DNA from: a virus
Taxonomy: Duplodnaviria > Heunggongvirae > Uroviricota > Caudoviricetes
Strand: one strand, 5' to 3'
Virus record (IMG/VR): IMGVR_UViG_3300033075_001617
Location: 13,560-77,559 of that record
Length of the DNA: 64,000 nucleotides
Notes under the pieces: model-generated
What the model was told of the DNA's origin: nothing
Database searches by the model: none
Seen by the model: the letters and a program-made list of their open reading frames with translations, nothing else
Part shown: one piece after another, positions 1 to 64,000 of the stretch
Position numbering within the stretch: position 1 is the first letter of the stretch
How the letters are laid out: each line of letters starts with the position of its first letter
Translations under genes and position numbers: made by a program

Positions 1-140
1 TCGTGAAGACCAACTCCTTGATACCCTGTTGGATGTCTGTCCAGTAGTCCCAGTTCTTACGGTCAGTGGAATCGGTGCCCTCTGACCATGGAACATGGAA
101 GGTCTTGCCGTTGGCTCCGTATTTCCGACTGAGGCTCATT
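1..140 (-). CDS. hypothetical protein, 5' part only (gene continues left of window)
   Basis: Minus-strand ATG at 138-140 opens a frame (MSLSRKYGANGKTFHVPWSEGTDSTDRKNWDYWTDIQQGIKELVFT...) that runs off the window start. Too short for the ORF track. Confidence 0.3.
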
Positions 141-214
141 ATCGCTTGGACGTGTGAAGACAAGGAATTGTTTCACAACAAAGATACACCCATGGCGCTC
201 ACCTATTTATCGAC

Positions 215-763
215 ATGGAGCGCACACAGGTTTTCAAGCTGCAAGCGGGGGACATCATCAACATGTTCACGCCCTTCAGCATGAAGAAGCCATTCTCATG
301 GCTTTCATTTCTCATCCGCAAGGCATCCAAGTCCACTTGGTCACACTCGGCCGTGGTCATAGACATCTGGGGCAGGACCTTCATTTGTGAGGCTCTCGCA
401 ACTGGCATCGTCGTACGTCCTATCGAGGAGTGGGGCGAAGGGGCTATTGTGTCGGTGTCTCGGCCCAAGGAGCCAGTGGACAAGAAAGAGTTCAGCTATC
501 GCGCGATGGCGCAGGTGGGTCACAAGGGATACGACTTCAGCGGCTTGTTGTGGTACCAACTGCTATATCAGATCACGGGCAGGTGGTACGGGCACACAAC
601 GGCATCAAGCCACACCACTGACCGCTTCTACTGTTCGGAGTACGCGGCGTGGCTCTATTCTCCATGCTTTCCGAAGTGGTACGAGACCACGCCACAGATG
701 TGTCACGATAACACGTGCCACTTCGACCACGTGTACGAGGGAGTGGACACTACGCTTTATTGA
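215..763 (+). CDS. hypothetical protein
   Basis: 182-aa ORF, the longest in its region, convergent with the Nudix gene. Has a DFSGLL...CSEY stretch faintly reminiscent of NlpC/P60-type peptidases but lacks a clear catalytic Cys motif. Confidence 0.35.
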   Translation: MERTQVFKLQAGDIINMFTPFSMKKPFSWLSFLIRKASKSTWSHSAVVIDIWGRTFICEALATGIVVRPIEEWGEGAIVSVSRPKEPVDKKEFSYRAMAQVGHKGYDFSGLLWYQLLYQITGRWYGHTTASSHTTDRFYCSEYAAWLYSPCFPKWYETTPQMCHDNTCHFDHVYEGVDTTLY

Positions 764-1244
764 ACCTGTCAAGGGCCTGATCGGGGTCCTCTTGTTTGAA
801 GGTCGCCACCTTATCGATGTAATATCGTAGCTCAACAGCGCGCGTGGTGTGCAGCGTGCGGTCAAAGCACCTAGGAATGATCCACTTCAGGTTGGTGAGA
901 ACATCCTTGTTGCCGATGAGCGAGTCCACACGGTGGATTTCCAGCGGCTCATCAGTCATGGACTTCGCCTCGGATAGATCCCCGAAATACCAATAGAAGT
1001 TGACCTCGTAATCCGGGCCGACCAGTTCCACACACTCGTTCCAAGCATCGCCGCTGATGGTGATACCAGCCTCCTCGCGGAACTCCCTCTCCATCGCCTG
1101 CCGGAACGTTTCTCCATCCTCGACCTTCCCACCAACGCCATTGAGCCTTCCCTTCTGCTTCTCCGGTCTGTTCTTGCGTATCAACAGAACGTTCTCGAAG
1201 TTCCTGTCGAACAGGAAGCCGCACACGTATGTTTGCCTTGCCAT
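750..1244 (-). CDS. Nudix hydrolase
   Basis: Nudix box GVGGKVEDGETFRQAMEREFREEAGI matches GX5EX7REUXEEXGU. 164 aa, first gene of a co-directional operon. Confidence 0.8.
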   Translation of the reverse strand: MARQTYVCGFLFDRNFENVLLIRKNRPEKQKGRLNGVGGKVEDGETFRQAMEREFREEAGITISGDAWNECVELVGPDYEVNFYWYFGDLSEAKSMTDEPLEIHRVDSLIGNKDVLTNLKWIIPRCFDRTLHTTRAVELRYYIDKVATFKQEDPDQALDRFNKA

Positions 1245-1272
1245 AGTATCACCCTTTCTGCAAAGATAGTAC

Positions 1273-1755
1273 TTATGGTCTCTCGGCTGCTATCTCGCGT
1301 ATTACGGCCTTGACCGTGAATGGTTCCGGCAACTCACGCCACTCTTTGATCTCCTTCGAGGCGGAGGGTTGTGTTCTGAAAAACATAGTGATATGTTGCA
1401 CATCGTTCTTGGACATGTATCCAGTCACCTTGAACGCGGCGGCTTCATTGGTCATGCCGAAGTGCGTCACCTGCAATGCCACATCGGCACCTATATCACC
1501 CAGCATCTTCCGATGCAATGGAAGCTCACCAAGGCATATGGTCATGTGGTAATCATCGGGTCGCTTCCAGCCATCCAATGATTCATCAGTGTCCCTTGAA
1601 AGACGCAGCAGCTTGCGCACCTCATCTTTGGCCACCTCCTCCAGTTTTCTGCAATCAGATCGATCCTCAACAACAGCACCAGTGTACGCCACTCCGTACG
1701 GCCGATCGTACATCTCCCGCACAACGGACTTCACGATCGATTTCACCTTATCCAT
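1273..1755 (-). CDS. 2H-family phosphoesterase (LigT/CPDase-like)
   Basis: Two H-x-T/S-x motifs (HMTI and HITM) about 70 aa apart in a 160-aa protein, the signature of 2H cyclic phosphodiesterases and 2'-5' RNA ligases. Confidence 0.6.
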   Translation of the reverse strand: MDKVKSIVKSVVREMYDRPYGVAYTGAVVEDRSDCRKLEEVAKDEVRKLLRLSRDTDESLDGWKRPDDYHMTICLGELPLHRKMLGDIGADVALQVTHFGMTNEAAAFKVTGYMSKNDVQHITMFFRTQPSASKEIKEWRELPEPFTVKAVIREIAAERP

Positions 1756-2536
1756 TCCTCGCGCTGGTTCCGATGATGCCCACTCGGGCTTGCTGCGGCT
1801 TGATGGGCTCGGTCATCAATCTCCACGGCGTCTTGTCGCTCATCATGTGATCAAGGCCGTTCATGGCCTCCATGGCGCGCAATAGGCGCTCGTTCTTCTC
1901 GATCACTTCCGAGAAGTTCAAGTACTGACCGTACGTCACCGGCTTCTTGCTTGCCTCCTCGCGCTCTCCGGACTTGATCACGAATATCTCCTCTCCGTTC
2001 TTGGGATAGGTGATGTCGATGAAATACGCCGTGCCGAAGGTATCGTTCACCTGCTTTAGCGCCTCGTTCATCTTCTCCTGTGTCGGTGTCATGCGCGCCT
2101 CGCTCCAAGGCTTTATCCAGAAGTTCTCAGGGTCTGCGGACTTGTCGGCGTGTACTACGAAGTTTCCATTGAGGTCCTCGAATATCTTCTTCGGCTTGAC
2201 GTTCTTGAGCACCCAAGCGCACATGAGCACATCGAACCGGGGCGCTGGTTCCACCTTGGCGCGTTCCAATGCTCCTCCAGCGCCGAATCGCTTGTCCTCC
2301 ATGAACCGCTCATAGTCCTTCTGTCGCTCTGTACGTTGACGCTGCGGTACACGCGGTTCATTCACAACAGGTCTGATGACGGGGGTCTTGTTCTCGATCC
2401 CCATCTCCTTGGCGTTCATGGCGGAACCTCCCAGATGGAATCTGGACTTGTGCTGCGTATCCCGACGGATCATCACGTTGTGCTCGAACGGGATGTTGCG
2501 GGCCACCTCTTCACGTATGAGAGTTCTCAGGTTCAT
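1748..2536 (-). CDS. hypothetical protein
   Basis: 262-aa ORF whose end overlaps the next gene's start (operon-style). No P-loop or other recognisable motif. Confidence 0.5.
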   Translation of the reverse strand: MNLRTLIREEVARNIPFEHNVMIRRDTQHKSRFHLGGSAMNAKEMGIENKTPVIRPVVNEPRVPQRQRTERQKDYERFMEDKRFGAGGALERAKVEPAPRFDVLMCAWVLKNVKPKKIFEDLNGNFVVHADKSADPENFWIKPWSEARMTPTQEKMNEALKQVNDTFGTAYFIDITYPKNGEEIFVIKSGEREEASKKPVTYGQYLNFSEVIEKNERLLRAMEAMNGLDHMMSDKTPWRLMTEPIKPQQARVGIIGTSARNG

Positions 2537-2901
2537 TGTTCACTTATCGAGAAGGCAAGTATCTCGTTCTTATCGATGTTGAGCTTGTTCCACTTCAGGT
2601 AATAGTCCAGCATGGTCTCAGCGTCCATCTGCTTAGGGTCTGTTCCGGTCTGATAGAACTCAACGACCTCAGCCATGTCGTTCTTCACCTTGTCCGTAGG
2701 CTGCCCTTCCAAGATGCTGATGATGTCGTTCTCGTTCCCGTTGACGCCCTTCTGCCTCATGAACGCCATGAGGCCCTCTATGTCAACGGTGCGCCCTTGA
2801 GCCACAGCAGGAGTATCCGTCTGGTGCATGGCCATATCCATGGCCGATACCTCGTTCACAATACTGCGTATGAGGTTCCTTATTTCGTCAGTTGGCTTCA
2901 T
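2533..2901 (-). CDS. hypothetical protein
   Basis: 122-aa ORF coupled by 4-nt overlaps to both neighbours. Confidence 0.45.
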   Translation of the reverse strand: MKPTDEIRNLIRSIVNEVSAMDMAMHQTDTPAVAQGRTVDIEGLMAFMRQKGVNGNENDIISILEGQPTDKVKNDMAEVVEFYQTGTDPKQMDAETMLDYYLKWNKLNIDKNEILAFSISEQ

Positions 2902-3869
2902 GGGGTGTACTTCGCTTCGGCGTCATCACGCGTCAGGTCCCTATAAATACCTTCCAGCGACCGCCTTATGCCTTCTGCGGGGATATTCCCAGTCATCATG
3001 CCCTCCATGACGGATATCATATTCTGTGGTTCCTCTTGGTACAACTCCTGTAGATAGTACTCCATCACCTCCGGTCGCCTGTCGGTAAGGTCAGCGAAAT
3101 TCCCGCGCAAGAAATCCCTGACCATGGCGTATACCTGTTCCCCGTACTTCAGGTCGATGGCCTCATTCCGGTTGGTGTCGGTATACTCCATGACCGCCTC
3201 GGCTATAGCGTGGTCCTTCGGGAGCCCGCTCATGGCGATCAATTCGTACATGCCCTTGATGGTTTCATGTATGAGCACCGGCATAATGATGGCTTCCGCC
3301 TGTATGACCCACCTCCCGTTCTTGTGCTCCAAATGCATTCTACCCAGTATCCGTGATTTCTGTGCATCCCCTTCGGACTTGGACTCGATAAGCTCATCAG
3401 GTGTCGCCCGCATGTACTTCAAGTTCAGTTCGTTGAAAATGTCGTAGGCCTCGACCAGTTCAGGGTTCGCCTCTCTAAAGTCATCACGCAGATGATGAAC
3501 ACCATGTGTTCCTATACTGGCGCCCTGTGTCATCATGTTGATGGCCTTGCGCTTACGATAGAGGTCCATAAGCTCCGCATTGAACTTGGGCTCCTCCATC
3601 GCTCCGGGGTCTGGTGGCATGATATAGTCCACGAGCTTCGCCTTCACTCGGACCCAACCCTTGTTGTTCATGAATATGGGGAAGTTGTTGAAGACGATGG
3701 ATGTCGCCAGCCGCTCCATTTCCTCTCGCATCGGTCGCTCGAACTCTTGAATGAACATCAACGCGTCACGCATGTCGATGAGGTCACCGTAAGACAACGG
3801 CTCCAATGGAATGCGCGCCTTGACCGCATCTACCACCTCGCGCGAGAACACATCACCTATCCTCAGCAT
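2898..3869 (-). CDS. hypothetical protein
   Basis: 323-aa ORF in the operon. No diagnostic motif recognised. Confidence 0.5.
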   Translation of the reverse strand: MLRIGDVFSREVVDAVKARIPLEPLSYGDLIDMRDALMFIQEFERPMREEMERLATSIVFNNFPIFMNNKGWVRVKAKLVDYIMPPDPGAMEEPKFNAELMDLYRKRKAINMMTQGASIGTHGVHHLRDDFREANPELVEAYDIFNELNLKYMRATPDELIESKSEGDAQKSRILGRMHLEHKNGRWVIQAEAIIMPVLIHETIKGMYELIAMSGLPKDHAIAEAVMEYTDTNRNEAIDLKYGEQVYAMVRDFLRGNFADLTDRRPEVMEYYLQELYQEEPQNMISVMEGMMTGNIPAEGIRRSLEGIYRDLTRDDAEAKYTP

Positions 3870-4011
3870 TCTTCGGGCGGGGTATGGGTGTGGTCTCCGG
3901 GTCGGGGTATATCCGACGTCTCGGTATCACAACAGGTTTCGCAGGGGCTATCTCAACCTCTTTCTCTCTTTCCATCATGCAGTAACTTGCATGATGTAAA
4001 TATAGCAACCC

Positions 4012-4545
4012 CTAAGGAAAGGTTATGTAAGAGACTGGCACGTGGTCCGTGAGCCACACACCGTTGTCGGAGATGAAGAACTTGTGACCATCGTTGTGCA
4101 TGTGCTTTGCGGCCACCTCCAAGATGATGGCCTCACCCCGCCGCGTTCCGACCTTGGTGGCGGTCTCAACGTCCTTGGATAGATGCACGTGATGGCGGCT
4201 CATCTTTTGGAGACCCTCCTTCTGTATGGGGCCCAAGAACTTCTCGACCGTACCATGATAGAGGACCAGAGGCGGTACTTGCGACTTGAGGCCAAGGTCC
4301 ACATCGAGGGAGTGACCCTGTGCGGCTCTTATGCGCAGTCCGTCCTCGCTCAGGACATATCGTTTCTTGTCGTTCTCCGCCACGATGGATTCCAATTCTT
4401 CCCGCGTGACGACCTTGTTGTGCTTGGCCAGTTGCGACAGAAGCACGTCCACATCGACCCACCCCGCCTTGTCCAGTTTGATGCCTATGGTCTCAGGCTT
4501 ATGCCGCAGCACCAAGCTGAGGAATCTCGATACGTCTTTTCCCAT
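4012..4545 (-). CDS. kptA: RNA 2'-phosphotransferase Tpt1/KptA
   Basis: Near full-length match to the KptA/Tpt1 family: SRFLSLVLRHKPETIGIKLDKAGWVDVDVLL, RIRAAQGHS, LYHGT, HVHLS, GVWLT. 177 aa, typical size. Confidence 0.93.
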   Translation of the reverse strand: MGKDVSRFLSLVLRHKPETIGIKLDKAGWVDVDVLLSQLAKHNKVVTREELESIVAENDKKRYVLSEDGLRIRAAQGHSLDVDLGLKSQVPPLVLYHGTVEKFLGPIQKEGLQKMSRHHVHLSKDVETATKVGTRRGEAIILEVAAKHMHNDGHKFFISDNGVWLTDHVPVSYITFP

Positions 4546-4690
4546 CAGTTTGCGTATGCGGCGTACGTCGGCTTCTTTGGTCGTGTCGTTCTGGTAGGCC
4601 GTTCACTGAAGGTCACCAAAAGCACCAAGGCGAATACACCCACGGTGAGCGCTCCTATGGTAAGCACATCCAATATGTCATTTGTCTTTT

Positions 4691-6223
4691 TCATGCAAGC
4701 TTTGCTTTTTTCATTACCTCCAACTTCATCTTCTCGTAGCCATAAATATCCGACATCGGCTTGCGAATGTGAACATCGTTCGTATTCATTAGGATATCGC
4801 TCATCATGAACTCCGATGGATGCTCATACCCAGCGGCATAGGTCAAAGCAAGGATGTCCTTGCGGAGCGTCTTTATGAACCGCGCGATGCGTGGCGACTT
4901 ATCGTTGATATCGAAGCCGCGCTGAAGCCACCAGTTGTGGGTGGCGATACCAGCGGGGCATGTTCCCAATGCGCACTGCTTGGCCTGAATGCAGCCAGCC
5001 GACAACATGATCTCGCGGGCGATATTGATCATGTCGGCACCCATGGCGAAGGCGCGTACAGCCTTGGCCGGAAGTCCCAGTTTGGCGGATGCGATGAATA
5101 CCACCTTATCAGTAAGACCTTGCGTTTGGAACGCCTTGTAGACAGTCGTGAAAGCGTCGTTGAACGGCAGGCTCATGTGGTCGGAGAACGGAACGGGAGC
5201 GGCGCCTGTGCCACCTTCTCCACCATCGATGGTGATGAAGTCCGGACCCTTGCCCGTCTGTGCCATGCGCTCAGCCAACTCCAGCCAGAAGTCCTCTTTG
5301 CCGACCGCCGACTTGATGCCAACGGGCCTGCCCGTGTAGTCGGCGATCAATTCCACGAAACCGATGAGCTTGTCGACCGAGTCTATGCCATCGTGGTTGG
5401 CTGGGGAGATAACGTCATGACCTTTAGGGACGCCACGAATGGCGGATATCTCGTCGGTTACCTTGTCAGCGGGGAGCACGCCTCCCTTGCCAGCCTTGGC
5501 TCCCTGCGATAGCTTGATCTCGATGGCTTTGATCGATGGGTTTTTTGCGATCAGGTCCATCAGGATGGTCATGTCGAACTTGCGCTTGCCATCGGGCATC
5601 GTAATGCCGCAACCGAAGTAACCTGTTCCTACTTGGAAGACCACTTGATCCGCCCCCGCGTGATAGGGCGAGAATCCTCCCTCTCCCGTATTATGATATG
5701 CCCCGGCCTCGCGCGCCCCAAGGCCGTTCGCCATGGTAGCCTTCCATCCCAAGGCGCCATAGCTCATGGCGGAAATGTTGATGATGGATGTCGGCTGATA
5801 GGGATGCTTGCGGCGTGGACCTATTACCTTCCGGCATCCGACCTGATCCGTGTGTGGATCCTCCTTGGGAAATCCTGCGGGTAGGATGAAGAAATGGTCA
5901 TTCGATGTGAAATCGGCATCCGAGCCGAAGCCCATAAGGTTGTTCTGGTCCTTGGCTGAGGCATAGATGTAGGTACGCTCAACACGATTGAATGGTTGTC
6001 CATTCCTATCATTCTCAACGAAGTACTGCTGGATCTCGGGACGCACTTTTTCCGCGACAGGGCGAGCATTCCCTATCAGGGGGAAGTTGGTTTGGATGGT
6101 GTGCTTCTTGTTGAAGAAAAGGTCACGCACCAGCAAAACCAGCGCAGCAAGAACGACCGCAACGGTGATGCAGCCAATTGCGATGATGGCCATCATACCA
6201 ATATCGATGAACATTGTGCGCAT
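4691..6223 (-). CDS. glutamate-synthase domain-2-like FMN-dependent oxidoreductase
   Basis: GltB central-domain signatures GEGGFSPYH, ISPANHDGIDS, IDGGEGGTGAAP and GLPAKAV..AMGAD. N-terminal hydrophobic segment. 510 aa. Confidence 0.75.
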   Translation of the reverse strand: MRTMFIDIGMMAIIAIGCITVAVVLAALVLLVRDLFFNKKHTIQTNFPLIGNARPVAEKVRPEIQQYFVENDRNGQPFNRVERTYIYASAKDQNNLMGFGSDADFTSNDHFFILPAGFPKEDPHTDQVGCRKVIGPRRKHPYQPTSIINISAMSYGALGWKATMANGLGAREAGAYHNTGEGGFSPYHAGADQVVFQVGTGYFGCGITMPDGKRKFDMTILMDLIAKNPSIKAIEIKLSQGAKAGKGGVLPADKVTDEISAIRGVPKGHDVISPANHDGIDSVDKLIGFVELIADYTGRPVGIKSAVGKEDFWLELAERMAQTGKGPDFITIDGGEGGTGAAPVPFSDHMSLPFNDAFTTVYKAFQTQGLTDKVVFIASAKLGLPAKAVRAFAMGADMINIAREIMLSAGCIQAKQCALGTCPAGIATHNWWLQRGFDINDKSPRIARFIKTLRKDILALTYAAGYEHPSEFMMSDILMNTNDVHIRKPMSDIYGYEKMKLEVMKKAKLA

Positions 6224-6228
6224 AGTCA

Positions 6229-6283
6229 GGTTTTATTCTGTTATACGAACAGGGCGGTGATTTTGTTTCACCGCCCTGTTCGT
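6229..6283. other. long perfect hairpin (15-bp stem, loop TTTTGTT)
   Basis: cgaacagggcggtga-ttttgtt-tcaccgccctgttcg, immediately upstream of the GltS-like gene start. No flanking T-run, so not a classical terminator. Confidence 0.5.
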
Positions 6284-6467
6284 GCGACATGGAACCTTTA
6301 TGCCCCGTCGTCCTCGGTGTGTACCGAAGTGACCTTCTTGGACCTCTTCAGCTTCTTGTGTGTGATGTTCTCGGCAAGGATATCATCTCTCATGTCCTTC
6401 ATCAAGAACTCAAGCATCTCCCATGTCAACTTCTTGCCTATCAGTGGCGCGTATTTCTTGTTATCCA

Positions 6468-6740
6468 TCATGTATTCGTATTAGCCGTAGCCGGTATAGC
6501 GTTCTTGGCGCCTCCATTCTTGAGACGCGTCATTTGCGTTTTGGATTCCATGTCAAGCTCGCCTAGGACTTCCTTCAGCGACTGGAGGAACTTGGGGTCG
6601 TTGGAGTAGACATTGATGGACCCATCAGGAGCCACTCCCATGAAGTGCTTGAGTTCTCCGTTCACCAGTACCGCCTCGAAGCGCCCGGTGTCCTTTGAGC
6701 CCCAGTTCAGTTCAATGATCCCACGTTCGTTCTTTTCCAT
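6468..6740 (-). CDS. hypothetical protein
   Basis: 90-aa ORF in the operon. Confidence 0.4.
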   Translation of the reverse strand: MEKNERGIIELNWGSKDTGRFEAVLVNGELKHFMGVAPDGSINVYSNDPKFLQSLKEVLGELDMESKTQMTRLKNGGAKNAIPATANTNT

Positions 6741-6801
6741 GATGTCCGCTGTCTGCGCGGTTATACGGACAAAGGTCGTACAAAGTTACGTACTAGGCAA
6801 A

Positions 6802-7173
6802 CTAATTCTTATGTTGTACGCCCTCCATCTGGAGAGTTATCTCATTGCACAGGGCGCTGAGTTCAGCGGCCTTCTGGGGATCCAAGAGACTGTTGGCGTC
6901 CAATCTGCGGCGAGCGCCATTGGCATCCACGGCGAACAGATCGAATGCGCCTCCGTCCTTCTGCAACGTCACGGCGACAATGTCTCCCACGGGGTTGTTC
7001 ATGCGCATGGTCAGACCATCCGGGGTCGGAGTGCCATGCTGGCCCACGAGCCGCTGCAACCGCACGTAGTTCGCCTCAGGCGATGCGATGTCAAGGTCAT
7101 CGGCTTTGGTGACCAAGTTCTCATTGAACTCGGAGACGGTCTCCCTTATCAGGCGTTGAAGCAGGTTCCTCAT
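6802..7173 (-). CDS. hypothetical protein (in frame with upstream aaRS-like ORF across one TGA)
   Basis: 123-aa ORF whose ATG lies 5 codons after the TGA stop of the aaRS-like gene, in the same frame. Confidence 0.45.
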   Translation of the reverse strand: MRNLLQRLIRETVSEFNENLVTKADDLDIASPEANYVRLQRLVGQHGTPTPDGLTMRMNNPVGDIVAVTLQKDGGAFDLFAVDANGARRRLDANSLLDPQKAAELSALCNEITLQMEGVQHKN

Positions 7174-7188
7174 CGCAGATAAATAGTG

Positions 7189-8436
7189 TCAATCCAATGA
7201 CTCCGGATGGTCTACGCGCTCAACCGAATACAGCCCAAGCTTCTTCAGTCCAAGTTGCAGGTCCAACATCAACCCGGAGAACATCGCATGATTCTCGGGG
7301 TTACCGGAGATACGGTGTGTCCTGTAGATGGAATTGATGCGCGTGCAATGGTTGAAGAGCGCCATGAAGAGCCAATTCGGCTCACGTTGCCAGAGCGCCC
7401 TTGCATAGGCGTAGCTCAATTTCCATGAACGGAACTCATCGCCACACACGAGTTCTATCCCGGCGCTACAAAGACGAGCATTGGTGTAGCTGATGTAGAG
7501 GCCAAGGGAGATGTTGACATCCGACAGCGTCTTACCATCGATCTTCTTGGTGGTCTTTGGAGCGGCCTTCAGTATGTGGCCCGCGAGCACGTTGTAGGCG
7601 AGATGGTCGTCGCCGAACATCTCATTGAGCTTCTCCAATATCTCCTTGGCGTAGATCTCCTTCTTCTCTTCCTCAGTCTTCTCGGTACCATCCTCGTTCC
7701 GGCTGGACATCTTGAGCCCATTGAGGAGCACCAGCCCGAGTCCCACGTGGTCGGTGTGGGGGAACAACTTCTTGAGCAATCCGAAGTGTTGATTCTGCTC
7801 GCTCCCCGTGAGATAGAGCGTAGGCTTGTTGAGGTAATTGGCCAACGCCACGTCCTGATAGAAGTAGGTAGTGCTTCCGTCGCTCTTGAGCCCAACGATC
7901 TTCTGTCCTTCGATATTGAAGACCTTGGTGCCCACATAGTCCAACGGTGCTCCATTGCGGTCTACACCGTCATAGGTTCCGTTCTCCAGCAGTCCATCCT
8001 TGTTCAGAGACATCTCCGAGGCAAAGAACGTGTGATGCACCGGGTAGTCGAAGCGCAAGCAATAACCATAGAAGGACGCGAGAGCATCTGACTTGCTCAC
8101 TTGTCCCGTTATGGTGTCACCAAGTATGGCGATGGTCTCCCGCGAGACGCCCATCGATTGGTACGCCTTGGCGAGGACCAAGTTCGAGAGGTGGCCCAAA
8201 TGCAGGTGCTTGTTGAGGTTCGGGGAGAACCCATCTAGGTACTGGTAGGGCTCGGGGTGCCGAAAGAGCCCGCTGGTGACCTCCGGCATCACAAGGTTGG
8301 TGTACCGCCCTGCGGAGGCCGTCTGTATGCCATGATACGCGCACCACTGCTTGATCTCCTCTTGTGGCTCACCATACACGCACAGTCCCTCCCCGAACTC
8401 CGGGGGAGTAAGACCAATCTTCGGCTCTATCTTCAT
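7189..8436 (-). CDS. class I aminoacyl-tRNA synthetase-like protein (ArgRS-like catalytic domain)
   Basis: HIGH-type motif SPNLNKHLHLGHLSNLVLAKAY and KMSKS-type motif GLKMSSR. The context around HIGH resembles arginyl-tRNA synthetases. 415 aa, shorter than a full ArgRS. Confidence 0.65.
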   Translation of the reverse strand: MKIEPKIGLTPPEFGEGLCVYGEPQEEIKQWCAYHGIQTASAGRYTNLVMPEVTSGLFRHPEPYQYLDGFSPNLNKHLHLGHLSNLVLAKAYQSMGVSRETIAILGDTITGQVSKSDALASFYGYCLRFDYPVHHTFFASEMSLNKDGLLENGTYDGVDRNGAPLDYVGTKVFNIEGQKIVGLKSDGSTTYFYQDVALANYLNKPTLYLTGSEQNQHFGLLKKLFPHTDHVGLGLVLLNGLKMSSRNEDGTEKTEEEKKEIYAKEILEKLNEMFGDDHLAYNVLAGHILKAAPKTTKKIDGKTLSDVNISLGLYISYTNARLCSAGIELVCGDEFRSWKLSYAYARALWQREPNWLFMALFNHCTRINSIYRTHRISGNPENHAMFSGLMLDLQLGLKKLGLYSVERVDHPESLD

Positions 8437-8475
8437 GACCCTTATACGATCGAACGTCGATTATTGTTCCAAGGA

Positions 8476-9588
8476 CTACTCGTAGTCGCGTACGGCGATG
8501 AGTACAGGGAACATCGGCACGCCAGCATCGGTGAGTTGGAAGTACTGGATGGTGGCCTTCTTGCCGATGAACTTCTGAGGCACCGTCTTGAGTTCGCATC
8601 CCTCCACACCCATAGGCTTGGCGTCGAACGTCTTTCCGTTGCCGAGGTCCATCACATAAACGAGGTCCACGAGACCGCGCTTGCCTTCCTTGTGCCCCAC
8701 GATCACGTACTCCGCATCTTGGAAGACTTTGATCTTCACCATGCGCTTGTCGCGTCCTCCCACGAGGTATTCCGACTCAGCGTTGCGGGCGATGGCACCC
8801 TCGTATCCCTCTTGCACGAACTGGTCGTGCAACCGCTTGATCTCCTCGTATGTATCCACCACATGATGCGCCACCATGTGGACACGATTGTTCTCGCGCT
8901 TGGACCTGCGGATGTACTCCACAAGCCCCTTGATGCGAAACTCCACATTGCCTTCACCCACAACATCATACACGTGATATTGGAGCATTCGATGCTCATC
9001 GGTGGGCTTCTGATCCCGCGTGAGCCCTGAGATGTTCTGCAACGACTTCTCGTGAACGTAAAGCTCGCCGTCCAAGAACTCGCCATCGGCCATGATCGCG
9101 AGGGTATCCGCGAGGTCCTCGATGATGAACCGGGCGCTCACGCTGTAGTCCTTGCCCATGCGTGAGATCGCCAGCACTTCGCCGTCCATCTTTCCGATCA
9201 GGCAGCGCACGCCATCGAGCTTGCGCGATACGTACCACTTGTTCTTGGTCCAGAAGGAGGCGTCCTGCTTCTTGGGGTCCAAGGCCAACATCGGCTTGGG
9301 AACACCGGAGGCGTCCGTGCCTTTGCTGTTGCTTGCCTCTTCCTCTGTCTCCTTGTAGCCCTTGTCCTTGTTCTTGTTGACGAGGGAATCGAACTGGAGC
9401 TTCACCTGCTGCTCAAGGGTTCGCTTGGCCTTGCCCTCCTCGATGATGTCGGGGGCGTGGACGACCTTTTGGCCATCCCTCTGCCCGGTTTCCTTCCAAA
9501 GCTCCCAATGGGTCCCCTTGTTCTCGGCCCGGATGATGGAGACAAGCATCTTGTCCTCCTTGCTCAGTTTGTAGAGGGTCTTTTCCAT
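8476..9588 (-). CDS. ATP-dependent DNA ligase (nucleotidyltransferase superfamily)
   Basis: Motif I KLDGVR, III FLDGELY, IV EGYEGAIAR, V MVKIK, plus a C-terminal OB-like region. 370 aa, similar in size to T7-type ligases. Confidence 0.8.
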   Translation of the reverse strand: MEKTLYKLSKEDKMLVSIIRAENKGTHWELWKETGQRDGQKVVHAPDIIEEGKAKRTLEQQVKLQFDSLVNKNKDKGYKETEEEASNSKGTDASGVPKPMLALDPKKQDASFWTKNKWYVSRKLDGVRCLIGKMDGEVLAISRMGKDYSVSARFIIEDLADTLAIMADGEFLDGELYVHEKSLQNISGLTRDQKPTDEHRMLQYHVYDVVGEGNVEFRIKGLVEYIRRSKRENNRVHMVAHHVVDTYEEIKRLHDQFVQEGYEGAIARNAESEYLVGGRDKRMVKIKVFQDAEYVIVGHKEGKRGLVDLVYVMDLGNGKTFDAKPMGVEGCELKTVPQKFIGKKATIQYFQLTDAGVPMFPVLIAVRDYE

Positions 9589-9589
9589 G

Positions 9590-10069
9590 CTATTGTGGCG
9601 CGTGTTTCTTTTCGTACAGTTTCATGATGCCATCCAGAACCCTGCATGTGAACTCCCTTGGGTTCTCGTCGAACGCATCCAATGCCGTCAATTCATCCTT
9701 CAAGACTATGTGGCCGATGCGTGCCATTTTGAAGAAGGATACGCCACCCAGTCGTTCCGTCTTTTTGAGCGCTTTGAACTTCTGGTCCCACTCCGTGATC
9801 GTCATGGGTTGGGTTCCATCACAAGTATAGGCACTGAGCAGCACCACGGTACGCTCATCGATGTCGGAGAGCGTATTGCCCGCCCCCATCACGTATGGGC
9901 CCCACGGCCTGAAATCCATGGCGTTCCCATTCTCTCGCACCTCCAATATGGTCGTCAGGATCTCGCCGCTTCGATCCTTAATGGCGAACCCCACATACTC
10001 GTGCTCTTTCAGCACACCCATCAGCTTGAACATACGCGTTGTACGGCAAAGGAAAGGGTTTTGTTTCAC
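9590..10069 (-). CDS. hypothetical protein, paralogue family A member 1
   Basis: The N-terminal domain (EYVGFAIKD...GPYVMGAG...DGTQPMTITEWD) aligns with those of the ORFs at 10320-11060 and 11091-11576. Confidence 0.5.
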   Translation of the reverse strand: MKQNPFLCRTTRMFKLMGVLKEHEYVGFAIKDRSGEILTTILEVRENGNAMDFRPWGPYVMGAGNTLSDIDERTVVLLSAYTCDGTQPMTITEWDQKFKALKKTERLGGVSFFKMARIGHIVLKDELTALDAFDENPREFTCRVLDGIMKLYEKKHAPQ

Positions 10070-10320
10070 TTGCGCAGGAGGGCGCGGAGAATTATCAAGC
10101 CATGGGCCAGCACCAATAGGGGCGTCATGATGCCAACGGTCTGCATCAGTATCAACAAGGCCTTCCCCACAGACTCATGCTCGAAGAAGTAGTCCGATAG
10201 CGCCACTTTCCCCAGTATGACGTATGTGGCCAAGACCATCAGGGCAACGAACACCGTGGCGCAGCCGATGGCCAAACGACGCGTCAGGGCCAGCCACATC
10301 TTTTCACGCTCGGTGAACAT
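10066..10320 (-). CDS. small membrane protein
   Basis: 84 aa with two hydrophobic helices. 4-nt overlaps with both neighbours. Confidence 0.45.
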   Translation of the reverse strand: MFTEREKMWLALTRRLAIGCATVFVALMVLATYVILGKVALSDYFFEHESVGKALLILMQTVGIMTPLLVLAHGLIILRALLRK

Positions 10321-11060
10321 CAGAATGCTTGACCCTTATTGGCCCGAATGTTCACAAAGTCCTTCATGATCATCTCGCTGTACCTCTTATCTGTCGCCCG
10401 CGCAATGCGCTTTGCGCGCCTTTCTTTCGGCACGCCCTTTTTCTCCAGCTTCTCGTTCTCTTGCAGGATGAAGTCGATCAACTTCTCATCGGCCACACTA
10501 TAGGCCTCATTGAGCATGGTGATGATAAGGTCCTTGTAAGAGAGAAAGGCGTCTTCATTGGAGAAGAACGATTCCATGGTCGAGAGCCGCTTCTTGAACA
10601 TCCGCTGCTCCTTTTTTGCGTGCTTGACGAGGTTCGCTTTCGCCTTGTCCACCGTCATGAGGCACTCGGTGCATTGCTCCAGCATGATCACATAGAACTC
10701 CTCGCCCTCCTCCTCTCTCACCTTGTGGAGTGGAACTTTCTTCTTGGTGACCTTGCTCATGAGCGCCGCTTTCCCTATGGGCTGGGCGTTCGTGAAGATG
10801 TTGTACTCCCCATTGCTCCATGACTCTCCGGCCCTGAGCCGCTCGTCGAACTCAATAAGTCCGATGGGCATGGTGCCGTCCTTGAAATTGATGGTGATCA
10901 CGGCCGCCTCGTCCTCCGAGGTGAAGTCCCCCAAGCTGCCGCTCATAGTGTATGGGCCATAGCACTTGGTGCCTTCATGATCCACATCGAACACGAATGT
11001 CACCACGTCACCTGCCTCCTCGCGCATAGCGAAACCCAGATATTCCATTTCCTTCAACAT
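10320..11060 (-). CDS. hypothetical protein, paralogue family A member 2
   Basis: EYLGFAMRE...GPYTMSGS...DGTMPIGLIEFD N-domain shared with 9590-10069. Lys/Glu-rich C-terminal extension. Confidence 0.55.
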   Translation of the reverse strand: MLKEMEYLGFAMREEAGDVVTFVFDVDHEGTKCYGPYTMSGSLGDFTSEDEAAVITINFKDGTMPIGLIEFDERLRAGESWSNGEYNIFTNAQPIGKAALMSKVTKKKVPLHKVREEEGEEFYVIMLEQCTECLMTVDKAKANLVKHAKKEQRMFKKRLSTMESFFSNEDAFLSYKDLIITMLNEAYSVADEKLIDFILQENEKLEKKGVPKERRAKRIARATDKRYSEMIMKDFVNIRANKGQAF

Positions 11061-11090
11061 GCAGCGAAGATAATATATCAGAACATAACT

Positions 11091-11576
11091 TCAGTATACA
11101 AGTTGAACGACGTCGCCTATGAAATCCCTGTCGTACCCCACCTTCTTCCACTGGGGAATGATCTTTCTCTGGTCGAACATCCCTTGCTGCTTGGCCTGAA
11201 GCACCTTCTGGCCACAGGCGTACTTGAACTGGTCCATGTCCTCTTGGTACATGTCGAACACGTTCTCCATGCATTCTTGAACTGCCACGTTCACGGCCCG
11301 GACGTACAGATTGAGATCGTCATCGGCCTCTTCCTCCATCTTCTCCATGTATTCCTCAAGAGAGATGACCATGGTCCCATCAAAGAGCATGAACTCCGCG
11401 ACCACTATCTGGGACTCCGTCATGTCCACATCCCAACCGCGTATGACCCCGATGGGTGTGGAGTATGACCTGTCGCCCATGTTGAATGGGATGCAGAACA
11501 TGATGCTGTCCTCCTCGTTCGACCTGAACATGATGCCTTGATATCTCATGACACAATATAGCCTCTCCCGTATCAA
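11091..11576 (-). CDS. hypothetical protein, paralogue family A member 3 (divergent)
   Basis: Same residue pattern (G.MF...IPF...DGTMVISLEEY) as the other two members. Confidence 0.45.
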   Translation of the reverse strand: MIRERLYCVMRYQGIMFRSNEEDSIMFCIPFNMGDRSYSTPIGVIRGWDVDMTESQIVVAEFMLFDGTMVISLEEYMEKMEEEADDDLNLYVRAVNVAVQECMENVFDMYQEDMDQFKYACGQKVLQAKQQGMFDQRKIIPQWKKVGYDRDFIGDVVQLVY

Positions 11577-11594
11577 AAACCTTGGACGCTATTT

Positions 11595-12104
11595 ATGGGC
11601 ATGAGCCTCATACACAACTACGGTTTTCTTGCTGACAAGGATTCCAACCTCAGCCTTCCGGGCGTCTTCAAGAGCCAAGCATACGTGACCCACCCAACCT
11701 ATGGCGACTGTGTGGTGGACCGCGACGAGGTCAAAGCCATAGACCCCAAAAAAGGTGTGGTCATCTACGTCCACAACGGAACGACGCACGCCAGCGGGTT
11801 CACCTACGCGACCGTCATTGATGTGTACAAGGGCAAGAAGGCCGTCGTTCCATCCGGGGAACTCACAAAGATGACATTGCGCAGGTTCTTCTTGTGGCGC
11901 AACCCCTACAGCGGATGGAGCATCGGTCGACATGGCATTATCGCAGGAGGGCTCCGGTATCTCGCGTTCCTGTTGTTCATCGCCTATTGTGTCACACAAC
12001 TGAAGTACGGATGGGGATGGGGCTTGGGCATCGTGGCGGCCATTGCCATCATCGGGCTCATGATCCGTGGGTTGATACGCAACTTCGAGGGTAAGCAGAT
12101 GTGA
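11595..12104 (+). CDS. hypothetical membrane-anchored protein
   Basis: 169-aa plus-strand ORF with a C-terminal hydrophobic region (two TM segments). Confidence 0.5.
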   Translation: MGMSLIHNYGFLADKDSNLSLPGVFKSQAYVTHPTYGDCVVDRDEVKAIDPKKGVVIYVHNGTTHASGFTYATVIDVYKGKKAVVPSGELTKMTLRRFFLWRNPYSGWSIGRHGIIAGGLRYLAFLLFIAYCVTQLKYGWGWGLGIVAAIAIIGLMIRGLIRNFEGKQM

Positions 12105-12159
12105 TTTCTGTTTTTTCCAAGGACAACCCATATTGTGTCTCACTCAAACATAAGAGACA

Positions 12160-12366
12160 ATGAGATCAAGGATTTTCCAGTATGCCGTTCTGTTGCACCC
12201 CACTGAAGAACAGGTGGACAAAGGCATCAAGAGCAAGATGATCGTGGAACCCACCATCATTCTGGCCAACGACCAGAACAGCGCCAACATGGCCGCAGTG
12301 ATGGCCATTCCAGCCGAGTACAAGGACCAACTTGACCAGATCGAGGTCGCTTTGCGCCCTTTTTGA
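12160..12366 (+). CDS. hypothetical small protein
   Basis: 68-aa ORF followed by an overlapping downstream gene. Confidence 0.35.
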   Translation: MRSRIFQYAVLLHPTEEQVDKGIKSKMIVEPTIILANDQNSANMAAVMAIPAEYKDQLDQIEVALRPF

Positions 12367-12827
12367 GAGGGGGTCCTCTTGAGTACAAGTACGACCCGCA
12401 GAACGTAAAGGAAGATTACTTCCTGCCCACTAGGATGGATTCACTCGGTGGATGCGCCACAACGGTAGGAACGAACGTTCAGACCTATGACGCACGAGTA
12501 GGGACATTCCAAGGCGTCACCTCCTCTTGTGTCGCAGGAACGACCATTTCGGCCACGACGTTCTACTCTGGATCGACTGGACTCAGTGAGATATTCACGG
12601 CAAGCAAGTCGTGGGTCACCCCCGGAGTGTACTCCATGCAGGCTGACCATAGCCATTTCGATGATGGAATCGGCAGCACTGTGATGCTTCGCGAGACGAC
12701 CCCCACATCCTACGCACAATACACATCTGCTGGCTCAGTCCTCGCAAGTGCCGTCAACACCGTGAGCGATACGCCACGCGCGCAGGCATCCTACCAATCG
12801 GCCGCGTCCATCATGGGACGCCGCTGA
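12363..12827 (+). CDS. hypothetical protein (Ser/Thr/Gly-rich)
   Basis: 154-aa ORF with low-complexity S/T/G/A content. Confidence 0.4.
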   Translation: MRGGPLEYKYDPQNVKEDYFLPTRMDSLGGCATTVGTNVQTYDARVGTFQGVTSSCVAGTTISATTFYSGSTGLSEIFTASKSWVTPGVYSMQADHSHFDDGIGSTVMLRETTPTSYAQYTSAGSVLASAVNTVSDTPRAQASYQSAASIMGRR

Positions 12828-12852
12828 GGTCATTCCATCGGCAGGACCTCGA

Positions 12853-13113
12853 TCACCTTTCCATAGATGGTCTTGGTCCAGCCGTTGACGTGTCCTTCCC
12901 TGTTGCCGCCTTGAGAGCATTGCACCCCTCATTGAAAGCGGTAAACTCAATGGAGCCATCATTGTCGCGCTGAAGTATATCCTTGAGGGCCTTCAGCACG
13001 CGGCCATAGCTTCTGGCGCCACGCAGTGGGTTCTTGGGATTCACGCGACACGCTACCTTCCACAAGGTCCATAGCTCATCCTCTGTTGGTCTGCGTTCGT
13101 TGTATACGCTCAT
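12853..13113 (-). CDS. hypothetical small protein
   Basis: Trimmed to internal Met (MSVYNERRPTEDELW...) so it abuts rather than overlaps the next gene. Confidence 0.35.
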   Translation of the reverse strand: MSVYNERRPTEDELWTLWKVACRVNPKNPLRGARSYGRVLKALKDILQRDNDGSIEFTAFNEGCNALKAATGKDTSTAGPRPSMER

Positions 13114-13682
13114 TTTCTTGTCTTCTTTGACAAAGGTAGGCTTTGTTTCATGACATAGAAAGGAGCAACGACCCCGGAGTTGAAATGCTCTGCGGCTTCC
13201 AAGGCCTTGGTGATGCGTGTGACGGGCTCGATGTCCTCCGTCATGTACAAAGAGCCCAAGGCGAACCTCCCACCACTGCCGATGGCCGCGTAGTCTCGCT
13301 CCCACTCACTGACCTGAAAGTCGTCCTGCACCTCGTAGAGCTTGCCATTGAACCCCACAAGGAAGGTACCTCCCTCATTGTCCTCATGTTCGGGCGTGAA
13401 TCCATATCCATTGTTGGAGAAGCACCGTCTCACCTCATCAATGAACCGCGTCGTCATGAAACGCATGTCATCCATGAGTTTCGGTTTGGTGGGTATCTTC
13501 AGAGAGTACTGAAGAAGCTGCCCCATCCTGAAAGACCCGCACCATCCGATAAGCATTGGCCCATTGACAAAGACTTTCGGTTGTTTGATCCTATTACGAT
13601 CAAAGCTTTCTGTTTCACACGATGCGCTATCGCCTCCGATGTAGACGGCCTGCTTATGAACTATGCCGACGATGCAGGTCAT
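13110..13682 (-). CDS. proteasome-beta/HslV-like Ntn-hydrolase peptidase
   Basis: N-terminus MTCIVGIVHKQAVYIGGDSAS matches the proteasome-beta/HslV motif T-x-I-V-G-x...-I-G-G-D-S, with Thr at position 2 as the predicted nucleophile. 190 aa. Confidence 0.7.
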   Translation of the reverse strand: MTCIVGIVHKQAVYIGGDSASCETESFDRNRIKQPKVFVNGPMLIGWCGSFRMGQLLQYSLKIPTKPKLMDDMRFMTTRFIDEVRRCFSNNGYGFTPEHEDNEGGTFLVGFNGKLYEVQDDFQVSEWERDYAAIGSGGRFALGSLYMTEDIEPVTRITKALEAAEHFNSGVVAPFYVMKQSLPLSKKTRK

Positions 13683-14626
13683 TTCACCATCACAGCGGTG
13701 GAAGAACCATCGGTCACCAGTGTCGTGGGGTTCTTTCCGTCCCAGTTGGTGACCTTCAGGTATTCGACGTAAAGCGGGGTGATCTCCTCTTTCTTGATGC
13801 GCATGGCCTCCGCCACCGCCTTGGCCTCGATCACCTTCTGGGCGCTATCGCCCTGCGCCGCCATGATCTTGTTGAGGTTGGCCATCCTGATCACTTGGTT
13901 CTGCGCCTGCTCGGCGAGGGCGTCCTGAATGGCCTTGGTCTTGTTCTCGATGGAGCTTTTCAGCGATGGCGGCGGCTCGATGCCGGTCCTGATCTGAGAG
14001 AGGGTGAACCACTCGCTCACGCGCTTGTTTATCTCCGACATCACCCGCACCTCGTACTCGGTGCGATAGTTGAAGATGCTATCGACGGACCATTGGTTGG
14101 TGACGTCGTTCACAGCGCCCACAGTGGAGTTCTTCATCCATCGCTCCTGTATCTGATCGAGGGTCATGCGCTGGCTGACGTACATGTCTCCGGCATTCGC
14201 CGCTATTACCTCGTAGTTGAAGCTAGGGGTCACCGTTACAGGGAACCCACCTTTGGCGATGGCTACCTGTCCGGGATACTCCGCGTGCTGTTGACTCGTG
14301 GGCACCTCAACTATCTGCTCGGTGAGTTCATTGTATGGCACCCATCCGGTGGCGAACTTGTATTGGTCCACACCACGGTCCTTGCCCACGAGGTTCACGC
14401 GCAGCCCCACACATCCGGCGTCGATGCGCTCCATCTTGTACGGCTGTAATATCGACACGATGATGGAGACGACAAGCAGGGTGCCAGTGACAATGAGGTA
14501 TCTCAGCTTCACCGGCATACCAGCACCCCTCGCCTGTTCCGGGGTCAACTGATTGGACTTATAGGCCAACTTGGCGTAGGTGCCTGTTATGATGAGGCAC
14601 ACAAGGAAAACAACTACACTGATCAT
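13679..14626 (-). CDS. SPFH/band-7 (stomatin/prohibitin-like) membrane protein
   Basis: N-terminal TM helix followed by a band-7-like domain with an Ala/Glu/Gln-rich coiled-coil tail. Ends 4 nt inside the start of the downstream peptidase gene. Confidence 0.6.
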   Translation of the reverse strand: MISVVVFLVCLIITGTYAKLAYKSNQLTPEQARGAGMPVKLRYLIVTGTLLVVSIIVSILQPYKMERIDAGCVGLRVNLVGKDRGVDQYKFATGWVPYNELTEQIVEVPTSQQHAEYPGQVAIAKGGFPVTVTPSFNYEVIAANAGDMYVSQRMTLDQIQERWMKNSTVGAVNDVTNQWSVDSIFNYRTEYEVRVMSEINKRVSEWFTLSQIRTGIEPPPSLKSSIENKTKAIQDALAEQAQNQVIRMANLNKIMAAQGDSAQKVIEAKAVAEAMRIKKEEITPLYVEYLKVTNWDGKNPTTLVTDGSSTAVMVK

Positions 14627-14838
14627 GGTTTGGGGGTTTTGAAGAAGGTGCCCACCAATATGGTGAGCACGGCTACAGTGACAACGAGGGAAAGCGCGCA
14701 GCCCACCACTATCAGTACCGTATAGGTGCTGGAGTTGATGAGCATCTTGAGGGACAGACCACAGCTACAGATGGCGAGGATGATGAGGATCAATCTAGCA
14801 GCGGTCCACGTTGTTTGCTTGATCATGCTTTCTCTCAT
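14623..14838 (-). CDS. small membrane protein
   Basis: Trimmed to an internal Met so it does not overlap the tRNA at 14911-14983. 72 aa, two TM helices. Confidence 0.4.
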   Translation of the reverse strand: MRESMIKQTTWTAARLILIILAICSCGLSLKMLINSSTYTVLIVVGCALSLVVTVAVLTILVGTFFKTPKP

Positions 14839-14880
14839 AGGAGAAGCAAAGATAGTAATGTATTCTGATATGAAACGAAG

Positions 14881-14910
14881 AAGGCCGGGAAATTTCCCGG
14901 CCTTCTGTTG
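14881..14910. terminator. bidirectional rho-independent terminator
   Basis: Perfect GC-rich hairpin GGCCGGGAAATTTCCCGGCC flanked by T/A-runs on both strands, between the tRNA and the downstream gene. Confidence 0.6.
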
Positions 14911-14983
14911 TGACCCGTGAGAGATTCGAACTCTCAGCCTTACGCTTAGGACGCGTGCGCTCATCCACTTGAGCTTCCGGGCC
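14911..14983 (-). tRNA. tRNA-Arg (anticodon CCT)
   Basis: Manual cloverleaf: acceptor GGCCCGG/ACGGGTC, D-arm GCTC-AAGTGGAT-GAGC, anticodon arm CACGC-GTCCTAA-GCGTA, T-arm GAGAG-TTCGAAT-CTCTC, discriminator A. 73 nt. Confidence 0.75.
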
Positions 14984-15011
14984 GATGGCGCTAAGATAGG
15001 AAAAGAAGTAT

Positions 15012-15311
15012 TCAGTCCTTCTCGATCTTCTTCAGCTTGTCGTAGTACTCCGGGTCCTCCCAGATGTGGTCCGTGGCGATCTCTCGGGCCACAGCTTCAT
15101 CGTTGGTGTGTTCCATCTCCACGTCAGTGCCCTTCCTCAACTGGCGCTTGATCAGCCAGATGCTCACACCGTGATGGTCCACTAGGTCCTGTTGGCTCTT
15201 GCCCGATGCGAGCCCTCCGGGAATGCGCTCTTGGGTTCCCTCATGGATCCACGCCCGGATGATGCTTCGAAGTTCGTCACTCATGGCAATAAATAGCCAT
15301 AAGAGGTCCAT
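15012..15311 (-). CDS. hypothetical protein
   Basis: 99-aa ORF. Confidence 0.45.
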   Translation of the reverse strand: MDLLWLFIAMSDELRSIIRAWIHEGTQERIPGGLASGKSQQDLVDHHGVSIWLIKRQLRKGTDVEMEHTNDEAVAREIATDHIWEDPEYYDKLKKIEKD

Positions 15312-15322
15312 TCAGGGTTTGT

Positions 15323-15682
15323 TCAACGCGTCAGATACAAAGCCTTGGCCAACTCTGCCGCCTTGGCCCGCTGACCCTCCTCGAAGCTCTTCTGCTTCTC
15401 CCTCAAGATCCTCTTGCGGGCCTCTGCCGGAGAAAGGCGCGTGAGCACGATCTTGTCCAGCCACTCATTGATCCGGGCCAGTGGGGCCTTCTCGTCTATC
15501 ATCTGTTGGAGCCGCTTGCCCTCGACCGTGTCCTTGAAGATCTTCATGCCCACGTCAAGGAAACAACGGGATATCCAGAATGAGACGCCATCCTGAGAAA
15601 TGTCGTTGTTTCCCTCGATCTCGAACACGAGTATCGCAGAGCACCCCTTGGGGCCGTTGCCGATGATGATGTCGTCCCACAT
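15323..15682 (-). CDS. hypothetical protein
   Basis: 119-aa ORF. Confidence 0.45.
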   Translation of the reverse strand: MWDDIIIGNGPKGCSAILVFEIEGNNDISQDGVSFWISRCFLDVGMKIFKDTVEGKRLQQMIDEKAPLARINEWLDKIVLTRLSPAEARKRILREKQKSFEEGQRAKAAELAKALYLTR

Positions 15683-15732
15683 ACGGTGTTATACGAAGAT
15701 GGACAGCGTAATGTTTCAACGTAAGAAAGGGG

Positions 15733-15768
15733 CCCCGGCGCCGGGCCCCTTTCCCCTTGAGTCAATGA
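15733..15768 (-). terminator. rho-independent terminator (GC hairpin + T-run)
   Basis: aaaGGGGCCCCGGCGCCGGGCCCCtttcc. Strong hairpin with A-run and T-run flanks, in an intergenic gap. Confidence 0.5.
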
Positions 15769-15881
15769 GCAGATGATCCCACAATCCGTGCCCGAGTCAT
15801 GAGCCTCGAACAACCCTCTGGTGCGCTTCTACGAGAGGCGTAAGGTCTACTTGTGCAAATGTAAGAGATAATGTTCAATGT

Positions 15882-16064
15882 TCAAACAGACCCGCCAGAC
15901 GCAGCGGAAAATCCGGCCATCGTCGTTCCGTCTATGCCGCCATGACCTTCGTTCTTCTTTGAGGGCCTCGGCGGGCGCTCGATCCACCACATGTAGAGCG
16001 GGCCCAAGACAATGGGAGCGATGGCGCAGATCAGTATGAATATGCCGAGCGCTTGTGTGTGCAT
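15882..16064 (-). CDS. hypothetical small membrane protein
   Basis: Internal Met chosen to avoid overlap. One TM helix. Confidence 0.3.
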   Translation of the reverse strand: MHTQALGIFILICAIAPIVLGPLYMWWIERPPRPSKKNEGHGGIDGTTMAGFSAASGGSV

Positions 16065-16072
16065 GGATGTGA

Positions 16073-16438
16073 TTATGCTTCTATCGCGACAGACTTCTTC
16101 CTCCACGAGATCATCACGTCCACCTCGTATCCACCCTTGTCATCCGGCTGGAATCCCACATGAGGATGGGTCACCTCATATCCTTCCTCTTTCAGAATGA
16201 CGCTCATTCTTGGCGACAACAAGAGCCTTGCATCGGACCTGTCCAAGACGGGGCCGTCACCATAGGATAGTATGCTCCCCTTCAAGATGATGTTGCTCCT
16301 TCCGATGGAGGCCGCCTCGCGGATCTTCGCATTGATCGAGGCAGTGGCACTCTCCTCAAGCGCATCCCACTTCTCTAGGCCTTTGGCGGTCAACTCTGCG
16401 GCCTCCTCTTTCGATATGAACTTGGTATTTGACATCAC
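16073..16438 (-). CDS. hypothetical protein
   Basis: 121-aa ORF. Confidence 0.45.
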   Translation of the reverse strand: MMSNTKFISKEEAAELTAKGLEKWDALEESATASINAKIREAASIGRSNIILKGSILSYGDGPVLDRSDARLLLSPRMSVILKEEGYEVTHPHVGFQPDDKGGYEVDVMISWRKKSVAIEA

Positions 16439-16476
16439 TATAGTGTTTGTATCAATATAGCCTATGTCGGCAGCTA

Positions 16477-16565
16477 CTCCAAATTGTGATCCCGACAGGA
16501 TTCGAACCTGTAATGTTGTCTCATCAACAACGCACGCTTAGGAGGCGTGTGCAATATCCGCTCTG
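16477..16565 (-). tRNA. type-II (long variable arm) tRNA-like gene with anticodon CCT
   Basis: Acceptor GGTCCCG/CGGGATC, anticodon arm CACGC-CTCCTAA-GCGTG, 23-nt variable arm hairpin TGTTG-ATGAGA-CAACA, T-arm ACAGG-TTCGAAT-CCTGT, discriminator A. 89 nt. Confidence 0.55.
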
Positions 16566-16594
16566 CCACGGGACCGTTTGTTGGATCGTTATGT

Positions 16595-16939
16595 TCACTC
16601 CTCACCCCACATGACCTTGCAATCGAAGTCGTATTTGGCCGGGCCGATGCTTGAAAATATGCTTGGCCAAACCACCACTCTGTACCCCTTGCTCTCAAGC
16701 AGGTTCTTCAGCTTCTTGGTCATCACAGGCGCTTTCGTAAAGCGGGAAAAACATGGAAGCCCCTCTGCGTCTGGACAACGTCCATGCATGGTTATCACCC
16801 GCTCCCCCACCATGACGGCTTTCTCCAATTCCCTCTTGAAGTTCTGCAAAGCCTTTTCTTCCATCTCTTCCGTGCTCCAGAGAGAAACACAGTTGTCGCA
16901 GGCGTCGCTGGCCTCTTTGGCTGTCATTATATCTTCCAT
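16595..16939 (-). CDS. hypothetical protein
   Basis: 114-aa ORF. Confidence 0.45.
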   Translation of the reverse strand: MEDIMTAKEASDACDNCVSLWSTEEMEEKALQNFKRELEKAVMVGERVITMHGRCPDAEGLPCFSRFTKAPVMTKKLKNLLESKGYRVVVWPSIFSSIGPAKYDFDCKVMWGEE

Positions 16940-17021
16940 CCTGCAAAGATAAGGTTACTTAGCCGTTGCTATGCAACGTTTCCGATCATCGCCGACGTGG
17001 AGGCGAACCTTGTTGATGATC

Positions 17022-17094
17022 CACACGTGGAGGGATTTGAACCCCCAACCTTCGCTTTTGGAGAGCGCCACTCTACCAGTTGAGCTACACGTGT
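17022..17094 (-). tRNA. tRNA-Trp (anticodon CCA)
   Basis: Acceptor ACACGTG/CACGTGT perfect, D-arm GCTC-AACTGGTA-GAGT, anticodon arm GCGCT-CTCCAAA-AGCGA, T-arm GGGGG-TTCAAAT-CCCTC. 73 nt. Confidence 0.7.
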
Positions 17095-17109
17095 ATTCTA
17101 CTTCTATCG

Positions 17110-17185
17110 CACGCGCTGATCGAATCGAACGATCCCACGGGAATTTGGAGTTCCCGTCGCCTTTATCCTTGGAACATTAGCGCGC
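17110..17185 (-). tRNA. tRNA-like gene with CCA anticodon loop and non-canonical D region
   Basis: Acceptor GCGCGCT/AGCGCGT (7/7 with one G-U), anticodon arm ACGGGAA-CTCCAAA-TTCCCGT, T-arm GATCG-TTCGATT-CGATC. D-arm not foldable canonically. Confidence 0.4.
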
Positions 17186-17689
17186 ATGTACTTTTGATTC
17201 CTCCTTTGATACGAACGGGGTCAGCGCGCTCTGAGGAACAAAGAACGCGTGCCTTTCATTGCCGGATGGGTCGGACCAGTACTTCTGCTGCTTACCATCC
17301 GACCCCTTGATGAAGCCTCTTATCGCGAACGTCGGCGCTTTTCCCGTGAGCAAGAAGAAGAGCGCGTCGTCGCTGTCCTTCTCGTGCAATATCAATCGCC
17401 CGGTGTTGTATGATGTGGACCTGCATTCGATGCGCAGGTCCGGCATGTTCACATCTGAGGCCTTCAGGTCACCCATGTTGCCGTTGTAGAAGCATCCAAG
17501 CGCCTTGGCCAGCACCATCTCCGCGCATGCCCCCTCGATGTGGACTCCCCATCCATCCATTGTTTCGGCGCCGTACGCGTCCTTGAGCCCATTGCCCAAG
17601 TTATGCATCTGACGCATGATGCCGTACTGTACTCCGATAAAGAACTCTGTCTTGCTCAATGTGATCTTCATATTGCAAAGATAGCACAT
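17177..17689 (-). CDS. hypothetical protein
   Basis: 170-aa ORF between tRNA-like genes. Its last codons overlap the tRNA-like element at 17110-17185. Confidence 0.45.
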   Translation of the reverse strand: MCYLCNMKITLSKTEFFIGVQYGIMRQMHNLGNGLKDAYGAETMDGWGVHIEGACAEMVLAKALGCFYNGNMGDLKASDVNMPDLRIECRSTSYNTGRLILHEKDSDDALFFLLTGKAPTFAIRGFIKGSDGKQQKYWSDPSGNERHAFFVPQSALTPFVSKEESKVHAR

Positions 17690-17698
17690 CGATTGTAG

Positions 17699-17803
17699 CA
17701 GGCCTGACAGGAGTTGAACCTGTACATCGGCAGAGAGCGGTACCTCAGTCTGCCGAAAGGAAATTTGGAGTCTCCTCGTCTCGCCACGTGAACTAGCTGG
17801 CCT
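17699..17803 (-). tRNA. tRNA-like gene with CCA anticodon loop and a 35-nt extended variable region
   Basis: Acceptor AGGCCAG/CAGGCCT (6/7), anticodon arm GGAGA-CTCCAAA-TTTCC, variable region containing hairpin GGCAGA...TCTGCC, T-arm ACAGG-TTCAACT-CCTGT. 105 nt. Confidence 0.4.
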
Positions 17804-17809
17804 GTATTG

Positions 17810-17888
17810 TACCCCCGACAGGATTCGAACCCGCGTCTTCCGCTCCGCTACAGATAACCGCTTAGAAGGCGGAACTGGCTAAGGGGGC
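17810..17888 (-). tRNA. tRNA-like gene, candidate anticodon TCT, atypical D region
   Basis: Acceptor GCCCCCT/CGGGGGT, T-arm GCGGG-TTCGAAT-CCTGT, stem-loop CCGC-CTTCTAA-GCGG. Only a 9-nt connector lies where the D-arm should be. Confidence 0.35.
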
Positions 17889-18245
17889 ATGGCGATGTGA
17901 GGGATGGGTCAGAATTTTTAAGACCTCGGTCCGCATTGGCCTTCGCCCATGCTCTTGTCGCCGTCCCCATTTCACATCATTGCACAGACGGTGGCAATCG
18001 AAACCACTCGCGAAGATTTTGGAGATCCCGCCGACACCAAGCCTGTCGTCTGTATGGCGGAGAGCACAGCATCGAAGCTGATACGGCTCATCACCGTACG
18101 ACGCGCTTAGCAGGCGGTCCCCAGCTACCTGCCGGGCTTACTCTCCATTGAATTCTGCGGAAGACAGCGTACTCGAAACGCAGTCGCTTTCACGACCTCA
18201 ACGCTTTCCAAGCGTGACCAATCCCTGACTGGTTTGTCTTCCAAA

Positions 18246-18968
18246 TTACAACACGACTTTCAATCCCATATTTTTCAGATCAGTACCCATCAGAACCTTG
18301 AGTGGAAATGGGAATTCTTCCCACTTAGCCAGATCCTGTTCCGTCTTGTATCCCTTGATCTCAACATAGCAATTCTCATCTATCAAAAAGAAGTCTGGAT
18401 AATATGTCCTCTTATCGCCGTTCCACGCATAAGAGAATCCAGTTGTGTTCGCTTTCCATCTTACTCCATTAGCATCCAACCACTTCACGTATTCTAGCTC
18501 ATATGAGCTTCGCACATATACTTTACCAGCTATGTGGCTGTTATACCATTGTTTCACTCCCCGTCCACTGCCTTCCCTCATTCCTCCAGCCTTAGGATTG
18601 CCCTTCATTGCCTTGCTGATGTTTCTTCTTCTTTTCTCTTCGGCCTCCTCAGTATTGGCACAACCAACAGGAAACCCTCTGAGTATTCTAGTTTCTATTG
18701 CCTTTTTACCATTCTCTATCCACCTAGAATCTCCTTTGAACTTCTTTCCCTTATTCCATGGCGTCTTATCAGCTTCAGCATATCCAGCGGTATTATGAAA
18801 TTGTACACCACAGAATTTTCCCTTCTTAGCCGCAGAGTCCTTACTTCTTTTTGCTGTACAAGAATTTGGTGACTTGCTGCACCCATTACCACCATTGGCA
18901 TAATGAAACAATGCTGGCAGTCCACATCCGTAATCACATAACAATTTATCCATTGTACAACATAACAC
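18246..18968 (-). mobile_element. homing-endonuclease-like gene (Zn-ribbon + PD-(D/E)XK nuclease) inserted in the tRNA cluster
   Basis: Cys-rich N-terminus (CDYGCG...C..C) and C-terminal YYPDFFLIDENCYVEIKG fitting a PD...E-x-K nuclease motif. Free-standing gene between tRNA genes. Confidence 0.5.
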
Positions 18969-19013
18969 AATGGACTTTGTAAATCAAGTCTAGCTCATCA
19001 AACCAGTATTGAG

Positions 19014-19099
19014 CGGAGGCTACTGGACTCGAACCAGTACATCGGGATCAACCGATCTCATAGTTTTCGAAACTACGTACCGCTCCTTTGGGAGCCTCC
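19014..19099 (-). tRNA. tRNA-Ser (anticodon CGA), type II
   Basis: Acceptor GGAGGCT/AGCCTCC perfect, D-loop contains AGCGG, anticodon arm GTAGT-TTCGAAA-ACTAT, variable arm ATCGG-TTGA-CCGAT, T-arm ACTGG-TTCGAGT-CCAGT, discriminator G. Confidence 0.55.
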
Positions 19100-19104
19100 A
19101 ATTG

Positions 19105-19333
19105 TCCTCTGAACGGGAATCGAACCCGCACATCCCATTGCAAATTGAACTCGGAAACGCGCTTCCCTACGGACCCCACGGCCTTTCGGTGCTTCTGCAA
19201 CCATACGCTCAATACCCCATACCGTACTTGCTCAGGCGAAGCCCTCATCGCTTTCCGTAACAGGTCTTCGGGACCATGTTCACCACATGCCACCTTTCGT
19301 TTTACGTGTGCTCTTCCGTTGAGCTATCAGAGG
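19105..19333 (-). tRNA. interrupted tRNA-like gene: 5' half and 3' half separated by ~165 nt
   Basis: 5' half CCTCTGA-TA-GCTC-AACGGAA-GAGC at 19333-19310 and 3' half GCGGG-TTCGATT-CCCGT-TCAGAGG-A at 19129-19105 have perfectly complementary 7-bp acceptor strands. Neither half has its own partner nearby. Confidence 0.4.
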
Positions 19334-19412
19334 AATACTGCGAGCGGACAGGCCCATGATTTGTGACCTTTGGCTTTAATACGGGGACGGTCATGCCGTA
19401 ACCTACCTGCTC

Positions 19413-19489
19413 TGGTGATCCCGGCAAGGCTCGAACTTGCGACTGTCAGATTAGAAATCTGATACTCTGTCCAACTGAGTTACGGGACC
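19413..19489 (-). tRNA. tRNA-Arg (anticodon TCT), CCA encoded
   Basis: Acceptor GGTCCCG/CGGGATC, D-arm ACTC-AGTTGGACA-GAGT, anticodon arm TCAGA-TTTCTAA-TCTGA (perfect), T-arm GCAAG-TTCGAGC-CTTGC, followed by A-CCA. Confidence 0.8.
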
Positions 19490-19516
19490 AATCTTACTTA
19501 ACTGAAGCAAAGATAG

Positions 19517-20107
19517 TCAATGGACCTTCGGCCAAGAGGAGACCAGCACGAATTGCTGTCCGTAGTGCTCGTGGGCGGGATTGTCAGCGCGATAGACGGT
19601 GTATCCGGAGAACCCGATATCATCGAAGGCCTGCTTGGCGTCAATGGGAAGCGTGTAGTCCCAGAACGGGCCGCGCCCATGACGCTCATCTATCTTGTGC
19701 CTGCGGATGTAGTCGTCCACGAAGTTGGCCACTTCTTCGGCGTCGAATGTCATGTCGATGTCCATATCCTCCTTCATCGGCGTTTCGGCCGGAAGATACC
19801 AGAACTCCACCACCACGCAGTCCTTCCACATTCCCTTCTTGGTGTTCCTCGCCTTGACCTTGCGGTAGCCCTTGAACCCGATGTGGTCGAAGTACTCCGC
19901 TGCTGCCAAGGGCAGGTAGTAGTCCTGCGCCTTGCCGTAGCGGGAAGAACTGAAGAGCATGTTCTCCTTGATGTACTGGCTCACCAACTCGATGGTGGTA
20001 TCGCTCAGGACATCCGGGTCATCGTCCGATGTCATCTTTCCTTCATCTCCAACTGTGATGGTCTCCAATAAGCGACGCACCAGACTCCTCAGGTCCTTCA
20101 TGACCAT
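19517..20107 (-). CDS. hypothetical protein
   Basis: ORF trimmed to Met MVMKDLRSL... so that it starts 10 nt downstream of tRNA-Ser(TGA) instead of overlapping it. Confidence 0.5.
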   Translation of the reverse strand: MVMKDLRSLVRRLLETITVGDEGKMTSDDDPDVLSDTTIELVSQYIKENMLFSSSRYGKAQDYYLPLAAAEYFDHIGFKGYRKVKARNTKKGMWKDCVVVEFWYLPAETPMKEDMDIDMTFDAEEVANFVDDYIRRHKIDERHGRGPFWDYTLPIDAKQAFDDIGFSGYTVYRADNPAHEHYGQQFVLVSSWPKVH

Positions 20108-20116
20108 AAATAGCTG

Positions 20117-20205
20117 AGGAAGGTGTGGGATTTGAACCCACGGATCGCTTGCGCGACCTTCCGCTTTCAAGGCGAATACAATAAGCCGGACTCTGCCAAC
20201 CTTCC
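20117..20205 (-). tRNA. tRNA-Ser (anticodon TGA), type II
   Basis: Acceptor GGAAGGT/ACCTTCC perfect, anticodon arm TTCGC-CTTGAAA-GCGGA, variable arm GGTCGC-GCAA-GCGATC, T-arm GTGGG-TTCAAAT-CCCAC. 89 nt. Confidence 0.6.
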
Positions 20206-20295
20206 ATGACGGGGCAGGAGCCATTCTCCCACCCCGGTTATTCACGATCCAACATGTCAATGAACGACTCCCTTCCTCACCACCGACCGCCACAA

Positions 20296-20331
20296 AAGAC
20301 GAAGGCCTCGAATCTTGCGATCGAGGCCTTC
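20296..20331 (-). terminator. 13-bp hairpin followed by CTTTTG on the minus strand (terminator-like)
   Basis: acgaaggcctcga...tcgaggccttcgt with a T-run only in the minus orientation. Function ambiguous because it lies upstream of the tRNA-Ser gene. Confidence 0.3.
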
Positions 20332-20645
20332 GTCTGGATGAGAACTGTCCTGTTCGTCACCAAGCATACCCCGCTCGCCCGTGGCTCCTAGACCACGACC
20401 AACTTGAGGATCTCGATGACTTCAGCGTCTTCATGTGACTGTAAATAGCGTCTGTTTTGCTCTTAGACGTCGACAAAGGTAGAAAAGTTTCCTCCACTAC
20501 CAAATTTTCTTGTCAAGGGTCGCCATGCGGATCAAGAAAGCACCCACCCCACCACCCTAGATGCTGCTGGATCCAATAATATGACATTGGTGAACTCCGA
20601 GTCCAGCGACTTCAGCACGACGGTTGCTCCGTAACCGAACCTCTA

Positions 20646-21164
20646 TTGAAGCGCGATGGGCCCCTAACTTGGGGCCCATCGCTATTTATGGACATGCTCA
20701 CCGAAGCCCAACGACAGCGCCTACAGAAACTCGCTGGCATCGACACCAACATCAACGATGCCTTCCGCGTGTGGTTTGGCAACAGCAAAGCCGTGACGGC
20801 GTCGGGAGAGCCTCAGGTGGTGCATCATGGGACCGCCACCAAGTTCCGCAAGTTCAATCCCAAGAAGGCCACCATGGGCGGCATCTTCTGGTTCACGTCC
20901 GACAAAGGAACCATTGAGCGCGGGGAATCCGGGGCCCAAGGCATCAAGCACATCATGGACTTGTACGTCTCGATCCAGAACCCCGCTGGCTGGGAGGAAT
21001 ACGAGAAGTTCGGGCTTGGCGAACTGAAAAACCGAGGCTACGATGGAGCCTTGCTGCCGAACAAGGATGGCAGCTTTGATGGCTTCGTCTTCGACCCCAA
21101 CCAACTCAAGAGCGTCGCCAATGATGGTTCGTGGGACCTCGACGACGACAACATCAGGTCCTGA
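20646..21164 (+). CDS. hypothetical protein (weak ADP-ribosyltransferase-like H/S/E pattern)
   Basis: Plus-strand ORF. VVHHGT, FWFTSDK and EEYEKF resemble the H-S-E pattern of ADP-ribosyltransferases. True start probably at MDMLTEAQ (20691). Confidence 0.4.
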   Translation: MKRDGPLTWGPSLFMDMLTEAQRQRLQKLAGIDTNINDAFRVWFGNSKAVTASGEPQVVHHGTATKFRKFNPKKATMGGIFWFTSDKGTIERGESGAQGIKHIMDLYVSIQNPAGWEEYEKFGLGELKNRGYDGALLPNKDGSFDGFVFDPNQLKSVANDGSWDLDDDNIRS

Positions 21165-21447
21165 CGTTCCACGGGGCGTCGATAAACCATCCTCTTTCTT
21201 GTCCCGCCCTCTGTCGGGTATTCAAGTGTTCCTTCAGGCTAAATTCGGTGATGCCGTACATCAGGATCGCCAGAGGAATGTCCAATGCCAGCACCACCCA
21301 CGCGAGAGGGTGCCAGAGGTTGATGTGCGAGTTCCATCGTCCGTCCTCCATGTATGGATGGACCACCAACAGCAACAGCAAGGCGCGGCCTAGCCATCCC
21401 ATCTGGTCCCAGCAGTGCTTCTTGCTGTAGTGCGGTTTGTAGATCAT
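21154..21447 (-). CDS. small membrane protein
   Basis: 97 aa, three predicted TM helices. Confidence 0.4.
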   Translation of the reverse strand: MIYKPHYSKKHCWDQMGWLGRALLLLLVVHPYMEDGRWNSHINLWHPLAWVVLALDIPLAILMYGITEFSLKEHLNTRQRAGQERGWFIDAPWNVRT

Positions 21448-21450
21448 GGT

Positions 21451-21717
21451 TCAGTTGAGGCACACCTTGTAGGTACCAGTAGAATCCACCATCAGCCCGG
21501 CGTACCGGTACTGCAAAAGCATCTGCGGCGGGAATGCATGGGCATGCCGCTTTCCATCCTCTCCCTTCCATACCGCTACTACGTTCTTCTCGCCAAGTCC
21601 GGCGACCATCATGGGTTTACTGGGACTTCCCTTGAGAAACACCTGCTCTCCCATCTTGAAGTCCTTGGGCTTCTTGTGTATCACTTCGTACTGCCACTGT
21701 GGCGCATCGTCTTTCAT
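21451..21717 (-). CDS. hypothetical small protein
   Basis: C-terminal part of a longer ORF. The N-terminal Arg/His-rich stretch is unlikely to be coding. Confidence 0.3.
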   Translation of the reverse strand: MKDDAPQWQYEVIHKKPKDFKMGEQVFLKGSPSKPMMVAGLGEKNVVAVWKGEDGKRHAHAFPPQMLLQYRYAGLMVDSTGTYKVCLN

Positions 21718-21734
21718 CCTACTCAAATAGAAGT

Positions 21735-21965
21735 CTACAGTATTATCTCTTCGGCATCCGGATAGAGAATGACGATGTGCGAACGGGCCGCCTCGATCGT
21801 GTCGTAACCCTTGGTGGCGTAACGCTCGGTCCATGCCATATTGCCGCCGTCGTCGATGGACTGCTCCAGCCTCACCCCATGGAAGAGGCCTGTCAGGTCG
21901 TTCGTCATGATGCACATCATGGACTGCCCACCATTTGCGTTGGCCATGTACTTCATTTCTTGAAG
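21735..21965 (-). CDS. hypothetical small protein
   Basis: Trimmed to internal Met MKYMANANGG. Confidence 0.3.
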   Translation of the reverse strand, partial: LQEMKYMANANGGQSMMCIMTNDLTGLFHGVRLEQSIDDGGNMAWTERYATKGYDTIEAARSHIVILYPDAEEIIL

Positions 21966-22150
21966 GCGAAGTACATGCCGCGCAGCAGGATGCTCACCAC
22001 CACCAATAGCGGTATGTAGGATACGGTGCGCAGGAAACCGTTGGTGGCGTTGTTGTACATCACCGCGAACAGCACCATGCAAATGACTGATACGATGTAG
22101 GGGTTCTTGAGGTATTTCATGGTTGTTGTCGATATTCGCATTTGGTACAA
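21953..22150 (-). CDS. small membrane protein
   Basis: 65 aa, two TM helices. Confidence 0.35.
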   Translation of the reverse strand: MYQMRISTTTMKYLKNPYIVSVICMVLFAVMYNNATNGFLRTVSYIPLLVVVSILLRGMYFAFKK

Positions 22151-22341
22151 TAAAGCATCTTCTCGCTATAGTAGGCGGTCTCTTTCAGGTCATGCACACA
22201 CTTGATCTGCTTGAGAAGCTTTGCTTGATCGTGCAGACGTTCCTTATCGTGAAAGGACAGTTCACTCCACCACTTCTCCATCTCTACTTTCTTGTTGGCG
22301 GTGTACAGCTTGTACTCGGCCTCGCTCAAAACGTGCATCAT
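22117..22341 (-). CDS. hypothetical small protein
   Basis: 74 aa. Contains a C-x-x-C motif. Confidence 0.4.
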   Translation of the reverse strand: MMHVLSEAEYKLYTANKKVEMEKWWSELSFHDKERLHDQAKLLKQIKCVHDLKETAYYSEKMLYCTKCEYRQQP

Positions 22342-22529
22342 TGGTCTTCTGTGTAGGGTTCATATTGCGCCATGAAGATGCCCACTAGGATCACAAGCAG
22401 AGTGCTGTAGGTCCAAGCAATGGCGGTGGAGAACGCGATGATGACCCATATGGCCAAGGTCACCTCCGCTATCCACGATGCGATGCCGACGTAAATGAGC
22501 GCCCATCCTATGCGGTTAATCGTGCTCAT
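22338..22529 (-). CDS. small membrane protein
   Basis: 63 aa, two TM helices. 4-nt overlap with the upstream gene. Confidence 0.4.
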   Translation of the reverse strand: MSTINRIGWALIYVGIASWIAEVTLAIWVIIAFSTAIAWTYSTLLVILVGIFMAQYEPYTEDQ

Positions 22530-23013
22530 AGCTTTCCACCGTTATCGTCCCATCTTTGGACACGGTGATCTGCGCGTGGTCGCCGAAGACATCCTTGTAT
22601 ATCTCGTCCGGAATGACGCTCATGGCCTCTTGCATGTTCTTCACCACGTTCTTGTCGGCTTCGCTCCAAGCCTCATCGCGGAACAGGGTGGATGAATACT
22701 GGCCATTGATGTCGAGGTATCTGTAGTTGGCGCTGAACTCGCAGGTATCCCCATCGTTGAACCATGGGGTATACTGGTTCCACGATATCGATTGTATCCT
22801 GTCCGACATGTTCATGAGCGGCATGATCAGCGATGGGAACTCCACCCGTACGTCGTTGACCAACTTCTCGCGCAGAAGTTTGAACTCCTCCACTTTCTGG
22901 AGGAACCTGCCCTTGATGTTGTCCTGAACGAGCTTCTCCCGTTCGTTCTTCAGGGCATTGATGCGGCGGTAGACCTCGTTAAGCCGTTGTGTTACTTCCT
23001 GTTCCTGTTCCAT
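22516..23013 (-). CDS. hypothetical protein
   Basis: 165 aa with a coiled-coil N-terminus. Confidence 0.5.
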   Translation of the reverse strand: MEQEQEVTQRLNEVYRRINALKNEREKLVQDNIKGRFLQKVEEFKLLREKLVNDVRVEFPSLIMPLMNMSDRIQSISWNQYTPWFNDGDTCEFSANYRYLDINGQYSSTLFRDEAWSEADKNVVKNMQEAMSVIPDEIYKDVFGDHAQITVSKDGTITVESYEHD

Positions 23014-23176
23014 TGCTCTCTTTTTTCATTATCGCTATGAGCAGCATGACATCCGCTATGGCCTTGTTGTACCCCGTGACGTACTCGCTGATCATCTTAT
23101 CCTGCAAGGACACGGACTGACGTGGCGGCTTCTTCAGCAGCGCCATGATACCCTCCTTGAGTTGTCCGATGGTCAT
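22979..23176 (-). CDS. hypothetical small protein
   Basis: 65 aa. Confidence 0.35.
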   Translation of the reverse strand: MTIGQLKEGIMALLKKPPRQSVSLQDKMISEYVTGYNKAIADVMLLIAIMKKESNGTGTGSNTTA

Positions 23177-23565
23177 GCGAACTTCAGGGTCACATTCTCG
23201 CAGACGTCTTTACGACTCTGCTTCATGTACTGGTATTGCTCTTCACGGCTGGGAGCGAAGTCCTTGGCGCGTATGTCGTGCTTGATCTCATTGAAGTCGG
23301 CATCAATGAGCACCAGTGACGCATTATCGTAGTCGTAGCCCTCATCATCATACATGCCATTGAGCCGCAGCACCGCCAGTTTGATGGGGTGTACGCTACC
23401 ATAGCGCGATAGGATGGTCTTGCGGAGCTTATCGCGCATGCCGTCCTCTCCCCATTTGTCGTCCTTGATCTCGCGGAGCCGGGCCTCAAGCTGATCTCGC
23501 TCCTCATGTAGCTGGGATAGTTCTTGGTCTATCTCCAAGAGTCTTTCATCTATGTTCATGGTCAA
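23173..23565 (-). CDS. hypothetical protein, paralogue family B member 1
   Basis: Coiled-coil N-terminus followed by RYGSVHPIKLAVLRLNGMYDDEGYDYDNASLVLIDADFNEIKHDI, which aligns with 23562-23948. Confidence 0.5.
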   Translation of the reverse strand: MTMNIDERLLEIDQELSQLHEERDQLEARLREIKDDKWGEDGMRDKLRKTILSRYGSVHPIKLAVLRLNGMYDDEGYDYDNASLVLIDADFNEIKHDIRAKDFAPSREEQYQYMKQSRKDVCENVTLKFA

Positions 23566-23948
23566 AAATTGATGGTTATGTTCTCTACGTACGGTTCTTC
23601 ATCGAACTGCTCGTAGTATTCGTATTGTTCGTCGGAGTCCGGCACGAACTGCTCCACATCGATGTTGTGGTCCACCACGCGGAAGGACGAATCCACGAGC
23701 GTGAGCGATGGATTGTACGTATTGTACTCGTCATTGTACTCGCTATTGGAGCGGAAGACCGCTACCTTGATATTGTGGCCCGCGCCGAATGCCCGCTGTA
23801 TGGCGGTCCTCAGCTTGGCCTCTATCGTGGCGGGCTTCCACATGTCGATGGCCTTACGCTTCTCCATAAGGTCAGCCCTCTTCGCGTGGAGGTCGCCTAT
23901 TTCCTCTTCTATCGCTAGAAGGCGGTCGCGTATTTCATCCTTTGTCAT
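23562..23948 (-). CDS. hypothetical protein, paralogue family B member 2
   Basis: RAFGAGHNIKVAVFRSNSEYNDEYNTYNPSLTLVDSSFRVVDHNI aligns with the neighbouring gene. Confidence 0.5.
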   Translation of the reverse strand: MTKDEIRDRLLAIEEEIGDLHAKRADLMEKRKAIDMWKPATIEAKLRTAIQRAFGAGHNIKVAVFRSNSEYNDEYNTYNPSLTLVDSSFRVVDHNIDVEQFVPDSDEQYEYYEQFDEEPYVENITINF

Positions 23949-23949
23949 A

Positions 23950-24360
23950 TCAGTCCTTGAATTGATGTACCTGCACTTTGTTCAACTCCGGATACAGCTT
24001 CTCGGCCGATGGCGGCACTCCCATTCCATTCTGCATCCACTGCTTGTATTCCATCTCCTGTATGAAATCCTGCGGCGTGGGAATGAACTTCATACGGTAG
24101 TCCTCCAATATGTGCTGCTCGCAGATGTCCTTCACCGAGGCCTTCTTGCCGGTTGACAGCGTGATATAATCCCCATAGATTGGTATCATAACTTCGTTGA
24201 TCCAAAACATGGTATGACTTATACATCTGTGCCGGTTATCGGGCACTACGGCCTTTGTGCAGTCCATCTTCTTGTGTAGCACTAAGAACTGCTGGAAGTC
24301 CTCATCTGTCTCTCCTTTGAACTTCTTCATGGAGGATTCCGCATGCTTGATAGGATTCAT
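23950..24360 (-). CDS. hypothetical protein
   Basis: 136-aa ORF. Confidence 0.5.
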   Translation of the reverse strand: MNPIKHAESSMKKFKGETDEDFQQFLVLHKKMDCTKAVVPDNRHRCISHTMFWINEVMIPIYGDYITLSTGKKASVKDICEQHILEDYRMKFIPTPQDFIQEMEYKQWMQNGMGVPPSAEKLYPELNKVQVHQFKD

Positions 24361-24400
24361 TGCGCCATAACGAATTATGACGCAAGTATACGAAGAAAAC

Positions 24401-31317: not shown

Positions 31318-32735
31318 CCCCCATCACTTCTAATTGGCTGACGATCTTGGGTACAGCCTTAGGTCTGTTCGTGGTCATTTCCCTGCTGACGGCCATGTTC
31401 CTGCGCCGTGTCGTTCCCACCAACATGGTGCATACGGTCCAGAGCGCCAAGAAGACCACCTCCTACGGTAGAGGTCGCCCCGCTGGCAACGTCTATTATC
31501 AATGGCCGTCGTGGCTGCCGTTCATCGGCATCACATTGATAGAGATGCCTGAGTCAGTGTTTCAGGTCGCTCTCAAGGACTACGAAGCATACGACACCAA
31601 TCGCTTGCCGTTTGAAGTTGATGTCACAGCTTTCTTCCGCATCAAAGACTCGGATACAGCGGCACAACGGGTGGCCTCCTTCTCTGAGCTTCACACGCAA
31701 TTGGTTTCCATACTACAAGGCTGCGTGCGTCGTGTTATGTCCACCAATGCACTGGAAGATACCATGCATCAACGCTCCACGCTCGGCGAACAGTTCACAA
31801 CCGAGGTGAGCGAAAGTATTGCTGAGTGGGGTGTTATGACGGTCAAGATGATCGAGTTCATGGACATCCGTGACTCACGGGCCCAAGAATCAAAGGTCAT
31901 CCACAACATCATGGCCAAGGATCAGGCTCGCATCGACAAGGAAAGCCGCACGGCTGTTGCGCAGCACAATCAGGCTGCGCAGTTGGCCGAGATCACCGCA
32001 AAACGTGAGGTGGACGTCCAAAAGGAGCAGGCAGAACAGGCTGTTTCCATCCGTAAGGCGGAGCGCGAAATGGAAGTCGGTATCGCCAACGAGAAGTCCA
32101 AGCAGGTCGTTCAGGAGCAGGCCAAGGTGACCGCCATGAAGCAGATGGCCGTTCTTGAAGTGGAAACCACACGTAAGGCGGAGATCTCCAAGCAGGCAGC
32201 CGAGATCAAGGCAAATCAGGACAAGACCGTGGCTGTGGTCGCCGCCGAGCAGACCAAGGAAGTGTCCGTGGTCCATGCCGAAGGTGATAGGATCGCCACC
32301 CAGACGCGGGCCGAAGGAAATCTCTTCGCTTCCCTGAAGGACGCCGATGGTATCGCCGCGCGCGGAAAGGCTGAGGGTGAGGCCGAACAGGCCAAGCTGA
32401 TGGCTCCGGTGGAGGCCCAGATCAAGCTCGCTGAGAAGATCGCCTCGCTCGCGGAATACCAGAAGTTCCTGATCGAGACCCGCCAGATCGAAGCGAATCA
32501 GACCGTTGGCACTGCCATGGCAGCAGCCTTCGAGAAGGCCGACATCAAGATCGTAGGTGGTGGAAACAGTTTGCCAGAGGGCGCCAAAGGCGTCATGGGG
32601 ATGTTCAACCCCGGTGGTGGTCTGAACTTCGCCGGTATGCTCTCGGGACTCGCCTCCACAGAAGAAGGCAAAGCTTTGATCGACAAGGTCACCGGCAATA
32701 AGGGTAGCGCTCCGAGCGTGGAGCCCAAGGCCTGA
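31296..32735 (+). CDS. flotillin/YqiK-like SPFH-domain protein
   Basis: N-terminal TM helix, SPFH core, long Ala/Glu/Lys/Gln coiled coil (AEQAKL...). 479 aa. Start overlaps the divergent macro gene, so an internal Met is possible. Confidence 0.65.
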   Translation: MLSLTRTTPITSNWLTILGTALGLFVVISLLTAMFLRRVVPTNMVHTVQSAKKTTSYGRGRPAGNVYYQWPSWLPFIGITLIEMPESVFQVALKDYEAYDTNRLPFEVDVTAFFRIKDSDTAAQRVASFSELHTQLVSILQGCVRRVMSTNALEDTMHQRSTLGEQFTTEVSESIAEWGVMTVKMIEFMDIRDSRAQESKVIHNIMAKDQARIDKESRTAVAQHNQAAQLAEITAKREVDVQKEQAEQAVSIRKAEREMEVGIANEKSKQVVQEQAKVTAMKQMAVLEVETTRKAEISKQAAEIKANQDKTVAVVAAEQTKEVSVVHAEGDRIATQTRAEGNLFASLKDADGIAARGKAEGEAEQAKLMAPVEAQIKLAEKIASLAEYQKFLIETRQIEANQTVGTAMAAAFEKADIKIVGGGNSLPEGAKGVMGMFNPGGGLNFAGMLSGLASTEEGKALIDKVTGNKGSAPSVEPKA

Positions 32736-32746
32736 ACGACAATCTC

Positions 32747-33184
32747 ATGGAACGGAAGGGGAGCCACATGGCTCCCCTTTCTTTTTGCGACCTAAGTATT
32801 GGTATGAAGATGGGCTTTCTGACCTCTCTGAAGAAAGCTTGGCAAGGCATTCAGGTAGACGACGACGACGACAAGCGTACGCGCTACGTCATGACCATAT
32901 GGTCGTTCCTGTTGTTGTCGGCCATCATCATCGCCTGTTTCGTGGCTGCCCTTCTTGTTGCTGAGGTGGAGATACGTTTGGCGTTCATCGACCTGATGAA
33001 GCACTTGGCCTATGTCTTTGGAGGCATTCTGGCCACATACTTCGGTCTGGAGTCGTTCTTCCCTTCTGAGGCCCGTGACTACCCCGGATGGGGAGGCTGG
33101 GGGCATCCAAGGAAAGAGGTCGAAGTTGACCCCAAGAAAGACCCCCCGGTGCATCCGAGCAACAATGATGCTCAAGTCGATTGA
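32747..33184 (+). CDS. hypothetical membrane protein
   Basis: 145 aa, two TM helices. Confidence 0.4.
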   Translation: MERKGSHMAPLSFCDLSIGMKMGFLTSLKKAWQGIQVDDDDDKRTRYVMTIWSFLLLSAIIIACFVAALLVAEVEIRLAFIDLMKHLAYVFGGILATYFGLESFFPSEARDYPGWGGWGHPRKEVEVDPKKDPPVHPSNNDAQVD

Positions 33185-33281
33185 AGAATTGGCTCGGGTT
33201 GTACATCATGTCTTGGGTCTCCCCATGATAAACACTGGACTCTTCTGAAAAAGCGGATTCCGACCCTCTATTTACAAGGGA

Positions 33282-33548
33282 ATGGAAGCCATGGAAGAGA
33301 GCAAGGAAGTCGAGGAAACCAAGGGCCCTGAAGAACAGGATATCCCCATCTCAAAAGAGTTCGTTGACTTCAACTACCTCATCACGACCCTCATTGACTA
33401 CTACGAATCAAAAGCTGGCCTGAAAGGCGAGATGGATGATGGTGAAGAGTGGAAGGAGGGCACCAAGTTCGAACGCCCACAGATCCCCAAGAAGATCAAT
33501 GATGCCGTAGAACTGGCATTCTTGCACCAACTGAAGAAGTTCTGCTAA
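33282..33548 (+). CDS. hypothetical acidic protein
   Basis: 88 aa, Glu-rich. Confidence 0.4.
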   Translation: MEAMEESKEVEETKGPEEQDIPISKEFVDFNYLITTLIDYYESKAGLKGEMDDGEEWKEGTKFERPQIPKKINDAVELAFLHQLKKFC

Positions 33549-33560
33549 ACGACCTCAGGG

Positions 33561-34373
33561 ATGTTCAGCGACAACCATCTTTGGAAGTTCCTGCTGGCTT
33601 TCCTTCCGGCATTCATTTACTCCTTCATCATCTACTTCAACGACCGGAACAACATCCGGTTGCGCACGACCTTCTCTTACATACTGGGAGGCCTGTTGTC
33701 CATCGGGTTCATGCGCATGCTGCTTCAGGTGTTCCCACATCTGCAAGACATGCACTTCACCGTCACCAATGGAGTGGTCGACCTCGTGGATTTCACCGTG
33801 TACCACATGCCGACCACGCTCTCGTGGATGTTCTTGGCGTTCGTTCAGGTGGCCATGTACGAAGAAGCCATGAAAGCCTTGACATGGGGCGCCATGTCCA
33901 TCATCAGAAAAGGCGAATACAACCAGAGGGACACGCTGTTCTCCACCATGTTCTACTCCTGCATGATATCGGTGGGTTTCGCTGGTGCGGAGAACTTGGA
34001 CTACTTCATCCATCTTCCATATGACGATGTCATCATCGTGCGGTCCTTCACGGCCGTTATCACACACATGGTGTGCGGGCTGCTGATGGGCTATTTCTTG
34101 GCCCTGTCCCGACTGAAGAAGGACGTGTTTGAAAGCTGGAGATTGAAGTTCGCTGGGCTCCTCGCGGCCATTTCATTCCACGGACTGTATGACTTCTTGG
34201 CCATGGCCACCGATCAATATGATGTGGACGTGCAACTGGCCGGAAGGGACATCACCATCGAGACCTATTACCCCCTGCTGCTGTTGGGATTGATCATAGT
34301 GACCATATGTGGACGGACTCTTCTGGGTTATTCGTTACGATATGGCCTAGTTCAGAAAAAGCACAATCGATGA
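33561..34373 (+). CDS. CPBP-family (CAAX-protease-like) intramembrane metalloprotease
   Basis: Polytopic protein with EEAMK (EExxxR-like), a TM His (ITHMVCG) and FHGLYD (HxxxD) motifs. Confidence 0.5.
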   Translation: MFSDNHLWKFLLAFLPAFIYSFIIYFNDRNNIRLRTTFSYILGGLLSIGFMRMLLQVFPHLQDMHFTVTNGVVDLVDFTVYHMPTTLSWMFLAFVQVAMYEEAMKALTWGAMSIIRKGEYNQRDTLFSTMFYSCMISVGFAGAENLDYFIHLPYDDVIIVRSFTAVITHMVCGLLMGYFLALSRLKKDVFESWRLKFAGLLAAISFHGLYDFLAMATDQYDVDVQLAGRDITIETYYPLLLLGLIIVTICGRTLLGYSLRYGLVQKKHNR

Positions 34374-34821
34374 CCTCCAACAGTGTGAAGTGCGACATCA
34401 ATTTCATGCTCTTCAAGTTCTCGGTATAGTCACTGATCTTGAGTTCATCCAAGAGGACCACTGGCGCATCCTTCAGGGTGCTCGCGCCCTCTTCGCCAAC
34501 CACGATGTTCACCTTTGGTACAAGACTCAAGTAAGCATCGCCATCAATCACAAGTTCCTTGTAGAATTCCACGCGTTCGATCTTTTTGATGGGCTCCAAG
34601 GTGCAGACCAGCGCATTCACCACGTGGTACTCCTCTAGGAAGTAATCGTGGATGAAACCTTGAATGTGGAATCCCATGTTCATGAGGTCGCCCACGGTGG
34701 TGCCATCCAAAATGCACGGTTCGCTCACATTGGCCAGCAAGAATTCCCTCATCTGCTCCATGGGGAGGGAAATCGGGGTTCCATCCAAGGACAGGGCGCA
34801 ATCACTTCTTACTATCAACAT
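34294..34821 (-). CDS. hypothetical protein
   Basis: ORF overlaps the ClpA-like gene 3' end. Start set at an internal Met and is uncertain. Confidence 0.3.
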   Translation of the reverse strand: MLIVRSDCALSLDGTPISLPMEQMREFLLANVSEPCILDGTTVGDLMNMGFHIQGFIHDYFLEEYHVVNALVCTLEPIKKIERVEFYKELVIDGDAYLSLVPKVNIVVGEEGASTLKDAPVVLLDELKISDYTENLKSMKLMSHFTLLEVIDCAFSELGHIVTNNPEESVHIWSL

Positions 34822-36859
34822 CGATCCTGACTTTTTGCTTCTTCGTGTCGAAATGTACGGAGAATGCGTCACCGCTCCCCAACTTTTCCTCAAGCATCAT
34901 CTGGGCCACCTCGTTCTCCACCATCGTGGTGATCATCCGCTTCAGGGGCCTAGCGCCATACTGCTCATCGAATCCGTTGTCCAAAAGGAACTTCACCATG
35001 GATGGCTTTACGGTCATGGTCATCTTCTTGTCGGCCAACCTTTGGGCGAGCACATTCAACTCCAACGCGATGATCTTCTCACAATCCTCCTTGGTAAGGC
35101 TCCTGAACACTATTTTCTCATCTATCCTGTTCAATAACTCTGGTCGGAACGCCTTCTTCAATTCGGTCATGACACGGTCTTCCACCTCACGGGTTGACTT
35201 GCCCGTGTCGAACCCGATATCGTCATTGGACAACTCCTTGGTCCCTATGTTGGAGGTCATGATGACGATGCAATGTTTGAAGCTGACCTCCGAGCCATGG
35301 CTGTCGGTCAATCTTCCGTCATCAAGAACCTGAAGGAGGATGTTGAACACATCAGGATGCGCCTTCTCTATTTCATCCAACAGGAGAATGCAATAGGGCG
35401 TGTTCTTGACCTTCTCGGTGAGATAACCCTTGTCGTCATAACCAACATATCCGGGGGGACTTCCTATGAGCTTGTTCACGTTGAACTTCTCCATGTACTC
35501 GCTCATGTCGAGCCTGATGAACGCGCTGTCGAGATCGAACAGGTACTTGGCCAGCGTCTTCGCCAAGAACGTCTTGCCTGTGCCGGTCTTGCCCAAGAAC
35601 AGGAACGAGTAAGGCCGGTTGGGGTCCTGTATCTCCATCTTGCTGCGCTTGATGGACTGCACTATCTTCTTGATGGCGTGTTCCTGACCGATGACCACGC
35701 TGTTCAGCGTGTCTTCCATGTGCATCAGGCGCTCCTTCTCCGACTGCGCTATCTTGGTGAGCGGAATGCCGCTATGTTTGCTGAGCACGGCCGCAATATC
35801 TTCGTTCCTCACTTTGATCCTCAGCTTGCTACGGTCCTGTTTCCAACGTGCATAAAGGACATCAAGCTCCGCCTGTATCTTTCTCTGCTCATCACGCATC
35901 TTCGCGGCATCCTCATAGCGCTGGCTCTGGGCGCACTTCATCTTCTCCAGCACTATCTCTTTTAGGCGGTCCTCAAGCTCCTTGCATCCATCTGGCTCAT
36001 CGGCGCCATGGATGCGGGTGAAAGACCCGACCTCGTCCATGACATCGATGGCCTTATCAGGGAAGTGCCGGTAGGGAATGTACCTATCGCACATATCGAT
36101 GATCATCGAAAGGGAGCCCGCATCATACTCCACACCATGGAACTCCTCATACTTCGGCTTTATGTTGTTGAGTATCTCAAGCATCTCCACCTTACTTGGA
36201 GGGCTCAGCCATACCTTCTGGAACCTTCTATCAAAGGCCTCATCGGAAGCCATGTACTTCTTGTGATCATCGATGGTCATGGCGCCCATGCAACGGATAT
36301 CACCTCTTGCCAGAGCAGGCTTCATGATGTTCGATGCATCCAACCCTCCATTGGTGCCTCCGGCACCTATCATGGTGTGAAGTTCATCGATGAACAATAT
36401 GATGTTGGGGTTGCTTTGGATCTCCATGACCAACTCCTTCATCCTGTTCTCGAACTCGCCTCTGTATTTCGTACCCGATACGATCAGTGAAACATTGATG
36501 TCGAACACCACCTTGTCCCACATGGACCTGTCGATCTCCTTGTTGACTATCTTGATGGCGATGCCCTCGGCGAGACAACTCTTGCCCACACCGCTTTCAC
36601 CTATGATGAGCACATTGTTCTTCTTCCTCTTGTTGAGGACCTGAATGACCTGCTCTATCTGTACATCTCGTCCAATGACCGGATCGAGCTTGTTCTGACG
36701 CGCTAGGTCGTTGAGATTCCTGCCGAACAAGTCAAGCATTGGCGTTGTGCTTTCGCCCTTCTTGGCCTTCTCCAACTTCTTTTTGTCATCCTCCTCGAAA
36801 GCTCTGTCCGACATGTCTATCTGTTTTAGTGAAGTTAAGCCTGCGCTTTCAAAAACCAA
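34802..36859 (-). CDS. ClpA/ClpC-like double-AAA+ ATPase (Clp/Hsp100 chaperone subunit)
   Basis: Two nucleotide-binding domains with Walker A GESGVGKSC and GKTGTGKTFLAK and Walker B DELH/DEIEKAH. 685 aa. Confidence 0.85.
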   Translation of the reverse strand: MVFESAGLTSLKQIDMSDRAFEEDDKKKLEKAKKGESTTPMLDLFGRNLNDLARQNKLDPVIGRDVQIEQVIQVLNKRKKNNVLIIGESGVGKSCLAEGIAIKIVNKEIDRSMWDKVVFDINVSLIVSGTKYRGEFENRMKELVMEIQSNPNIILFIDELHTMIGAGGTNGGLDASNIMKPALARGDIRCMGAMTIDDHKKYMASDEAFDRRFQKVWLSPPSKVEMLEILNNIKPKYEEFHGVEYDAGSLSMIIDMCDRYIPYRHFPDKAIDVMDEVGSFTRIHGADEPDGCKELEDRLKEIVLEKMKCAQSQRYEDAAKMRDEQRKIQAELDVLYARWKQDRSKLRIKVRNEDIAAVLSKHSGIPLTKIAQSEKERLMHMEDTLNSVVIGQEHAIKKIVQSIKRSKMEIQDPNRPYSFLFLGKTGTGKTFLAKTLAKYLFDLDSAFIRLDMSEYMEKFNVNKLIGSPPGYVGYDDKGYLTEKVKNTPYCILLLDEIEKAHPDVFNILLQVLDDGRLTDSHGSEVSFKHCIVIMTSNIGTKELSNDDIGFDTGKSTREVEDRVMTELKKAFRPELLNRIDEKIVFRSLTKEDCEKIIALELNVLAQRLADKKMTMTVKPSMVKFLLDNGFDEQYGARPLKRMITTMVENEVAQMMLEEKLGSGDAFSVHFDTKKQKVRIDVDSKK

Positions 36860-37054
36860 TCATGATGACCGTGGGGTCAACTCGAAAAACACTGCGTCAT
36901 CATTGGTCATATCATCTATCGTGAAGAGTTCAAATTCACTCTCAGGGTACTCTATCCTGATCTCGTCCCACACACTGTCAAATCCTCTTTCCCTCATCTC
37001 CCCGTGTGAGACCTCCAAGACTATTCTCTTCAATGTCCTTATTGCTACTTTCAT
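36860..37054 (-). CDS. hypothetical small protein upstream of clpA-like gene
   Basis: 64 aa, abuts the ClpA-like start. No ClpS motif recognised. Confidence 0.35.
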   Translation of the reverse strand: MKVAIRTLKRIVLEVSHGEMRERGFDSVWDEIRIEYPESEFELFTIDDMTNDDAVFFELTPRSS

Positions 37055-37084
37055 TGTAATGTGATATTTGATGTGTCATATTCA

Positions 37085-37450
37085 TCACATCCTTCTCCTA
37101 GTCAAGTTGCTATAGAACTGAGGGTCCTTCTTGAGCGTATCAATGACCTTGTCTGCCAGATCGAGTATTTGCGCCTCAGCATCCTTGTTCCTCTCGACTC
37201 TCATGCCAAGATTGAACTCGTCCTTCGGGAAATCGAACACCTCGTTATTGGTCGAGAACCTGTTCCAGTCCAGAACGTAGTCAGTCAGCGGGTCTATCTG
37301 CTGCGGCTGGTTCATACCGCTGGGGTCATATGGGAACGCGCCATCGATCGGGGCGTTCGGTCCCACAGAAGGCAAATTCTCCTTGAGTATTCTCCTTATC
37401 GTATCTCTCAGTTCCATCCATTGTAAATAGAGACATGCACCGCATGCCAC
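37085..37450 (-). CDS. hypothetical protein
   Basis: 121-aa ORF. Confidence 0.45.
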   Translation of the reverse strand: MACGACLYLQWMELRDTIRRILKENLPSVGPNAPIDGAFPYDPSGMNQPQQIDPLTDYVLDWNRFSTNNEVFDFPKDEFNLGMRVERNKDAEAQILDLADKVIDTLKKDPQFYSNLTRRRM

Positions 37451-37473
37451 AGACTTCTGGAACCGATGTTCTG

Positions 37474-38829
37474 TTACTCGGTTTCGCCTATATCGATACG
37501 AAGAGCCTCAAGGGCATCGGCGTATTTTTTCAACGCCACACGTCTGGTGTCCTTCTTACCTATTTTGATCAACTTCAGATGGACACACCTCTTCAGGAAC
37601 TCATCAAGTTGCTCTCCCGTGCATATGATGTTGGAGTTCCTCACGCTCTCCAATATCTGTTTGTAATCGCCTAGGTCATCGTTCTCATTGAGCCTTCCGT
37701 TCTGGTAGAGCACATACAGAAGAGAGGAGTACAGGTCAAACTTGGAACGTGGACCCTTCAGCAGAAGCTGCTGTTTGTCATCGTCATCGGTGCGCACAAA
37801 GTCCCCTTCACTGTTGGTCTCATACACCACTTGTTCAGTTTTGGACGGCTCAGCTTTCATTTCCGGCTCCTTAATTTCCGGTTCATGAACTTCAGGCCGC
37901 ACTTCAGGCTCAGGTGTTGGCGTATCTATCTTGGGCACCTCTGGCTCCAGTGTTGGCGTATCTATCTTGGGCACCTCTGGCTCCAGTGCTGGCGGCTCGA
38001 TCTTGGGCATCGCTTCGGCCACAACGGGATCATCCTCTCTGGTGGCCTTGTCCCATGCCATGTTGAACACGATGACGAAAATGATGGCCAATGGATCGAA
38101 GACGCATATGATCATGAGCATGAAAAGGTTGGCCACGGAGTCCATCGGCATGCCAGTGGTCCTTGAGATGTACTTGAGCGCTCCCATTTCACCTTGTGCG
38201 CTCTCGGATTCCATGGTCACCACCGAACTATCGACAGCAGACATCTGCTCGCGTATGTCTCCTATAAGCGCGTTTATGCTGTCGGCCTCGGTGTTCAACT
38301 TATTGATCTCCTTATCGGCCTCTGCTATGCTCGCTTGCACGCCTTTGGCCGTTCGTATTTGATTCCTCGCATACAAAGAGTCAAGTCGATTCTCTTGCTG
38401 GCTCCTCAGGTTGGACAAAGACGTGGCGCGCTCCTGCTTGCGATCAATGGACTTTTCATAGAAAGCGATCCGTTCCTCCAAAGACCCCTTCTTCTTTGAC
38501 TCCAGTTCTATCTGAGCGGTCTGCGTCCTCGATCCTGCTGCCGTACTCTCGTACGCCGAACTCAGATAGCCATATATCCCTGCACTGGTCAGCACCATGA
38601 TAATGAGCGTCATCGGAATGAGCACCACTCTCCACCATTTCAGGCTGTCCCATAATCTGTACAACACGCTTACGGCCATCAACTTGCCTATCTCGATGGC
38701 GGAGGCCATGATCAGAATGGGCCATCCGACGAATATCCTTCCCATCCCTGTAACGGAGAACAGAGCAGCTATTGACGCCAATAGGACGGCGGTCAAAGCT
38801 ATCATCAAAGGGAATATGTATCTCTTCAT
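37474..38829 (-). CDS. membrane protein with coiled coil and tandem PEVPKIDTPT repeats
   Basis: Multiple N-terminal TM helices, long coiled coil, repeat block EPEVPKIDTPTLEPEVPKIDTPTPEPEV encoded by DNA tandem repeats. Start set at internal Met to avoid overlap. Confidence 0.55.
   Translation of the reverse strand: MKRYIFPLMIALTAVLLASIAALFSVTGMGRIFVGWPILIMASAIEIGKLMAVSVLYRLWDSLKWWRVVLIPMTLIIMVLTSAGIYGYLSSAYESTAAGSRTQTAQIELESKKKGSLEERIAFYEKSIDRKQERATSLSNLRSQQENRLDSLYARNQIRTAKGVQASIAEADKEINKLNTEADSINALIGDIREQMSAVDSSVVTMESESAQGEMGALKYISRTTGMPMDSVANLFMLMIICVFDPLAIIFVIVFNMAWDKATREDDPVVAEAMPKIEPPALEPEVPKIDTPTLEPEVPKIDTPTPEPEVRPEVHEPEIKEPEMKAEPSKTEQVVYETNSEGDFVRTDDDDKQQLLLKGPRSKFDLYSSLLYVLYQNGRLNENDDLGDYKQILESVRNSNIICTGEQLDEFLKRCVHLKLIKIGKKDTRRVALKKYADALEALRIDIGETE
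37915..37986. repeat. 36-nt tandem direct repeat (2 exact copies plus degenerate flanking copies)
   Basis: tgttggcgtatctatcttgggcacctctggctccag occurs twice in tandem, with degenerate copies on both sides, inside the CDS. Confidence 0.8.
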
Positions 38830-38851
38830 TTCAGCAAAGATAGAAAACCGA

Positions 38852-39292
38852 TCACTTCTCTCCGGGTTCGAGATCGGTGTGGGCGTTCGCTGAATCAGGA
38901 ACACCGTTCTTCGCCTTGAAGGCGGAGATTCGCTTCTTCAGGAAACTGCCCGGACGTCCATGTACCTCCGGTACTGGCATCAGGTCGTGAAGATGCTTCT
39001 TGGTCCACACGTTCGCCGTACCATCTGGCAGGATGTAGTCATCATGGTTGTAATACCAGATCTGGTCCTCGTCATCCCACAGATACAAAGGGTGTTGTTC
39101 GCCGTACGAGTACGCCACGTACATCTTCCCCAGCCCGCCGATATCCTCCCCATATGTATGGGAACCTACGAAGTTCTTCCGGGCCTTCACCTCCAAGGAG
39201 GCCGCCTTGTTGGTGATACGCTCCTCGTCCAGTATCTCCGTAATGAGGGACCTGATGTGGTTCAGGAGGTTATCCATGGGCTTGTTCTCCAT
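38852..39292 (-). CDS. hypothetical protein
   Basis: 146-aa ORF. Confidence 0.45.
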   Translation of the reverse strand: MENKPMDNLLNHIRSLITEILDEERITNKAASLEVKARKNFVGSHTYGEDIGGLGKMYVAYSYGEQHPLYLWDDEDQIWYYNHDDYILPDGTANVWTKKHLHDLMPVPEVHGRPGSFLKKRISAFKAKNGVPDSANAHTDLEPGEK

Positions 39293-39339
39293 AAATATGG
39301 AACAATCGGAGTGTGAACAACGTATAACAGTATGAACAC

Positions 39340-40026
39340 ATGATACACCAAGCCTCCCTCCGCGTCATGATAGGCGCCCTGTCCCTGTTCTTGACCGGGG
39401 AAGTCACGACCTCTGTCTTCCACAGTTCCGCTCCGGACCCCATTGTACAGGAGGTTGACACCGCCTTCCATGTGTACAATCCAGCGGTGTCCGATGATGT
39501 GGTCGACAAATTCGTCGAGGTCATCTACAGGTTCAAACTCCACGAGCACGCCCGACTTTGCATCTATCATGTGTGCTTGGAGTCGTCCGTGGACCCTGAT
39601 GCCCAAAGTCCAACCGGTGCCATTGGATTGTGCCAGATAACACCCACCACGGCGTTCGACGTGCTACACAAGATGCCCGAGGAGGACAGAAAGCTGCTCT
39701 ACGACCTTGATGTTGACGACTTCGATTGGGCCATCAAGGGCCGTTATAGTACGAATGACGATGGACCATTCATAGCGAACGCACTGCGGAAGAAGGCTAT
39801 CAAATGGCTCAAGGTGCCAGATAATAATATGGCGCTCTGGGGCTACATCATGAGCGGGTATCTCAGTGAGATGGGCCCGCATGAGGCTTTCCTCTCCTAT
39901 CGCATGGGGCTTGGTGGCGCGCGCCGTTACAAGGGCAACGTAGACTCGCACCCTTACATAAGAGGCCTGTACAAGGTGGAGGCCACCATAAAAAAGAAGA
40001 GCGCCACTGGGCGCTCCTCTTCATAG
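39340..40026 (+). CDS. lytic transglycosylase (SLT-domain, lysozyme-like)
   Basis: HVCLESSVDP...GAIGLCQITPTTA fits the SLT motif E-S...GLMQ. N-terminal hydrophobic segment. Confidence 0.6.
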   Translation: MIHQASLRVMIGALSLFLTGEVTTSVFHSSAPDPIVQEVDTAFHVYNPAVSDDVVDKFVEVIYRFKLHEHARLCIYHVCLESSVDPDAQSPTGAIGLCQITPTTAFDVLHKMPEEDRKLLYDLDVDDFDWAIKGRYSTNDDGPFIANALRKKAIKWLKVPDNNMALWGYIMSGYLSEMGPHEAFLSYRMGLGGARRYKGNVDSHPYIRGLYKVEATIKKKSATGRSSS

Positions 40027-40039
40027 TATGGTTCGTTCC

Positions 40040-40513
40040 TCAGAACGGTAGATCGTCGTCATCGCTCCTGACGTCAGCGGCTGACGCTGAGACCGTCTCT
40101 GCGACGGGTTCGCTGGACGACTCCTTGAATTCCTGCACGCTCTTAGCGGCGGCAGCTTCGTTGTTGCCCGAGGCATCCTCCTTGGGCTTACCGGGCAGCA
40201 GATTGAAGGACTTCGTCCAAACGCTTACGGTGTTGCGCTTGGTACCATCCTTCGCCTCGTACTGTCCATAGCGCACCTCGCCTTCCAAGTACAGGTTCTG
40301 GCCCTTCTTGATCAGCTTGGCCATGTTCACGGCCAAGTCTCCCCATGCCTCAATGTTGTGCCATTGGGTATCGGTGACCTTCGCTTCGTTCTTCTTGTAC
40401 GACCGATTGGTCGCCATGCTGAACTTGACCAGTTTGCGGCCATCCTGCAACTCCTTGAATTCGGGGTCGCCTCCTACGGATCCGATGAGGATCAACTTAT
40501 TCACTCCTTCCAT
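40040..40513 (-). CDS. ssb: single-stranded DNA-binding protein
   Basis: OB-fold SSB pattern (LILIGSVGGDPEF...WHNIEAWG...LYLEGEVRY) and acidic C-terminal tail DDDLPF. Start at Met MEGVNK. Confidence 0.9.
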   Translation of the reverse strand: MEGVNKLILIGSVGGDPEFKELQDGRKLVKFSMATNRSYKKNEAKVTDTQWHNIEAWGDLAVNMAKLIKKGQNLYLEGEVRYGQYEAKDGTKRNTVSVWTKSFNLLPGKPKEDASGNNEAAAAKSVQEFKESSSEPVAETVSASAADVRSDDDDLPF

Positions 40514-40619
40514 GCTGTTGATTGTGTTATGGGATTGTTCCCTTGTGTAAGTGCAAATATACAAAGTAGTCTGAGGAAAACAAAAAAGATGATCGGAAAG
40601 GGTCTCTGGGCTTATTTAT

Positions 40620-42170
40620 GTGAAACCCGTACCCGCTACAATGCTGAGCTTCAAGAAGTCCCTAGAAGAAACCATTCTCAAGATGAGAAGACTGCTGTCC
40701 GAGGCAGGAGAGAAGCCGAACATGCAGACCGCCCGCAGGGTCGTGGGTCGCGTGGATCCAACGGCCGCCTCCCAAATGGCTCATACCAGCGCGATGTCCT
40801 ATGCGGACAGATTGGGAGCCACGGACAAGATGAGAGCGAACAACATCATTATCAGCACTCTTACCAGAGGTTATGTTGGTGCTATCGATGCCTCGTTCAT
40901 CAAGGACCTAGACGCAAGGTGGGTAAACAGCAAGCGCGTGAGCCTCGATACTCCTCAACTCATATCATATGATTACATCATACAGATGCTTGGTTACCTG
41001 TACAACTCTCCGGACGGACAACCAATAGAGGTCGGTGGACAACAAGTGATGGACACCAAAGGGAAACCCGTCCTGATGAGTTCCAGCATAAAGAACAACA
41101 TCAAGGAGGGGCTCTTGAAGATGTTCAATCTGAAGGATAAGGATGGACGTTGGAAGTGGTTCATCTTCGGCTCCAACTTCCCCGGCGTATCGATGGTACC
41201 ATCACAGTACAGGCCCAAGATATCAACGAAGCCCGATGGTACGCTCGACTTCGATGAGGTGGATCAGAACATCGCATATCTGGACTTCTGGCTCAAAAGC
41301 GGTCAATTGTTGAACATGATGACCAAGTCCGGCTTCTACGACAAAGGGTTCGCCTATGTGCTTACGGCGCTTCGTATGAAGTACATCGAAATGCAGCGTG
41401 ACAAGGGCCGTGGCAAAAAGAGGAACAGCGATGCTGATATGACCATGCCTGACGCCGAGTGGCAAGACAAGGTGAAGCACGACCTCATGAATGATCCATC
41501 CATGGTCGGAGGAAAGTCACATCTGGGCGGCAAGATCGATCAGACCATGGACCTTCGCTACCTCGGTACTAAGGACAGAGGTGAGGATCCCGGACACAAT
41601 TCACTCACGCGCTTCGTTAACGCGCTCAAGGTGGACATTGATGGATCAAGTGACCTCGACGGCGATAGCTCAGAAGTAGCAGCCATGGCCAAGTTCGTGG
41701 CCGAAGGCCTGCTTAAGTTCGTAACTGAGTACTACGCGCAGGACCCCAAATTCATCGACCTATACAAGGCCAAGATGTCAAGAACACCTCCGTCTTTGAA
41801 TGACATCACCGCTCCTGAGTTCGCCCAAATGTACCCCCATGCGAACGCATGGTTCGCTGGCAAACCAAGGAACTACCCGCAGGTCTATTTCGGAAATGCC
41901 TACAAGAAGGCCATCAAGCCTGAGGCGGAGAACCTAGAGGCCCAGTTCATCAAGGACATGGGCCTCGACACCAAACCTACTGGTGCCAATGATGCATGGC
42001 AGGAGAAGGAGAAAAACAACGATGAAAAACTTTCATACAACGACTACGTCCATGATGACCCGAACGATGTGTGGCAATCACTGGAAGAGATCGATGGTGC
42101 TGGTGACGGCCAGAAGTTGAAGGCAGCCATGTCCATGGCTCTCGACAAGTTCTTCCTCAGCGAGAACTGA
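40620..42170 (+). CDS. hypothetical protein (516 aa)
   Basis: Long plus-strand ORF with no recognised motif. Confidence 0.55.
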   Translation: MKPVPATMLSFKKSLEETILKMRRLLSEAGEKPNMQTARRVVGRVDPTAASQMAHTSAMSYADRLGATDKMRANNIIISTLTRGYVGAIDASFIKDLDARWVNSKRVSLDTPQLISYDYIIQMLGYLYNSPDGQPIEVGGQQVMDTKGKPVLMSSSIKNNIKEGLLKMFNLKDKDGRWKWFIFGSNFPGVSMVPSQYRPKISTKPDGTLDFDEVDQNIAYLDFWLKSGQLLNMMTKSGFYDKGFAYVLTALRMKYIEMQRDKGRGKKRNSDADMTMPDAEWQDKVKHDLMNDPSMVGGKSHLGGKIDQTMDLRYLGTKDRGEDPGHNSLTRFVNALKVDIDGSSDLDGDSSEVAAMAKFVAEGLLKFVTEYYAQDPKFIDLYKAKMSRTPPSLNDITAPEFAQMYPHANAWFAGKPRNYPQVYFGNAYKKAIKPEAENLEAQFIKDMGLDTKPTGANDAWQEKEKNNDEKLSYNDYVHDDPNDVWQSLEEIDGAGDGQKLKAAMSMALDKFFLSEN

Positions 42171-42387
42171 CCACCACGGCCTTGAACGCCGTATCCGTGA
42201 TAGGCTCCAAGCTGCCATCTGGCATTCTCTTGTAGATGTTCAGATTGGAGTCGAACAGCACCCTGTCGTAAGGCATCTTGGTGTTGATGATGCCATTCTG
42301 GGTGATGCGTATCAAGGGTACCTCTCCCTGTCCCAAGTAGGATTCGAACATCTTGTCCACGTCGGAGTGGAACTTCTCATTTTCCAT
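42157..42387 (-). CDS. hypothetical small protein
   Basis: 76 aa. Confidence 0.3.
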   Translation of the reverse strand: MENEKFHSDVDKMFESYLGQGEVPLIRITQNGIINTKMPYDRVLFDSNLNIYKRMPDGSLEPITDTAFKAVVVSSR

Positions 42388-42865
42388 CGGTTGTCGGTAT
42401 TGGATAGTGAATCTGTGGCTGGAATTCCAGCACGATAAGGTCCGTCATTTCCTTGATCTTCTCCTTCTCTGCCGCCATCATGATCTCGAACTCCGGCATA
42501 AGCAGGTCCGGGAACTCATCCAGATGGAACCACTTCTGGTCCGCCAGTCCGCCCTCGGTGAGGATGTCGGCCTCCACTTCACTGTTGAAGAAGCCGAGAA
42601 ACGTATAGTAGATGACACGTTCATCCTCATAAACATGCACGGGCTCCTCCACGAAGTGGTAGGGCGTGTCGATGCGGGTCTCTTCCCAGAACTCACGCTT
42701 GGCGCATGATTGCGGCGTGATGTCGATGCCATCCTCGAATTTTCCTCCCCATGAGGCCCACGTGTTGCCGTACATCACGTGAGGATGACGCTTCGACAGC
42801 AGCGCCCTGTCGGTGTTGATGCAGATGGGCAGGACGCCTGCTGCGATGATCTTCTTGGTCTCCAT
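42377..42865 (-). CDS. Nudix hydrolase (second copy)
   Basis: GGKFEDGIDITPQSCAKREFWEETRI approximates the Nudix box G-x5-E-x7-REUxEE. Confidence 0.55.
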   Translation of the reverse strand: METKKIIAAGVLPICINTDRALLSKRHPHVMYGNTWASWGGKFEDGIDITPQSCAKREFWEETRIDTPYHFVEEPVHVYEDERVIYYTFLGFFNSEVEADILTEGGLADQKWFHLDEFPDLLMPEFEIMMAAEKEKIKEMTDLIVLEFQPQIHYPIPTTDGK

Positions 42866-42889
42866 GTTGGTTATACGGTCAAAGGTACC

Positions 42890-44350
42890 TCAAGGTTTCC
42901 CGAAAAGCATGTAGTGAAGCTTGTGGCGGGCACGGGATATGGCGACATAGTGGATGTTCCTCTCCTCCACGCTATCGTCGTCATATTCGAAGCTGACCTT
43001 CTTGAACTCCTTCTCCGGAAGGGTAAAGCCGTTGTCCTCCAACACCTCAGGCGCTATTGAGTTCACCACCACACAGACATTGAACTCGCGACCCTTGCTC
43101 TTGTGGATGGAGGTGATGAGCTTCTTGCTGTCCTTGTTCTGCTCGATGAACTCGATCAACTGACGTTCCCCGCCGAAGGTCCTTGAGAGGGAGTCCAGCT
43201 TCCTCTGGAGCATCGGGCTCACCTTGCCTTCGTTGAAGAGGGTCACATCTTTCGGCGTGATGAAGTTGAAGTAGCGCATCGGGTACTTCATCCCGAGGAA
43301 GACTTGCTCGATGTACTTGATCACCTTGTTGGTCCTTACAAGCACCGCCACTTCTTCATGACTATCGAGCACCTCTCGGAGTTGTTCAGAGCGCGTGAGA
43401 ATGGTGTAGTCCACTTCTCCGGCATCCTTACTGTGCGCTCTAGCCTTCAGGTTGGAGTAATTGTTGGAGTTCTCCACAATGGACGTGTCCGAACGGAAAT
43501 TGATCGTCAAGGTCATGTCCTCTACTTCACGACGCTCACGCAGCATCTCGGCCAGTTTCTCGCAGTTAGTTCCGGTGTATTGGTAGATGCTCTGGTTCTT
43601 GTCTCCTATGAGATAGTAGTGCCTCGCGTTCAACGCCAGAAGTGTCTTGAGTTGAATGGTGCTCGTATCTTGGAACTCGTCAATGAAGATATAGTCGTAC
43701 TTCCCTTTGAACATCTGGAGCCACTTGTCCTCCTTGAACAATTCGTGGACCTCGATGAGCATGTCGGCGAAGTCGCGCCCCCTCTTCTCCCGTTGGTACT
43801 TCTCATATTCCAAGAAGTAAGTGGGCAGTTTCGACTTGATGCCGTCCGCCCGCTGCAACTTGAAGGCACTTATCTGGCCGGAGATCAGATCGGCCGACTC
43901 GTACATCTCCGATACGTTGTTATAGAACTCCTCTATGTCAGAGCGCGGAGCCATGGAAGGCGGCTTGTACGCCGCTTTGTACCAGTCAATGAAATCAAAG
44001 AAGTTCGTCACCTCTTTCTTCTTGCCCGCGCGCAGCAGGACCGACAAACAGAAAGCATGTATCGTGGTGATCTTGATGTCCTTGTTCTCGATACGCTTTA
44101 TCAATTCGTCCGTAGCCGCCTTGGTGAAAGAGAAGAAGATGATCTTCTTGGGGTCCACACCGCGTTTGAGCAGATGCTTGAGCCTGCGCACGGAACTGTA
44201 CGTCTTGCCGCTACCTGCGGTAGCCGCCAGTATCACACTCTTCTTCCCACCATACTCGATGAAGGTTGTCTGCTCCTCGGTATCGGATTGGGCGTCTATC
44301 TGGTCCAACAAGGTTACCTGCCGTACGTCCTCTTTCTTTCTGCGGCTCAT
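42890..44350 (-). CDS. UvrD/PcrA-like superfamily-1 DNA helicase
   Basis: Walker A AATAGSGKTYS, and SF1 motifs II (FIDEFQDTS) and VI (VAISRARHKL). 486 aa. Confidence 0.85.
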   Translation of the reverse strand: MSRRKKEDVRQVTLLDQIDAQSDTEEQTTFIEYGGKKSVILAATAGSGKTYSSVRRLKHLLKRGVDPKKIIFFSFTKAATDELIKRIENKDIKITTIHAFCLSVLLRAGKKKEVTNFFDFIDWYKAAYKPPSMAPRSDIEEFYNNVSEMYESADLISGQISAFKLQRADGIKSKLPTYFLEYEKYQREKRGRDFADMLIEVHELFKEDKWLQMFKGKYDYIFIDEFQDTSTIQLKTLLALNARHYYLIGDKNQSIYQYTGTNCEKLAEMLRERREVEDMTLTINFRSDTSIVENSNNYSNLKARAHSKDAGEVDYTILTRSEQLREVLDSHEEVAVLVRTNKVIKYIEQVFLGMKYPMRYFNFITPKDVTLFNEGKVSPMLQRKLDSLSRTFGGERQLIEFIEQNKDSKKLITSIHKSKGREFNVCVVVNSIAPEVLEDNGFTLPEKEFKKVSFEYDDDSVEERNIHYVAISRARHKLHYMLFGKP

Positions 44351-45159
44351 GCTCCCTCAATGATGGCGTTCTTGGCTTTTTTCAGGATACGTTCGGCGAT
44401 GTTCAATGCGTCCTTCGGCACTTCGGCCTTTGGCGTACGCATCCAATCGTAGTAGTCAGAGTGGTTGATGAGCGTGTCGGCCACCGGCTTGCCCTTGTGC
44501 TTGCCGATGTTGAACACGGCCTTGTTGTTCTCGTCTAGGACGAACCACCCGCGCACGTCCAATGTCTTTACGGTTCCACATTTCTTGGCAATGGCAACAA
44601 GGTCTTCACCCTCGCTCTCCAATGGCTTGAGCATGTTGTCCATCATTGGCTCCAAGATGTCGACATATCGCTCTGTGCTGATGGGGTCCATTACGGCAAC
44701 TGTGCTATCAACGTATTGCGCAGCGGCGGCCTTGAACGTGCGTGGGTTCAACTTCACGTACAGGTCGTGCAGATCGATGATCTCCCTGTTGTGTACCGTG
44801 AATGACAAGCCCAGCCTGTCGAACTCCGCCATGAGCATCTCAAGATCGAACCTGACGTTGAAGCCCACGATGTCGGAGTCGTTGATGAAGTCGTACAAGT
44901 TCTTCCCGACCTGATCGAACGTTTTCTCCTTGTCGGCGATCTCATTGGTGATGCCATGGATGGCGATGGCCTCCTGAGGTATCTCCCGCTCCGGGTTGAT
45001 CAACCTCGTGCCGGACTTGCGCTTTCCGTCCGGCCCTACTTTGGTGATGGTTATTCCCACCACCCTATCAGTTCTCATATCCAGCCCTGTGGTGTGAACC
45101 TTGATGATGGAGATCGGCTTTTTGATGGACAGTTTCATAGCTCGGGTGTTATTCCGCAA
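44347..45159 (-). CDS. DnaQ-like DEDD 3'-5' exonuclease
   Basis: Exo II-like GFNVRFDLEMLMAEF and Exo III-like IIDLHDLY. Exo I region (VHTTGLD) is atypical. 4-nt overlap with the helicase gene. Confidence 0.55.
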   Translation of the reverse strand: MRNNTRAMKLSIKKPISIIKVHTTGLDMRTDRVVGITITKVGPDGKRKSGTRLINPEREIPQEAIAIHGITNEIADKEKTFDQVGKNLYDFINDSDIVGFNVRFDLEMLMAEFDRLGLSFTVHNREIIDLHDLYVKLNPRTFKAAAAQYVDSTVAVMDPISTERYVDILEPMMDNMLKPLESEGEDLVAIAKKCGTVKTLDVRGWFVLDENNKAVFNIGKHKGKPVADTLINHSDYYDWMRTPKAEVPKDALNIAERILKKAKNAIIEGA

Positions 45160-45232
45160 AGCTATGATAAAAAACCAAATGACTATCCTAGCTTCTCTTA
45201 AGATAGAACGTCATGACGTAACCCACTGATGA

Positions 45233-46090
45233 TCAGAACTCCATCTTCAAGAAGTCCTTCAGGCGGATGCTCTTCTCATAGACACGCATGCGCTTGATGG
45301 CCTCCTTCATTATCTGACGCACCCGCTCGTTGGTTAGATCCAGAGCCTGTCCTATCTCCTTGAGGGTCATGGGCACCGAATCGTTCAGTCCGTAGTACAT
45401 GCTGATGATCTTGATCTCCCGCTCGGACAGCCCGCTCATGGCGTGCTTTAGCTCCTTGCGCAAGCTCTCGTAGTTCATCTTGTTCTCTATGTGTTCATGG
45501 TCCCCTCCGTCCAGCATGTCTTCGTAGCGAAGACCTTCGGAGTTGGGCACCGGCTCATCGATGTGGAACTCGAAGTTCCCGTCCATCAGATAGCTCTTCA
45601 CGTCGTTGGGCGTTACGTCCGCCTTGGCCAGTATCTCTTCCTCGTTCGGTGCCCTCTCTAAGGTCTGTGTGAGCCGCTCTTTGGCTTTGGTGATCTTGTT
45701 GATCGAGTTGATCTTGTTGATGGGAAGCCGTACGTTGCACTTATGGTCGTTGATGGACTTGATGATGGACTGCCTGACCCACCACACCGCGTAGCTGATG
45801 AACTTGAATCCTTTGGTCTCATCGAACCGGTTCACCGCCTCCATGAGACCAATGTTACCGTCGCTTATGAGGTCCTCCAGCGGGATGCCGCTCGCCTTGT
45901 ATTCCTTGGCTATTGAAATGACGAAGCGCAAGTTGCATTCGATGAGTTCATCAAACGCCTTCTTGTCGCCTGCCTTCGCTCGCACTGCCAGCTTGATCTG
46001 CTCGTCACCGCTTCTTACGGCGGTCTTCTTCACATCTCTGTAGTAGCTCCTTATAGCGATATTATCCTTGTACTCGATCTCACTGCTCAT
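45233..46090 (-). CDS. sigma-70 family RNA polymerase sigma factor
   Basis: Region 2 DLISDGNIGLMEAVNRFDETKGFKFISYAVWWVRQ and region 4 HTH LKEIGQALDLTNERVRQI. 285 aa. Confidence 0.9.
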   Translation of the reverse strand: MSSEIEYKDNIAIRSYYRDVKKTAVRSGDEQIKLAVRAKAGDKKAFDELIECNLRFVISIAKEYKASGIPLEDLISDGNIGLMEAVNRFDETKGFKFISYAVWWVRQSIIKSINDHKCNVRLPINKINSINKITKAKERLTQTLERAPNEEEILAKADVTPNDVKSYLMDGNFEFHIDEPVPNSEGLRYEDMLDGGDHEHIENKMNYESLRKELKHAMSGLSEREIKIISMYYGLNDSVPMTLKEIGQALDLTNERVRQIMKEAIKRMRVYEKSIRLKDFLKMEF

Positions 46091-46105
46091 CTATATTATT
46101 ACATA

Positions 46106-46726
46106 TCAGTCTTCCCACTTTAGCGCGGTGAAGAAACTCTTGATCCTCTCGAAGTCGTCCTTGTCGGTTATGGTTATGTAAGCGTTCGTCTCCTTTCCCT
46201 TACTGTCATCATCCATAGAGAAGCCTCGCACCTGAAGACTGAGGTAACGCACTTCATTACCCTTCTGACGATAGCTCATAAGATCGAATTCAACATATCC
46301 TCCTGCTGGAGCCCCAACGCTGAGATATGTCCCCGTTTGTCCTACCGGCATTTCCTGAACAGTCTCTACCTCCTCGTGCGCGATGACCCTCTCAACAGGT
46401 TGAACATGTTGAACAGGAGCAGGCGTGGGAGCGGGTGGTGGAGCTACCGCAACTGGAGCAGCGGCTGGAACAGCAACTGCTGGGGCTGCTTCTTGTGTCT
46501 TCAGCTTATTGGCTTGTAGCGGTGGAAGCGCTCTGATGTTCGGTGGCATGTTGGCTCTGCGCAAAGTATTCTGTGTATTGTGATCTTCTCTACCTACAAA
46601 CTTTAGGATAGCCCTCCGGGCGACCCATATCAAATATAGCAAAAATGTAGCTAATATACAAATGATAGCACCACTACAGGCTCCTTGCACTGTGAACGTT
46701 CGTGATATGATGCTTGACAAATCCAA
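46106..46726 (-). CDS. hypothetical membrane-anchored Pro/Ala-rich protein
   Basis: N-terminal TM helix followed by a PAVAVPAAAPVAVAPPPAP low-complexity linker. Confidence 0.45.
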   Translation of the reverse strand: MDLSSIISRTFTVQGACSGAIICILATFLLYLIWVARRAILKFVGREDHNTQNTLRRANMPPNIRALPPLQANKLKTQEAAPAVAVPAAAPVAVAPPPAPTPAPVQHVQPVERVIAHEEVETVQEMPVGQTGTYLSVGAPAGGYVEFDLMSYRQKGNEVRYLSLQVRGFSMDDDSKGKETNAYITITDKDDFERIKSFFTALKWED

Positions 46727-47435
46727 TGTCAGGATACTTTGCTTTTACTCCTTGCTCTGAAGCCTCCAGCCAAGATTCGTTGTCCTCATAGAAGTGGACC
46801 ATTTCCCAGCCGTTCTGTTCTATGCTTGACAGTATGACGTTCAGCTTGAAGTCCTTGATACCACCATTGCCATCCTTAGGATAACAATGTAATCCATAGT
46901 TGGGGTATTCCAGATCCAAGGCGGACAGCCTGCTTTCGATGTCTGGGATCAAAACGCTATTGCGACCCGTGAGGATCATCTTGTTATGCGCAGCATGATA
47001 AGCCTGCGCCACATCCGGGTTCAGGACCGAACCTATGGTCTGTGGATTGGAGTGGAAGCCCCTGATCTGCAACACGATGATGTGACCATCCCGCTCCCCG
47101 AGAATGTCCAGCAGATCGGAGATGGATGAGCGCTTCACACCATACAGTTTCTTGAAAGCTTCAGGCTTCATCGTGCTGAGCGTACTTTCAAGCTTTTCTT
47201 TCATGACCGACAACATATGGGCGGGCAAGGGAGAGCGGCTCTTGGCGTCCACAAGAATGATGAAGTCACCTTGCGTAATAAGATCTATGTCCTTGGACAT
47301 GAACAACATAAATGCCTGCTTGGCGTGCCGTACGAAGTCGGTCAACCGTGGGTCAAGACCCTGCGTAAGGAACTCTGCGAATGTTGGCGTCACCAGCAGG
47401 GTGTCGTCCATGTCGAATATGTGAATCGTCCTCAT
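46674..47435 (-). CDS. HAD-superfamily hydrolase/phosphatase
   Basis: HAD motif I IHIFDMDDTLL (DxDxT) at the chosen start. Confidence 0.5.
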   Translation of the reverse strand: MRTIHIFDMDDTLLVTPTFAEFLTQGLDPRLTDFVRHAKQAFMLFMSKDIDLITQGDFIILVDAKSRSPLPAHMLSVMKEKLESTLSTMKPEAFKKLYGVKRSSISDLLDILGERDGHIIVLQIRGFHSNPQTIGSVLNPDVAQAYHAAHNKMILTGRNSVLIPDIESRLSALDLEYPNYGLHCYPKDGNGGIKDFKLNVILSSIEQNGWEMVHFYEDNESWLEASEQGVKAKYPDIGFVKHHITNVHSARSL

Positions 47436-47486
47436 AGTGAAACAGTTTGCCCCTCTTTGACGTATAAATACTGACTTTGATTCATC

Positions 47487-47924
47487 ATGGACGGAATAAA
47501 GCGGTTCAGGCATAAGCTCTACTACATCCACTTCGGCCTGAGCAACCCCCATTCAGCCATACACGGCGCCATGGTCGATGCTTTTGACTCCAATGATCGT
47601 TGGATAGCCTTCGACCATTTCACCTACCTCGTCTACACCCCCAAGGAGTTCGAGGCGGTTCAGCGGTCGATCGGCATCCATATGATAGGTAAGATAGACG
47701 ACTTCATGGTCATGAACGTTGGTTATGTTACAGCCATGACCACCTTCACCGACAGGAACGACATCATCACCTTCCTCCGATCGATCAAGAGGAACACGGT
47801 GCGCCCGATGCTGGAATACCCCTCACAAGAGCGTATTGACGAACTGCTTGACAAGGTGTCCGAAAGTGGCGTAGAGAGCCTGAGTCCTAGGGAATTGGAG
47901 ATACTGCGCCTACTCAGTTCGTGA
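47487..47924 (+). CDS. hypothetical protein
   Basis: 145-aa plus-strand ORF. Confidence 0.45.
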   Translation: MDGIKRFRHKLYYIHFGLSNPHSAIHGAMVDAFDSNDRWIAFDHFTYLVYTPKEFEAVQRSIGIHMIGKIDDFMVMNVGYVTAMTTFTDRNDIITFLRSIKRNTVRPMLEYPSQERIDELLDKVSESGVESLSPRELEILRLLSS

Positions 47925-48549
47925 CCGAGGATAGCTGGTCGAGTATGGAGTCCAATTCCGTCTCTGGCAGTGTTGAGAAGGCATCGTTGAACGTCATGGT
48001 CTTGTGGATGTTCTTGGCATAGTACAACACCTCCTTGTTGACGTCGGCGTACCATTCCTTGCCGCTGATGACCACCACGGGCAGATTCATAAGACCACCC
48101 CTCTTTCTGGCGCCATGCGCTGGCCTGTCCTCCAGATCGCTCGTGGTGATGAGATATGAGCCCTTCTCCGTCACTATGCGCTTGAGCTTGGCGATGCTCA
48201 CCACGTATTGGACATCCCTCGGGACGTACTTCTCATGGGAGAACATGGTGGTGACCAGATCATTGTTGCGCACAACAGCCCAAAGCGTGTTGCCCACGGA
48301 TGGCTCCCACTTGTCGCTCACAAAGGCTTTGAATACCGTGCCGGACTGGAACAATTTCACACCAACACTCGCGCCTCTTGGAAAGTCGATCCTCGTCAAC
48401 AGATCCAATAGCGGCTCTATGACGCTCCTGTTGAGTGGCGGGGTTATCCTGTCTGGGTCAAGAAGCCGCTCTGCCACACGGTCGGTGTAATGGGCTGTCT
48501 GTACAGCCTCCAGTACCAACCTCCGAATGATGGACCTGAGTTCATGCAC
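47914..48549 (-). CDS. hypothetical protein
   Basis: 211-aa ORF. Confidence 0.5.
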   Translation of the reverse strand: MHELRSIIRRLVLEAVQTAHYTDRVAERLLDPDRITPPLNRSVIEPLLDLLTRIDFPRGASVGVKLFQSGTVFKAFVSDKWEPSVGNTLWAVVRNNDLVTTMFSHEKYVPRDVQYVVSIAKLKRIVTEKGSYLITTSDLEDRPAHGARKRGGLMNLPVVVISGKEWYADVNKEVLYYAKNIHKTMTFNDAFSTLPETELDSILDQLSSVTN

Positions 48550-48550
48550 C

Positions 48551-48838
48551 TCAATACAGCGTTTTGTACTTGAGTATCTTCTGCATCTTCACAGCGTCCA
48601 GAACAAGACCTTGGCCCGATTTGAGAGTGATGAAGTACTCTTTCGAAATGGCATCCTCCAAAAGTTCGAAGCTCAGACGGGTCCCCTCAACGGAAAACCC
48701 TCTCTGGGAGAACGTTGCCTTCCATGGCGCATCTGTCTTAGTGTCGAACGAAACGGTCGTTGACCCTTTTTTTGTGGCGGCCCCAGAAAGGGCTTCATTC
48801 ACCACCTTCATGATGTTACCAACGAGCTTCGGCTCCAT
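48551..48838 (-). CDS. hypothetical protein
   Basis: 95-aa ORF. Confidence 0.4.
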   Translation of the reverse strand: MEPKLVGNIMKVVNEALSGAATKKGSTTVSFDTKTDAPWKATFSQRGFSVEGTRLSFELLEDAISKEYFITLKSGQGLVLDAVKMQKILKYKTLY

Positions 48839-48886
48839 ATACGCTCTCTTTCACATAAATAGGGCGCAAACGAACGCCGTGGGCCC

Positions 48887-49138
48887 TTATCCCTCCAATG
48901 GAGGAACTGGGGCAGATGCCATGTAATCCCGCATCTCCTTGTCCACAATGCTTCCACCTTCTCCAGAAAGCCTGCTGATCAATTCATCCAGTTTCTTCTT
49001 CTTGGCGAGCATGATCTGCTTTCTCTTCTCTATGCGGAGGTGCTTTTCATCGCGGGACGCTTTTTCCTTGGTGAACTTCTTCACTCCCCTCTTGGCGTGA
49101 GCCCTCCTCTGCTTGGTTGTCTTCTTGTTCTTCTTCAT
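48887..49138 (-). CDS. hypothetical basic (Lys-rich) protein
   Basis: 83 aa, highly basic. Confidence 0.4.
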   Translation of the reverse strand: MKKNKKTTKQRRAHAKRGVKKFTKEKASRDEKHLRIEKRKQIMLAKKKKLDELISRLSGEGGSIVDKEMRDYMASAPVPPLEG

Positions 49139-49168
49139 GGAGAGAATATAGTAGAAAACAGCCCGGAC

Positions 49169-49675
49169 TCAAACTTTGTAGTACCGTACGTACACGCTGC
49201 TCGGAGGACTCGATGGCAGTATGGCGAACTTGAGCGGCCCTTGCGAGATCTTGGACAACAAGTGCGCGGCAAAATCCTCCTTGCTGTTCCGCGTGCTATC
49301 GAAATGAACCACGAAATCGTAGTACTTGGCGCTGTCCCGCACCATCGTAACGCCGTTGATGCTTCCTTCCAGTCTCGCTTTTATGTGGTTCTCCACGTCG
49401 TTTGGAGACAGGGGTTCATTTTCGTTCTTGGCGGGTTTCAGTTGGTCGGGCACCTCGAACACCGAATGCTTCACAGGACTCACTACGATCTCATAGAGGT
49501 GGCCATCCTGTTCTGACCTGAACCACGAAACCACTCTGCCCGTGGCATCGGACGATGTCTCCAGCATACGCAACTTCTGCAACCCCATCATCATGCGCAC
49601 AATGTCACGCGCGCCGTTGCGGAGATTTGCCTCCTTCAGCACGAAACGGACCATAGAGCGGATATCCATGTCCAT
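49169..49675 (-). CDS. hypothetical protein
   Basis: ORF trimmed past an Arg-rich, unlikely N-terminal extension to Met MDMDIRS. Confidence 0.45.
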   Translation of the reverse strand: MDMDIRSMVRFVLKEANLRNGARDIVRMMMGLQKLRMLETSSDATGRVVSWFRSEQDGHLYEIVVSPVKHSVFEVPDQLKPAKNENEPLSPNDVENHIKARLEGSINGVTMVRDSAKYYDFVVHFDSTRNSKEDFAAHLLSKISQGPLKFAILPSSPPSSVYVRYYKV

Positions 49676-49730
49676 AAATACCAAGGAGGAGCCTTGTTGG
49701 CTCCTCCTTGTGTCTCGGAACGCTCGTACC

Positions 49731-49940
49731 TTACTTGGCAGTGCCCACCGAGGCGCTGGCAGCAACCGTGTCAACCACGACCGTGTCGACCTGAGCCGAA
49801 GCCGCTGTCGTGTCGACCGAGGCAGTGTCGACGGCCGTAACCGTCGAATCAATGTCTTCCGTAACTGCCGGAGCTTCAGGTGAAGAACATGCCGCGACCA
49901 TGGCCGCGACCAATGAGAAAATCAGTAATGTGCGTTTCAT
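49731..49940 (-). CDS. putative small lipoprotein
   Basis: Signal peptide with lipobox LVAAMVAAC, then a Thr/Val/Asp-rich sequence. 69 aa. Confidence 0.45.
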   Translation of the reverse strand: MKRTLLIFSLVAAMVAACSSPEAPAVTEDIDSTVTAVDTASVDTTAASAQVDTVVVDTVAASASVGTAK

Positions 49941-49990
49941 TTTGGCTTTATTGCTAGTGCAAATCTACACTAAATAGGGCGCCAAATCAA

Positions 49991-50800
49991 TCACTGTACA
50001 TCCTTTTTCTTCAGAGACTCTATCTCCTGCTTGATGACAACTGCTCGTTCATAGTCTTCTAAGGATATGGCTTTACGAAGTTCGTATTCCTTGTCCTCCA
50101 ATGACACGGCGGCGTACTCCATGTCGTCCCCCGAGACGATGCGTTCTAGGTCTTGCAGGTGCTCCTCACGCTTTGATGGGTCACCGAACCATGTTACGGT
50201 TTCTATGAACCCTCCGATCATGTCATACAGCGTAATATCCTTCTTGGCCTCCATGATGTTCACGAAGCTCGTCTCGTTCCTTCCGCTGGGACCTTTCTCG
50301 AAGACAACGTCGGTTATCCTCATGATGTCGCACAGGATGATGGGCAGGTGCTTCCACTCGTTCAGCGGCATCTCCGACAGGTTATGATAGGTCGTCTCTC
50401 GCCTCCATTTCTTGGACACGCCATTGACGACCATCGACAGGCAGAGTTCATTGGGCTGGCCTCGTCTATCGGACCTGTAGTAATCAGCCGTCCAGCCTAT
50501 CTCTACAGAGGTGAGGTCGCCGCGCCTGATCTTCGGCACCTGACACATCTCCTCATAGAAGGGGCGCATCTTGTGTCCTTTGGAGAAACCAAAGCACAGT
50601 ATGTCAACCTCATCCTCATGTGACATGAGCGTGTTCATGAGGTTCTCCACTGTGACACCCTTGTCAATCGTGACCAGATCCTGCAAGTACAGGAAAATGG
50701 GTCCCTCTGCCGGAGAGAAAGACACCTCGCTCAAGGACTCATCGTACTCATTGACGTAGAATCCATCGGGTTTCAGAATGATTCTTCCCACGTGTCTCAT
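49991..50800 (-). CDS. hypothetical protein
   Basis: 269-aa ORF. 4-nt overlap with nrdA. Confidence 0.5.
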   Translation of the reverse strand: MRHVGRIILKPDGFYVNEYDESLSEVSFSPAEGPIFLYLQDLVTIDKGVTVENLMNTLMSHEDEVDILCFGFSKGHKMRPFYEEMCQVPKIRRGDLTSVEIGWTADYYRSDRRGQPNELCLSMVVNGVSKKWRRETTYHNLSEMPLNEWKHLPIILCDIMRITDVVFEKGPSGRNETSFVNIMEAKKDITLYDMIGGFIETVTWFGDPSKREEHLQDLERIVSGDDMEYAAVSLEDKEYELRKAISLEDYERAVVIKQEIESLKKKDVQ

Positions 50801-53277
50801 GAGCTACATCCCTCACATTCAAAATACGAATCCTCCGGCTTTTGTGGTGCCATTACCTGCGGCTCCAACGGTAGCGGGACCGGTGCAACCATCTTTGGCT
50901 TTTCCACATTGGTAAACTTTGAAACGTCCGTAGCCAAATGCTTGGCTCCGGTGGAGATGGCCTTTGTCCTGACGTAGTAGCATAGGGTCTTCAGACCGTG
51001 TCTCCATCCCCATATCACTGCCGAACTCAACTTGGAGAAGCTCGGATCATCCAGATAGAGGTTCATGGATTGTGATTGGTCAATGAACGGCCCACGATCG
51101 ACGGCCATGTTGATGATGGACTTCATGGGTATCTCCCACGTGGTCTTGTACTTCTTCACCAGATGCTCTGCCCGCTTCACACTTGCCTCGTAGCTCTTAC
51201 GGTCAGGGTCCAAGTACTTGTTCAGGTTGATGCGCTGGATGGAACCATCGTTCATGATGATCTCATTCTTGAGGTCCTCCGACCAGATACCGAGACGCTC
51301 GAAGTCCTCCACCAGATACTTGTTGATGAGCAATATCTCTCCTCCCACTACACGACGGCTGAAGATGGCCGAGTGTGCTGGTTCGGTCATCTCAAAAGAG
51401 CCAGTGATCTTGGCTGATGACGCCACAGGCATCTGCGCCGTGAACAAACTGTTGCACACGCCGTGTTTTGCCACCCGCTCTTTCAGTTCATCCCAATCCC
51501 ACATGCCGCTCAACTCGATGTCGAAGAACTTCTCGACCTCATTACCTACGTCGTCCTTCTCTATCACGAGCCTCTTCCACATGTCGAACTGGAAGATACC
51601 ATTGGACATTGGACTGCCCTTGAAGAACTTGTATGGCTTATGAACCTCTTCCTCGCAGAGCTTGCAGCTTTCGGAGATGGCGGCATAATAGATGGTCTCG
51701 AAGATCTCCTTGTTGAGTTTTATCGCCTCGGGCGCCGTAAACTCGTAGTCAAGCAGGAAAAAGACGTCCGCCAGACCCTGCACACCAATGGCGATGGCCC
51801 GCTGATCAAGTCCTCCCTTCTCACCCTTCTTGGTGATGTATGAGTTGATGTTGATCACCTTGTTCAAGCCACGCACGACCCTCTTGGTCTCCTGTGCTAG
51901 GAGTTTGAAATCGAACTTGCCATCGTTGATGAAGTTCTTGAGCACCATGGAGGACAATGTGCATATCGCGGTCGACTTCTCATCGGTGTATTGGTAGATC
52001 TCGTTGCACAGGTTGGACTGTCGCAACGTACCTATGTTCTGGTGGTTGGTCTTGCGGTTGGCGTTGTCCTTGGAGCACAGATACGGCACGCCCGTTTCTA
52101 TCTGTGACTCATAGACCTTCTTCCATATCTCCTGAGCCTTCACCTTTTTGCCCAAACCCAAGTCAATGGCCTTCTGGTACTCTTGGTCGAATTCCTCTCC
52201 GTATAGTTCCTGTAGTGGACGTAGTCCTGCCTTCTGGATGTCATGAGGGCACATCAGGTACCAGTCTCCATCGGAACGTACGGCGCGGAAGAACGCATCC
52301 GGTATCCATAGGGCCGTGAACAGGTCGCGCGCGCGCGCCTCCTCAAGACCAGTGTTACGCTTGATGTCGAGCAGGTCGAAGATGTCCTTGTGCCATGGCT
52401 CGATGTAAATGGCGGCTGCGCCCGGACGACGACCTTGTTGATTAAACCCACGGAGACCCTCATTTACGATCTTCAGGTACTTCAGCAAGCCCATGGCACG
52501 ACCGCCAGAAGACTTGATCCTCGTCTCCTTGCTCCTTATGTTGGACATGCACAAACCGATGCCAGCGCCCGATGAAGAGTAGCGGGCCACGTCCGAGAAC
52601 GTACTGAGCAGACCGTCGCCGGAATCGGCAGTATTGTACTCCAGAACACAGGAGGCCAACTGAGGGACGGTGGTGCCCGCGTTTATCATGATGGGCGTCG
52701 CTGGGGATATCAGTTGCCGCGAGAGGCTCTCATAGTATTCCTTGGCTTCCTTCAGCGTATTGGTGACCCAGATGGCCACTCGCAGATACATGTGCTGTGG
52801 GCGCTCGACGGATACGCCGTTGTTCTTGAGCAGATACATTTCCTCCAACGTACGCCAAGCAAAGAAGTCGAAGTTGTAATCCCTATCGTGGTCGATGATG
52901 TCGTCCACCTTTGATGGGCCATACTCCTCTATCTTCTTGATCAGGTCATCATGCACCACTCCAGCCGTATTGAGGATACGCATGGTCTCAGTAAAACTGG
53001 AGACCGTATCCTTGTGATAGGCCGACACGGAAACCGAGGCAGCCAGCCTGCTGTAGTCATAGTGGCTTCCGGTATATGCGGCGGAGATCTCTGCTATCTG
53101 TTTGTCCAACCTGCGGGTCTCTACCTCGCCTTCGGTGGGCATGGTGGTGATGACCTTGGCGAATATCTCGTCGGAGTTGACCTTCAGACCTTTGGCTGCC
53201 TTCTTGATCCGCGCATGGATCTTCTGTGGGGAGTAGGAAACGGGCTCTCCGTTGCGTTTGATTATTGTAAGTGACAT
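50797..53277 (-). CDS. nrdA: ribonucleoside-diphosphate reductase alpha subunit (class Ia NrdA) with ATP-cone
   Basis: N-terminal ATP-cone (IIKRNGEPVSYSPQKIHARIK). RNR large-subunit active-site region and C-terminal CEGCSS. 826 aa. Confidence 0.95.
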   Translation of the reverse strand: MSLTIIKRNGEPVSYSPQKIHARIKKAAKGLKVNSDEIFAKVITTMPTEGEVETRRLDKQIAEISAAYTGSHYDYSRLAASVSVSAYHKDTVSSFTETMRILNTAGVVHDDLIKKIEEYGPSKVDDIIDHDRDYNFDFFAWRTLEEMYLLKNNGVSVERPQHMYLRVAIWVTNTLKEAKEYYESLSRQLISPATPIMINAGTTVPQLASCVLEYNTADSGDGLLSTFSDVARYSSSGAGIGLCMSNIRSKETRIKSSGGRAMGLLKYLKIVNEGLRGFNQQGRRPGAAAIYIEPWHKDIFDLLDIKRNTGLEEARARDLFTALWIPDAFFRAVRSDGDWYLMCPHDIQKAGLRPLQELYGEEFDQEYQKAIDLGLGKKVKAQEIWKKVYESQIETGVPYLCSKDNANRKTNHQNIGTLRQSNLCNEIYQYTDEKSTAICTLSSMVLKNFINDGKFDFKLLAQETKRVVRGLNKVININSYITKKGEKGGLDQRAIAIGVQGLADVFFLLDYEFTAPEAIKLNKEIFETIYYAAISESCKLCEEEVHKPYKFFKGSPMSNGIFQFDMWKRLVIEKDDVGNEVEKFFDIELSGMWDWDELKERVAKHGVCNSLFTAQMPVASSAKITGSFEMTEPAHSAIFSRRVVGGEILLINKYLVEDFERLGIWSEDLKNEIIMNDGSIQRINLNKYLDPDRKSYEASVKRAEHLVKKYKTTWEIPMKSIINMAVDRGPFIDQSQSMNLYLDDPSFSKLSSAVIWGWRHGLKTLCYYVRTKAISTGAKHLATDVSKFTNVEKPKMVAPVPLPLEPQVMAPQKPEDSYFECEGCSS

Positions 53278-53284
53278 GGTGTTA

Positions 53285-54238
53285 TCAGAATTCGTCGGTT
53301 ATGTCCAGCTTCTGGTTGACCTGCGGCTTCTGATATTCCGAGACGCGCTTCTCGAAGAAGTTGCCCTTGGTCTCAATGGCTATCTGCTCCATGAACTTGA
53401 ACGGCTGTTCAACATTGAACACCGGACGGCACATGAGCTTCATCAGCAATTGATCCGTGACGAACTCCAGATACTGCTTCATCAGACCTGAATTCATGCC
53501 AATGAGGGACACTGGCAGTGACTCAGTAATGAACTCCTTCTCTATGGCGAGGGCCGAAAGCAGTATCTCCTTGATGCGCTCCTCTGATGGCTTATTGACC
53601 ACATGCTTGTTCAGCAGGTGGATGGCGAAGTCACAGTGGAGGTTCTCGTCTTTGAATATCAGGCTATTCGCTTGCAATAGCCCGCTCATCTTGTGTCTGC
53701 TCTTCAACCAGAAAATCGAGCAGAAACTACCGCTGAAGAAAATGCCTTCAACGGCTGCGAACGCCACGAGGCGCTCTTGGAATGTGCTGTTCTTGATCCA
53801 GTTCAAGGCCCATTCCGCTTTCTTCTTCACTGCTGGAAGACGCTCCAGTGCGTTGAAGCATTCATCCTTCTCATTCGAGTCCTTCACATAGGTGTCGATC
53901 AGCAGGGAGTACATCAGGCTGTGGATGTTCTCCATGGCAATCTGGAAACCATAGAAGAACTTGGCCTCAGGGTACTGAACCTCCTTCAGGAAATTCTCAG
54001 CAAGGTTCTCGTTCACGATGCCATCACTGGCAGCGAAGAAAGAGAGGATCTGCTTGATGAAGAAACGCTCCTTGTCGGAAAGCTCTTCCCAGTCCAAGAT
54101 ATCGCCGCTCAAATCCACCTCTTCGGCTATCCAAAAAGCAGCCTGATGTAACTTGTAGAACTCCCAAATGTCATGATGTTGTATCGGGAATATAACGAAT
54201 CGATTGTCGTTTGGCTCAAGAATTGGTTCCATCTTCAT
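53285..54238 (-). CDS. nrdB: ribonucleoside-diphosphate reductase beta subunit (NrdB)
   Basis: Di-iron/tyrosyl-radical helices ([19 protein letters not shown]-terminal FMEQIA...DITDEF). Start placed at an internal Met to limit overlap with the GIY-YIG gene. Confidence 0.92.
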
Positions 54239-54947
54239 CGTTTTTGTACCTCCATTTGAATCCATGACATGTCTTGGTTCTTCCCTTGCATACACCAATC
54301 AAGTTGGTCTTAAGATGTCTTATGTTGTGAGCATCGACTGCCTCTGAAATGGAAGAGTATTCTGCCAGCACATCTCCAGTGATTAGACATACCTTGAGAA
54401 CTGGTTTTCTTTTGTGTTCTTTGGCTTTTGCAAGGGCTGCCCTATGCTTGTTTGTCAACGACTTACCTGTCAAGGCTTCACTAATGGCTCGCTTTGTAGC
54501 GTTTGTTCTTTTCAAGCCCAAACCACCTTTACCTATATTCCTTTTGTGCTCTTCCGACAGGTGTTTTCCCTTCCAACAACATGGTTTACCCTTATTGGAT
54601 TTGGATATCTTTCGTCTCGTTTCTTCTGAGGGAATCCAATTCAAATTAGAAACCCCACCCGCAGACAGATTCAGCAGTCTATCCTGTTGTGTAGATTTGA
54701 AATGTGAGATCCAAAACACCTCCTTCTCTGGCCACTGTGATTCCGTTGTTTCCTCAATCACCCTGATAGCTGGTGATACTCCTTGTGCTATCAGTTTTTT
54801 CATCCACAAATATAGCGGTCTTTTGGTTCCATGTCGAGCATGAAACATGTGAGCATACATTCTTTTTTGAAGAGACATCATGGTCTTACCAATGTATCTT
54901 ATCTCTTCCTCATTCCGAGGATCGTAAATCCCGTATATCTGAACCAT
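54216..54947 (-). mobile_element. GIY-YIG homing endonuclease
   Basis: N-terminal IYGIYDPRNEEEIRYIGKT (GIY...YIG) followed by a basic NUMOD-like DNA-binding region. Sits directly after nrdB. Confidence 0.85.
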
Positions 54948-55128
54948 GGGTCCAGATAAATAGAGTCAGAAACGACAAATCTGTCAGGGTTCATGTTGTC
55001 TCCTTAGGGGGTTGTTTGTGGTCGTGCAATGTATGATTTAATCACCCATGATAGTAGACAACAAAACTAAATATAAGTCATTTCAACAAAGTGTTGCAGC
55101 TTGCTAACAGCGTGGAATAGAGGGACTA

Positions 55129-57300
55129 TCAAAGCCCCTCATCCTCAGCTTCAAACGCTCCATCAAATTCACTATCGTAGGACGATGAATCGGCGTCATA
55201 TGACATCTCATCAACAGTTGGGTCCAGACCCAGTTCCAGCATGGTGCTATCCTCCTTGTCCCGCTGTTCCTGTTCGCGCTCGACCTCCAACTTCCTCTTG
55301 TCCTGCTCGATGAATTTTTCCCAGTGCGTAGCGCTCACTGTTTCCTCCAAAGTGGCTTTGATGGACCTCTCCTTGTACTCTTTGTCGAATGGGCAATAAA
55401 CCCCATCGTCCGGAAGGCCGCGCATCACCTCATCTGAGTGTTCGGTACGCTCTCTATACCCTTGCTCCTCATAGTAGCGGAACTGCTTGATGTTGAAGAT
55501 CAGATTCGCCGTACCGGGAAGACCTATCAGCTTGGGCTTCTTGATCTTCTGACTACGGAATTGCGTCATACGAAGATGCCTTCCGTGGTCCGTCACATCG
55601 CTGGTGCGATTGGAGTTCATCGCCCGCGTCTGATAGAAGGGTTGATATGTACAGATGATGTTGTCCATCTTGTTGCCCCACATGGCCCCGCCAGCGATGT
55701 CATAGATGTCGGGACAACGGTAGTTCCCTGCGTTCTTCAACTCGGGGTCCTGATTCTTGTCGGTCAACTTGTCAAGACCTCCCTTGGGGTGGGCGATGAT
55801 GATCTTGTAGACATTGTTGGTCAAGGCGAACCTCTTCTCCTTCGCCCCGAATGAGCTTATGTACTGGTCATCCCTGCCGCCTGCCGAAGCCCAATCGTTA
55901 TCCAACTGGTTGAACGGATCTATGAGACATCCACCGATCTTCTCCTTGATGATCAGTTCGGAGAACCGATCATTGATGTACTGCGGAGTAGGGCTGTCAT
56001 TCTTGGGATAGAGGAAGTAGAAGTACTCGCGCATGAAGTCCATGCCGTTGTTGAACTCCTTCTCGTCCATCCGGTGTTTGTGCCATGACTCGGTGCTCTT
56101 GCCGACAAACATGTGGATCAAGTCCTTGTAGAAGTCGATGGGAGGGTTCTGCTCGGGCGAGAAGATGCCCCACTTGACACCTTCATTGATGGACTTGAGC
56201 AGCATCATCTGGAGCGTCAAGATGCTTTTGCCGTGGTTCGGGGGGCCGTGCATCAGCGTGACCTCACCCCGCTTCCATGACCAATGTCTGTCGATGGAGT
56301 TGAAATGGGTGGTCTCTCCTCTTGAGTCTCCTTTGAAGAAGGAGTTGAGCATGTCGGTCCTGATGTCATCCAAGTAGATGACGTCGCGGGCCCTATCATG
56401 CGGATCGAAATCCATCATGCCCTCCTTGGCGGACCACTTCGAGATGCCGTTCTCGTGCTCGTAGGTGATGTAGATCCGTTTGACTATGTCATAGAAATCC
56501 TTGGAGTCCACCCATGAGGCCTTGTCCTGATAGCTCTCGATCAACTTGTTCGCGACAAGGTCAGGCTTTAGTCCGAACCGATTGCATGCACCAGCGAACA
56601 TCACGAGGAACTTGTACTTGTTTCCGTCGTGGTAGCTGTTCCTTGCGTCCGCCCACTTCTTGAGGTTGCGGAATACCACCTGTTCATCCTTGATGACGTC
56701 ATCCGCAGTGAACTCGATGACAACAGGCTTCGGCTTGGTGATAATGTCGTATATGGCCGCCTGTTCGTTGACATAGATATCCGGGTCGAACGACTCATAG
56801 CAGACGCGCGCGACGTCTTTGAACTCATCGACCTTCTGTTCGTCCTGATAGAACCACTTGCTCAGGCTCGCGGCGTACTTCGCGTGGTTGTCAATTTCCC
56901 TCGGGATGCGCACGACGACCTTAAGGCCATCCCCGCTGGGGGATACGAACACCGAGAACACATACTTGCTATTAGTGAGCTTTGTCTTGAACGCAAGCAG
57001 TTTCTCCTTGCTCTCAAGGTGGTCGAAGTCAAGGCAGATGAGCCCGGAGTGTTCAATTATCCCTTGATTGTCGCGGTGTTTGAAGGTGCCGGAGAAGCAT
57101 ATGCTGGGTAGTTGCTTCTTCAACTCATTGCGCTCCTTCTTGTCTTGCTGTTCCCTGATGCGCTCGATAAGGTCCTTCGACTTCCCGTTCCTTATGCGCT
57201 CGAATATGTCCCGAACGGCCCTGTGGTGCGGCTCTCTGCTCTTGGTGATGTTCGGGAAGATCGTAACCGTACTATCCAGTGGTGATAATGCTTGCTCCAT
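55129..57300 (-). CDS. DNA primase-helicase (N-terminal primase-like domain + SF3/D5-type helicase)
   Basis: Walker A HGPPNHGKS in the C-terminal half with Walker B-like ...LIDPF. N-terminal ~250 aa is primase-like. 723 aa. Confidence 0.65.
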   Translation of the reverse strand: MEQALSPLDSTVTIFPNITKSREPHHRAVRDIFERIRNGKSKDLIERIREQQDKKERNELKKQLPSICFSGTFKHRDNQGIIEHSGLICLDFDHLESKEKLLAFKTKLTNSKYVFSVFVSPSGDGLKVVVRIPREIDNHAKYAASLSKWFYQDEQKVDEFKDVARVCYESFDPDIYVNEQAAIYDIITKPKPVVIEFTADDVIKDEQVVFRNLKKWADARNSYHDGNKYKFLVMFAGACNRFGLKPDLVANKLIESYQDKASWVDSKDFYDIVKRIYITYEHENGISKWSAKEGMMDFDPHDRARDVIYLDDIRTDMLNSFFKGDSRGETTHFNSIDRHWSWKRGEVTLMHGPPNHGKSILTLQMMLLKSINEGVKWGIFSPEQNPPIDFYKDLIHMFVGKSTESWHKHRMDEKEFNNGMDFMREYFYFLYPKNDSPTPQYINDRFSELIIKEKIGGCLIDPFNQLDNDWASAGGRDDQYISSFGAKEKRFALTNNVYKIIIAHPKGGLDKLTDKNQDPELKNAGNYRCPDIYDIAGGAMWGNKMDNIICTYQPFYQTRAMNSNRTSDVTDHGRHLRMTQFRSQKIKKPKLIGLPGTANLIFNIKQFRYYEEQGYRERTEHSDEVMRGLPDDGVYCPFDKEYKERSIKATLEETVSATHWEKFIEQDKRKLEVEREQEQRDKEDSTMLELGLDPTVDEMSYDADSSSYDSEFDGAFEAEDEGL

Positions 57301-57318
57301 GATATTGTATGTTTCTCC

Positions 57319-57972
57319 TTATAGGTCATCGTAATCAAATCTTCCAGCAATCGGCTTGTCCAGCATGGCAACAGGAGCCACATCCTTCGTCTCCTCAAGG
57401 TAGCCGATGAATCTGTCACCGAATAATGTGGCGGGGCGAAGATGTTGACGCATTTTGTCGCTGTCGCTCCATTGCTCGAACTTGTTCCGCATCACCGCTT
57501 GGAAGTCCTCAAATCTGACCCCCTTGCGCACATGAGATATGATGAGAGCAACAGCCCCCTCTTTATCATATCCTTTTGTGGGACGGACCACGCGGTGGAA
57601 TTCATCCAACACCTTGTTCGCTAGTTCCCTCTCCTCTGTCGTAGCCGTTCCACTGAGTGAAACCTTCTCGATGTCCTCCACCATGCGCTTGGAATAGTAC
57701 GTACCATCCTCGTGCTGTCTCATCACCCCGTTCATCAAGAGTTCGTTCCAAATCCCATCGAATTCCTCAGTGGAACGGCATTTCAGCATCTTCTCAACGT
57801 CATCCTTTGTCAACGCCTTACCTTCTATCGTGAGGTAACCCCCACGCTGGCTTTGATGCATGTAGCACATGAGGTCCATCCACGCTCCTTTGGTGGCATA
57901 GCTGCACAACGATAGTCGTGAGTCGGCCAGCCAGTCCTCCGGGTGGAAGATGAACCACTTGTGCCGGGACAT
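57319..57972 (-). CDS. hypothetical protein
   Basis: 217-aa ORF. Confidence 0.5.
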   Translation of the reverse strand: MSRHKWFIFHPEDWLADSRLSLCSYATKGAWMDLMCYMHQSQRGGYLTIEGKALTKDDVEKMLKCRSTEEFDGIWNELLMNGVMRQHEDGTYYSKRMVEDIEKVSLSGTATTEERELANKVLDEFHRVVRPTKGYDKEGAVALIISHVRKGVRFEDFQAVMRNKFEQWSDSDKMRQHLRPATLFGDRFIGYLEETKDVAPVAMLDKPIAGRFDYDDL

Positions 57973-57973
57973 G

Positions 57974-58258
57974 TCAGTCCTCTTTCTTGGCGAACTTGTC
58001 CACCAACGGACCTCTGTTGGGGTCCTGCTTCTCGAAGAAGATGCGCTGGTGGTCCTTGTCGATCTTGTCCTTCAACTTGGCCGTCAGGTCCTTGAAGAAC
58101 AGATAGTAGGACACGTTCTCGTTGAACACATCCTCAGCATACTGAGGAATGGGTATCAACGCACTGTGCAGCTTGTTACCCTTGTACTTCACAACGAACT
58201 CGATCTCGTTGATGTTCTTCTCTGCCTGACGCAGTTTTTCCTTGATGTTGTCGTTCAT
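57974..58258 (-). CDS. hypothetical protein
   Basis: 94-aa ORF. Confidence 0.4.
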   Translation of the reverse strand: MNDNIKEKLRQAEKNINEIEFVVKYKGNKLHSALIPIPQYAEDVFNENVSYYLFFKDLTAKLKDKIDKDHQRIFFEKQDPNRGPLVDKFAKKED

Positions 58259-58263
58259 GTCGA

Positions 58264-59292
58264 TTAGATGTTTACCTGTTCATGGAATAGTGAGTACTCC
58301 TTCTCTTTTAGGATGATCCTGTGGAATGGTTCAAAGTATGTCTTGATGTCCTCCTTTACGTGCGCCTTGTAGTTCTCTCTCTCATACCGTATCACCAGTT
58401 CGTCCAAGCGACCCTCTCCAAGGGGCGAATATAGACAATAATTCACCTGTGTATGCAACTCGGTGTTCAAAAAAGGCTCTTGCATGTTGACAAGGTAAGA
58501 GTTGCGCTTGAGCACGTCATACGCCCCCAAGACGGCATCGTACACCTTGAGCCTCACGTCGACCCTCTTCCTGCGCGCGTACTCTATGAGGTCATTATAG
58601 GAGTAGTGCTCCAGCTTCAGGCCATTGAAGTAATGCGTCATGCGGGCCAACGTCAGACCCTTCACTCCATGAACAACCCCTGACGGCATACCGATAAAGC
58701 ACTTGAGCATGAGGTCGTTCGTGTGATCATACCCATAGAGGTCAAAGAAGTTCCGGTGCGTCACCCTCGACCCGTCATAGCGCAACAGGCTGATGTGTTC
58801 CGAGATAAGCTGTGAGAAGTCGTGTTCCCGGCTCAGGATGATCAACTCCTCCCCCACTTGAACAGCCTCCTTGGCGTAAAGCGCTATGGCATCCATGGAC
58901 TCCGACCGCTCCTCGTCCACCTGACGCACGCTGAGTTCCCCGAAGTGCTTCTGTAACTTCACCCGTTGCTGCTGTATCTGGAACTCGTGCTCTTCCTTGC
59001 TGGAGCGCACACTGTGCTCTTCTTGCAACTTCAAGCGCCTGTTCCATACCTTCTCCTTCTCGGCTCTCAACGCAGGGTACTTGTCGTACTTGTTCAACCC
59101 ATCGAGCATGCCGTCCCACACCACCACCACCTTGTCTATAAGGTGCTCGGCTATGGCCGTCCTTATGTGGTCTATGACCCCCACTAACCCACCGCAATAC
59201 AGCCTGTCAGGGCCATGGTGCATGGTCATGCGAAGGTTCTCATAGTGGGCCCTGCGTAGCAACCAGTCCCCCTGAACAACAAGCGTCCTCAT
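58264..59292 (-). CDS. FEN/5'-3' exonuclease (PIN-like, RNase H/Pol I 5'-exo family)
   Basis: MRTLVVQGDWLLRRA... and VVVVWDG resemble the LLIDG.../VVVFDG motifs of 5'-3' exonucleases. 342 aa. Confidence 0.6.
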   Translation of the reverse strand: MRTLVVQGDWLLRRAHYENLRMTMHHGPDRLYCGGLVGVIDHIRTAIAEHLIDKVVVVWDGMLDGLNKYDKYPALRAEKEKVWNRRLKLQEEHSVRSSKEEHEFQIQQQRVKLQKHFGELSVRQVDEERSESMDAIALYAKEAVQVGEELIILSREHDFSQLISEHISLLRYDGSRVTHRNFFDLYGYDHTNDLMLKCFIGMPSGVVHGVKGLTLARMTHYFNGLKLEHYSYNDLIEYARRKRVDVRLKVYDAVLGAYDVLKRNSYLVNMQEPFLNTELHTQVNYCLYSPLGEGRLDELVIRYERENYKAHVKEDIKTYFEPFHRIILKEKEYSLFHEQVNI

Positions 59293-59342
59293 GGTCTAGC
59301 CAATGAGGACGCAAGTTATGATATAATCTCTTATGACAGTCT

Positions 59343-60440
59343 TTACTCCACTTCTATCTGCTCATGGGTCTGGCCGAAGTCCAACTCCCAGCCGTCCTTG
59401 TAGGTGGCCTTGTACTCCTCTATGGCCGTCTTGTCGTCAAGAATGAAACCATGGTCCGTGCAGATGATCTTCCCCTTGGGACAGATGTTCGTCACGTGGT
59501 TCTTCTCCACGACGATGTGCGTACGAATGGCGTAGGCGACTTCCATGCCGTTCTTGGTGGCGGTGATCTTCGATGAAGCCGACTTGATGCCTCCCATCCT
59601 CACGATGAGACTCGCGGAGTACGTTACCCCTCCACCTCCGTAGAACACCAGCTTTGGCGGTCCACCCGGTACGTCCGATGGCCCCGTGTATGCCTGATTG
59701 ATGATCAGGAAAGTGGCTGTGTAAGGGTACGACTCGTTCCTTGTGTTGTTGATACGCTGGCTGAGGTAGCGTCCGATCTTCTCGCGGATCACCTTGGCCG
59801 TCTCCATCATGGCGCGTCCAGATTCCTCCTCCTGCTTCTTCAATTCGGCTTCCGATGGGGTTGAACCGATGGAATCCCAGATGATCAGAAGGTCGTACTT
59901 GAGGTGGCCCTTTTCTTGGTCATCCAAGAGGTTCTTCACGTACGTGCATCCTTCCTCGATGGTCTGGATACCGTTGTAGACGATAGCTTTGTCGAAGTCA
60001 ACGCCCATCTTCCTTGCGCGGTCGAAGCTGAACTTGTTCTCAGTGATGATGAACACCGGGACGATGTCGCGCTTTTGTGCTCCGGCCGCCGCTTCCATAG
60101 CCGCTGTGCTCTTGCCGCTGTCTGGAAGGCCGCCGATGCATATGACGTGTCCTTGTGGAATGCCGGGGAGCGTTGTCTCCGTCTTCCACGCCGAACTCAT
60201 CTCTATCCACTCCTGTGGCTTGTACACAGGCTCCTTGTAATTCATCTTGGCCTTGTACTTGTCCAGTTCCAAGAACTTCTTCTCAGCCTTTTTGGCAGTG
60301 TCCGCCTTGTACTTCCTCATCTTCAACTCCTTCTCGACGGCTTCCGCCGCTTCGATGTCCGCATTGGTCTTGGCGGTGGCCAACTCCTCCTGCAACTGCT
60401 CCTCAGTCAACGTCTTGTAGTCTGTCTTTTTCTTTGCCAT
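59343..60440 (-). CDS. RecA-superfamily ATPase (putative recombinase, UvsX/Sak4-like)
   Basis: Walker A GLPDSGKSTAAME and Walker B LLIIWDS. N-terminal coiled coil. Confidence 0.55.
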   Translation of the reverse strand: MAKKKTDYKTLTEEQLQEELATAKTNADIEAAEAVEKELKMRKYKADTAKKAEKKFLELDKYKAKMNYKEPVYKPQEWIEMSSAWKTETTLPGIPQGHVICIGGLPDSGKSTAAMEAAAGAQKRDIVPVFIITENKFSFDRARKMGVDFDKAIVYNGIQTIEEGCTYVKNLLDDQEKGHLKYDLLIIWDSIGSTPSEAELKKQEEESGRAMMETAKVIREKIGRYLSQRINNTRNESYPYTATFLIINQAYTGPSDVPGGPPKLVFYGGGGVTYSASLIVRMGGIKSASSKITATKNGMEVAYAIRTHIVVEKNHVTNICPKGKIICTDHGFILDDKTAIEEYKATYKDGWELDFGQTHEQIEVE

Positions 60441-60485
60441 TACATAGTGATTTTATAGTAGATTAACCGAAGTGACCGCAGGGTC

Positions 60486-60860
60486 TCACTTGCGCTCCTC
60501 GCGCGGAACGAACTTCTGCCAATCGAACTGGGTCTTCCCGTTCGCATCGCGCAGGTTGTTCCCGTTGTCGTCCTTCTTCAGGCGCAGGAAATAGACATTC
60601 GGGTTCTCCTGTTGCTTGCCGAAGTTGACGTATCCACGGCACTTCTTGCAGGTGATGTGGACATAGTCATGCTTGTTCTGCGCGACATGTGCTCCCAACG
60701 TCAGGTCATCGCTGCCGCAGAGGCCGCATTCCTTCACATCAGGGAAGGAAAGGTTCTGGCTCTCCATGATGAGAGAATGGAAATCCTCCCCTTCAACTTC
60801 GAACGTGTGCTTCTCTTTGCCGATCGTCTTAGTGACGAACTTCCTCAAAATTGCTCCCAT
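60486..60860 (-). CDS. hypothetical Cys/His-rich (zinc-binding?) protein
   Basis: CGLCGS...H...CKKCRGY pattern. 124 aa. Confidence 0.45.
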   Translation of the reverse strand: MGAILRKFVTKTIGKEKHTFEVEGEDFHSLIMESQNLSFPDVKECGLCGSDDLTLGAHVAQNKHDYVHITCKKCRGYVNFGKQQENPNVYFLRLKKDDNGNNLRDANGKTQFDWQKFVPREERK

Positions 60861-60943
60861 AGTACATTATCATTTTAGATTGTATGATAATCTAATGAAA
60901 GTCCCGCAGAATTCAAAATGGATTCTGCGTAAGTGGCTCTGGG

Positions 60944-63900
60944 TCAGCCCAATAAATTTTGCATGCGGGCTTCCATCATGCTCATACGGGAGGTCAACTG
61001 TGGACCTCCACGTCCTGTATTCATGGGCGAGCCCGGAAGGGTCACATCGTTCACGAAACGTATCCTCTGCTTGTAGTTGCCGGACCTCGAATAGGACCAA
61101 TGGATCCATATTTGGGGTCTGCCCTGTGTACTTCTGGTCTCCATGAGTATCTGACCATATTCCAAGGACGGATTGGCCCGGTAGAAGTCCATGATGTAGT
61201 TCAGGAGCTTATGGTTGTCAATGAGGCCTTGCGCCTTGTCACCGTTGAACACGATGGTGGAATCAAGCGCTTGCCCACGCAAGTGCTGTGAGGTTGTTTT
61301 CCCGTTCTTCCATTTCCTAGCAGCACTGGTGAGGGTCCACTTCTTGAACAACGTCGGGTCGGTCTCCTTGAAGAACTTGGCGAACGGATCAAGTATATCG
61401 ATGATGAAATCGTTCAAGTTCTGAACGATTCCTCCCTTGTCGGCAATGAGACCGTTCGGTCCATTGTTATCCACAATCGGTCCGTCATCGCCCATGTTTG
61501 TCAATCGCGTTGAGTTCTGCGCCTGCTTGATGTAAGAGAGCAGATTCACTGTCTGCGAGTCGCTACCATTGGAGTTGGTTCGTACGGCTTCCACGCTGTT
61601 ACCGTCATTGATCTCATTCTCTCCGGCCTGCGTTGATGGGTCGAACGGCTTTCCCTCCTCGTTGGTGATCATGCCATCGGGCACCGGGTTCGTTCTTGGG
61701 CGCTCATCCAATAAGTGTTGCAGAGTGCCGAGCGTTATGGGTGGAATAGAGAAGTAATTGCCAGAGCCGGGATTGAACCGCATGCGTATCCCCTCGAACG
61801 TCGTGGTCATGTCGTTCGGAGTGATGCTGTGCTCGACTTTCATTATCTGATACAGACCATCGAACAACGGCATCTTCTCCAAGAAGTAGAACTGCATTGG
61901 ATAAAGCTGCGCATTGCCCAATGTGTCGACCTTGGAGGTGTAGCTGCGACCAGCCATTACATTGAGCATTGAACAGTCGGTGGTGACGGTCTTGTTGTTG
62001 TCCTCCTTGTCCGTCAGACGTTGCAGGTTGATGATGCTCTCAGCAGTCACCTTGTTGTCGCGGGTTCCCACGGAAACGTTTCTCACTATTTGGTTGTCCG
62101 TAGCGCCGAAAGTGATACCAATGGCGTCGCCCTTGATGTCCCTCTGGGTGTCTGAATCATGGAAGGTCAACGGAGTGGAATGTGTCTTGTTTGACAGCAT
62201 CGAACGAGACTCCGGCGTAGGCATGAACAGAATATGGAAGAAGTTCCTTATCCTCGTCTCTGCCTGACCTTGGTAAGGTCTGAAGATTTCCTTGATGTTC
62301 AAGTATCCAGCATATCCCGGAATGGGTATGAACATGAAGTTGTTCTTGCTGCACAGGTTGTACAGCATGTTCAGCACCGTGGTGTTGGCGTCCGGCTTGT
62401 AGAGCGGGCCCAAATTGATAAGCGCGTCACGTACATCAATGGTGTCCAGCTTAGATCCGCTTACCTCGCGTATCCGCTGAAGCGGATAATCGTAGATGAA
62501 TGCCGGGTCAGGCAGATTCTGTACATCCTCGGCCGACTTGCTCTTTATCTCAACGTGACGGTCGAACCCGCCATACAAAGCCTCAAGGTCTTGGGCTATG
62601 CCATCACCATAGGCGGGTAGGCTGGAGCCATTGAAGTCGCCGTTCTCGGAGATGCTGTCCTTATAGGCCATGCTGCTCCACTGATGGAACATAGAGTGCA
62701 TCTGCTTGTAGATGATGTTCTCCGCTTCGTTGGCATTCCCGAGGACACGACTGATGACCTGCTGCTTGTCGCGTTGCACTTTCTTGATCTTCTTCTTGAT
62801 CTCCGCACACAGTGCCTTTATGAACACGCGCTGGTTCCTGCCTTTCGTGCCACGCAGGAATGGTCCGAACACCACTCGGCTCGTATCTATCCCATCGGAT
62901 GAGTCCTTGTGGAAAACAACTGTGTAGACGATGTCGGTTGCGCGTATCTCTCTGCTGAGATTGTCCGGATCGCCATTGACTATCTTCTTTTTCCAGAGCA
63001 GCGCGTTCATCTCCGGAGGTAGACCATTGTCCGTCTCGGACCCGTTGAAATCTATGTCATCACCGATCTCATCGCCGAACCTGCTTCTCTTGTAGAAATC
63101 GATCGGCACATTCTTCATGACAGAGTAGTCCAGCACAAGGCCATTATCAACGAAGTTGTTGAATTTCTTTACTCTTCCCAACACGTTTCCCTCTTCATCG
63201 GAGTACCTATCTATCTCCACCAGACCCTTCGGTTGGTCCTCATCCTTGTCCACCTCTGTGCCAGCGAATTCCGTATCGGTCTCTGTGTTGTTCGCGGCCT
63301 TCACAGCACGAGCATCATCGCCTTGATAAGCGATGAGGAAGTAGTCATCACTGACATTGTGTGGATAGGTGTAGACCAGACCATTATTGATGAGCTTTCT
63401 CGCGGTCAGATTGGTCGGATCAACTAGGTCTCGCATACCGCTGTTGCGAATGACATCGTTCATGATGAAATTCCTGAACGTCTTGCAATCACCCGACTGT
63501 ATTACACCAGTGGAGATGGCCTCGGTGATCTTCGCTTGCGTGTTGAAGTCCTCAGGCTTGGAGTTGTTGGGGTAGTTCATGACCACCTTGTAATCCAGCA
63601 CTTCGCTTGGCGTGGGTTCATCAAGATCATGGGTCTTACGGAACGATGGGCCTTCATCATCCCTCAAAAAACCGGCGTTCTTGCCCTCTGACGTCAGGAA
63701 GTCTTCGCCCTTTTCAGAGAGCAGTTTATCGAAGAAGTCGACGAATGCCTCCAAGTCCATCTGGTCCTGTGGAGACATGCTCTTTATCATGTTGTCGGTG
63801 ATGTTCTTAGCATCCTCCAACGCGATCTTGACGATGTTCTCAGTAGAGTCCCTATCGTAGTTGAACGCTGTGTCGTAATCACCGGGCATGTTGGGGTCAT

Positions 63901-64000
63901 TGCTGCGCGTCATGTACGCGACAATGCCGGAACGTATCAGCACGTTCTCTGCTATACTATGATAGTATGGCCGGTATGGATTCCTTGAGATGGCCTCCAA
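60944..64000 (-). CDS. very large protein, C-terminal 1018 aa only (gene continues right of window)
   Basis: Uninterrupted minus-strand ORF from the window edge to 60944. No polymerase or other motif recognised by eye. Confidence 0.6.
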   Translation of the reverse strand: MEAISRNPYRPYYHSIAENVLIRSGIVAYMTRSNDPNMPGDYDTAFNYDRDSTENIVKIALEDAKNITDNMIKSMSPQDQMDLEAFVDFFDKLLSEKGEDFLTSEGKNAGFLRDDEGPSFRKTHDLDEPTPSEVLDYKVVMNYPNNSKPEDFNTQAKITEAISTGVIQSGDCKTFRNFIMNDVIRNSGMRDLVDPTNLTARKLINNGLVYTYPHNVSDDYFLIAYQGDDARAVKAANNTETDTEFAGTEVDKDEDQPKGLVEIDRYSDEEGNVLGRVKKFNNFVDNGLVLDYSVMKNVPIDFYKRSRFGDEIGDDIDFNGSETDNGLPPEMNALLWKKKIVNGDPDNLSREIRATDIVYTVVFHKDSSDGIDTSRVVFGPFLRGTKGRNQRVFIKALCAEIKKKIKKVQRDKQQVISRVLGNANEAENIIYKQMHSMFHQWSSMAYKDSISENGDFNGSSLPAYGDGIAQDLEALYGGFDRHVEIKSKSAEDVQNLPDPAFIYDYPLQRIREVSGSKLDTIDVRDALINLGPLYKPDANTTVLNMLYNLCSKNNFMFIPIPGYAGYLNIKEIFRPYQGQAETRIRNFFHILFMPTPESRSMLSNKTHSTPLTFHDSDTQRDIKGDAIGITFGATDNQIVRNVSVGTRDNKVTAESIINLQRLTDKEDNNKTVTTDCSMLNVMAGRSYTSKVDTLGNAQLYPMQFYFLEKMPLFDGLYQIMKVEHSITPNDMTTTFEGIRMRFNPGSGNYFSIPPITLGTLQHLLDERPRTNPVPDGMITNEEGKPFDPSTQAGENEINDGNSVEAVRTNSNGSDSQTVNLLSYIKQAQNSTRLTNMGDDGPIVDNNGPNGLIADKGGIVQNLNDFIIDILDPFAKFFKETDPTLFKKWTLTSAARKWKNGKTTSQHLRGQALDSTIVFNGDKAQGLIDNHKLLNYIMDFYRANPSLEYGQILMETRSTQGRPQIWIHWSYSRSGNYKQRIRFVNDVTLPGSPMNTGRGGPQLTSRMSMMEARMQNLLG

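Follow-up and report, generated by a model that had tools for sequence, protein, structure and literature searches.

The minus-strand gene at 7189-8436 of the DNA analysed here (64,000 nt of a Caudoviricetes genome, positions 13,560 to 77,559 of IMG/VR record IMGVR_UViG_3300033075_001617; hereafter the window) very probably encodes a complete, compact arginyl-tRNA synthetase (ArgRS) that belongs to a lineage nearly confined to large and huge phages, and the TGA at its end (7189-7191) is the natural stop of the gene. The original prediction had noted a 415-aa ORF with HLGH and KMSSR motifs and had read it as an ArgRS-like class I aminoacyl-tRNA synthetase (aaRS) on phage DNA. ORF and motifs are indeed present on the minus strand, and the ArgRS assignment is supported by a match to NCBIfam argS (E 4e-11), by profile comparison, and by the phage context of the neighbouring genes in the window. 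The same prediction took the gene to be truncated at an in-frame TGA and a 123-aa ORF to be its possible continuation. Since the TGA ends the gene normally and the next ORF is a small gene unrelated to it, nothing is truncated or recoded, which removes a false lead of recoding, readthrough, or a pseudogene at 6802-8436. Phage-encoded synthetases as such are already known; our literature search found no description of a compact phage ArgRS or its architecture. The features discussed below are collected in Table 1.

Table 1. Features of the synthetase locus and of the tRNA-Arg genes in the window.
Feature	Position	Strand	Remarks
Synthetase gene, predicted complete, 415 aa, ArgRS homologue	7189..8436	-	natural TGA included
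HIGH motif H79-L-G-H82	8191..8202	-	residues 79-82, read from sequence
KMSKS-type loop K242-M-S-S-R246	7699..7713	-	residues 242-246, read from sequence
Predicted C-terminal helical (Add2/DALR-type) anticodon-binding domain	7192..7701	-	~residues 246-415, inside the 415-aa ORF
TGA, ordinary stop of the synthetase gene	7189..7191	-	position corresponds to the family and canonical ArgRS C-terminus
Intergenic spacer, 15 nt	7174..7188	-	carries motif CTATTTAT at 7179-7186
Separate gene, 123-aa protein of no assigned function	6802..7173	-	own family, not part of the synthetase
tRNA-Arg(CCU), candidate substrate	14911..14983	-	Rfam tRNA 42.8 bits; anticodon loop GUCCUAA
tRNA-Arg(CCU), candidate substrate	16487..16575	-	ARAGORN and Rfam, 54.1 bits
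tRNA-Arg(UCU), candidate substrate	19416..19489	-	ARAGORN and Rfam, 65.2 bits

Relationship to canonical ArgRS

Profile-profile alignment with hhalign relates the compact family to canonical ArgRS with 99.94% probability (E 8e-37) and matches residues 28-413 to residues 62-577 of E. coli ArgRS, colinear to the last E. coli residue. In a fold search, ArgRS structures are the top matches of the model of the 415-aa protein. The protein scores 41.9 bits against TIGR00456, where the curated cut-off is 261.65, and although it matches Pfam tRNA-synt_1d (PF00750), one of the checks proposed with the original prediction, it does so at 14.5 bits against a cut-off of 23.3; we therefore regard it as a divergent relative and not as an equivalog. 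As a single sequence it is recognised by Pfam and PHROGs in the HIGH region only (E 0.018 and 0.0096), and because these databases are nearly silent, NCBIfam, family profiles, and structure were needed. Sequence searches of the PDB, with the single sequence and with the profile, retrieved only the Thermus thermophilus ArgRS, weakly.

The 415-aa protein is predicted to retain a set of features in common with E. coli ArgS (PDB 4OBY/5B63; TIGR00456), namely the class Ia Rossmann core with a HIGH motif and a KMSKS-type loop of the ArgRS kind, the six arginine contacts (D, N, H, Y, D, and Q), the aromatic-x-Asn motif by which A20, an identity base of the tRNA, is held, and a helical C-terminal anticodon-binding domain that extends to the normal ArgRS end (...LG(I/L)xxVE(R/K)(M/V)). 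The HIGH motif sits within the invariant block D68-G-F-S-P-N73-L-N-K-x-L-H-x-G-H82, which aligns to D118...N123...H129-V-G-H132 of E. coli, and H79-L-G-H82 is invariant in the family; the KMSKS-type loop pairs with E. coli F380-K-T-R383 and with MSGR of T. thermophilus. In E. coli ArgRS, arginine is bound by D118, N123, H132, Y313, D317, and Q341, with R324 as support (PMC3956977). The counterparts are D68, N73, H82, Y191, D195, and Q214, none of which varies among 17 homologues; R324, which supports D118 in E. coli, falls in a gap, and the Arg that follows HIGH (E. coli R134, invariant in seven canonical sequences) is replaced by an invariant Ser in the compact family. The A20 pocket of E. 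coli ArgRS is formed by F36, Q40, A78, F82, and N84 (PMC8975779). According to hhalign, A42, Y45, and N47 align with A78, F82, and N84, and the aromatic-x-Asn motif is conserved; the F36/Q40 half of the pocket has no aligned counterpart in the 415-aa protein.

The C-terminal end of the protein is that of the enzyme family. The aligned homologues (n = 17, 48-93% identity, 389-444 aa) all end within ~10 residues of the end of the 415-aa ORF, MAFFT pairs ...LGLYSVERV here with ...LGIETVERM in E. coli, and the predicted structure is helical from residue 255 onward. Because the hhalign alignment reaches the natural ArgRS C-terminus, the anticodon-binding domain is placed within the 415 aa. The suggested comparison with Pfam DALR_1 gave weak matches in seven of the 17 family members (best E 0.003) and none for the single 415-aa sequence. 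Judged from these alignments, the ORF is a full-length, naturally short synthetase with no domain missing at its C-terminal side.

The phage protein has 415 aa versus 577 aa in E. coli ArgS and is 15-20% identical to bacterial ArgRS. Ahead of the catalytic core it has ~60 residues, compared with 112 in E. coli. The MAFFT alignment against E. coli, which is rough at such divergence, gives ~52 of 112 aa for Add1, 43 of 58 for Ins1, 20 of 54 for Ins2, and 153 of 195 for Add2. The compact ArgRS thus appears to have lost about half of the N-terminal Add1 and much of Ins1 and Ins2, which accounts for its 415 aa instead of ~577, and the arginine pocket and anticodon domain would be kept in ~70% of the usual length. 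Unlike bacterial ArgRS, the phage clade carries an acidic insert of ~10 residues after KMSS.

Family extent and distribution among phages

More than 600 homologues of 360-450 aa, in ~100 clusters at 50% identity, end where the 415-aa ORF ends and make up a sizeable uncharacterised ArgRS lineage, with proteins of roughly 390-430 aa, that is almost confined to phages. An exhaustive HMM search yielded 103 clusters at E<=1e-30; those of full length again span 360-450 aa and are matched to the last profile position. The family is present in 28 IMG/VR loci. A pattern scan of the genomes of 185,579 species confirmed only seven loci, all in metagenome bins of mixed phyla, which we read as binned phage contigs or prophages.

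A DNA search of GenBank phages with the synthetase gene gave no match, and the protein-mode search found only two unannotated phages of 635 kb. These uncultured phages (LR745206.1 and LR756504.1, ~635 kb) encode members of the protein family that are 44-47% identical across 97% of the length, and their genomes are of the huge-phage type treated by Al-Shayeb et al. 2020 (PMC7162821), who proposed that phages charge their own tRNA variants; a compact ArgRS fits that proposal. On contigs of 617-712 kb, the synthetase gene lies beside other aaRS genes, PTH2, chaperones, and tRNA arrays. Unlike in the huge phages, the 415-aa protein is the only aaRS recognised among the scanned window genes, and the longest related contigs of the window's clade measure 82-84 kb and may be incomplete.

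tRNA-Arg genes and a proposed role in AGR decoding

Four tRNA genes with Arg anticodons had been expected in the window; three are confirmed (two CCU and one UCU), and the fourth is not. The tRNA-Arg(CCU) at 14911-14983 is not called by ARAGORN. In its counterpart at 16487-16575, the variable region includes an extra arm of 17 nt, and the acceptor stem is identical to that of the UCU tRNA. The identity set for Arg in bacteria comprises A20, C35, U36, and A73 (PMC9976931), and all four bases are present in each of the three tRNAs. AGG and AGA together account for 33% of the Arg codons in 18 window genes. The nearest tRNA-Arg in the window is 6.5 kb from the synthetase gene. In nine of 17 non-duplicate, tRNA-bearing loci of the family, which lack phylogenetic independence, the tRNA gene closest to the synthetase gene is a tRNA-Arg, versus 12% expected (p ~6e-5), and in the other eight it is another tRNA. 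The tie drawn by the original prediction between the ArgRS and the phage Arg tRNAs is reasonable and finds support in these gene neighbourhoods of other phages. The phage also encodes a tRNA-Trp(CCA) (ARAGORN and Rfam), and tRNA-like mini-helices lie at 28860-29690.

From its sequence and context, we infer that the enzyme would charge tRNA-Arg with arginine during infection, an activity that we call putative for the whole compact family. Its most plausible substrates are the AGG/AGA-reading tRNAs (CCU and UCU) of the phage itself, and their charging would allow AGR-rich phage messages to be translated independently of host supply. More tentatively, and with doubt outweighing confidence, the compact enzyme could be a dedicated partner of the AGG/AGA tRNA-Arg, including the odd extra-arm CCU tRNA, in a semi-autonomous and possibly orthogonal charging pair. 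Such a dedicated pair, with its reduced D-loop-binding domain, would let AGR decoding continue when host tRNA-Arg or ArgRS is limiting or attacked, and no natural ArgRS scaffold would be smaller. Should it be active, the family would reveal which parts of ArgRS are dispensable, could provide small synthetase/tRNA pairs for engineering, and would offer a concrete test case for the question of why a phage combines just one synthetase with tRNAs for rare codons.

The TGA stop and the downstream gene

The geometry of the junction is as originally described: the synthetase ORF stops at the TGA, 15 nt (five codons) follow, and the 123-aa ORF begins with an ATG in the same frame, so that reading through would give a product of 544 aa, a size that we recomputed from the sequence. 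The spacer carries the motif CTATTTAT, 5 nt upstream of this ATG. The motif occurs nine times in the window (0.75 expected), is found 4-8 nt upstream of several gene starts there, and is kept in the equivalent spacer of relatives despite differing spacer length and frame. Scans for consensus promoters and terminators around the junction gave nothing useful. The 123-aa protein belongs to a family of free-standing proteins of 113-124 aa and shares 57% identity with the protein encoded out of frame next to the synthetase gene in one relative (L003). It has no similarity to ArgRS in hhalign (0.2% probability) and no match in Pfam and PHROG; an NCBIfam lectin match at E 0.02 was dismissed. Its predicted fold is helix-sheet-helix, not all-helical as in the anticodon-binding domain, and the model has no match in the PDB (Foldseek, best E 0.07). 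Divergence from the relative L001 is sharply unlike for the two genes (dS 0.35 versus 2 substitutions). More distant members of the synthetase family lack the 123-aa gene as a neighbour, and it is confined to the window's phage clade, so the synthetase does not require its product as a partner. What the original prediction had named as evidence against its own reading, a downstream ORF unrelated to ArgRS and an upstream ORF that is naturally short, is what we found: the 123-aa ORF is a gene in its own right, preceded by a conserved motif of its own, and it shares the frame by coincidence.

Coincidence, one of the options first offered for the shared frame, is indeed the answer, and the same-frame arrangement is not more than chance. 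Of the 17 pairs of minus-strand neighbours separated by 1-60 nt, nine share a frame, among them the DNA ligase/ArgRS pair immediately upstream. More ORFs of the window end in TGA than in any other stop (53 of 91), and in 17 of the 91 at least 60 open codons lie past the stop. Reassignment of TGA or TAG was tested by comparing the ORF sets under alternative codes. With the standard code (code 11), 92% of the window is coding and long conserved genes (RNR, ClpB-like, helicase, and others) are intact; reading TGA as sense merges genes, an expected effect for the commonest stop, and hardly increases coverage (0.924 to 0.941), and TGA reassignment is therefore rejected. The suggested search for a UCA-anticodon tRNA or for TGA as a sense codon found neither in the window. 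In gut phages, suppressor-type tRNA and HDV-like ribozyme elements go along with recoding (PMC10879173). The window resembles phages with suppressor-tRNA TAG/TGA reassignment in having a CUA-anticodon tRNA (29690-29758) and an HDV-like ribozyme match directly 3' of a tRNA, but, unlike them, it has no evident recoding, the stop here being TGA, with no UCA tRNA and with relatives that use TAA.

Alternative explanations

Programmed readthrough or recoding of the TGA would produce a 544-aa synthetase whose 123-aa part supplies a missing anticodon-binding domain. This reading draws on the shared frame and on the mere five sense codons between the ORFs, an arrangement found with the same stop in two 93% identical relatives from other samples (L001 and L002), as well as on the phage tRNA-Trp(CCA) and on the nucleotide after the stop: TGA followed by C is a weak, leaky terminator context in E. 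coli, so that trace readthrough may occur. As a designed feature, readthrough is very unlikely and is refuted by the out-of-frame relatives. Among relatives compared at the junction with 56-66% identity, L003-5 and L017-18 have a TAA stop, a 22- or 28-nt spacer, and the next gene in a different frame, and L019 has an additional 127-aa gene between the synthetase gene and the next one. Moreover, the anticodon-binding domain is already placed within the 415 aa, which end at the canonical ArgRS C-terminus, the 123-aa protein has a non-helical core, same-frame neighbours are the norm here, and no family member among the matches listed in the exhaustive search has such an extension. The same-frame juxtaposition is also the one point in favour of a formerly longer gene that a recent nonsense mutation, or an error of sequencing or assembly, has cut short; nonsense mutation and sequencing error had been raised by the original prediction, and this whole reading is extremely improbable. 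Seven contigs are recorded with the identical protein and stop, the three listed coming from three different samples, and the 93% identical relatives have the same stop. Family members agree in where the protein ends, and a dN/dS of 0.14 indicates purifying selection on the synthetase gene. Independent assemblies and the family-wide conservation of the C-terminus thus refute mutation and error alike.

A further alternative, which we consider unlikely, leaves the stop untouched: the protein could be an ArgRS-derived paralogue outside general translation, either an arginine/ATP binder with another acceptor, for instance the tRNA-like mini-helices at 28860-29690 or a substrate other than tRNA, or else a decoy or regulator that binds tRNA. 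Against such a paralogue, the six arginine contacts, HIGH, the KMSKS-type loop, the aromatic-x-Asn motif, and, by prediction, the full anticodon-binding domain are all kept. A compact ArgRS that functions in translation is the preferred reading, and in many phages the gene is positionally tied to ordinary tRNA-Arg and to other translation genes.

A complete, compact ArgRS-fold protein

The 415-aa ArgRS-like protein is a complete ArgRS-fold protein that ends at its natural stop. The original prediction had described it as apparently truncated at an in-frame TGA, with possible readthrough into a 123-aa ORF; the elements of that arrangement (the 415-aa ORF, HLGH, KMSSR, the TGA, and the same-frame 123-aa ORF) are all present in the ORF list and reverse-strand sequence, and the hypothetical readthrough product would have 544 aa. 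Truncation and readthrough themselves do not hold, since the family, a compact phage ArgRS lineage, ends at the same C-terminus and the small gene is unrelated and out of frame in relatives at 56-66% identity. More than 600 homologues came back from a protein search, almost all of them 389-444 aa long with query coverage of 97-100%, and when 17 sequences (48-93% identity) are aligned, each C-terminus lies within ~10 residues of ...LGLFSIDKV. When 1.8 billion cluster representatives were searched exhaustively with an HMM, 103 clusters reached E<=1e-30; their full-length members have 360-450 aa and are matched to the final profile position, and none of those listed has a C-terminal extension of ~125 aa.

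The protein is also colinear with the 577-aa E. coli ArgRS (from NC_000913.3) to the last residues (...LGIETVERM-stop vs ...LGLYSVERV plus seven more residues in the 415-aa protein), so that the upstream ORF aligns as a full-length short synthetase, contrary to what truncation would imply. Compared profile to profile with seven ArgRS sequences of canonical length, the phage family scores a probability of 99.94% (E 8e-37), and residues 28-413 of the 415-aa protein pair with E. coli 62-577. Because this alignment reaches E. coli 577 and thus covers the anticodon-binding domain Add2 (383-577; PMC3956977), that domain lies inside the 415 aa.

Features of the synthetase locus and of tRNA-related elements in the window
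Feature	Position	Strand	Source
Synthetase ORF, 415 aa	7189-8436	-	ORF list, reverse-strand sequence
HLGH (HIGH motif), residues 79-82	8191-8202	-	read from sequence
KMSSR, residues 242-246	7699-7713	-	read from sequence
TGA stop of synthetase ORF	7189-7191	-	reverse-strand sequence
123-aa ORF, same frame, ATG 15 bases past TGA	6802-7173	-	ORF list
CTATTTAT	203-210	+
CTATTTAT, synthetase/small gene spacer	7179-7186	-
CTATTTAT	15289-15296	-
CTATTTAT	20106-20113	-
CTATTTAT	20682-20689	+
CTATTTAT	54956-54963	-
tRNA-Arg(CCU)	14911-14983	-
tRNA-Arg(CCU) with extra arm	16487-16575	-
tRNA-Arg(UCU)	19416-19489	-
Tpt1/KptA gene	4012-4545	-
Conserved downstream block	4012-6223	-
RF02682 match	16950-17021	-
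tRNA-Trp(CCA)	17022-17094	-
Mini-helix array	28860-29690	-
tRNA with variable-region insert	28934-29112	-
Ile(GAU)-like tRNA	29176-29319	-
CUA-anticodon tRNA	29690-29758	-

An independent gene downstream of a coincidental in-frame stop

The small gene is independent of the synthetase gene and unrelated to it. Its 123-aa product has no Pfam or PHROG match and scores a probability of 0.2% against ArgRS by hhalign, which leaves the proposed continuation of the synthetase without similarity to ArgRS. An AlphaFold model (pLDDT 72.8) shows a helix, a four-to-five-stranded sheet, and a helix, differs from the all-helical DALR fold, and has no PDB match. The six database homologues are all free-standing (113-124 aa). 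In a 66% relative (L003-5), the synthetase gene stops at TAA, many stops follow in the continuation of its frame, and a 124-aa homologue (57% identical) lies in a different frame after a 22-nt spacer; a 56% relative (L017-18) likewise has TAA, a 28-nt spacer, and a different frame. A 127-aa gene separates the two genes in family locus L019, and the small gene is not present beside more distant family members. Between the window and a 93% relative, synthetase gene dS is 0.35 and the small gene has only two synonymous changes, an unequal divergence that marks the junction as the boundary between two separate gene histories.

The same-frame arrangement is no more than chance and the in-frame TGA a coincidence. 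Nine of the 17 adjacent minus-strand gene pairs in the window (spacers 1-60 nt) share a frame, including the DNA ligase/synthetase pair directly upstream; at least 60 open codons follow the stop in 17 of 91 ORFs, and TGA is the commonest stop (53/91). Under the standard code, coding coverage of the window is 92% and long conserved genes are unbroken. ARAGORN and Rfam found no UCA-anticodon tRNA in the window, the decoder that had been suggested for recoding. Sequencing or assembly error and fresh mutation are ruled out: the identical protein and stop are recorded on seven contigs (the three for which a place is given come from three different samples), the TGA is common to the 93% relatives, which come from other samples, and synthetase gene dN/dS is 0.14.

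The spacer between the two genes contains CTATTTAT, which occurs nine times in the window vs 0.75 expected (12-fold over-represented), usually 4-8 nt ahead of an ATG at several start codons, and is kept in the corresponding spacers of relatives. This enrichment, position, and conservation suggest a separate start signal for the small gene. A phage-specific promoter or start signal is a possible reading of the motif, and mRNAs from such starts are possibly leaderless or near-leaderless.

Relative to the 93% relative L001, synthetase gene dS is about ten times the divergence of flanking genes, an excess suggesting that recombination has exchanged alleles here. L001 (1-2326; window 7189-8475) has an extra 262-aa gene between DNA ligase and synthetase, with no counterpart in the window.

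Predicted specificity for arginine and tRNA-Arg

By alignment, the predicted arginine pocket is shown to be conserved. The E. coli guanidinium contacts D118, Y313, and D317 and main-chain contacts N123, H132, and Q341 (PMC3956977) correspond to D68, Y191, D195, N73, H82, and Q214, none of which varies within the family. Profile-profile alignment places Y45 and N47 opposite E. coli F82, which stacks on tRNA base A20, and N84, which hydrogen-bonds to it (PMC8975779), the Tyr/Phe-Asn/Gln motif of ArgRS (PMC3956977); the F36/Q40 half of the A20 pocket has no counterpart in the alignment with E. coli ArgRS. Of the Pfam HMMs that the original prediction proposed for comparison, tRNA-synt_1d gives a match confined to the surroundings of HIGH, and DALR_1 gives weak matches for 7/17 family members. 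The NCBIfam argS match (E 4e-11) is far under its cut-off.

We predict that the 415-aa protein charges tRNA-Arg with arginine, its probable substrates being the AGR-reading species of the phage; such a role would match the proposal for huge phages that phage synthetases charge phage tRNA variants (PMC7162821). The main rival, an ArgRS paralogue with a changed acceptor, is unlikely, and keeps some weight because Add1 is reduced and two arginines are lost: E. coli R324, which supports D118, is opposite a gap, and R134, following HIGH, is an invariant Ser. In a MAFFT alignment, rough at such divergence, Add1 has ~52 aligned residues (~60 before the core) against 112 in E. coli, Ins1 43 against 58, Ins2 20 against 54, and Add2 ~153 against 195. 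Phage-encoded synthetases are already known, and the family is already in public data, unannotated or labelled 'arginyl-tRNA synthetase'; none of the literature searched describes the compact architecture.

The window is a large-phage segment encoding ribonucleotide reductase, primase-helicase, UvsX-like recombinase, helicase, ClpB-like and FtsH-like proteins, ATP-dependent DNA ligase, Tpt1/KptA, and many tRNAs. Four Arg-anticodon tRNAs had been claimed; ARAGORN and Rfam confirmed three (2x CCU, 1x UCU) and not the fourth. All three carry A20, C35, U36, and A73, the bacterial tRNA-Arg identity set (PMC9976931). Across 18 window genes, AGG accounts for 24% of Arg codons and AGA for 9%. One tRNA-Arg(CCU) has a class II-like 17-nt stem-loop in its variable region, and its acceptor stem and A73 are identical to those of tRNA-Arg(UCU).

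Family distribution and neighbourhood

The family occurs in 28 IMG/VR viral contigs (11-597 kb), two 635-kb uncultured phages in GenBank, and metagenomic contigs of 617-712 kb, where its neighbours are tRNA arrays, other aaRS genes, PTH2, DnaJ/GrpE, and homing endonucleases. Only seven loci were confirmed when genomes of 185,579 species were scanned with a pattern, and each of them is in a metagenome bin; the phyla of these bins are unrelated. The tRNA nearest the synthetase gene is tRNA-Arg in 9 of 17 non-duplicate tRNA-bearing loci, in which Arg makes up 12% of all tRNAs (binomial p ~6e-5, the loci not being fully independent), and at three loci (L011, L048, L050) runs of Arg tRNAs stop 16-129 nt from the gene.

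Further genes on the family-bearing contigs of 617 and 712 kb (L015 6397-6771; L013 7174-9736 and 12487-12888) are those for a tmRNA, PTH2, and two more aaRS-like proteins of compact size (375 aa, class IIa; 392 aa, class IIb). These phage synthetases may share reduced size as a general trait. A block conserved downstream of the synthetase gene (window 4012-6223; L003 7848-9834) holds a pair of small ORFs, a 510-aa protein containing an FMN-type Glu_synthase domain (Pfam E 1e-71), and then the Tpt1/KptA RNA 2'-phosphotransferase (Pfam E 7e-52). In L003, an RNA ligase lies a few genes beyond it.

Other tRNA-related elements

Two neighbouring tRNAs have inserts and intact halves: an Ile(GAU)-like tRNA (52 bits) with 72 nt after position 37, the canonical tRNA intron site, and another (37 bits) with ~108 nt in the variable region. 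Group I introns were rejected, both inserts being too short. These short inserts, Tpt1/KptA, and the RNA ligase of relatives make protein-catalysed tRNA splicing in phage a lead.

At least six tRNA-like mini-helices, called by neither ARAGORN nor Rfam, are arrayed in the same region. All of them combine an acceptor-like stem and a T-arm (GGTTCGATCC and variants) with a GNRA-capped hairpin that replaces the D and anticodon arms; they group into repeat families and overlap mechanically listed ORFs, which may be spurious. The CUA-anticodon (amber suppressor) tRNA, labelled 'Pyl' by ARAGORN and just sub-threshold in Rfam (27.7 bits), has an odd D arm. No sign of TAG recoding appears in the window; recoded genes, if there are any, would therefore lie in other parts of the genome.

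The tRNA-Trp(CCA) is followed without a gap by an HDV-like ribozyme match (RF02682; 34.7 bits, short of the 44-bit gathering score; E 0.0026 for a search of 16 kb), the same arrangement as that of 'theta' ribozymes, which sit 3' of phage tRNAs (PMC10879173).

Follow-up and report, generated by a model that had tools for sequence, protein, structure and literature searches.

An SPFH gene beside a proteasome-like threonine peptidase gene in a tailed phage: a probable mosaic of two accessory modules

Gene arrangement of the locus

The stretch of DNA analysed here, hereafter the window, comprises 64,000 nucleotides of a virus assigned to the Caudoviricetes, and its carriage by a phage, as originally supposed, agrees with the PHROG matches, the relatives found in IMG/VR and the many tRNAs that it encodes. 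The genes and elements of the locus all lie on the minus strand. At its 5' side stands a tRNA gene (14911..14983; Rfam RF00005, 42.8 bits against a gathering score of 29), which was missed by ARAGORN and is located directly upstream of a cassette of two genes. The 5' extension of a mechanically called 113-aa ORF (14623..14964) overlaps this tRNA gene, and the real start of the small gene is therefore placed at 14838. So delimited, the first cassette gene (14623..14838) encodes a 71-aa protein with two predicted membrane helices, and the identical gene call is obtained in the near-identical contigs L001-L003. Between the tRNA gene and this start lies a G+C-rich, terminator-like inverted repeat (14877..14906; AGAAGGCCGGGAAATTTCCCGGCCTTCTTC), which is kept in the related phages L084 and L004. 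We only infer that it acts as a terminator, since the consensus terminator scan made no call there; across 12300-15800, the promoter and terminator scan gave no signal exceeding the shuffled expectation. A conserved leader (14831..14872; CATATCAGAATACATTACTATCTTTGCTTCTCCTATGAGAGA), recognized by alignment and blastn, precedes the small membrane gene on its 5' side.

The second cassette gene encodes an SPFH/Band-7 protein of 315 aa (13679..14626), whose start overlaps the end of the 71-aa gene in an ATGA. It is followed by the gene of a proteasome-like Ntn threonine peptidase of 190 aa (13110..13682) and by that of an 86-aa protein (12853..13113), which in turn forms an ATGA overlap with the peptidase stop. 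The 86-aa protein has no match in Pfam or PHROGs. By eye, in an unscored comparison, it resembles a 95-aa protein encoded at the corresponding position in L255, with the motif ELxxLW...INP...SY.RV in common; this relative matches UBact insignificantly (E=0.16), and the protein from the window does not match it at all. Translations and blastn furthermore identify the 3' remnant (12830..12906, ending in GHVNGWTKTIYGKVIEVLPME and a stop codon) of a gene of ~100 aa that stands intact 3' of the peptidase gene in six related contigs, and blastn matches window positions 12906..12786 to L004 and L084. Pfam recognizes nothing in the ~100-aa product of the sister phages; its GNSMVP motif may be reminiscent of S24/S26 peptidases. 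A megablast of the locus against deposited phages returned zero matches, which indicates that it has no close cultured relative.

The 4-nt overlap between the SPFH and peptidase genes, noted in the original prediction, is borne out. The junction reads GTGAAATGACCTGC, with the SPFH stop codon TGA (13679-13681) inside the ATGA and the peptidase ATG at 13680-13682. Overlaps of the same type are present at 14623-14626, with the gene before SPFH, and at 13110-13113, with the gene after the peptidase, and 4-nt overlaps make up 9 of the 56 same-strand junctions in the window. Moreover, the obligatory Met-Thr start of the peptidase family (ATG-ACN) always includes a TGA, so that the ATGA overlap is a by-product of this start. 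Counting upstream ORFs of at least 60 aa at 62 viral peptidase loci, we found an unrelated ORF ending in the same ATGA at 29 of them, and in L086, L254 and L088 unrelated upstream genes form the identical 4-nt overlap with the peptidase. We conclude that the overlap speaks for co-expression at most and not for partnership.

Identity of the peptidase and of the SPFH protein

The 190-aa protein had been described as a proteasome/HslV-type threonine peptidase, and this assignment holds. PHROGs places it in phrog_1040 ('peptidase HslV family', E=3e-22). As a PDB search with the single sequence yielded marginal matches only, a family profile built from 32 sequences was used instead, and its best match was BPH (beta-proteobacteria proteasome homologue; 5ovu, E=1.3e-6) over the full length. 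The AF2 model (pLDDT 90, pTM 0.87) has the predicted alpha-beta-beta-alpha fold of a proteasome beta subunit; a Foldseek search with it retrieved BPH 5ovt as the best match (TM 0.76), next HslV and 20S beta subunits, and among 959 matches at E<=0.001 all 50 listed were BPH, HslV, 20S proteasome subunits or Anbu. Pfam PF00227 reaches 15.1 bits and misses its cut-off of 22.4, a consequence of the strong divergence of this family from the Pfam model; we base membership in the proteasome-like (MEROPS T1) peptidases on the family profile together with the fold and the catalytic residues.

M1, T2, C3, D18, K36, G46, G135 and G137 are invariant in an alignment of 32 homologues, and D18, K36, G46, G135 and G137 fall on the GADA, QKV, VGLAG and GIGSG segments of BPH 5ovu. 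Equivalents of Asp17, Lys33 and the oxyanion Gly47 are present. In the G-S-G motif of the family both glycines (G135 and G137) are invariant and the middle residue is Ser or Cys. The N-terminus reads MTC, with Thr right behind Met and no propeptide. Hence the Thr1 nucleophile, whose loss would have spoken against the assignment, is retained: T2 is invariant and aligned to Thr1 of BPH, and no non-peptidase family was matched. Host methionine aminopeptidase would remove the Met and uncover Thr1, and the protein would presumably be proteolytically active on some target. A hydropathy analysis detected no hydrophobic segment, and the protein is predicted to be a soluble cytoplasmic enzyme.

With HslV (ClpQ), the peptidase shares the fold and the Met-Thr start, and both PHROG and JGI label its family 'HslV'. 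The NCBIfam HslV equivalogs, however, score far below their cut-offs (NF003964, 18.1 against 137 bits; TIGR03692, 16.1 against 157.75), and the label is a superfamily-level annotation. BPH (PDB 5ovs, 5ovt and 5ovu) is the closest match by profile and structure, likewise carries Thr right behind Met and has no known unfoldase partner; it is nevertheless a separate family, to which the peptidase is 15-22% identical, and the heptameric double ring is a feature of BPH, with which the peptidase was compared as a monomer.

In the model, DSSP assigns four helices (51-60, 72-90, 138-147 and 153-167) and no extra domain. This set excludes PPH, which lacks H2 (PMC8665760). Judged by the published description of group I and by its distribution, the peptidase most likely belongs to the AAH family. 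Like AAH, it has a predicted compact beta-subunit fold of ~180 aa with H1-H4 and without insertions, propeptide or C-terminal extension, it keeps the four equivalents of Thr1, Asp17, Lys33 and Gly47, and its relatives span Alphaproteobacteria, Actinobacteria, Firmicutes and many phages with no conserved genomic context. These relatives occur in Azospirillum, Skermanella, Mesorhizobium, Streptomyces, Actinomadura, Frankia and Polyangiaceae; the many matches in Myxococcota differ from AAH in that this group goes unmentioned in the accessible part of PMC8665760. Relatives were found in 81 deposited phage genomes, together with 482 confirmed matches in the viral-contig collection and 6,432 clusters at 90% identity. 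AAH-like proteasome homologues are thus very common in phages and metagenomes. The idea that a phage-borne Ntn peptidase is unusual is outdated, given these genomes and the proteasome homologues PPH, AAH and CPH described in phages (PMC8665760). Because terminase and portal genes flank some homologues, a role as prohead protease was considered; it was rejected, as the gene in the window stands among tRNA and DNA-metabolism genes.

The SPFH (band-7) identity of the neighbouring protein, also proposed at the outset, is confirmed by Pfam Band_7 (PF01145, residues 68-244, E=6e-12), which scores 46.4 bits where 23.6 are required, by PHROG phrog_200 (E=4e-37) and by structure matches to cage-forming SPFH proteins. 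An annotation of phrog_200 as a lipoprotein was rejected, as the N-terminal region has neither a lipobox nor a conserved Cys. The protein consists of two hydrophobic helices (2-24 and 41-60), the SPFH domain (63-217) and a helix of ~60 residues (220-282); its AF2 model has a pLDDT of 75, with a C-terminal tail of low confidence (pLDDT <50). Foldseek lists HflK/C first (7vhq, 3e-11), then prohibitin, stomatin and QmcA, with 7vhq, 8rrh, 9oh9, 7wi3 and 8z5g as the top matches. With HflK/HflC, prohibitin, stomatin and QmcA the protein shares an N-terminal membrane anchor, the SPFH domain and a long helix, but its N-terminus contains two hydrophobic helices where theirs contains one. It also differs in being a single paralogue without a K/C pair, in being borne by a phage and in having the 71-aa two-helix protein as its partner. 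In most homologues the loop between the two helices contains several K/R, in a few acidic residues outnumber them, and a homologue with a single helix has an N-terminus rich in K/R. By the positive-inside rule, the sole basis here and a weak argument, the SPFH domain probably resides on the periplasmic side.

The 71-aa protein has hydrophobic helices at residues ~12-30 and ~39-64. Its best Pfam match, ABC2_membrane_3, is insignificant (E=0.89), and neither NCBIfam nor, for the longer 113-aa ORF containing it, PHROGs returned a match. At 66 of 80 viral SPFH loci a two-helix protein of ~64 aa is encoded directly upstream on the same strand. A jackhmmer search with the 71-aa protein among the small proteins encoded upstream of SPFH at other loci found no homologues, and the equivalence is therefore one of position and topology only. 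What regularly accompanies the SPFH gene is a small two-helix membrane protein encoded just upstream, and not the peptidase. This arrangement is reminiscent of SPFH-NfeD operons (e.g. QmcA-YbbJ and stomatin-STOPP), in which a small membrane protein gene likewise lies directly upstream of the SPFH gene and overlaps it. The 71-aa protein is, however, too short to accommodate either the OB-fold of NfeD or a ClpP-like domain and represents a positional analogue rather than a member, and the gene 3' of SPFH encodes a T1-type instead of an S49/ClpP-type peptidase.

Genomic context of the two genes in other phages and bacteria

We surveyed 80 viral and 80 bacterial peptidase loci as well as 80 viral SPFH loci (~240-250 loci in all), each with flanks of 6 kb on either side. 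Near the viral peptidase loci, phmmer, jackhmmer and a family HMM gave the same outcome: apart from L001-L003, which are the window's own phage, only L004 has an SPFH gene at a distance of up to 6 kb. No SPFH match, even at E<=10, was obtained within 6 kb at the 80 bacterial loci, in 78 of which the peptidase ORF was recovered. Conversely, a peptidase accompanied the 80 viral SPFH loci only at L090, which represents contig L004 again. Sampled from both sides, the adjacency thus occurs at 2 of ~240 independent loci, and the annotated regions of Salmonella phage PHA46, Moorella phage MTATph1 and Flavobacterium phage FL-1 contain each gene without the other nearby. The neighbours of the peptidase elsewhere vary (NAD-ligase, an HD-domain protein, large terminase and a Phe-tRNA-synthetase-like protein), and clustering of the neighbours at the 80 bacterial loci, dominated by spurious high-GC ORFs, revealed no conserved partner. 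In the same vein, Fuchs, Alva and Lupas (2021; PMC8665760) found neither a conserved genomic context nor an AAA+ partner for these proteasome homologues. By the measure of adjacency across lineages, the two genes do not form a conserved SPFH and Ntn-peptidase system.

Within ~3 kb of the peptidase, the scanned neighbours are the SPFH, 71-aa membrane, 86-aa and DUF5661 proteins and unknowns. No AAA+ ATPase gene was found around it (roughly 10.3-16.9 kb scanned), nor any HslU-type protein among the scanned proteins of the window; the only AAA+ genes seen in the window, Clp-type and FtsH-like, lie 12-21 kb away. These encode an FtsH-like protein without a membrane segment (25850-27850) and a ClpA/ClpC-like double-AAA+ protein of 670 aa (34802-36814).

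Closely related phages reveal how the adjacency arose. The syntenic sisters L084/L085, L253, L086 and L254 share the DUF5661 gene, a 68-aa gene and the DNA ligase with the window, and all four lineages have the peptidase and lack SPFH, i.e. the pair is absent from four of six syntenic lineages. L084 lacks exactly window positions 14830..13684, which hold the 71-aa protein and SPFH genes, and its flanks are 88-98% identical. The counterpart of the leader directly precedes the peptidase gene there, and the ATGAGAGA start persists as a relic of five codons that terminates in the peptidase ATGA. A clean indel of a two-gene cassette explains the adjacency of SPFH and peptidase. Between the window and L004, the cassette DNA is 90-95% identical, with a range of 87-100%, and identity drops to ~60% at ~13628, where the peptidase gene has reached codon ~18; at the protein level, identity amounts to 98% for SPFH and to 64% for the peptidase. 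This drop marks a recombination breakpoint.

Origin of the arrangement and alternative explanations

In our judgement, the locus is probably a mosaic in which two independent accessory modules of phages follow each other in one direction of transcription with no spacers between them, rather than a dedicated pair of scaffold and protease. The first module would be a mobile membrane cassette of the 71-aa two-helix protein and the HflK/C-like SPFH protein, recently inserted, or deleted in the sister phages, between the conserved region of tRNA, stem-loop and leader and the gene that follows. To judge from SPFH assemblies of known structure, the SPFH protein most likely forms an oligomeric cage on the host inner membrane; we infer both this assembly and its topology. 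The second would be the soluble, BPH/HslV-related group I peptidase, whose gene is widespread in phages, stands alone and keeps no constant neighbour. All three or four genes of the locus probably form one transcript with coupled translation, which would give matched expression.

SPFH proteins are classically tied to proteases, as in HflK/C-FtsH and stomatin-NfeD, and the original prediction regarded the locus as a variant of the SPFH-NfeD/ClpP arrangement. The SPFH protein and its small membrane partner would then form a cage in the membrane and, through it, recruit or regulate the Ntn peptidase, a threonine-protease analogue of those two systems. The genes are indeed adjacent with an ATGA overlap, the arrangement persists in two phages despite divergent peptidase alleles, and SPFH cages enclose or regulate proteases in matched structures (7vhq, 7wi3, 9cz2 and 8z5g). 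Nonetheless, we consider such a pairing very unlikely: it is rare among the sampled loci, the sister lineages retain the peptidase without SPFH, the cassette comes and goes as an indel, a breakpoint separates the genes, the SPFH gene has another conserved partner and the overlap is generic. In addition, the two proteins are predicted to reside in different compartments, and the modelled peptidase consists of its compact core, to which neither a membrane-binding nor any other domain is added. An interaction specific to this lineage would be compatible with non-conservation elsewhere; that the insertion created a new operon here, with an SPFH cage to tether or gate the threonine peptidase at the host membrane, appears similarly improbable.

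Two further readings concern one module each. The SPFH cassette might act as an HflK/C mimic on host FtsH, or on another inner-membrane protease or complex, and alter membrane-protein quality control during infection, with the peptidase unrelated. HflK/C complexed with FtsH is among the closest structures, homologues are annotated at source as 'regulator of protease activity HflC', and the predicted periplasmic SPFH domain agrees with the HflK/C topology. Yet prohibitin, stomatin and QmcA score equally well in Foldseek, so that HflK/C is not singled out; the phage's own FtsH-like protein, lacking a membrane segment, could not sit inside such a cage, and the literature on phage SPFH proteins yields no functional data. 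We regard this mimicry as possible but doubtful; it refines the first module and is compatible with the mosaic. The peptidase, for its part, might be the proteolytic core of an ATP-dependent protease with the ClpA/ClpC-like protein as unfoldase, in analogy to HslUV. Its relation to HslV and BPH and the two-ring Clp/Hsp100 architecture of the ATPase, with an IGF tripeptide in a D2 loop, would fit. However, the IGF loop is the signature of ClpP docking, not of HslV docking, and the genes are 21 kb apart. BPH has no known unfoldase, and Fuchs et al. (PMC8665760) found no AAA+ co-occurrence for these homologues. This assembly we deem very unlikely.

Both families were previously known in phages, and taken as a mosaic the locus is an ordinary juxtaposition of two uncharacterised accessory genes. 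A functional pairing would add threonine proteases to the proteases linked with SPFH proteins and offer a first clue to what phage proteasome homologues do; with an operon of SPFH cage and peptidase, an SPFH-T1 protease system would be known for the first time, and an AAH-type proteasome homologue would for the first time have a functional context. As the evidence favours an incidental juxtaposition, the main value of the locus is one of caution: in proteins with an obligatory Met-Thr start, an ATGA overlap is built into the context of the start codon and is uninformative on partnership. Possibly useful beyond this are the two-helix membrane protein and SPFH as a conserved, mobile phage cassette, and the abundance of AAH-like proteasome homologues in phages and metagenomes.

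Gene layout and protein identities

Four consecutive minus-strand ORFs each overlap the next by 4 nt in an ATGA-type junction, the SPFH-peptidase overlap of the original prediction among them. They encode a 71-aa protein (start 14838, end 14623), a 315-aa SPFH/Band_7 protein (13679..14626), a 190-aa Ntn peptidase (13110..13682) and an 86-aa protein (12853..13113). We placed the start of the first gene at 14838, rather than that of a mechanical 113-aa ORF, based on the position of a tRNA (14911-14983(-); found by Rfam, missed by ARAGORN) and the gene called in near-identical contigs. By hydropathy, two hydrophobic helices are present in the 71-aa protein and two at the N-terminus of the 315-aa protein, with none in the peptidase.

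The 315-aa protein passed Pfam Band_7 (46.4 bits vs a cut-off of 23.6) and matched phrog_200 (4e-37). Its AlphaFold model, built from an alignment of 26 homologues (pLDDT 75), begins with two helices, followed by the SPFH domain (63-217), a helix of ~60 residues (220-282) and a tail modelled with low confidence. A Foldseek search retrieved HflK/C (7vhq, 3e-11), prohibitin, stomatin, HflK/C-FtsH and QmcA-YbbJ. The predicted fold is that of a canonical cage-type SPFH protein, and the original SPFH assignment stands.

The 190-aa protein scored below the Pfam Proteasome threshold (15.1 vs 22.4 bits) and matched phrog_1040, 'peptidase HslV family' (3e-22); a 5.8-billion-cluster collection holds 6,432 relatives at E<=0.001. 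M1, T2, C3, D18, S19, K36, G46, G135 and G137 are invariant in a 32-sequence alignment. The profile of this alignment gave a full-length match to the beta-proteobacteria proteasome homologue BPH (5ovu, E=1.3e-6) in which Thr1, Asp17, Lys33, Gly47 and the G-S-G motif line up; HslV and 20S beta subunits ranked next. The AlphaFold model (pLDDT 90) is closest to BPH (TM 0.76), then HslV, 20S beta and Anbu. The phrog match, BPH profile and BPH/HslV fold bear out the predicted Ntn threonine peptidase; the Thr1 nucleophile, whose loss had been set beforehand as refuting, is retained, T2 being invariant and aligned to Thr1 of BPH.

HslV proper was rejected (18 bits vs an equivalog cut-off of 137), as was the homologue PPH, since the model has all four flanking helices; PPH, as outlined in PMC8665760, is ~140 aa long and lacks H2. 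Cellular relatives occur in Alphaproteobacteria, Actinobacteria, Myxococcota and Firmicutes, and 81 deposited phage genomes carry a relative. Judging from helices, cellular distribution and phage occurrence, we infer membership in the AAH family. These group I homologues are common in phages, with no informative genomic context and no AAA+ partner, according to the AAH account of Fuchs, Alva and Lupas (PMC8665760).

Overlap and co-occurrence of the SPFH and peptidase genes

The original prediction held that SPFH scaffold and peptidase form a partnered membrane system. Their overlap likely implies co-transcription and possibly coupled translation; 4-nt overlaps make up 9 of the 56 same-strand junctions in the window. 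Because ATG-ACN, the coding of the obligatory Met-Thr start, necessarily includes a +1-frame TGA, any upstream ORF in this frame stops there. At 29 of 62 viral loci, an upstream ORF of at least 60 aa ends in the peptidase ATGA, and these ORFs, being 63 to 850 aa long, are clearly different genes. As ATGA is built into the start and the upstream genes vary, the overlap is uninformative on partnership.

Co-occurrence was judged within +/-6 kb of homologues. Among the best 80 of 482 confirmed peptidase-relative stretches in a viral-contig collection, the only ones with an SPFH gene were L004, a related contig (IMGVR_UViG_3300033067_002362), and L001-L003, contigs of the window's own phage; phmmer, five jackhmmer rounds and a family HMM gave the same result. 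Elsewhere the neighbours are mixed (NAD-dependent ligase, HD-domain protein, large terminase, Phe-tRNA-synthetase-like, Thg1-like, HNH), and 80 bacterial/MAG peptidase loci yielded zero SPFH matches even at E<=10. Conversely, among 80 viral loci with SPFH relatives (407 confirmed matches in all), the peptidase occurred only in L090, which is the L004 contig. In 66 of these 80, a ~64-aa two-helix protein is encoded immediately upstream of SPFH on the same strand, the position occupied by the window's 71-aa gene.

A large-terminase gene ends within the peptidase homologue in 13 viral loci (L044, L045, L049 and others), and in at least six viral loci the homologue is followed by a portal-like gene; given this different, packaging-module context, its role in those (pro)phages may be a separate one.

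Sister phages and a recombination breakpoint

Six lineages share the order DUF5661, peptidase, 68-aa gene on the opposite strand and DNA ligase. The window and L004 have the TM-SPFH-peptidase arrangement, TM being the 71-aa membrane protein gene. In L084/L085 and L253 the peptidase directly follows the intergenic region, in L086 and L254 an unrelated 197-aa or 155-aa gene precedes it, and in the more distant L088 an HD_4 gene does; the upstream genes of L086, L254 and L088 make the same 4-nt overlap. L084 lacks exactly window 14830..13684, with both flanks 88-98% identical in DNA. Its peptidase ATG directly follows the conserved stem-loop and leader (window 14906-14831), and five codons from the start of the small membrane gene persist there as a relic.

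Between window and L004, the TM-SPFH cassette is 87-100% identical in DNA, and identity falls sharply from ~90% to ~60% at ~13628(-), within the peptidase gene at codon ~18. At the protein level, SPFH is 98% identical, the peptidase only 64%. Thus, the two genes have different histories, with a recombination breakpoint between them. Identity of the peptidase gene to that of L084 is similarly low (66% in DNA).

Peptidase and next gene form a hypervariable island within genomes otherwise 88-98% identical. A conserved ~92-104-aa gene (…EKGNSMVPLIHSNQEHVLAP…GKVIEVLP) lies 3' of the peptidase, intact in six related contigs (L004 ~6565-6875; L084 6600-6878; L086 6552-6866; L253 4567-4875; L254 4549-4857; L255 873-1184), mostly with a 4-nt overlap, with a 26-nt gap in L084 and a gene in between in L255. 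The window keeps only its 3' end (12830-12906(-)), because the 86-aa gene replaced the rest. Within the clade it is a more constant peptidase neighbour than SPFH. A Pfam search returned zero families; we take its GNSM-P motif to be reminiscent of S24/S26 peptidases. An N-terminal motif (…V.F..D…YGPY…G…), recognised by eye and unscored, is common to window proteins 10320-11060(-) and 11091-11549(-) and to those directly upstream of the peptidase in L086 (5411-6004) and L254 (3537-4004), which suggests that they belong to one family of paralogues; Pfam gave zero families. L086 has an insertion two genes ahead of the peptidase, a TnpB/Cas12f-like gene (OrfB_IS605 + Cas12f1-like_TNB; 4162-5400).

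The DUF5661-peptidase interval is an insertion hot spot (window 14911-14983(-); L084 5703-5774; L004 ~4600) that variably holds tRNAs, a ~300-nt conserved non-coding stretch, a small CxxC protein and, in some relatives, the TM-SPFH cassette. Just upstream, seven further tRNAs (Arg-CCT, two Trp-CCA, Ser-GGA, Ser-CGA, Arg-TCT, Ser-TGA) cluster at 16486-20205(-), interspersed with small ORFs. ARAGORN also called an amber suppressor tRNA, anticodon CUA, labelled 'Pyl' (29689-29758(-)). About 400 nt downstream lies a 144-nt Rfam tRNA (29176-29319(-)) in which ~70 nt, perhaps an intron, are inserted past the anticodon region. With TAG still serving as the stop of 10 out of 69 crude gene calls, full recoding is not apparent.

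Two probable modules and their putative roles

Several K/R lie in the loop that joins the two N-terminal helices of most SPFH homologues, and one single-helix homologue has a K/R-rich N-terminus; by the positive-inside rule, this weakly suggests a periplasm-facing SPFH domain, as in HflK/C. The peptidase has neither signal peptide nor hydrophobic segment and would require cytoplasmic Met removal. If these placements are right, the two proteins would be unable to touch. A true SPFH-peptidase complex, for which the adjacency and overlap could be read, is very improbable, and we consider it quite probable that mosaicism juxtaposed two independent modules.

The genes for the 71-aa and SPFH proteins most likely make up a mobile membrane cassette. 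Going by solved SPFH assemblies, its products would assemble into an oligomeric cage at the host inner membrane, and they may act on host FtsH in the manner of HflK/C. The peptidase is probably a cytoplasmic Thr-protease of AAH/BPH type that stands alone.

Within 25 kb, the window holds four proteostasis-type genes: Clp ATPase, FtsH-like, Ntn peptidase and SPFH. The 666-aa FtsH-like protein (25850-27850(-)) combines a Walker A motif, GMTGVGKT, with an M41 metalloprotease domain (HEAGH) at its C-terminus. A search for a hydrophobic segment in it found none, which would make it a soluble relative of FtsH and hence not a candidate client of the membrane cassette. The 670-aa two-ring Clp/Hsp100 AAA+ ATPase (34802-36814(-)), a predicted phage-encoded unfoldase, matches ClpB (4.7e-224), ClpA (1e-197) and phrog_4871. 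The ClpA model is matched only from position 150, so that the usual N-terminal domain seems to be missing, and the protein carries an IGF tripeptide at 533-535, presumably a ClpP-docking-type loop.

Among deposited phage genomes, 228 carry SPFH genes, and many papers on phage genomes name such genes without studying their function; phage proteasome homologues, too, have been published, as PMC8665760 documents. The locus adds further members to these known SPFH and proteasome-homologue families, and their juxtaposition is lineage-specific, having been found in two phages.

What the first reader, a model, noticed from the sequence alone, without database searches (positions are those of the whole stretch)
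14911..17888. Canonical phage tRNAs each accompanied by an aberrant paralogue with the same anticodon
tRNA-Arg(CCU) at 14911-14983 folds as a standard 73-nt type I tRNA. A second CCU-anticodon gene at 16477-16565 has a homologous anticodon arm (CACGC-NTCCTAA-GCGTR) but a 23-nt variable arm and discriminator A, which gives a type II, Leu/Ser-like body of 89 nt. tRNA-Trp(CCA) at 17022-17094 is canonical. Two further genes carry the same CTCCAAA loop but have either an unfoldable D region (17110-17185) or a 35-nt extended variable region (17699-17803). A UCU-loop gene with almost no D-arm (17810-17888) mirrors the canonical tRNA-Arg(UCU) at 19413-19489. A type II body with an Arg or Trp anticodon would normally be mischarged by SerRS or LeuRS. 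These copies are therefore either pseudogenes, deliberate decoys for anticodon-specific nucleases, or tRNAs tied to the phage's own ArgRS-like enzyme.
Basis: seen in the sequence. Interest (0 to 1): 0.65.

Follow-up and report, generated by a model that had tools for sequence, protein, structure and literature searches.

The report
Odd-shaped but real phage tRNAs
The strange extra Arg and Trp tRNA copies in this phage are mostly not decaying duplicates: three of them belong to conserved, unusually built tRNA lineages, and one is a rewired tRNA-Arg design present in many phages that one standard finder (ARAGORN at default settings) misses almost entirely and the Rfam tRNA model scores only near its cut-off.

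Summary
All genes lie on the minus strand, one set of coordinates is 10 nt off, and a fourth CCA-loop gene (17982-18053) was missed.

The aberrant copies are not random decay.
- **16487-16575** is a tRNA-Arg(CCU) built on a class II tRNA-Ser body. It carries an Arg acceptor stem, A73 and a GGA D-loop motif. Its long variable arm is kept by compensatory changes in related phages.
- **17699-17803** belongs to a long-variable-arm tRNA-Trp(CCA) lineage found in many large phages. Its body matches phage-array tRNA-Tyr, but the first base pair and the discriminator are of Trp type.
- **17810-17888** belongs to a family of at least 62 distinct sequences from 75 phage loci, including cultured Pseudomonas phages. 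Every member has a UCU or UCG anticodon, and 29 of 62 encode CCA. The anticodon arm sits inside the D arm. Across 55 sequences, 94% of cells pair, against 37-48% in slid controls.
- **17109-17185 and 17982-18053** have no comparative support.

AGG and UGG codons sit at conserved Arg and Trp sites, so recoding is unlikely. No ArgRS gene was found in the window.

The three conserved lineages are most likely working Arg and Trp tRNAs. Why their shape differs is not known.

The parts
14911..14983 (-). tRNA-Arg(CCU), class I, 73 nt, discriminator A
   Evidence: Rfam tRNA 42.8 bits. ARAGORN calls it only at a relaxed threshold. In the close relatives L001 and L002 this slot holds different CCU tRNAs.
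16487..16575 (-). tRNA-Arg(CCU) on a class II (tRNA-Ser-like) body, 89 nt, 7/5 acceptor/T stems, 6-bp variable stem with a GAUGA loop, A73
   Evidence: Rfam tRNA 54.1 bits; ARAGORN Arg(cct). Homologues lie at L002 4351-4439, L005 6020-6108 and L010 c1770-1853. Across these, 96.2% of cells pair and 12 of 27 pairs change on both sides, against 34-49% in slid controls. The acceptor stem is identical to Arg(UCU) 19413-19489. Nucleotides 8-26 and the anticodon stem match phage tRNA-Ser.
16950..17021 (-). HDV-like (theta-type) self-cleaving ribozyme candidate, starting one base after the discriminator of tRNA-Trp
   Evidence: RF02682 34.7 bits, E 0.003, below the gathering score of 44. Its position matches the tRNA 3'-end context described in PMC10879173.
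17022..17094 (-). tRNA-Trp(CCA), canonical class I, A1-U72, G73
   Evidence: Rfam tRNA 64.4 bits; ARAGORN calls it.
17109..17185 (-). tRNA-Trp(CCA)-like gene with a 7-bp anticodon stem and a weak D hairpin. Its 5' acceptor strand overlaps the last codons and the stop of the 170-aa ORF.
   Evidence: ARAGORN default calls it. Rfam gives no tRNA hit at E<=10. The minimum-energy fold is cloverleaf-like. Its first 36 nt are kept in L001 and L002, but there the rest is replaced from the anticodon loop onward. The 3' half has no homologue in any locus. Function is unsupported.
17699..17803 (-). tRNA-Trp(CCA) of the long-variable-arm lineage, with a 33-nt variable hairpin, A1-U72 and G73
   Evidence: Model R1 of the lineage scores it 48.8 bits, E 8e-9. 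Lineage members occur in at least 14 phage loci, and their variable hairpins differ in sequence. The same body carries tRNA-Tyr(GUA) in L082 and L090 (73 bits). In L001 the homologue is split by a homing-endonuclease ORF.
17810..17888 (-). Rewired tRNA-Arg(UCU): the anticodon arm is nested between the 5' strand of the D stem and the D loop. G1.U72, A73.
   Evidence: Rfam tRNA 23.1 bits. The family has 62 distinct sequences, all with UCU or UCG anticodons, and 29 with an encoded CCA. Alignment A8 holds 55 sequences: 94.1% of cells pair, against 37-48% when slid. Pair 10-49 is GC 28 / AU 25.
17889..17975 (-). Structured RNA of unknown kind, immediately 5' of the rewired tRNA-Arg
   Evidence: Conserved in L005 with four compensatory pairs in its closing helix and a 25-nt invariant core. 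Folding z-score -2.5. No Rfam hit.
17982..18053 (-).
   Evidence: ARAGORN calls it only at a relaxed threshold. R1 scores it 30 bits. It is identical in L001 and L002 and absent elsewhere, so no covariation evidence exists.
18246..18968 (-). Free-standing endonuclease gene inside the tRNA island (homing-endonuclease-like)
   Evidence: phrog_15137 endonuclease, E 6e-12. The Pfam Phage_endo_I hit is weak.
19413..19489 (-). tRNA-Arg(UCU), canonical, with encoded CCA and a TAnnTTTG promoter-like motif 26 nt upstream
   Evidence: Rfam tRNA 65.2 bits. Motif at 19515.

Best explanation
The region is a fast-changing tRNA island of a large phage, probably infecting Bacteroidota. It is read on the minus strand. 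Next to ordinary class I tRNA-Arg(CCU), tRNA-Trp(CCA) and tRNA-Arg(UCU) genes it carries members of three non-canonical but conserved tRNA lineages.

1. **16487-16575:** a tRNA-Arg(CCU) whose D arm, anticodon stem and long variable arm come from a class II tRNA-Ser. Its acceptor stem, discriminator and D-loop GGA have been switched to the Arg type.
2. **17699-17803:** a tRNA-Trp(CCA) of a lineage that shares its body with phage tRNA-Tyr. It has A1-U72 and G73.
3. **17810-17888:** a tRNA-Arg(UCU) of a widespread family in which the anticodon arm branches from inside the D arm. The usual core nucleotides are kept: U8, A14, a covarying purine-pyrimidine pair like 15-48, G18 G19, and the T loop.

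**Shown:** these RNAs are conserved structures under selection. Each anticodon stays within one amino acid. The nucleotides known to set identity in bacteria fit that amino acid.

**Inferred:** host ArgRS and TrpRS charge them, and they decode AGG, AGA and UGG, all of which the phage uses heavily.

**Inferred:** canonical and non-canonical copies sit side by side because homing endonucleases keep duplicating, replacing and recombining tRNA genes in the island.

**Speculative:** carrying two body plans for one anticodon helps translation survive host nucleases that recognise tRNA shape.

**Unsupported:** 17109-17185 and 17982-18053 have no comparative evidence. The first may be a recombination remnant.
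For: **Conservation with compensation**
- Class II Arg(CCU): 4 sequences, 96.2% of cells pair, 12 of 27 pairs change on both sides, slid controls 34-49%.
- Rewired Arg: 55 sequences, 94.1% of cells pair against 37-48% slid. Pair 10-49 is GC 28 / AU 25, pair 13-38 is GC 44 / AU 10, and pair 42-56 is AU 45 / GC 7.
- Long-arm Trp: 16 sequences, each with a variable hairpin of different sequence.

**Anticodon fidelity**
- All 62 rewired genes carry UCU or UCG, including those found with a pattern that does not specify the anticodon.

**tRNA hallmarks**
- 54 of 62 rewired genes have a perfect 7-bp acceptor stem, and 29 of 62 encode CCA.
- The Rfam tRNA model scores five members above its cut-off, at 30.8-44.5 bits.

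**Often the only tRNA for that anticodon**
- Only 16 of 75 loci hold a canonical Arg tRNA with the same anticodon. This includes arrays with 16-33 other tRNAs.
- Several arrays hold the long-arm Trp as their only Trp gene.

**Identity switches**
- The class II Arg(CCU) acceptor stem is identical to Arg(UCU), while its nucleotides 8-26 and anticodon stem match tRNA-Ser.
- The Trp-lineage model scores tRNA-Tyr(GUA) at 73 bits, against 35 bits for a canonical Trp. The differences lie at the anticodon, the 1-72 pair and position 73.
- The identity rules are taken from PMC9976931.

**Codon use**
- AGG accounts for 127 of 513 Arg codons.
- AGG codons at R132, R248 and R770 of ribonucleotide reductase align with Arg in 5d1y_A. 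Ten of 13 TGG codons align with Trp.

**Mosaic island with endonucleases**
-. The SegB precedent is PMC13096335.
Against: - No expression, processing, charging or decoding data exist for any of these genes.
- The identity rules come from E. coli, Thermus and Bacillus, not from Bacteroidota.
- A long variable arm is the main SerRS determinant, so some serylation of the class II copies cannot be ruled out from sequence alone.
- The rewired Arg family lacks a normal D arm, and it is unknown whether bacterial EF-Tu and ribosomes accept it.
- The window copy of the rewired Arg gene scores only 23.1 bits with Rfam tRNA, and its minimum-energy fold differs from the comparative structure.
- The 'sole copy' counts rest on stretches of 1-15 kb, not on whole genomes.
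- 17109-17185 and 17982-18053 have no comparative support.
- The class II Arg(CCU) type was found in only three phage lineages.
Confidence: 0.62

Rival explanations
1. Decoys or sponges. The odd copies are not used in translation. They soak up host anticodon nucleases or other tRNA-binding defence proteins that recognise Arg or Trp anticodon loops, and so protect the working tRNAs.
For: - Anticodon loops are strictly kept while the bodies differ.
- tRNA-targeting defences, and phage tRNAs that counter them, are well documented (PMC10264068, PMC11464382 and PMC13096335).
- The island also holds tRNA-like minihelices and a copy with no anticodon, which cannot decode.
- An RNA ligase sits in the related L010 array.
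Against: - A decoy has no need for the identity nucleotides of its amino acid, an encoded CCA end, or perfect acceptor stems, yet these are kept.
- In most loci the rewired Arg gene is the only UCU or UCG tRNA found, and in 14 loci it is the only tRNA-like gene found in the stretch held. There is then no phage tRNA for it to protect.
Confidence: 0.17
2. Deliberate missense or recoding tRNAs. The class II bodies are charged by SerRS, LeuRS or TyrRS, so AGG or UGG is read as Ser, Leu or Tyr. This would resemble allo-tRNAs or the V-arm tRNAs of nematodes.
For: - The long variable arm is the chief SerRS determinant (PMC9976931).
- allo-tRNAs with non-Ser anticodons insert Ser in E. coli (PMC5389517).
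- The window also carries a CUA suppressor tRNA.
Against: - The Ser acceptor marks and G73 are replaced in the Arg(CCU) copy.
- Most Trp copies have C2-G71, which acts against SerRS, and G73, which acts against LeuRS and TyrRS.
- The copy at 16487-16575 is 7/5, not 8/4 or 9/3.
- AGG is 25% of Arg codons and sits at invariant Arg sites. TGG sits at invariant Trp sites.
Confidence: 0.05
3. Decaying duplicates. Endonuclease-driven duplication produces extra copies that drift into pseudogenes.
For: - The island is a mosaic between relatives that are 98% identical.
- 17109-17185 has a partner-less 5' fragment in L001 and L002, and its 3' half has no homologue anywhere.
- In L001 the long-arm Trp gene is split by an endonuclease ORF, and no canonical T arm could be recognised by eye in the copy.
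- 17982-18053 has no distant relatives.
Against: For three of the five aberrant copies, stems are kept by double substitutions across distant phages. Pseudogenes would not show this.
Confidence: 0.1
4. Non-translational tRNA-like elements. They could be processing signals that punctuate the small-ORF transcripts (RNase P or RNase Z sites), or regulators or primers.
For: - Each tRNA or tRNA-like gene follows a small ORF that has its own TAnnTTTG motif.
- A ribozyme marks one 3' end.
- Minihelices are repeated in the second cluster.
Against: A processing signal would not need an anticodon restricted to one amino acid, a conserved anticodon-loop format, or an encoded CCA.
Confidence: 0.06

Closest known systems
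Alloacceptor tRNA remoulding (anticodon or identity shift after gene duplication), known from mitochondria and eukaryotic nuclear genomes (PMC4783518, PMC3923123)
   Same: A duplicated tRNA keeps the body of one amino-acid family but acquires the anticodon of another. Here a Ser body carries Arg(CCU), and a Tyr-like body carries Trp(CCA).
   Different: These switches cross from class II to class I amino acids, so the long variable arm is retained. They occur in phage tRNA islands that also carry endonuclease genes. The acceptor stem and discriminator changed as well, not only the anticodon.
allo-tRNAs and (8/4) tRNA-Ser of bacteria and phages (Mukai et al., PMC5389517)
   Same: They are long-variable-arm tRNAs with anticodons for amino acids other than Ser, Leu or Tyr, found in metagenomes and phages.
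   Different: allo-tRNAs are defined by 8/4 or 9/3 acceptor/T stems and Ser (or Ala) identity. The copy at 16487-16575 is 7/5, with A73 and no G2-C71. Only tRNA-Ser(GGA) at 18157-18242 folds as 8/4.
D-arm-lacking mitochondrial tRNAs, such as mt-tRNA-Ser(GCU) (PMC7609411, PMC9976931)
   Same: There is no ordinary D arm between the acceptor and anticodon stems, yet the molecule is still a tRNA. ARAGORN's mitochondrial mode recovers 11 of the 55 rewired genes as Arg.
   Different: The phage family keeps the D-loop nucleotides (A14, purine 15, GG, A) and a short D stem, but places them 3' of the anticodon arm. It occurs in phages of bacteria and is specific for Arg UCU/UCG.
Phage tRNAs that evade tRNA-targeting defences (PMC10264068; T5 tRNA-Lys against PARIS, PMC11464382; SegB-amplified tRNA-Tyr against Septu, PMC13096335)
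   Same: These are phage-encoded copies of tRNAs the host already has, located in islands with homing endonucleases, and sometimes differing from host tRNAs.
   Different: The described evasion works through anticodon-loop substitutions or gene dosage. Here the anticodon loops are ordinary and the body architecture differs. No defence system has been linked to these genes.
Theta (HDV-like) ribozymes at the 3' ends of phage tRNAs (PMC10879173)
   Same: A minimal HDV-like fold starts right after the discriminator of tRNA-Trp 17022-17094.
   Different: The score is below the Rfam cut-off (34.7 against 44). It flanks the canonical Trp gene, not an aberrant copy or a suppressor.

Membership tests
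tRNA (Rfam RF00005) | Covariance-model score at or above the gathering score of 29 bits | tested here: inconclusive
   **Met:** 14911-14983 (42.8), 16487-16575 (54.1), 17022-17094 (64.4) and 19413-19489 (65.2).
**Not met:** 17810-17888 (23.1). 17109-17185, 17699-17803 and 17982-18053 gave no tRNA hit at E<=10.
Other members of the rewired Arg family score 30.8-44.5 bits.
Class II (long variable arm) tRNA | Variable region longer than 10 nt that forms its own helix | tested here: met
   16487-16575 has a 6-bp variable stem kept by compensation. 17699-17803 has an 8-bp variable hairpin, and all 16 members of the Trp lineage fold a variable hairpin.
allo-tRNA (PMC5389517) | 8/4 or 9/3 acceptor/T-stem arrangement | tested here: not met
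   16487-16575 folds 7/5 in both ARAGORN and RNAfold.
tRNA-Sec (Rfam RF01852) | Score at or above 47 bits and a UCA anticodon | tested here: not met
   17699-17803 scores 21.8 bits and its anticodon is CCA.
tRNA-Arg by bacterial identity rules (PMC9976931) | A20 in the D loop and C35; aminoacylation by ArgRS | tested here: inconclusive
   The sequence marks are present. 16487-16575 has a GGA D-loop motif, a CCU anticodon and A73. The rewired family has an invariant GGAG motif and UCU/UCG anticodons. Charging itself cannot be tested with these tools.
tRNA-Trp by bacterial identity rules (PMC9976931) | CCA anticodon, G73, and the first base pair | tested here: met
   All 16 long-arm Trp genes end in G73-C74. 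Fifteen have U72; the exception is L010b, with G1-C72. Thirteen have A1-U72, and the L002 and L001 subfamily copies have G1.U72. 17982-18053 has A1-U72 and G73. 17109-17185 has G1.U72 and G73. Charging was not tested.
tRNA-Ser by bacterial identity rules (PMC9976931) | Long variable arm plus G1-C72, G2-C71 and G73 | tested here: not met
   16487-16575 has G2.U71, U3-A70 and A73. The phage's own Ser tRNAs have G2-C71, A3-U70 and G73.
Rewired-core tRNA-Arg family (defined here) | A 7-bp acceptor stem and U8. A 3-bp D stem whose two strands flank a 3-bp extension, the anticodon arm and the D-loop motif UAR-NN-GGA. A UCU or UCG anticodon. A standard T arm. | tested here: met
   17810-17888 aligns without rearrangement in A4 and A8, and all helices pair.
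Theta / HDV-like ribozyme (RF02682; PMC10879173) | HDV-like nested double pseudoknot, with the cleavage site at the tRNA 3' end | tested here: inconclusive
   The score is 34.7 bits against a cut-off of 44, with E 0.003 over 18 kb. The match starts at 17021, one base after the discriminator at 17022. Self-cleavage cannot be tested here.
Anticodon-nuclease decoy | Binds or is cut by a defence nuclease, and is dispensable for decoding | not testable with these tools
   No nuclease or host is known for this phage.

The most novel reading that the evidence does not exclude
The UCU-loop gene at 17810-17888 may reveal a previously unrecognised tRNA architecture. It would be a functional tRNA-Arg in which the anticodon arm is nested inside the D arm, so that the D loop and the 3' strand of the D stem follow the anticodon arm. 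Despite this, it keeps the U8-A14, 15-48-like and GG/T-loop core contacts. The design is widespread in phages of many hosts (GC 25-63%), including cultured Pseudomonas phages. ARAGORN at default settings missed 52 of 55 members, and at least one cultured-phage record leaves it unannotated. Together with the class II-bodied Trp and Arg tRNAs, it would mean that phages maintain alternative tRNA body plans. One possible reason is that such bodies escape host enzymes that recognise the standard tRNA shape.
Probability: 0.45. Interest if true: 0.85.

Novelty: new variant of a known kind. Interest (0 to 1): 0.75.

Why it matters
**Hidden tRNA genes.** If these RNAs work as tRNAs, phage tRNA counts are underestimated. 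ARAGORN at default settings found 3 of 55 rewired Arg genes, and the gene is unannotated in at least one cultured Pseudomonas phage record.

**A natural test of what the cloverleaf requires.** The rewired family keeps the tertiary-contact nucleotides but changes the strand order. That gives a direct test of which parts of the tRNA core ArgRS, EF-Tu, RNase P and the ribosome actually need.

**Templates for engineering.** The class II-bodied Trp and Arg tRNAs show identity switches across the class I / class II divide. They could serve as templates for orthogonal tRNAs.

**A testable defence hypothesis.** If the alternative bodies exist to escape host nucleases that read tRNA shape, they would point to defence systems that have not yet been described. 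Cultured hosts are available to test this.

Tried and rejected
- **GenBank phages:** a distant-mode search with the whole island (7 kb) found only generic tRNA matches and no relative.
- **FtsH-like anchor protein:** no relative in IMG/VR.
- **Contexts of 170-aa ORF homologues:** only the closest ones (L001-L005) lie in tRNA islands. More distant ones sit in unrelated temperate-phage regions.
- **Metagenome scan** with the class II Arg(CCU) pattern returned two contigs, both already known lineages.
- **Genome scan** with the Trp D-arm pattern returned mostly chance matches in coding DNA. Two tRNA arrays turned out to carry that D arm in tRNA-Tyr.
- **Stop-codon recoding:** ORF statistics with TAG, TGA or TAA read through were uninformative. 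The large genes are intact under the standard code, and TGA ends 13 of 21 of them.
- **Phage ArgRS:** not found among the 31 ORFs scanned.
- **allo-tRNA and tRNA-Sec membership:** rejected on stem arrangement and score.
- **Hammerhead reading of the RNA 5' of 17810-17888:** rejected by eye because there is no CUGANGA core. Rfam gave no ribozyme hit there.
- **Hirsh-type UGA reading by the odd-D-arm Trp tRNAs:** considered because they have a U11-A24 pair. I left it as speculation, since TGA is the main stop codon in this window.
- **Variable-arm covariation count for the Trp lineage:** MAFFT could not put arms of different lengths in register, so I relied on per-sequence folds instead.

Full report
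**1. What is at the coordinates**

All tRNA and tRNA-like genes in 14.9-20.2 kb lie on the minus strand.
- ARAGORN at default settings calls Arg(cct) 16486-16575, Trp(cca) 17021-17095, Trp(cca) 17109-17185, three Ser tRNAs, Arg(tct) 19413-19489, and a CUA-anticodon tRNA at 29689-29758.
- Rfam's tRNA model passes its cut-off for 14911-14983 (42.8 bits), 16487-16575 (54.1), 17022-17094 (64.4) and 19416-19489 (65.2).
- 17810-17888 reaches only 23.1 bits.
- 17701-17802 matches only the tRNA-Sec model, weakly (21.8 bits).
- 17109-17185 gives no tRNA hit at E<=10.
- Relaxed ARAGORN settings add a fourth CCA-loop gene at 17982-18053 and a Ser(gct) gene at 18055-18146.

The second CCU gene is shifted by 10 nt, and one Trp-anticodon copy was missed.

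RNAfold gives a textbook class II cloverleaf for 16487-16575. It gives cloverleaf-like folds for 17109-17185, 17699-17803 and 17982-18053.

**2. Setting**

The window encodes ClpB-like and FtsH-like ATPases, both subunits of ribonucleotide reductase, a glutamate-synthase-like protein, a UvrD helicase, a sigma factor, a DNA ligase and a RecA-like protein. That gene set fits a large phage.

The motif TAnnTTTG occurs 26 times on the minus strand and 7 times on the plus strand, with about 10 expected. From my own knowledge this is the -7 promoter element of Bacteroidota, so that is the probable host phylum.

In the island each tRNA or tRNA-like gene follows a small ORF. An endonuclease gene lies at 18246-18968.

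No aminoacyl-tRNA synthetase was found among the 31 ORFs scanned.

**3. Relatives and mosaicism**

GenBank phages hold no relative. Close relatives came from IMG/VR (L001) and from NCBI and Logan metagenome assemblies (L002-L004). A more distant one (L005, about 70-78% identical) came from JGI.

L001 is 98% identical to the window over 7.9 kb, yet the island differs in blocks.
- The slot after the DUF5661 ORF holds three different CCU tRNAs in the three relatives.
- In L001 the homologue of 17699-17803 has a different but still complementary acceptor stem. It is interrupted in its variable arm by a reverse-strand ORF that matches homing-endonuclease PHROGs.
- The first 36 nt of 17109-17185 persist in L001 and L002, but the rest is replaced starting in the anticodon loop.

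The unrelated array L010 carries a SegE-like GIY-YIG endonuclease and an RNA ligase.

This pattern fits what is known for SegB, which cuts inside tRNA genes and drives their amplification (PMC13096335).

**4. The class II Arg(CCU) gene, 16487-16575**

Homologues exist in L002, in L005, and in an unrelated 39%-GC phage. That phage is represented by L010 and L022, and one of its contigs is 447 kb.

In the four-sequence alignment, 96.2% of cells pair and 12 of 27 pairs change on both sides. Slid controls give 34-49%. Between the window and L005, four of the five anticodon-stem pairs and the variable stem are replaced with full compensation, while the GAUGA loop is kept.

The gene is a composite.
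- Its acceptor stem and A73 are identical to tRNA-Arg(UCU) at 19413-19489.
- Its nucleotides 8-26 and its anticodon stem match the phage's tRNA-Ser(UGA).

Compared with the Ser genes it has G2.U71, U3-A70 and A73 in place of G2-C71, A3-U70 and G73. Its D loop reads GGA. According to PMC9976931, A20 and C35 are the main Arg determinants in E. coli, and G1-C72, G2-C71 and G73 mark bacterial tRNA-Ser. The arrangement is 7/5, so it is not an allo-tRNA.

**5. The long-variable-arm Trp(CCA) lineage, 17699-17803**

A pattern taken from its D region found 52 stretches in IMG/VR. About 14 of them are tRNA-like, mostly from contigs of 34-366 kb.

Together with the window group this gives 16 sequences. 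Their variable regions are 12-34 nt long and each folds into a hairpin with a different stem sequence. All 16 end in G73-C74. Fifteen have U72, and 13 have A1-U72.

A covariance model built from nine of them (R1) scores the window gene at 48.8 bits.

The genome scan showed that the same D arm, anticodon stem and short variable hairpin occur in tRNA-Tyr(GUA) genes of two tRNA arrays, L082 and L090. R1 scores those at 73 bits, against 35 bits for a canonical Trp gene in L090. The differences lie at the anticodon, at the first base pair (G1-C72 in Tyr, A1-U72 in Trp) and at the discriminator (A73 in Tyr, G73 in Trp). [quoted passage not shown]

In several arrays the long-arm gene is the only Trp tRNA in the stretch held: L053, L063, L067 and L076.

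The same megaphage loci also contain long-arm versions of Asn, Gln, Val, Glu, Thr and Pro tRNAs. Their discriminators fit the amino acid of the anticodon, for example U1-A72 and G73 for Gln.

**6. The UCU-loop gene, 17810-17888**

This is the most unusual element. It is conserved in L005 and, in two copies (UCG and UCU), in the 362-kb phage contig behind L064. With four sequences, 93.4% of cells pair and 15 of 27 pairs change on both sides.

Two IMG/VR patterns, one of which does not specify the anticodon, then recovered many more members. In total there are:
- 62 distinct sequences from 75 loci, with GC 25-63%;
- a UCU or UCG anticodon in every one;
- a perfect 7-bp acceptor stem in 54 of 62;
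- a genomic CCA after the discriminator in 29 of 62;
- a length of 79-80 nt in most.

In the 55-sequence alignment A8, 94.1% of cells pair, against 37-48% in slid controls.

The helices supported by covariation are:
- the acceptor stem;
- a 3-bp helix between positions 9-11 and a strand that follows an invariant GGA motif (pair 10-49: GC 28, AU 25, none unpaired);
- a 3-bp extension (pair 13-38: GC 44, AU 10);
- the anticodon stem;
- the T stem.

One further pair joins a purine three bases before the GG to the pyrimidine just before the T stem (AU 45, GC 7). This behaves like the 15-48 Levitt pair. U8 and the A that precedes the purine are invariant.

My reading, which is an inference, is this. 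The D stem and D loop are present, but the anticodon arm is inserted between the 5' strand of the D stem and the D loop, instead of following the D arm.

How standard tools handle the family:
- ARAGORN at default settings finds 3 of 55. Its mitochondrial mode finds 12, and 11 of those are called Arg.
- Rfam's tRNA model scores five family members in the six loci tested at 30.8-44.5 bits.

A member lies in the cultured Pseudomonas phage HHBS10_2 and its relatives (PA11, TC6, IME180). It ends in GCCA, and the HHBS10_2 record has no annotation there.

Only 16 of 75 loci hold a canonical Arg tRNA of the same anticodon. Arrays with 16-33 ordinary tRNAs often have the rewired gene as their only UCU or UCG tRNA.

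**7. Copies without comparative support**

17982-18053 is identical in L001 and L002 and has no distant relative. It has A1-U72, G73 and a 3-bp D stem.

The 3' half of 17109-17185 has no homologue anywhere. Its 5' acceptor strand overlaps the stop codon of the 170-aa ORF. The L005 ORF ends differently and is followed directly by a canonical Trp gene. Either gene could be functional, and either could be a recombination product on its way out.

**8. Is the code changed?**

AGG supplies 127 of 513 Arg codons in 21 large genes. In the ribonucleotide reductase large subunit, the AGG codons at residues 132, 248 and 770 align with Arg in human RRM1 (5d1y_A), within the DRD, IR and YY(L/V)RT motifs. 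Ten of 13 TGG codons align with Trp.

Reading AGG as Ser or Leu would hit essential residues. Heavy use of AGG also gives a plain reason to carry CCU and UCU tRNAs.

**9. Explanation and rivals**

The best-supported reading is that three of the aberrant copies are working tRNAs of non-canonical lineages. They would be charged according to their anticodon. They sit beside canonical copies because the island is continually reshuffled by endonuclease-driven recombination.

What advantage the unusual bodies give is not shown. Escape from host enzymes that read tRNA shape is attractive given current work on tRNA-targeting defences, but I have no evidence for it here.

A decoy role is not excluded. 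It fits poorly with the sole-copy arrays, the retained identity nucleotides and the encoded CCA ends. Missense decoding and wholesale pseudogenisation are unlikely, for the reasons above.

**10. Novelty**

My full-text searches did not return a description of class II-bodied Trp or Arg tRNAs in phages, or of the rewired Arg architecture. Failing to find a description does not prove that none exists.

The nearest known kinds are alloacceptor remoulding, allo-tRNAs, D-arm-lacking mitochondrial tRNAs, and defence-evading phage tRNAs. Each differs in a defining feature; see the membership table.

Noticed in passing
window 16950-17021 (-): An HDV-like ribozyme candidate (RF02682, 34.7 bits, E 0.003, below the cut-off of 44). 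It starts one base after the discriminator of tRNA-Trp 17022-17094, which is the theta-ribozyme context of PMC10879173. A TAnnTTTG motif for the next ORF overlaps its 3' end.
   Followed up: partly
window 17889-17975 (-); L005 5141-5219: A ~90-nt structured RNA between two tRNA-like genes. Its long closing helix shows four compensatory pairs between the window and L005, and its core CGGACCGAGGTCTTAAAAATTCTGA is invariant. No Rfam family matches, and it is not a conserved ORF.
   Followed up: partly
window 19104-19333 (-); L005 3483-3703: A tRNA-like gene whose 7-bp acceptor stem is fully compensated between the window (CCUCUGA/UCAGAGG) and L005 (CGCCGAG/CUCGGCG). It carries a highly conserved ~150-nt insertion where the anticodon arm should be. 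No group I intron or other Rfam family matches.
   Followed up: partly
window 28900-29800 (-): A second cluster of tRNA-like oddities.
- A CUA-anticodon (amber suppressor-type) tRNA at 29689-29758.
- Three copies of a 46-nt minihelix made of an acceptor stem and a T arm.
- Two or three copies of a D-armless tRNA-like gene with an 8-nt loop.
- A tRNA-like gene with a GAAA tetraloop in place of the anticodon loop (29324-29396).
- tRNA-Ile(GAU) with a 72-nt insertion in the anticodon loop (29176-29319).
- A tRNA with anticodon AAU and a ~100-nt insertion in the variable region (28934-29112).
   Followed up: no
window 18157-18242 (-): ARAGORN folds tRNA-Ser(GGA) with an 8-bp acceptor stem and a 4-bp T stem. 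This is the (8/4) tRNA-Ser arrangement reported for some phages in PMC5389517.
   Followed up: no
L053, L062, L063, L064, L076 (IMG/VR megaphage contigs): Long-variable-arm versions of Glu, Thr, Asn, Pro, Val and Gln tRNAs sit next to canonical copies. Where they could be read, the discriminator and first base pair fit the amino acid of the anticodon, for example G73 for Asn, A73 for Val, and U1-A72 with G73 for Gln; the Pro copy could not be read. The class II-body phenomenon therefore looks general in very large phages.
   Followed up: partly
L010 3095-4114 (-), 4464-5288 (-) and 6100-6340: The unrelated 39%-GC phage that shares the Ser/Arg/Trp module has three notable features. An RNA ligase (PF09414 plus the PHA02142 OB domain) and a SegE-like GIY-YIG endonuclease lie inside its tRNA array. 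Three copies of a 36-nt CRISPR-like repeat lie at the edge of the locus.
   Followed up: partly
L169 581-660 (Pseudomonas phage HHBS10_2, PQ287653.1, about 42654-42733): This is a member of the rewired tRNA-Arg(UCU) family in a cultured 50-kb phage. It ends in GCCA. The record does not annotate it and ARAGORN does not find it. Relatives exist in PA11, TC6, IME180 and other P. aeruginosa phages.
   Followed up: partly
window 14700-20400 and whole window, minus strand: The motif TAnnTTTG (the Bacteroidota -7 promoter element, from my own knowledge) occurs 26 times on the minus strand and 7 times on the plus strand, with about 10 expected. It precedes tRNA-Arg(UCU) and the small ORFs of the island.
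   Followed up: partly
window: 3' flanks of 16487-16575, 17810-17888, 19104-19333, 28934-29112, 29689-29758: The trailer after discriminator A is CAAU or CAAA in many of the non-canonical genes. The canonical Arg(UCU) gene encodes CCA instead. This may be a shared processing signal.
   Followed up: no

What the first reader, a model, noticed from the sequence alone, without database searches (positions are those of the whole stretch)
19105..19333. tRNA genes interrupted by 75-165 nt insertions between the anticodon arm and T-arm
At three sites a canonical tRNA 5' part (acceptor-D-arm-anticodon arm) and a canonical 3' part (T-arm-acceptor) are separated by a large insertion, yet their acceptor strands remain perfectly complementary. 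The sites are 19105-19333 (CCTCTGA...TCAGAGG, about 165 nt between), 28934-29112 (CCTCGCG...CGTGAGG, about 110 nt) and 29176-29319 (TCGCGAT...ATCGCGA, about 75 nt). The latter two are paralogous tRNA-Ile-like genes with anticodon loops CTAATAC and CTGATAC. Their insertions share short motifs: CAGAAAG in one against CATGAAAG in the other, and CTGATGAAG against CATGATGAAG. The insertions are far too long for a normal variable arm. They sit after the anticodon arm, not at the canonical 37/38 intron site, and are too short for typical group I introns. They may be unusual introns or intervening sequences. That would fit the genome's Tpt1, 2H-phosphoesterase and ligase genes, which are the healing and sealing enzymes of the 5'-P tRNA-splicing pathway. 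Alternatively they are structured extensions that make these RNAs decoys.
Basis: seen in the sequence. Interest (0 to 1): 0.7.

Follow-up and report, generated by a model that had tools for sequence, protein, structure and literature searches.

The report
Phage tRNA look-alikes carrying conserved RNA domains
The three "interrupted tRNA genes" are real, but the inserts look like conserved, independently folding RNA domains built into tRNA-shaped non-coding RNAs rather than introns; one belongs to a large RNA family found in many phages and absent from Rfam and from the records I inspected.

Summary
On the minus strand, three genes have a complementary 7-bp acceptor stem, a D arm and a T arm, but carry 72 to 161 extra nucleotides. 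The intron reading is not supported. Site 1 (19105-19333) belongs to a family of at least 27 distinct members, found in Streptomyces phages, jumbo phages and a few bacterial genomes. The family shares two invariant strands (UUGCGGAUGCACCGRA and GUAGGGAAGCGCG) on a covarying stem in the variable-arm position. An 8-12 nt AAAACGRA loop replaces the anticodon loop, so it cannot decode. No Rfam 15 family matches the insert. In several lineages the gene lies in Ro60 (TROVE)/Y-RNA gene arrays, but not in all, and no TROVE gene lies in this window. Site 2 (28934-29112) has five homologues with a covarying local anticodon arm and a closed, covarying 110-nt multi-helix domain in the variable region. Site 3 (29176-29319) has three homologues, and its insert could lie in the anticodon loop (37/38) or just after it. 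No group I, bulge-helix-bulge, hammerhead or HDV features were found. Tpt1 is present, but it fits phage RNA repair. Best reading: expanded tRNA mimics (adaptor, decoy or scaffold RNAs). The function is inferred, not shown.

The parts
19105..19333 (-). Site 1: 229-nt tRNA-shaped RNA, a member of 'family 1'. It lies 5 nt upstream of tRNA-Ser(CGA) and about 80 nt downstream of tRNA-Arg(UCU) in a tRNA array.
   Evidence: Acceptor CCUCUGA/UCAGAGG, D arm GCUC..GAGC and T arm GCGGG-UUCGAUU-CCCGU. The core matches the family profile at E = 9e-16. tRNA neighbours are.
19291..19308 (-). Site 1 hairpin in the anticodon-arm position, with a non-canonical loop (CAC-GUAAAACGAAAG-GUG).
   Evidence: The stem covaries across the family: 4 of 4 pairs show double changes. 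The loop motif AAAACGRA (AAAUGUU in two members) recurs in the 27 members read.
19130..19290 (-). Site 1 inserted domain (161 nt) in the variable-arm position. Positions 19215-19289 are an extra segment that the 148-167-nt members lack.
   Evidence: Comparison with 148-246-nt members. The enclosing stem covaries (helix 4: 5 of 6 pairs with double changes).
19185..19200 (-). Invariant 5' strand of the family-1 core: UUGCAGAAGCACCGAA (consensus UUGCGGAUGCACCGRA).
   Evidence: Invariant columns in 22 sequences. Tabulated.
19158..19170 (-). Invariant 3' strand of the family-1 core: GUAGGGAAGCGCG. With CCGAA opposite, it gives a GAA/xGUA arrangement like a loop-E (sarcin-ricin type) motif.
   Evidence: Invariant in 21 of 22 sequences; L060 has CUAGGG. 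The loop-E resemblance is my reading of the sequence, not a tool result.
28934..29112 (-). Site 2: 179-nt tRNA-Ile-like RNA (anticodon loop CUAAUAC).
   Evidence: Rfam tRNA 37.3 bits. Five homologues (window, L216, L179, L189, L187).
28959..29068 (-). Site 2 inserted domain (110 nt) between the anticodon arm and the T stem. A closing stem encloses a multi-branch fold with two strongly supported hairpins.
   Evidence: RNAalifold and pair counts: 95.6% of cells paired, and 18 of 54 pairs have double changes, against 0 of 500 shuffles. The hairpin AUGGAGGUG..CACCUCCAU is replaced by ACAG/CUGU, CGGG/CCCG or AAGG/CCUU.
29176..29319 (-). Site 3: 144-nt tRNA-Ile(GAU)-like RNA.
   Evidence: Rfam tRNA 52.3 bits. 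Three homologues (window, L216, L189) with compensatory changes in the acceptor and T stems.
29211..29282 (-). Site 3 insert (72 nt) as Rfam places it, inside the anticodon loop. Alternatively it starts after the local hairpin CAUCC-UGAUACG-GGAUG.
   Evidence: cmscan alignment. The two constrained folds differ by 1.0 to 2.1 kcal/mol in all three homologues.
4012..4545 (-). Tpt1/KptA RNA 2'-phosphotransferase.
   Evidence: Pfam PF01885, E = 7e-52.

Best explanation
The three sites encode tRNA-shaped non-coding RNAs that keep their inserts. I call them expanded tRNA mimics. They are not split tRNA genes waiting to be spliced.

Each keeps the acceptor stem, D arm and T arm. It should therefore form the tRNA elbow, be released from the phage's polycistronic tRNA array by RNase P and 3'-end processing, and receive CCA (inferred).

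Each also carries a conserved, independently folding RNA domain. At sites 1 and 2 the domain projects from the variable-arm position. At site 3 it lies in or next to the anticodon loop.

Site 1 cannot decode, because its anticodon loop is replaced by an 8-12 nt A-rich loop. Its insert presents an invariant irregular helix that looks like a protein-binding or docking site.

I infer that the tRNA body engages tRNA-handling enzymes while the inserted domain binds a partner. The RNA would then act as an adaptor, decoy or scaffold in phage RNA quality control, repair or counter-defence, by analogy with Y RNAs.

Shown here: the conservation, the covarying structure, the distribution, and the lack of any match to known intron or ribozyme models. 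Inferred: the processing, the partner and the role.
For: Site 1 family:
- There are 22 distinct members in IMG/VR and GenBank phages and 5 more in bacterial assemblies.
- The two core strands are invariant.
- The acceptor stem, the first hairpin, the enclosing stem and the T stem covary. 97% of cells are paired, and 19 of 40 pairs show double changes, against 0 of 500 shuffles and 2 to 7 pairs when partners are slid.
- The gene is unannotated in the records inspected or listed (Comrade; 'none' under 12 of 13 matches). In LuckySocke it lies under a 'hypothetical protein' call.
- No Rfam 15 family other than tRNA matches.
- It lies within about 0.1 to 3 kb of, and on the same strand as, TROVE/Ro60 genes in L010, L012, L041, L044, L047 and four Streptomyces phages, next to sub-threshold YrlA-like hits.

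Site 2:
- The local anticodon arm covaries (CCAUC/GAUGG versus CCACU/GGUGG).
- The insert is closed by covarying helices and is far more conserved than the acceptor stem.
- Three of five homologues have C at position 37. The window copy has A34. Both are atypical for a bacterial decoder (established tRNA knowledge).

Site 3: the insert is conserved across three homologues whose T stems have changed compensatorily.

All three sites have ordinary tRNA-array spacing.
Against: - No expression data, so retention of the inserts in the mature RNA is not demonstrated.
- At site 3, removing 72 nt leaves a perfect tRNA-Ile(GAU), and RNAalifold prefers the distal anticodon stem.
- Sites 2 and 3 keep isoleucine anticodons (AAU or GAU) across the clade. 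That suggests selection on decoding or on synthetase recognition.
- The Ro60 link is partial. There is no TROVE homologue in this 64-kb window. Six Comrade-like phages have family 1 but no TROVE hit. Four Ro-encoding phages have no family 1 within 10 kb of the Ro gene.
- Family 1 lacks the Y-RNA Ro-binding stem (GGUGCGAAG...UGAUCUCAG) seen in neighbouring Y RNAs.
- The base pairs inside the invariant core never vary, so its internal fold is untested.
Confidence: 0.62

Rival explanations
1. True intervening sequences: the inserts are excised and the halves joined, by an unknown endonuclease or ribozyme plus phage healing-and-sealing enzymes (Tpt1, ligase), to give ordinary tRNAs.
For: Site 3 becomes a canonical tRNA-Ile(GAU) if 72 nt at position 37/38 are removed (52.3 bits). 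The distal stem UCAUC/GAUGA is perfect in all three homologues. Tpt1 is encoded at 4012-4545. A relative (L182:7594-7874) has a tRNA(UCA) with an insert of about 200 nt and a weak group I hit (23.4 bits), so introns in tRNA genes may exist in this clade.
Against: - No group I, group II, hammerhead, HDV, twister, pistol or hatchet match at E <= 10.
- The site 3 intron-like fold has a 4-nt and a 1-nt bulge separated by 2 bp, which is not a bulge-helix-bulge.
- No splicing endonuclease was seen among about 60 ORFs scanned.
- At sites 1 and 2 the hairpin adjacent to the insert covaries, and removing the insert from site 1 still leaves no anticodon loop.
- ARAGORN's introns are inconsistent between homologues.
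- Tpt1 in phages is accounted for by RNA repair (PMC7824862).
Confidence: 0.1
2. Sites 2 and 3 are working isoleucine tRNAs that keep a giant variable-arm or anticodon-side domain while decoding. The domain acts as a regulatory or protein-recruiting tag.
For: The anticodon is AAU or GAU in all eight site 2 and site 3 genes. The window's site 2 has a 7-nt loop with U33 and A37. Engineered tRNAs tagged with a small hairpin aptamer are reported as translationally active in the abstract of PMC7590224 (listed; I did not read the paper).
Against: Three of five site 2 homologues have C37 and a stem that can extend into the loop. A34 is not used for isoleucine in bacteria (established knowledge). Position 1 is U or C. 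A 110-nt multi-helix domain is far larger than any natural variable arm. Site 3's local anticodon hairpin is out of register.
Confidence: 0.15
3. Site 1 (family 1) is specifically a Ro60-binding Y RNA: a non-permuted counterpart of YrlA whose inserted helix is the Ro60 binding site.
For: It is adjacent to TROVE genes on the same strand in at least five independent lineages. TROVE occurs in only 91 of 50,697 phage records, yet 6 of the 13 records with family 1 have it. The core contains CCGAA, which resembles the Ro-contact motifs GNCGAA and GGUCCGA (PMC4201824).
Against: It lacks the canonical Ro-binding stem that neighbouring Y RNAs have. It is present without TROVE in Comrade-like phages, and in 8-kb Myxococcota loci that show no TROVE match. 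It is absent near Ro genes in four phages. Ro genes sit inside tRNA arrays anyway, so proximity may be incidental. No TROVE gene lies in this window.
Confidence: 0.2
4. Decayed tRNA pseudogenes disrupted by small mobile insertions.
For: Short direct repeats flank the site 2 and site 3 inserts, for example GAUGG-AGGUUG and GAUGA-AGUAGUUG (read directly from the sequence).
Against: The inserts lie at the same position in phages whose neighbouring FtsH-like proteins are only about 59-65% identical to the window's. Their helices show compensatory changes. The tRNA stems remain intact.
Confidence: 0.03

Closest known systems
YrlA / bacterial and phage Y RNAs (Rfam RF02553; Chen et al. 2014, PMC4201824)
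   Same: Non-coding RNAs with tRNA-like D and T arms. They are encoded in phages near Ro60 (TROVE) genes. Family 1 lies in the same arrays in several lineages.
   Different: YrlA is circularly permuted: its ends form the Ro-binding stem and the 'acceptor' is a closed stem-loop. The RNAs here have an open acceptor stem like real tRNAs and carry their extra domain in the variable-arm position. The YrlA model does not match them. The GNCGAAN0-1G / UGAUCUCAG stem is absent.
Class II tRNAs, tRNA-Sec, allo-tRNAs and engineered aptamer-tagged tRNAs (PMC5389517, PMC7590224; titles and abstracts only)
   Same: An extra helix emerges between the anticodon arm and the T arm (sites 1 and 2).
   Different: Natural variable arms are single hairpins of about 10-25 nt (from memory). 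These domains are 72-161 nt, multi-helix and sequence-conserved. Site 1 has no anticodon loop.
tRNA genes with introns: bacterial group I introns in anticodon loops (e.g. PMC13011429) and archaeal bulge-helix-bulge introns at non-canonical positions (PMC3241643)
   Same: A tRNA gene with complementary acceptor halves separated by a long insert. The site 3 insert can be placed at 37/38.
   Different: No group I core, no bulge-helix-bulge motif, and no endonuclease found. The inserts at sites 1 and 2 lie outside the anticodon loop and are flanked by a covarying local hairpin.
tmRNA
   Same: A tRNA-like acceptor and T arm with a large structured insert between the 5' and 3' tRNA-like parts.
   Different: These have an intact D arm, no tag reading frame and no pseudoknot series. 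They are 144-229 nt long. ARAGORN reports no tmRNA in the window.
Phage T4 stable RNAs 'species 1 and 2' (rnaC/rnaD) in the T4 tRNA cluster (from memory; not checked here)
   Same: Stable RNAs of unknown function encoded within a phage tRNA cluster and processed with the tRNAs.
   Different: No sequence comparison was made, so any relationship is untested.
Theta (minimal HDV-like) ribozymes next to phage tRNAs (PMC10879173)
   Same: Structured RNA elements physically joined to phage tRNA genes. One candidate lies at 16950-17021 in this window.
   Different: Theta ribozymes lie downstream of the tRNA and cut at its 3' end. The inserts here are internal and match no HDV model.

Membership tests
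Group I intron in a tRNA gene | Conserved P3-P9 catalytic core detectable by Rfam RF00028; length usually at least about 200 nt | tested here: not met
   No RF00028 match at E <= 10 in 14000-31000, 19100-19340 or 28850-29800. The inserts are 72-161 nt. Only a different gene in a relative (L182) gives a weak hit of 23.4 bits.
Group I intron in a tRNA gene | Insertion within the anticodon loop | tested here: inconclusive
   Possible for site 3 only. At sites 1 and 2 the insert follows a covarying hairpin.
Archaeal/eukaryal protein-spliced tRNA intron | Bulge-helix-bulge: two 3-nt bulges holding the splice sites, separated by a 4-bp helix | tested here: not met
   In the intron-like fold of site 3 the 5' junction lies in a 4-nt bulge and the 3' junction in a 1-nt bulge, 2 bp apart.
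Archaeal/eukaryal protein-spliced tRNA intron | A splicing endonuclease (EndA/Sen) available in the system | tested here: inconclusive
   None among about 60 window ORFs scanned against Pfam. The scan was not exhaustive and the host is unknown.
Canonical decoding tRNA | 5-bp anticodon stem with a 7-nt loop, U33 and a purine at 37 | tested here: not met
   Site 1 and its family have 8-12 nt loops with AAAACGRA (two members AAAUGUU) and no U33. Site 2 meets it in the window (CUAAUAC), but three of five homologues have CUGAUCG with C37. Site 3 meets it only if 72 nt are removed.
Canonical decoding tRNA | Acceptor stem, D arm and T arm with the conserved U8, A14, GG and GTTCRA elbow nucleotides | tested here: met
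   T8 and A14, a G in the D loop, and the T-loop letters G, T, T, C and A (GTTC.A) are invariant columns in A2. A purine follows the C in every row. Sites 2 and 3 score 37 and 52 bits on RF00005.
YrlA / Y RNA | 5' and 3' ends pair to form the Ro60-binding stem carrying GNCGAAN0-1G; the tRNA-like part is permuted (V-T-AS-D) | tested here: not met
   The ends form an acceptor stem and the order is D, hairpin, domain, T. RF02553 gives no hit on site 1, and only a 14.8-bit partial hit spanning the gap between two adjacent genes in the site 2/3 array. Neighbouring genuine Y-like RNAs in L012 show the stem that family 1 lacks.
YrlA / Y RNA | Encoded within about 4 kb of a Ro60 (TROVE) gene on the same strand | tested here: inconclusive
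   Met in L010, L012, L041, L044, L047 and in LuckySocke, Alone3, GiJojo and pSt2308. Not met in this window, in Comrade-like phages or in Myxococcota loci. Absent near the Ro gene in four phages.
Hammerhead ribozyme | Conserved CUGAUGA and GAAA core around three helices | tested here: not met
   No Rfam hammerhead hit. CUGAUGA in site 2 reads CGAUGA or CGUUGA in homologues. There is no room for a stem I hairpin.
tmRNA | tRNA-like ends plus a tag-peptide reading frame and pseudoknots | tested here: not met
   ARAGORN (tRNA and tmRNA mode) reports none in the window. Only stray sub-threshold Rfam tmRNA fragments were seen.
Class II (long variable arm) tRNA | A single stem-loop of about 10-25 nt between positions 44 and 48 | tested here: not met
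   The position is the same for sites 1 and 2, but the domains are 110-161 nt with several helices. They resemble class II tRNAs in topology only.

The most novel reading that the evidence does not exclude
Site 3, and perhaps its paralogue, is a genuine tRNA intron of a new kind in a bacteriophage. It would be a 72-nt structured insert at position 37/38 of tRNA-Ile(GAU), cut out by an unrecognised nuclease or ribozyme activity and resealed by a phage healing-and-sealing pathway that leaves a 2'-phosphate for the encoded Tpt1 to remove. That would be protein-dependent, fungal/plant-style tRNA splicing in a bacterial virus.
Probability: 0.07. Interest if true: 0.9.

Novelty: new variant of a known kind. 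Interest (0 to 1): 0.62.

Why it matters
Phage tRNA arrays are usually read as codon-supply or anti-defence tRNA sets. These data indicate they also hold tRNA-shaped RNAs with large, conserved add-on domains.

One of these, family 1, is widespread. It occurs in Streptomyces phages, jumbo phages and some Myxococcota genomes. It is unannotated, or overlaid by a 'hypothetical protein' call, in GenBank records, and it is absent from Rfam 15.

If it is an adaptor or decoy for tRNA-handling or RNA-surveillance proteins, it gives a new handle on how phages manipulate host RNA quality control. It also gives a natural example of tRNA scaffolds carrying functional RNA modules.

It is directly testable, because cultured phages such as Comrade and LuckySocke carry it.

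Tried and rejected
- **Hammerhead idea** (CUGAUGA plus GAAA in the inserts). Rejected: there are no Rfam hits, the motif is not conserved in homologues and the topology is impossible.
- **5S rRNA loop-E / L25-site mimicry** for the family-1 core (CCGAAUGG...GUAGGGAA resembles E. coli 5S CCGAUGG...GUAGGGAA, recalled from memory). No 5S_rRNA hit appeared even in a 241-nt search at E <= 10. I keep it only as a resemblance to the generic loop-E motif.
- **Pseudoknot** between the A-rich loop (AAAACG) and CGUUUU after the 3' core strand. L035a fits (AAAAGCG with CGCUUUU), but Comrade and LuckySocke (UUAU tails) do not. Left unproven.
- **ARAGORN intron mode.** It gives Ser(gga), Ile(aat), Leu(gag), Val(aac) and Arg(tct) calls with different intron positions for homologous genes, so it is uninformative.
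- **Covariance model R1 of the whole RNA.** It also picks up ordinary tRNAs and misaligns the long members, so I did not use it for pair counts.
- **IMG/VR searches.**
  - The peptide-pattern search found no relatives of the FtsH-like neighbour.
  - The site 2 and site 3 patterns gave only chance matches.
  - Homologues came instead from protein look-ups in Logan/ENA assemblies and one metagenome scan.
- **Genome-collection scan.** Only 5 of the 120 loci it returned match the core profile. About 130 chance matches are expected for that pattern, by my own arithmetic.
- **TROVE in the window.** None by tblastn with two phage TROVE queries at E <= 10.
- **Conserved protein neighbour of family 1.** Apart from TROVE, only HNH endonucleases recur. 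The Myxococcota neighbours are unrelated housekeeping genes.

Full report
**What is there**

All tRNA genes in this window read on the minus strand, and so do the three flagged elements. I scanned for a T arm, a perfectly complementary 7-bp acceptor stem up to 330 nt upstream, and a D stem. The scan returns the ordinary tRNAs plus exactly three long elements: 19333-19105 (229 nt), 29112-28934 (179 nt) and 29319-29176 (144 nt).

Rfam's tRNA model scores the last two at 37.3 and 52.3 bits. The first is missed by both Rfam and ARAGORN. All three lie in tRNA arrays with normal spacing. Site 1 ends 5 nt before tRNA-Ser(CGA).

**Site 1 belongs to a large RNA family that I found neither in Rfam nor annotated in GenBank records**

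A blastn search of the region against GenBank phages matched about 50 nt inside the insert to unannotated intergenic DNA of Streptomyces phages. Reading those loci showed the same architecture: acceptor stem, D arm, a hairpin, a long insert, T arm, acceptor stem.

Pattern scans of IMG/VR followed by a profile search gave 22 distinct members of 148-246 nt. A scan of one genome per species added five more, three of them in Myxococcota or Deltaproteobacteria assemblies with no tRNAs or phage genes nearby.

Features of the family:
- Two strands are invariant: UUGCGGAUGCACCGRA and GUAGGGAAGCGCG. A variable hairpin separates them, and they sit on a stem that emerges where a variable arm would.
- On the nine short members the consensus fold has 97% of cells paired. 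19 of 40 pairs show changes on both sides, against 0 of 500 shuffles and 2-7 pairs when partners are slid. The covariation lies in the acceptor stem, the first hairpin, the enclosing stem and the T stem.
- The pairs inside the invariant core never vary, so its internal fold is untested.
- The hairpin in the anticodon-arm position has an 8-12 nt loop with a conserved AAAACGRA and no U33. These RNAs therefore cannot decode, whether or not anything is removed.
- No Rfam 15 family other than tRNA matches any member.

**Link to Ro60**

Clustering ORFs around 21 family members picked out a TROVE/Ro60 protein with a vWA domain, confirmed by Pfam.

Where the link holds:
- The RNA gene lies about 0.1-0.3 kb upstream of the TROVE gene, on the same strand, in L010, L012 and L041.
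- It lies about 2.5-3 kb away in L044, L047 and four Streptomyces phages.
- Sub-threshold YrlA-like hits lie beside it.
- L012 shows a run of Y-RNA-like units with the stem GGUGCG(A/C)AG...UGAUCUCAG.

Where it does not hold:
- Family 1 lacks that stem.
- Six Comrade-like phages have the RNA but no TROVE hit.
- Four Ro-encoding actinophages have no family member within 10 kb of the Ro gene.
- This window has no TROVE homologue, although a relative does (L232).
- Ro genes sit inside tRNA arrays in any case.

I therefore treat a Ro60 partnership as a lead with a probability of about 0.2, not a finding.

**Sites 2 and 3 are clade-specific**

No relatives were found in GenBank phages or IMG/VR. I found homologues by looking up contigs that encode relatives of the adjacent FtsH-like protein (45-65% identity) and by one metagenome scan.

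Site 2 has five distinct homologues:
- Their acceptor stems differ almost completely, yet the insert is about 85-90% conserved.
- The local anticodon arm covaries (CCAUC/GAUGG versus CCACU/GGUGG).
- The insert is closed by a covarying 3-bp stem that abuts the T stem. It contains further helices, including a hairpin whose stem changes GAGG/CCUC to ACAG/CUGU, CGGG/CCCG or AAGG/CCUU.
- Overall 95.6% of cells are paired, and 18 of 54 pairs have double changes, against 0 of 500 shuffles.

So the site 2 insert is a 110-nt domain in the variable-arm position. The anticodon is AAU (window, L189) or GAU. Three homologues have C at position 37.

Site 3 has three homologues with compensatory T-stem and acceptor changes and a conserved insert. 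Two folds are possible:
- A distal anticodon stem UCAUC/GAUGA, which places the insert at 37/38. Rfam and RNAalifold choose this one.
- A local hairpin shifted by one base.

Their constrained energies differ by 1.0 to 2.1 kcal/mol in all three homologues, and the few substitutions fit both. Site 3 is unresolved.

**Testing the intron reading**
- The inserts match no group I, group II, hammerhead, HDV, twister, pistol or hatchet model, even in short, permissive searches.
- The hammerhead-like CUGAUGA is not conserved.
- Site 3's intron-like fold is not a bulge-helix-bulge.
- ARAGORN's intron mode gives mutually inconsistent calls for homologous genes.
- No splicing endonuclease appeared among about 60 ORFs scanned.
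- Tpt1/KptA (4012-4545), a macro domain, a NUDIX protein, an ADP-ribosyltransferase and an ATP-dependent ligase are present. In phages this set is explained as repair of RNA cut by host RNases (PMC7824862).

The gene content therefore does not argue for splicing.

**Most likely mechanism**

These are expanded tRNA mimics. The tRNA body should allow excision from the array and recognition by tRNA-binding enzymes. The insert is a conserved module for a partner protein or RNA.

Shown here: conservation, covarying architecture, distribution, non-decoding loops (site 1), and the absence of any match to known intron or ribozyme models. Inferred: processing, retention of the insert, the partner and the role.

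The closest known systems are Y RNAs of the YrlA type, which are tRNA mimics in Ro60 arrays but circularly permuted (PMC4201824). Class II tRNAs and engineered aptamer-tagged tRNAs come next. The membership tests for YrlA, group I introns, bulge-helix-bulge introns, hammerhead ribozymes, tmRNA and class II tRNAs fail on at least one defining feature each.

**Verdict**

The finding is real and more interesting than an annotation quirk, but the favoured interpretation (introns) is not supported. The residual chance that site 3 is a new kind of intron is about 7%.

Caveats:
- Sites 2 and 3 rest on few homologues.
- There are no expression data.
- I could not search the subscription literature, so prior description of family 1 cannot be excluded.

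Noticed in passing
window 16950-17021 (-): HDV-like ribozyme match (RF02682, 34.7 bits, below the gathering score of 44). It starts one base after the 3' end of tRNA-Trp (17022-17094). This is the arrangement described for theta ribozymes that cut phage tRNA 3' ends (PMC10879173).
   Followed up: partly
window 29689-29758 (-): tRNA with anticodon CUA (amber suppressor type; ARAGORN labels it 'Pyl'), 27.7 bits on the Rfam tRNA model. Counterparts with a CUA anticodon sit in relatives' arrays (L179 5358-5430, L190). It hints at stop-codon recoding or suppression.
   Followed up: no
window 28871-28928, 29119-29162, 29401-29445, 29325-29396 (all -): Four small tRNA-like 'minihelices' (acceptor stem plus T arm, 44-72 nt) interleave with sites 2 and 3. 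One has a GAAA-capped hairpin where the anticodon arm would be. They are conserved, with compensatory acceptor changes, in relatives (L179, L184, L185, L176, L216). One type is always preceded by GUUCUUUGA.
   Followed up: partly
L176 7280-7427 and about 7612-7795; L178 about 7675-7825; L185 about 665-845: A fourth type of expanded tRNA-like gene occurs in relatives of this phage. It has a different conserved insert (ACAUUGAAACAUGGAAAG-hairpin-CGGAACAUGCGUAGGUG) and a weak T arm.
   Followed up: no
L182 7594-7874 (also L183 7439-7719): A relative carries a tRNA with anticodon UCA and an insert of about 200 nt in the anticodon loop that gives a weak group I intron hit (23.4 bits, gathering score 50). 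A TnpB-like gene lies just downstream.
   Followed up: no
L361 about 6461-6674, L400 about 3390-3605, L348 about 7400-7650: Family-1 RNAs occur as stand-alone genes in Myxococcota/Deltaproteobacteria assemblies, beside ordinary genes (glutathione synthetase, TPR protein, peptidases). There are no tRNAs nearby, so the family is not restricted to phages.
   Followed up: partly
L002 1454-1608 (OR725497.1, gene 22): In Streptomyces phage LuckySocke the family-1 RNA gene lies under an annotated 'hypothetical protein' CDS (gene 22), which is probably a mis-annotation.
   Followed up: no
window 54216-54947 (-): GIY-YIG/NUMOD3 homing-endonuclease-like ORF beside the ribonucleotide reductase genes (50797-53277 and 53285-54298).
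   Followed up: no
window 17700-18053 (-): Further weak tRNA-like signals: a tRNA at 17810-17888 (23 bits), a tRNA-Sec-like hit at 17701-17802 (22 bits) and a 70-nt element at 18053-17984. They suggest more non-canonical tRNA-like genes in the first array.
   Followed up: no
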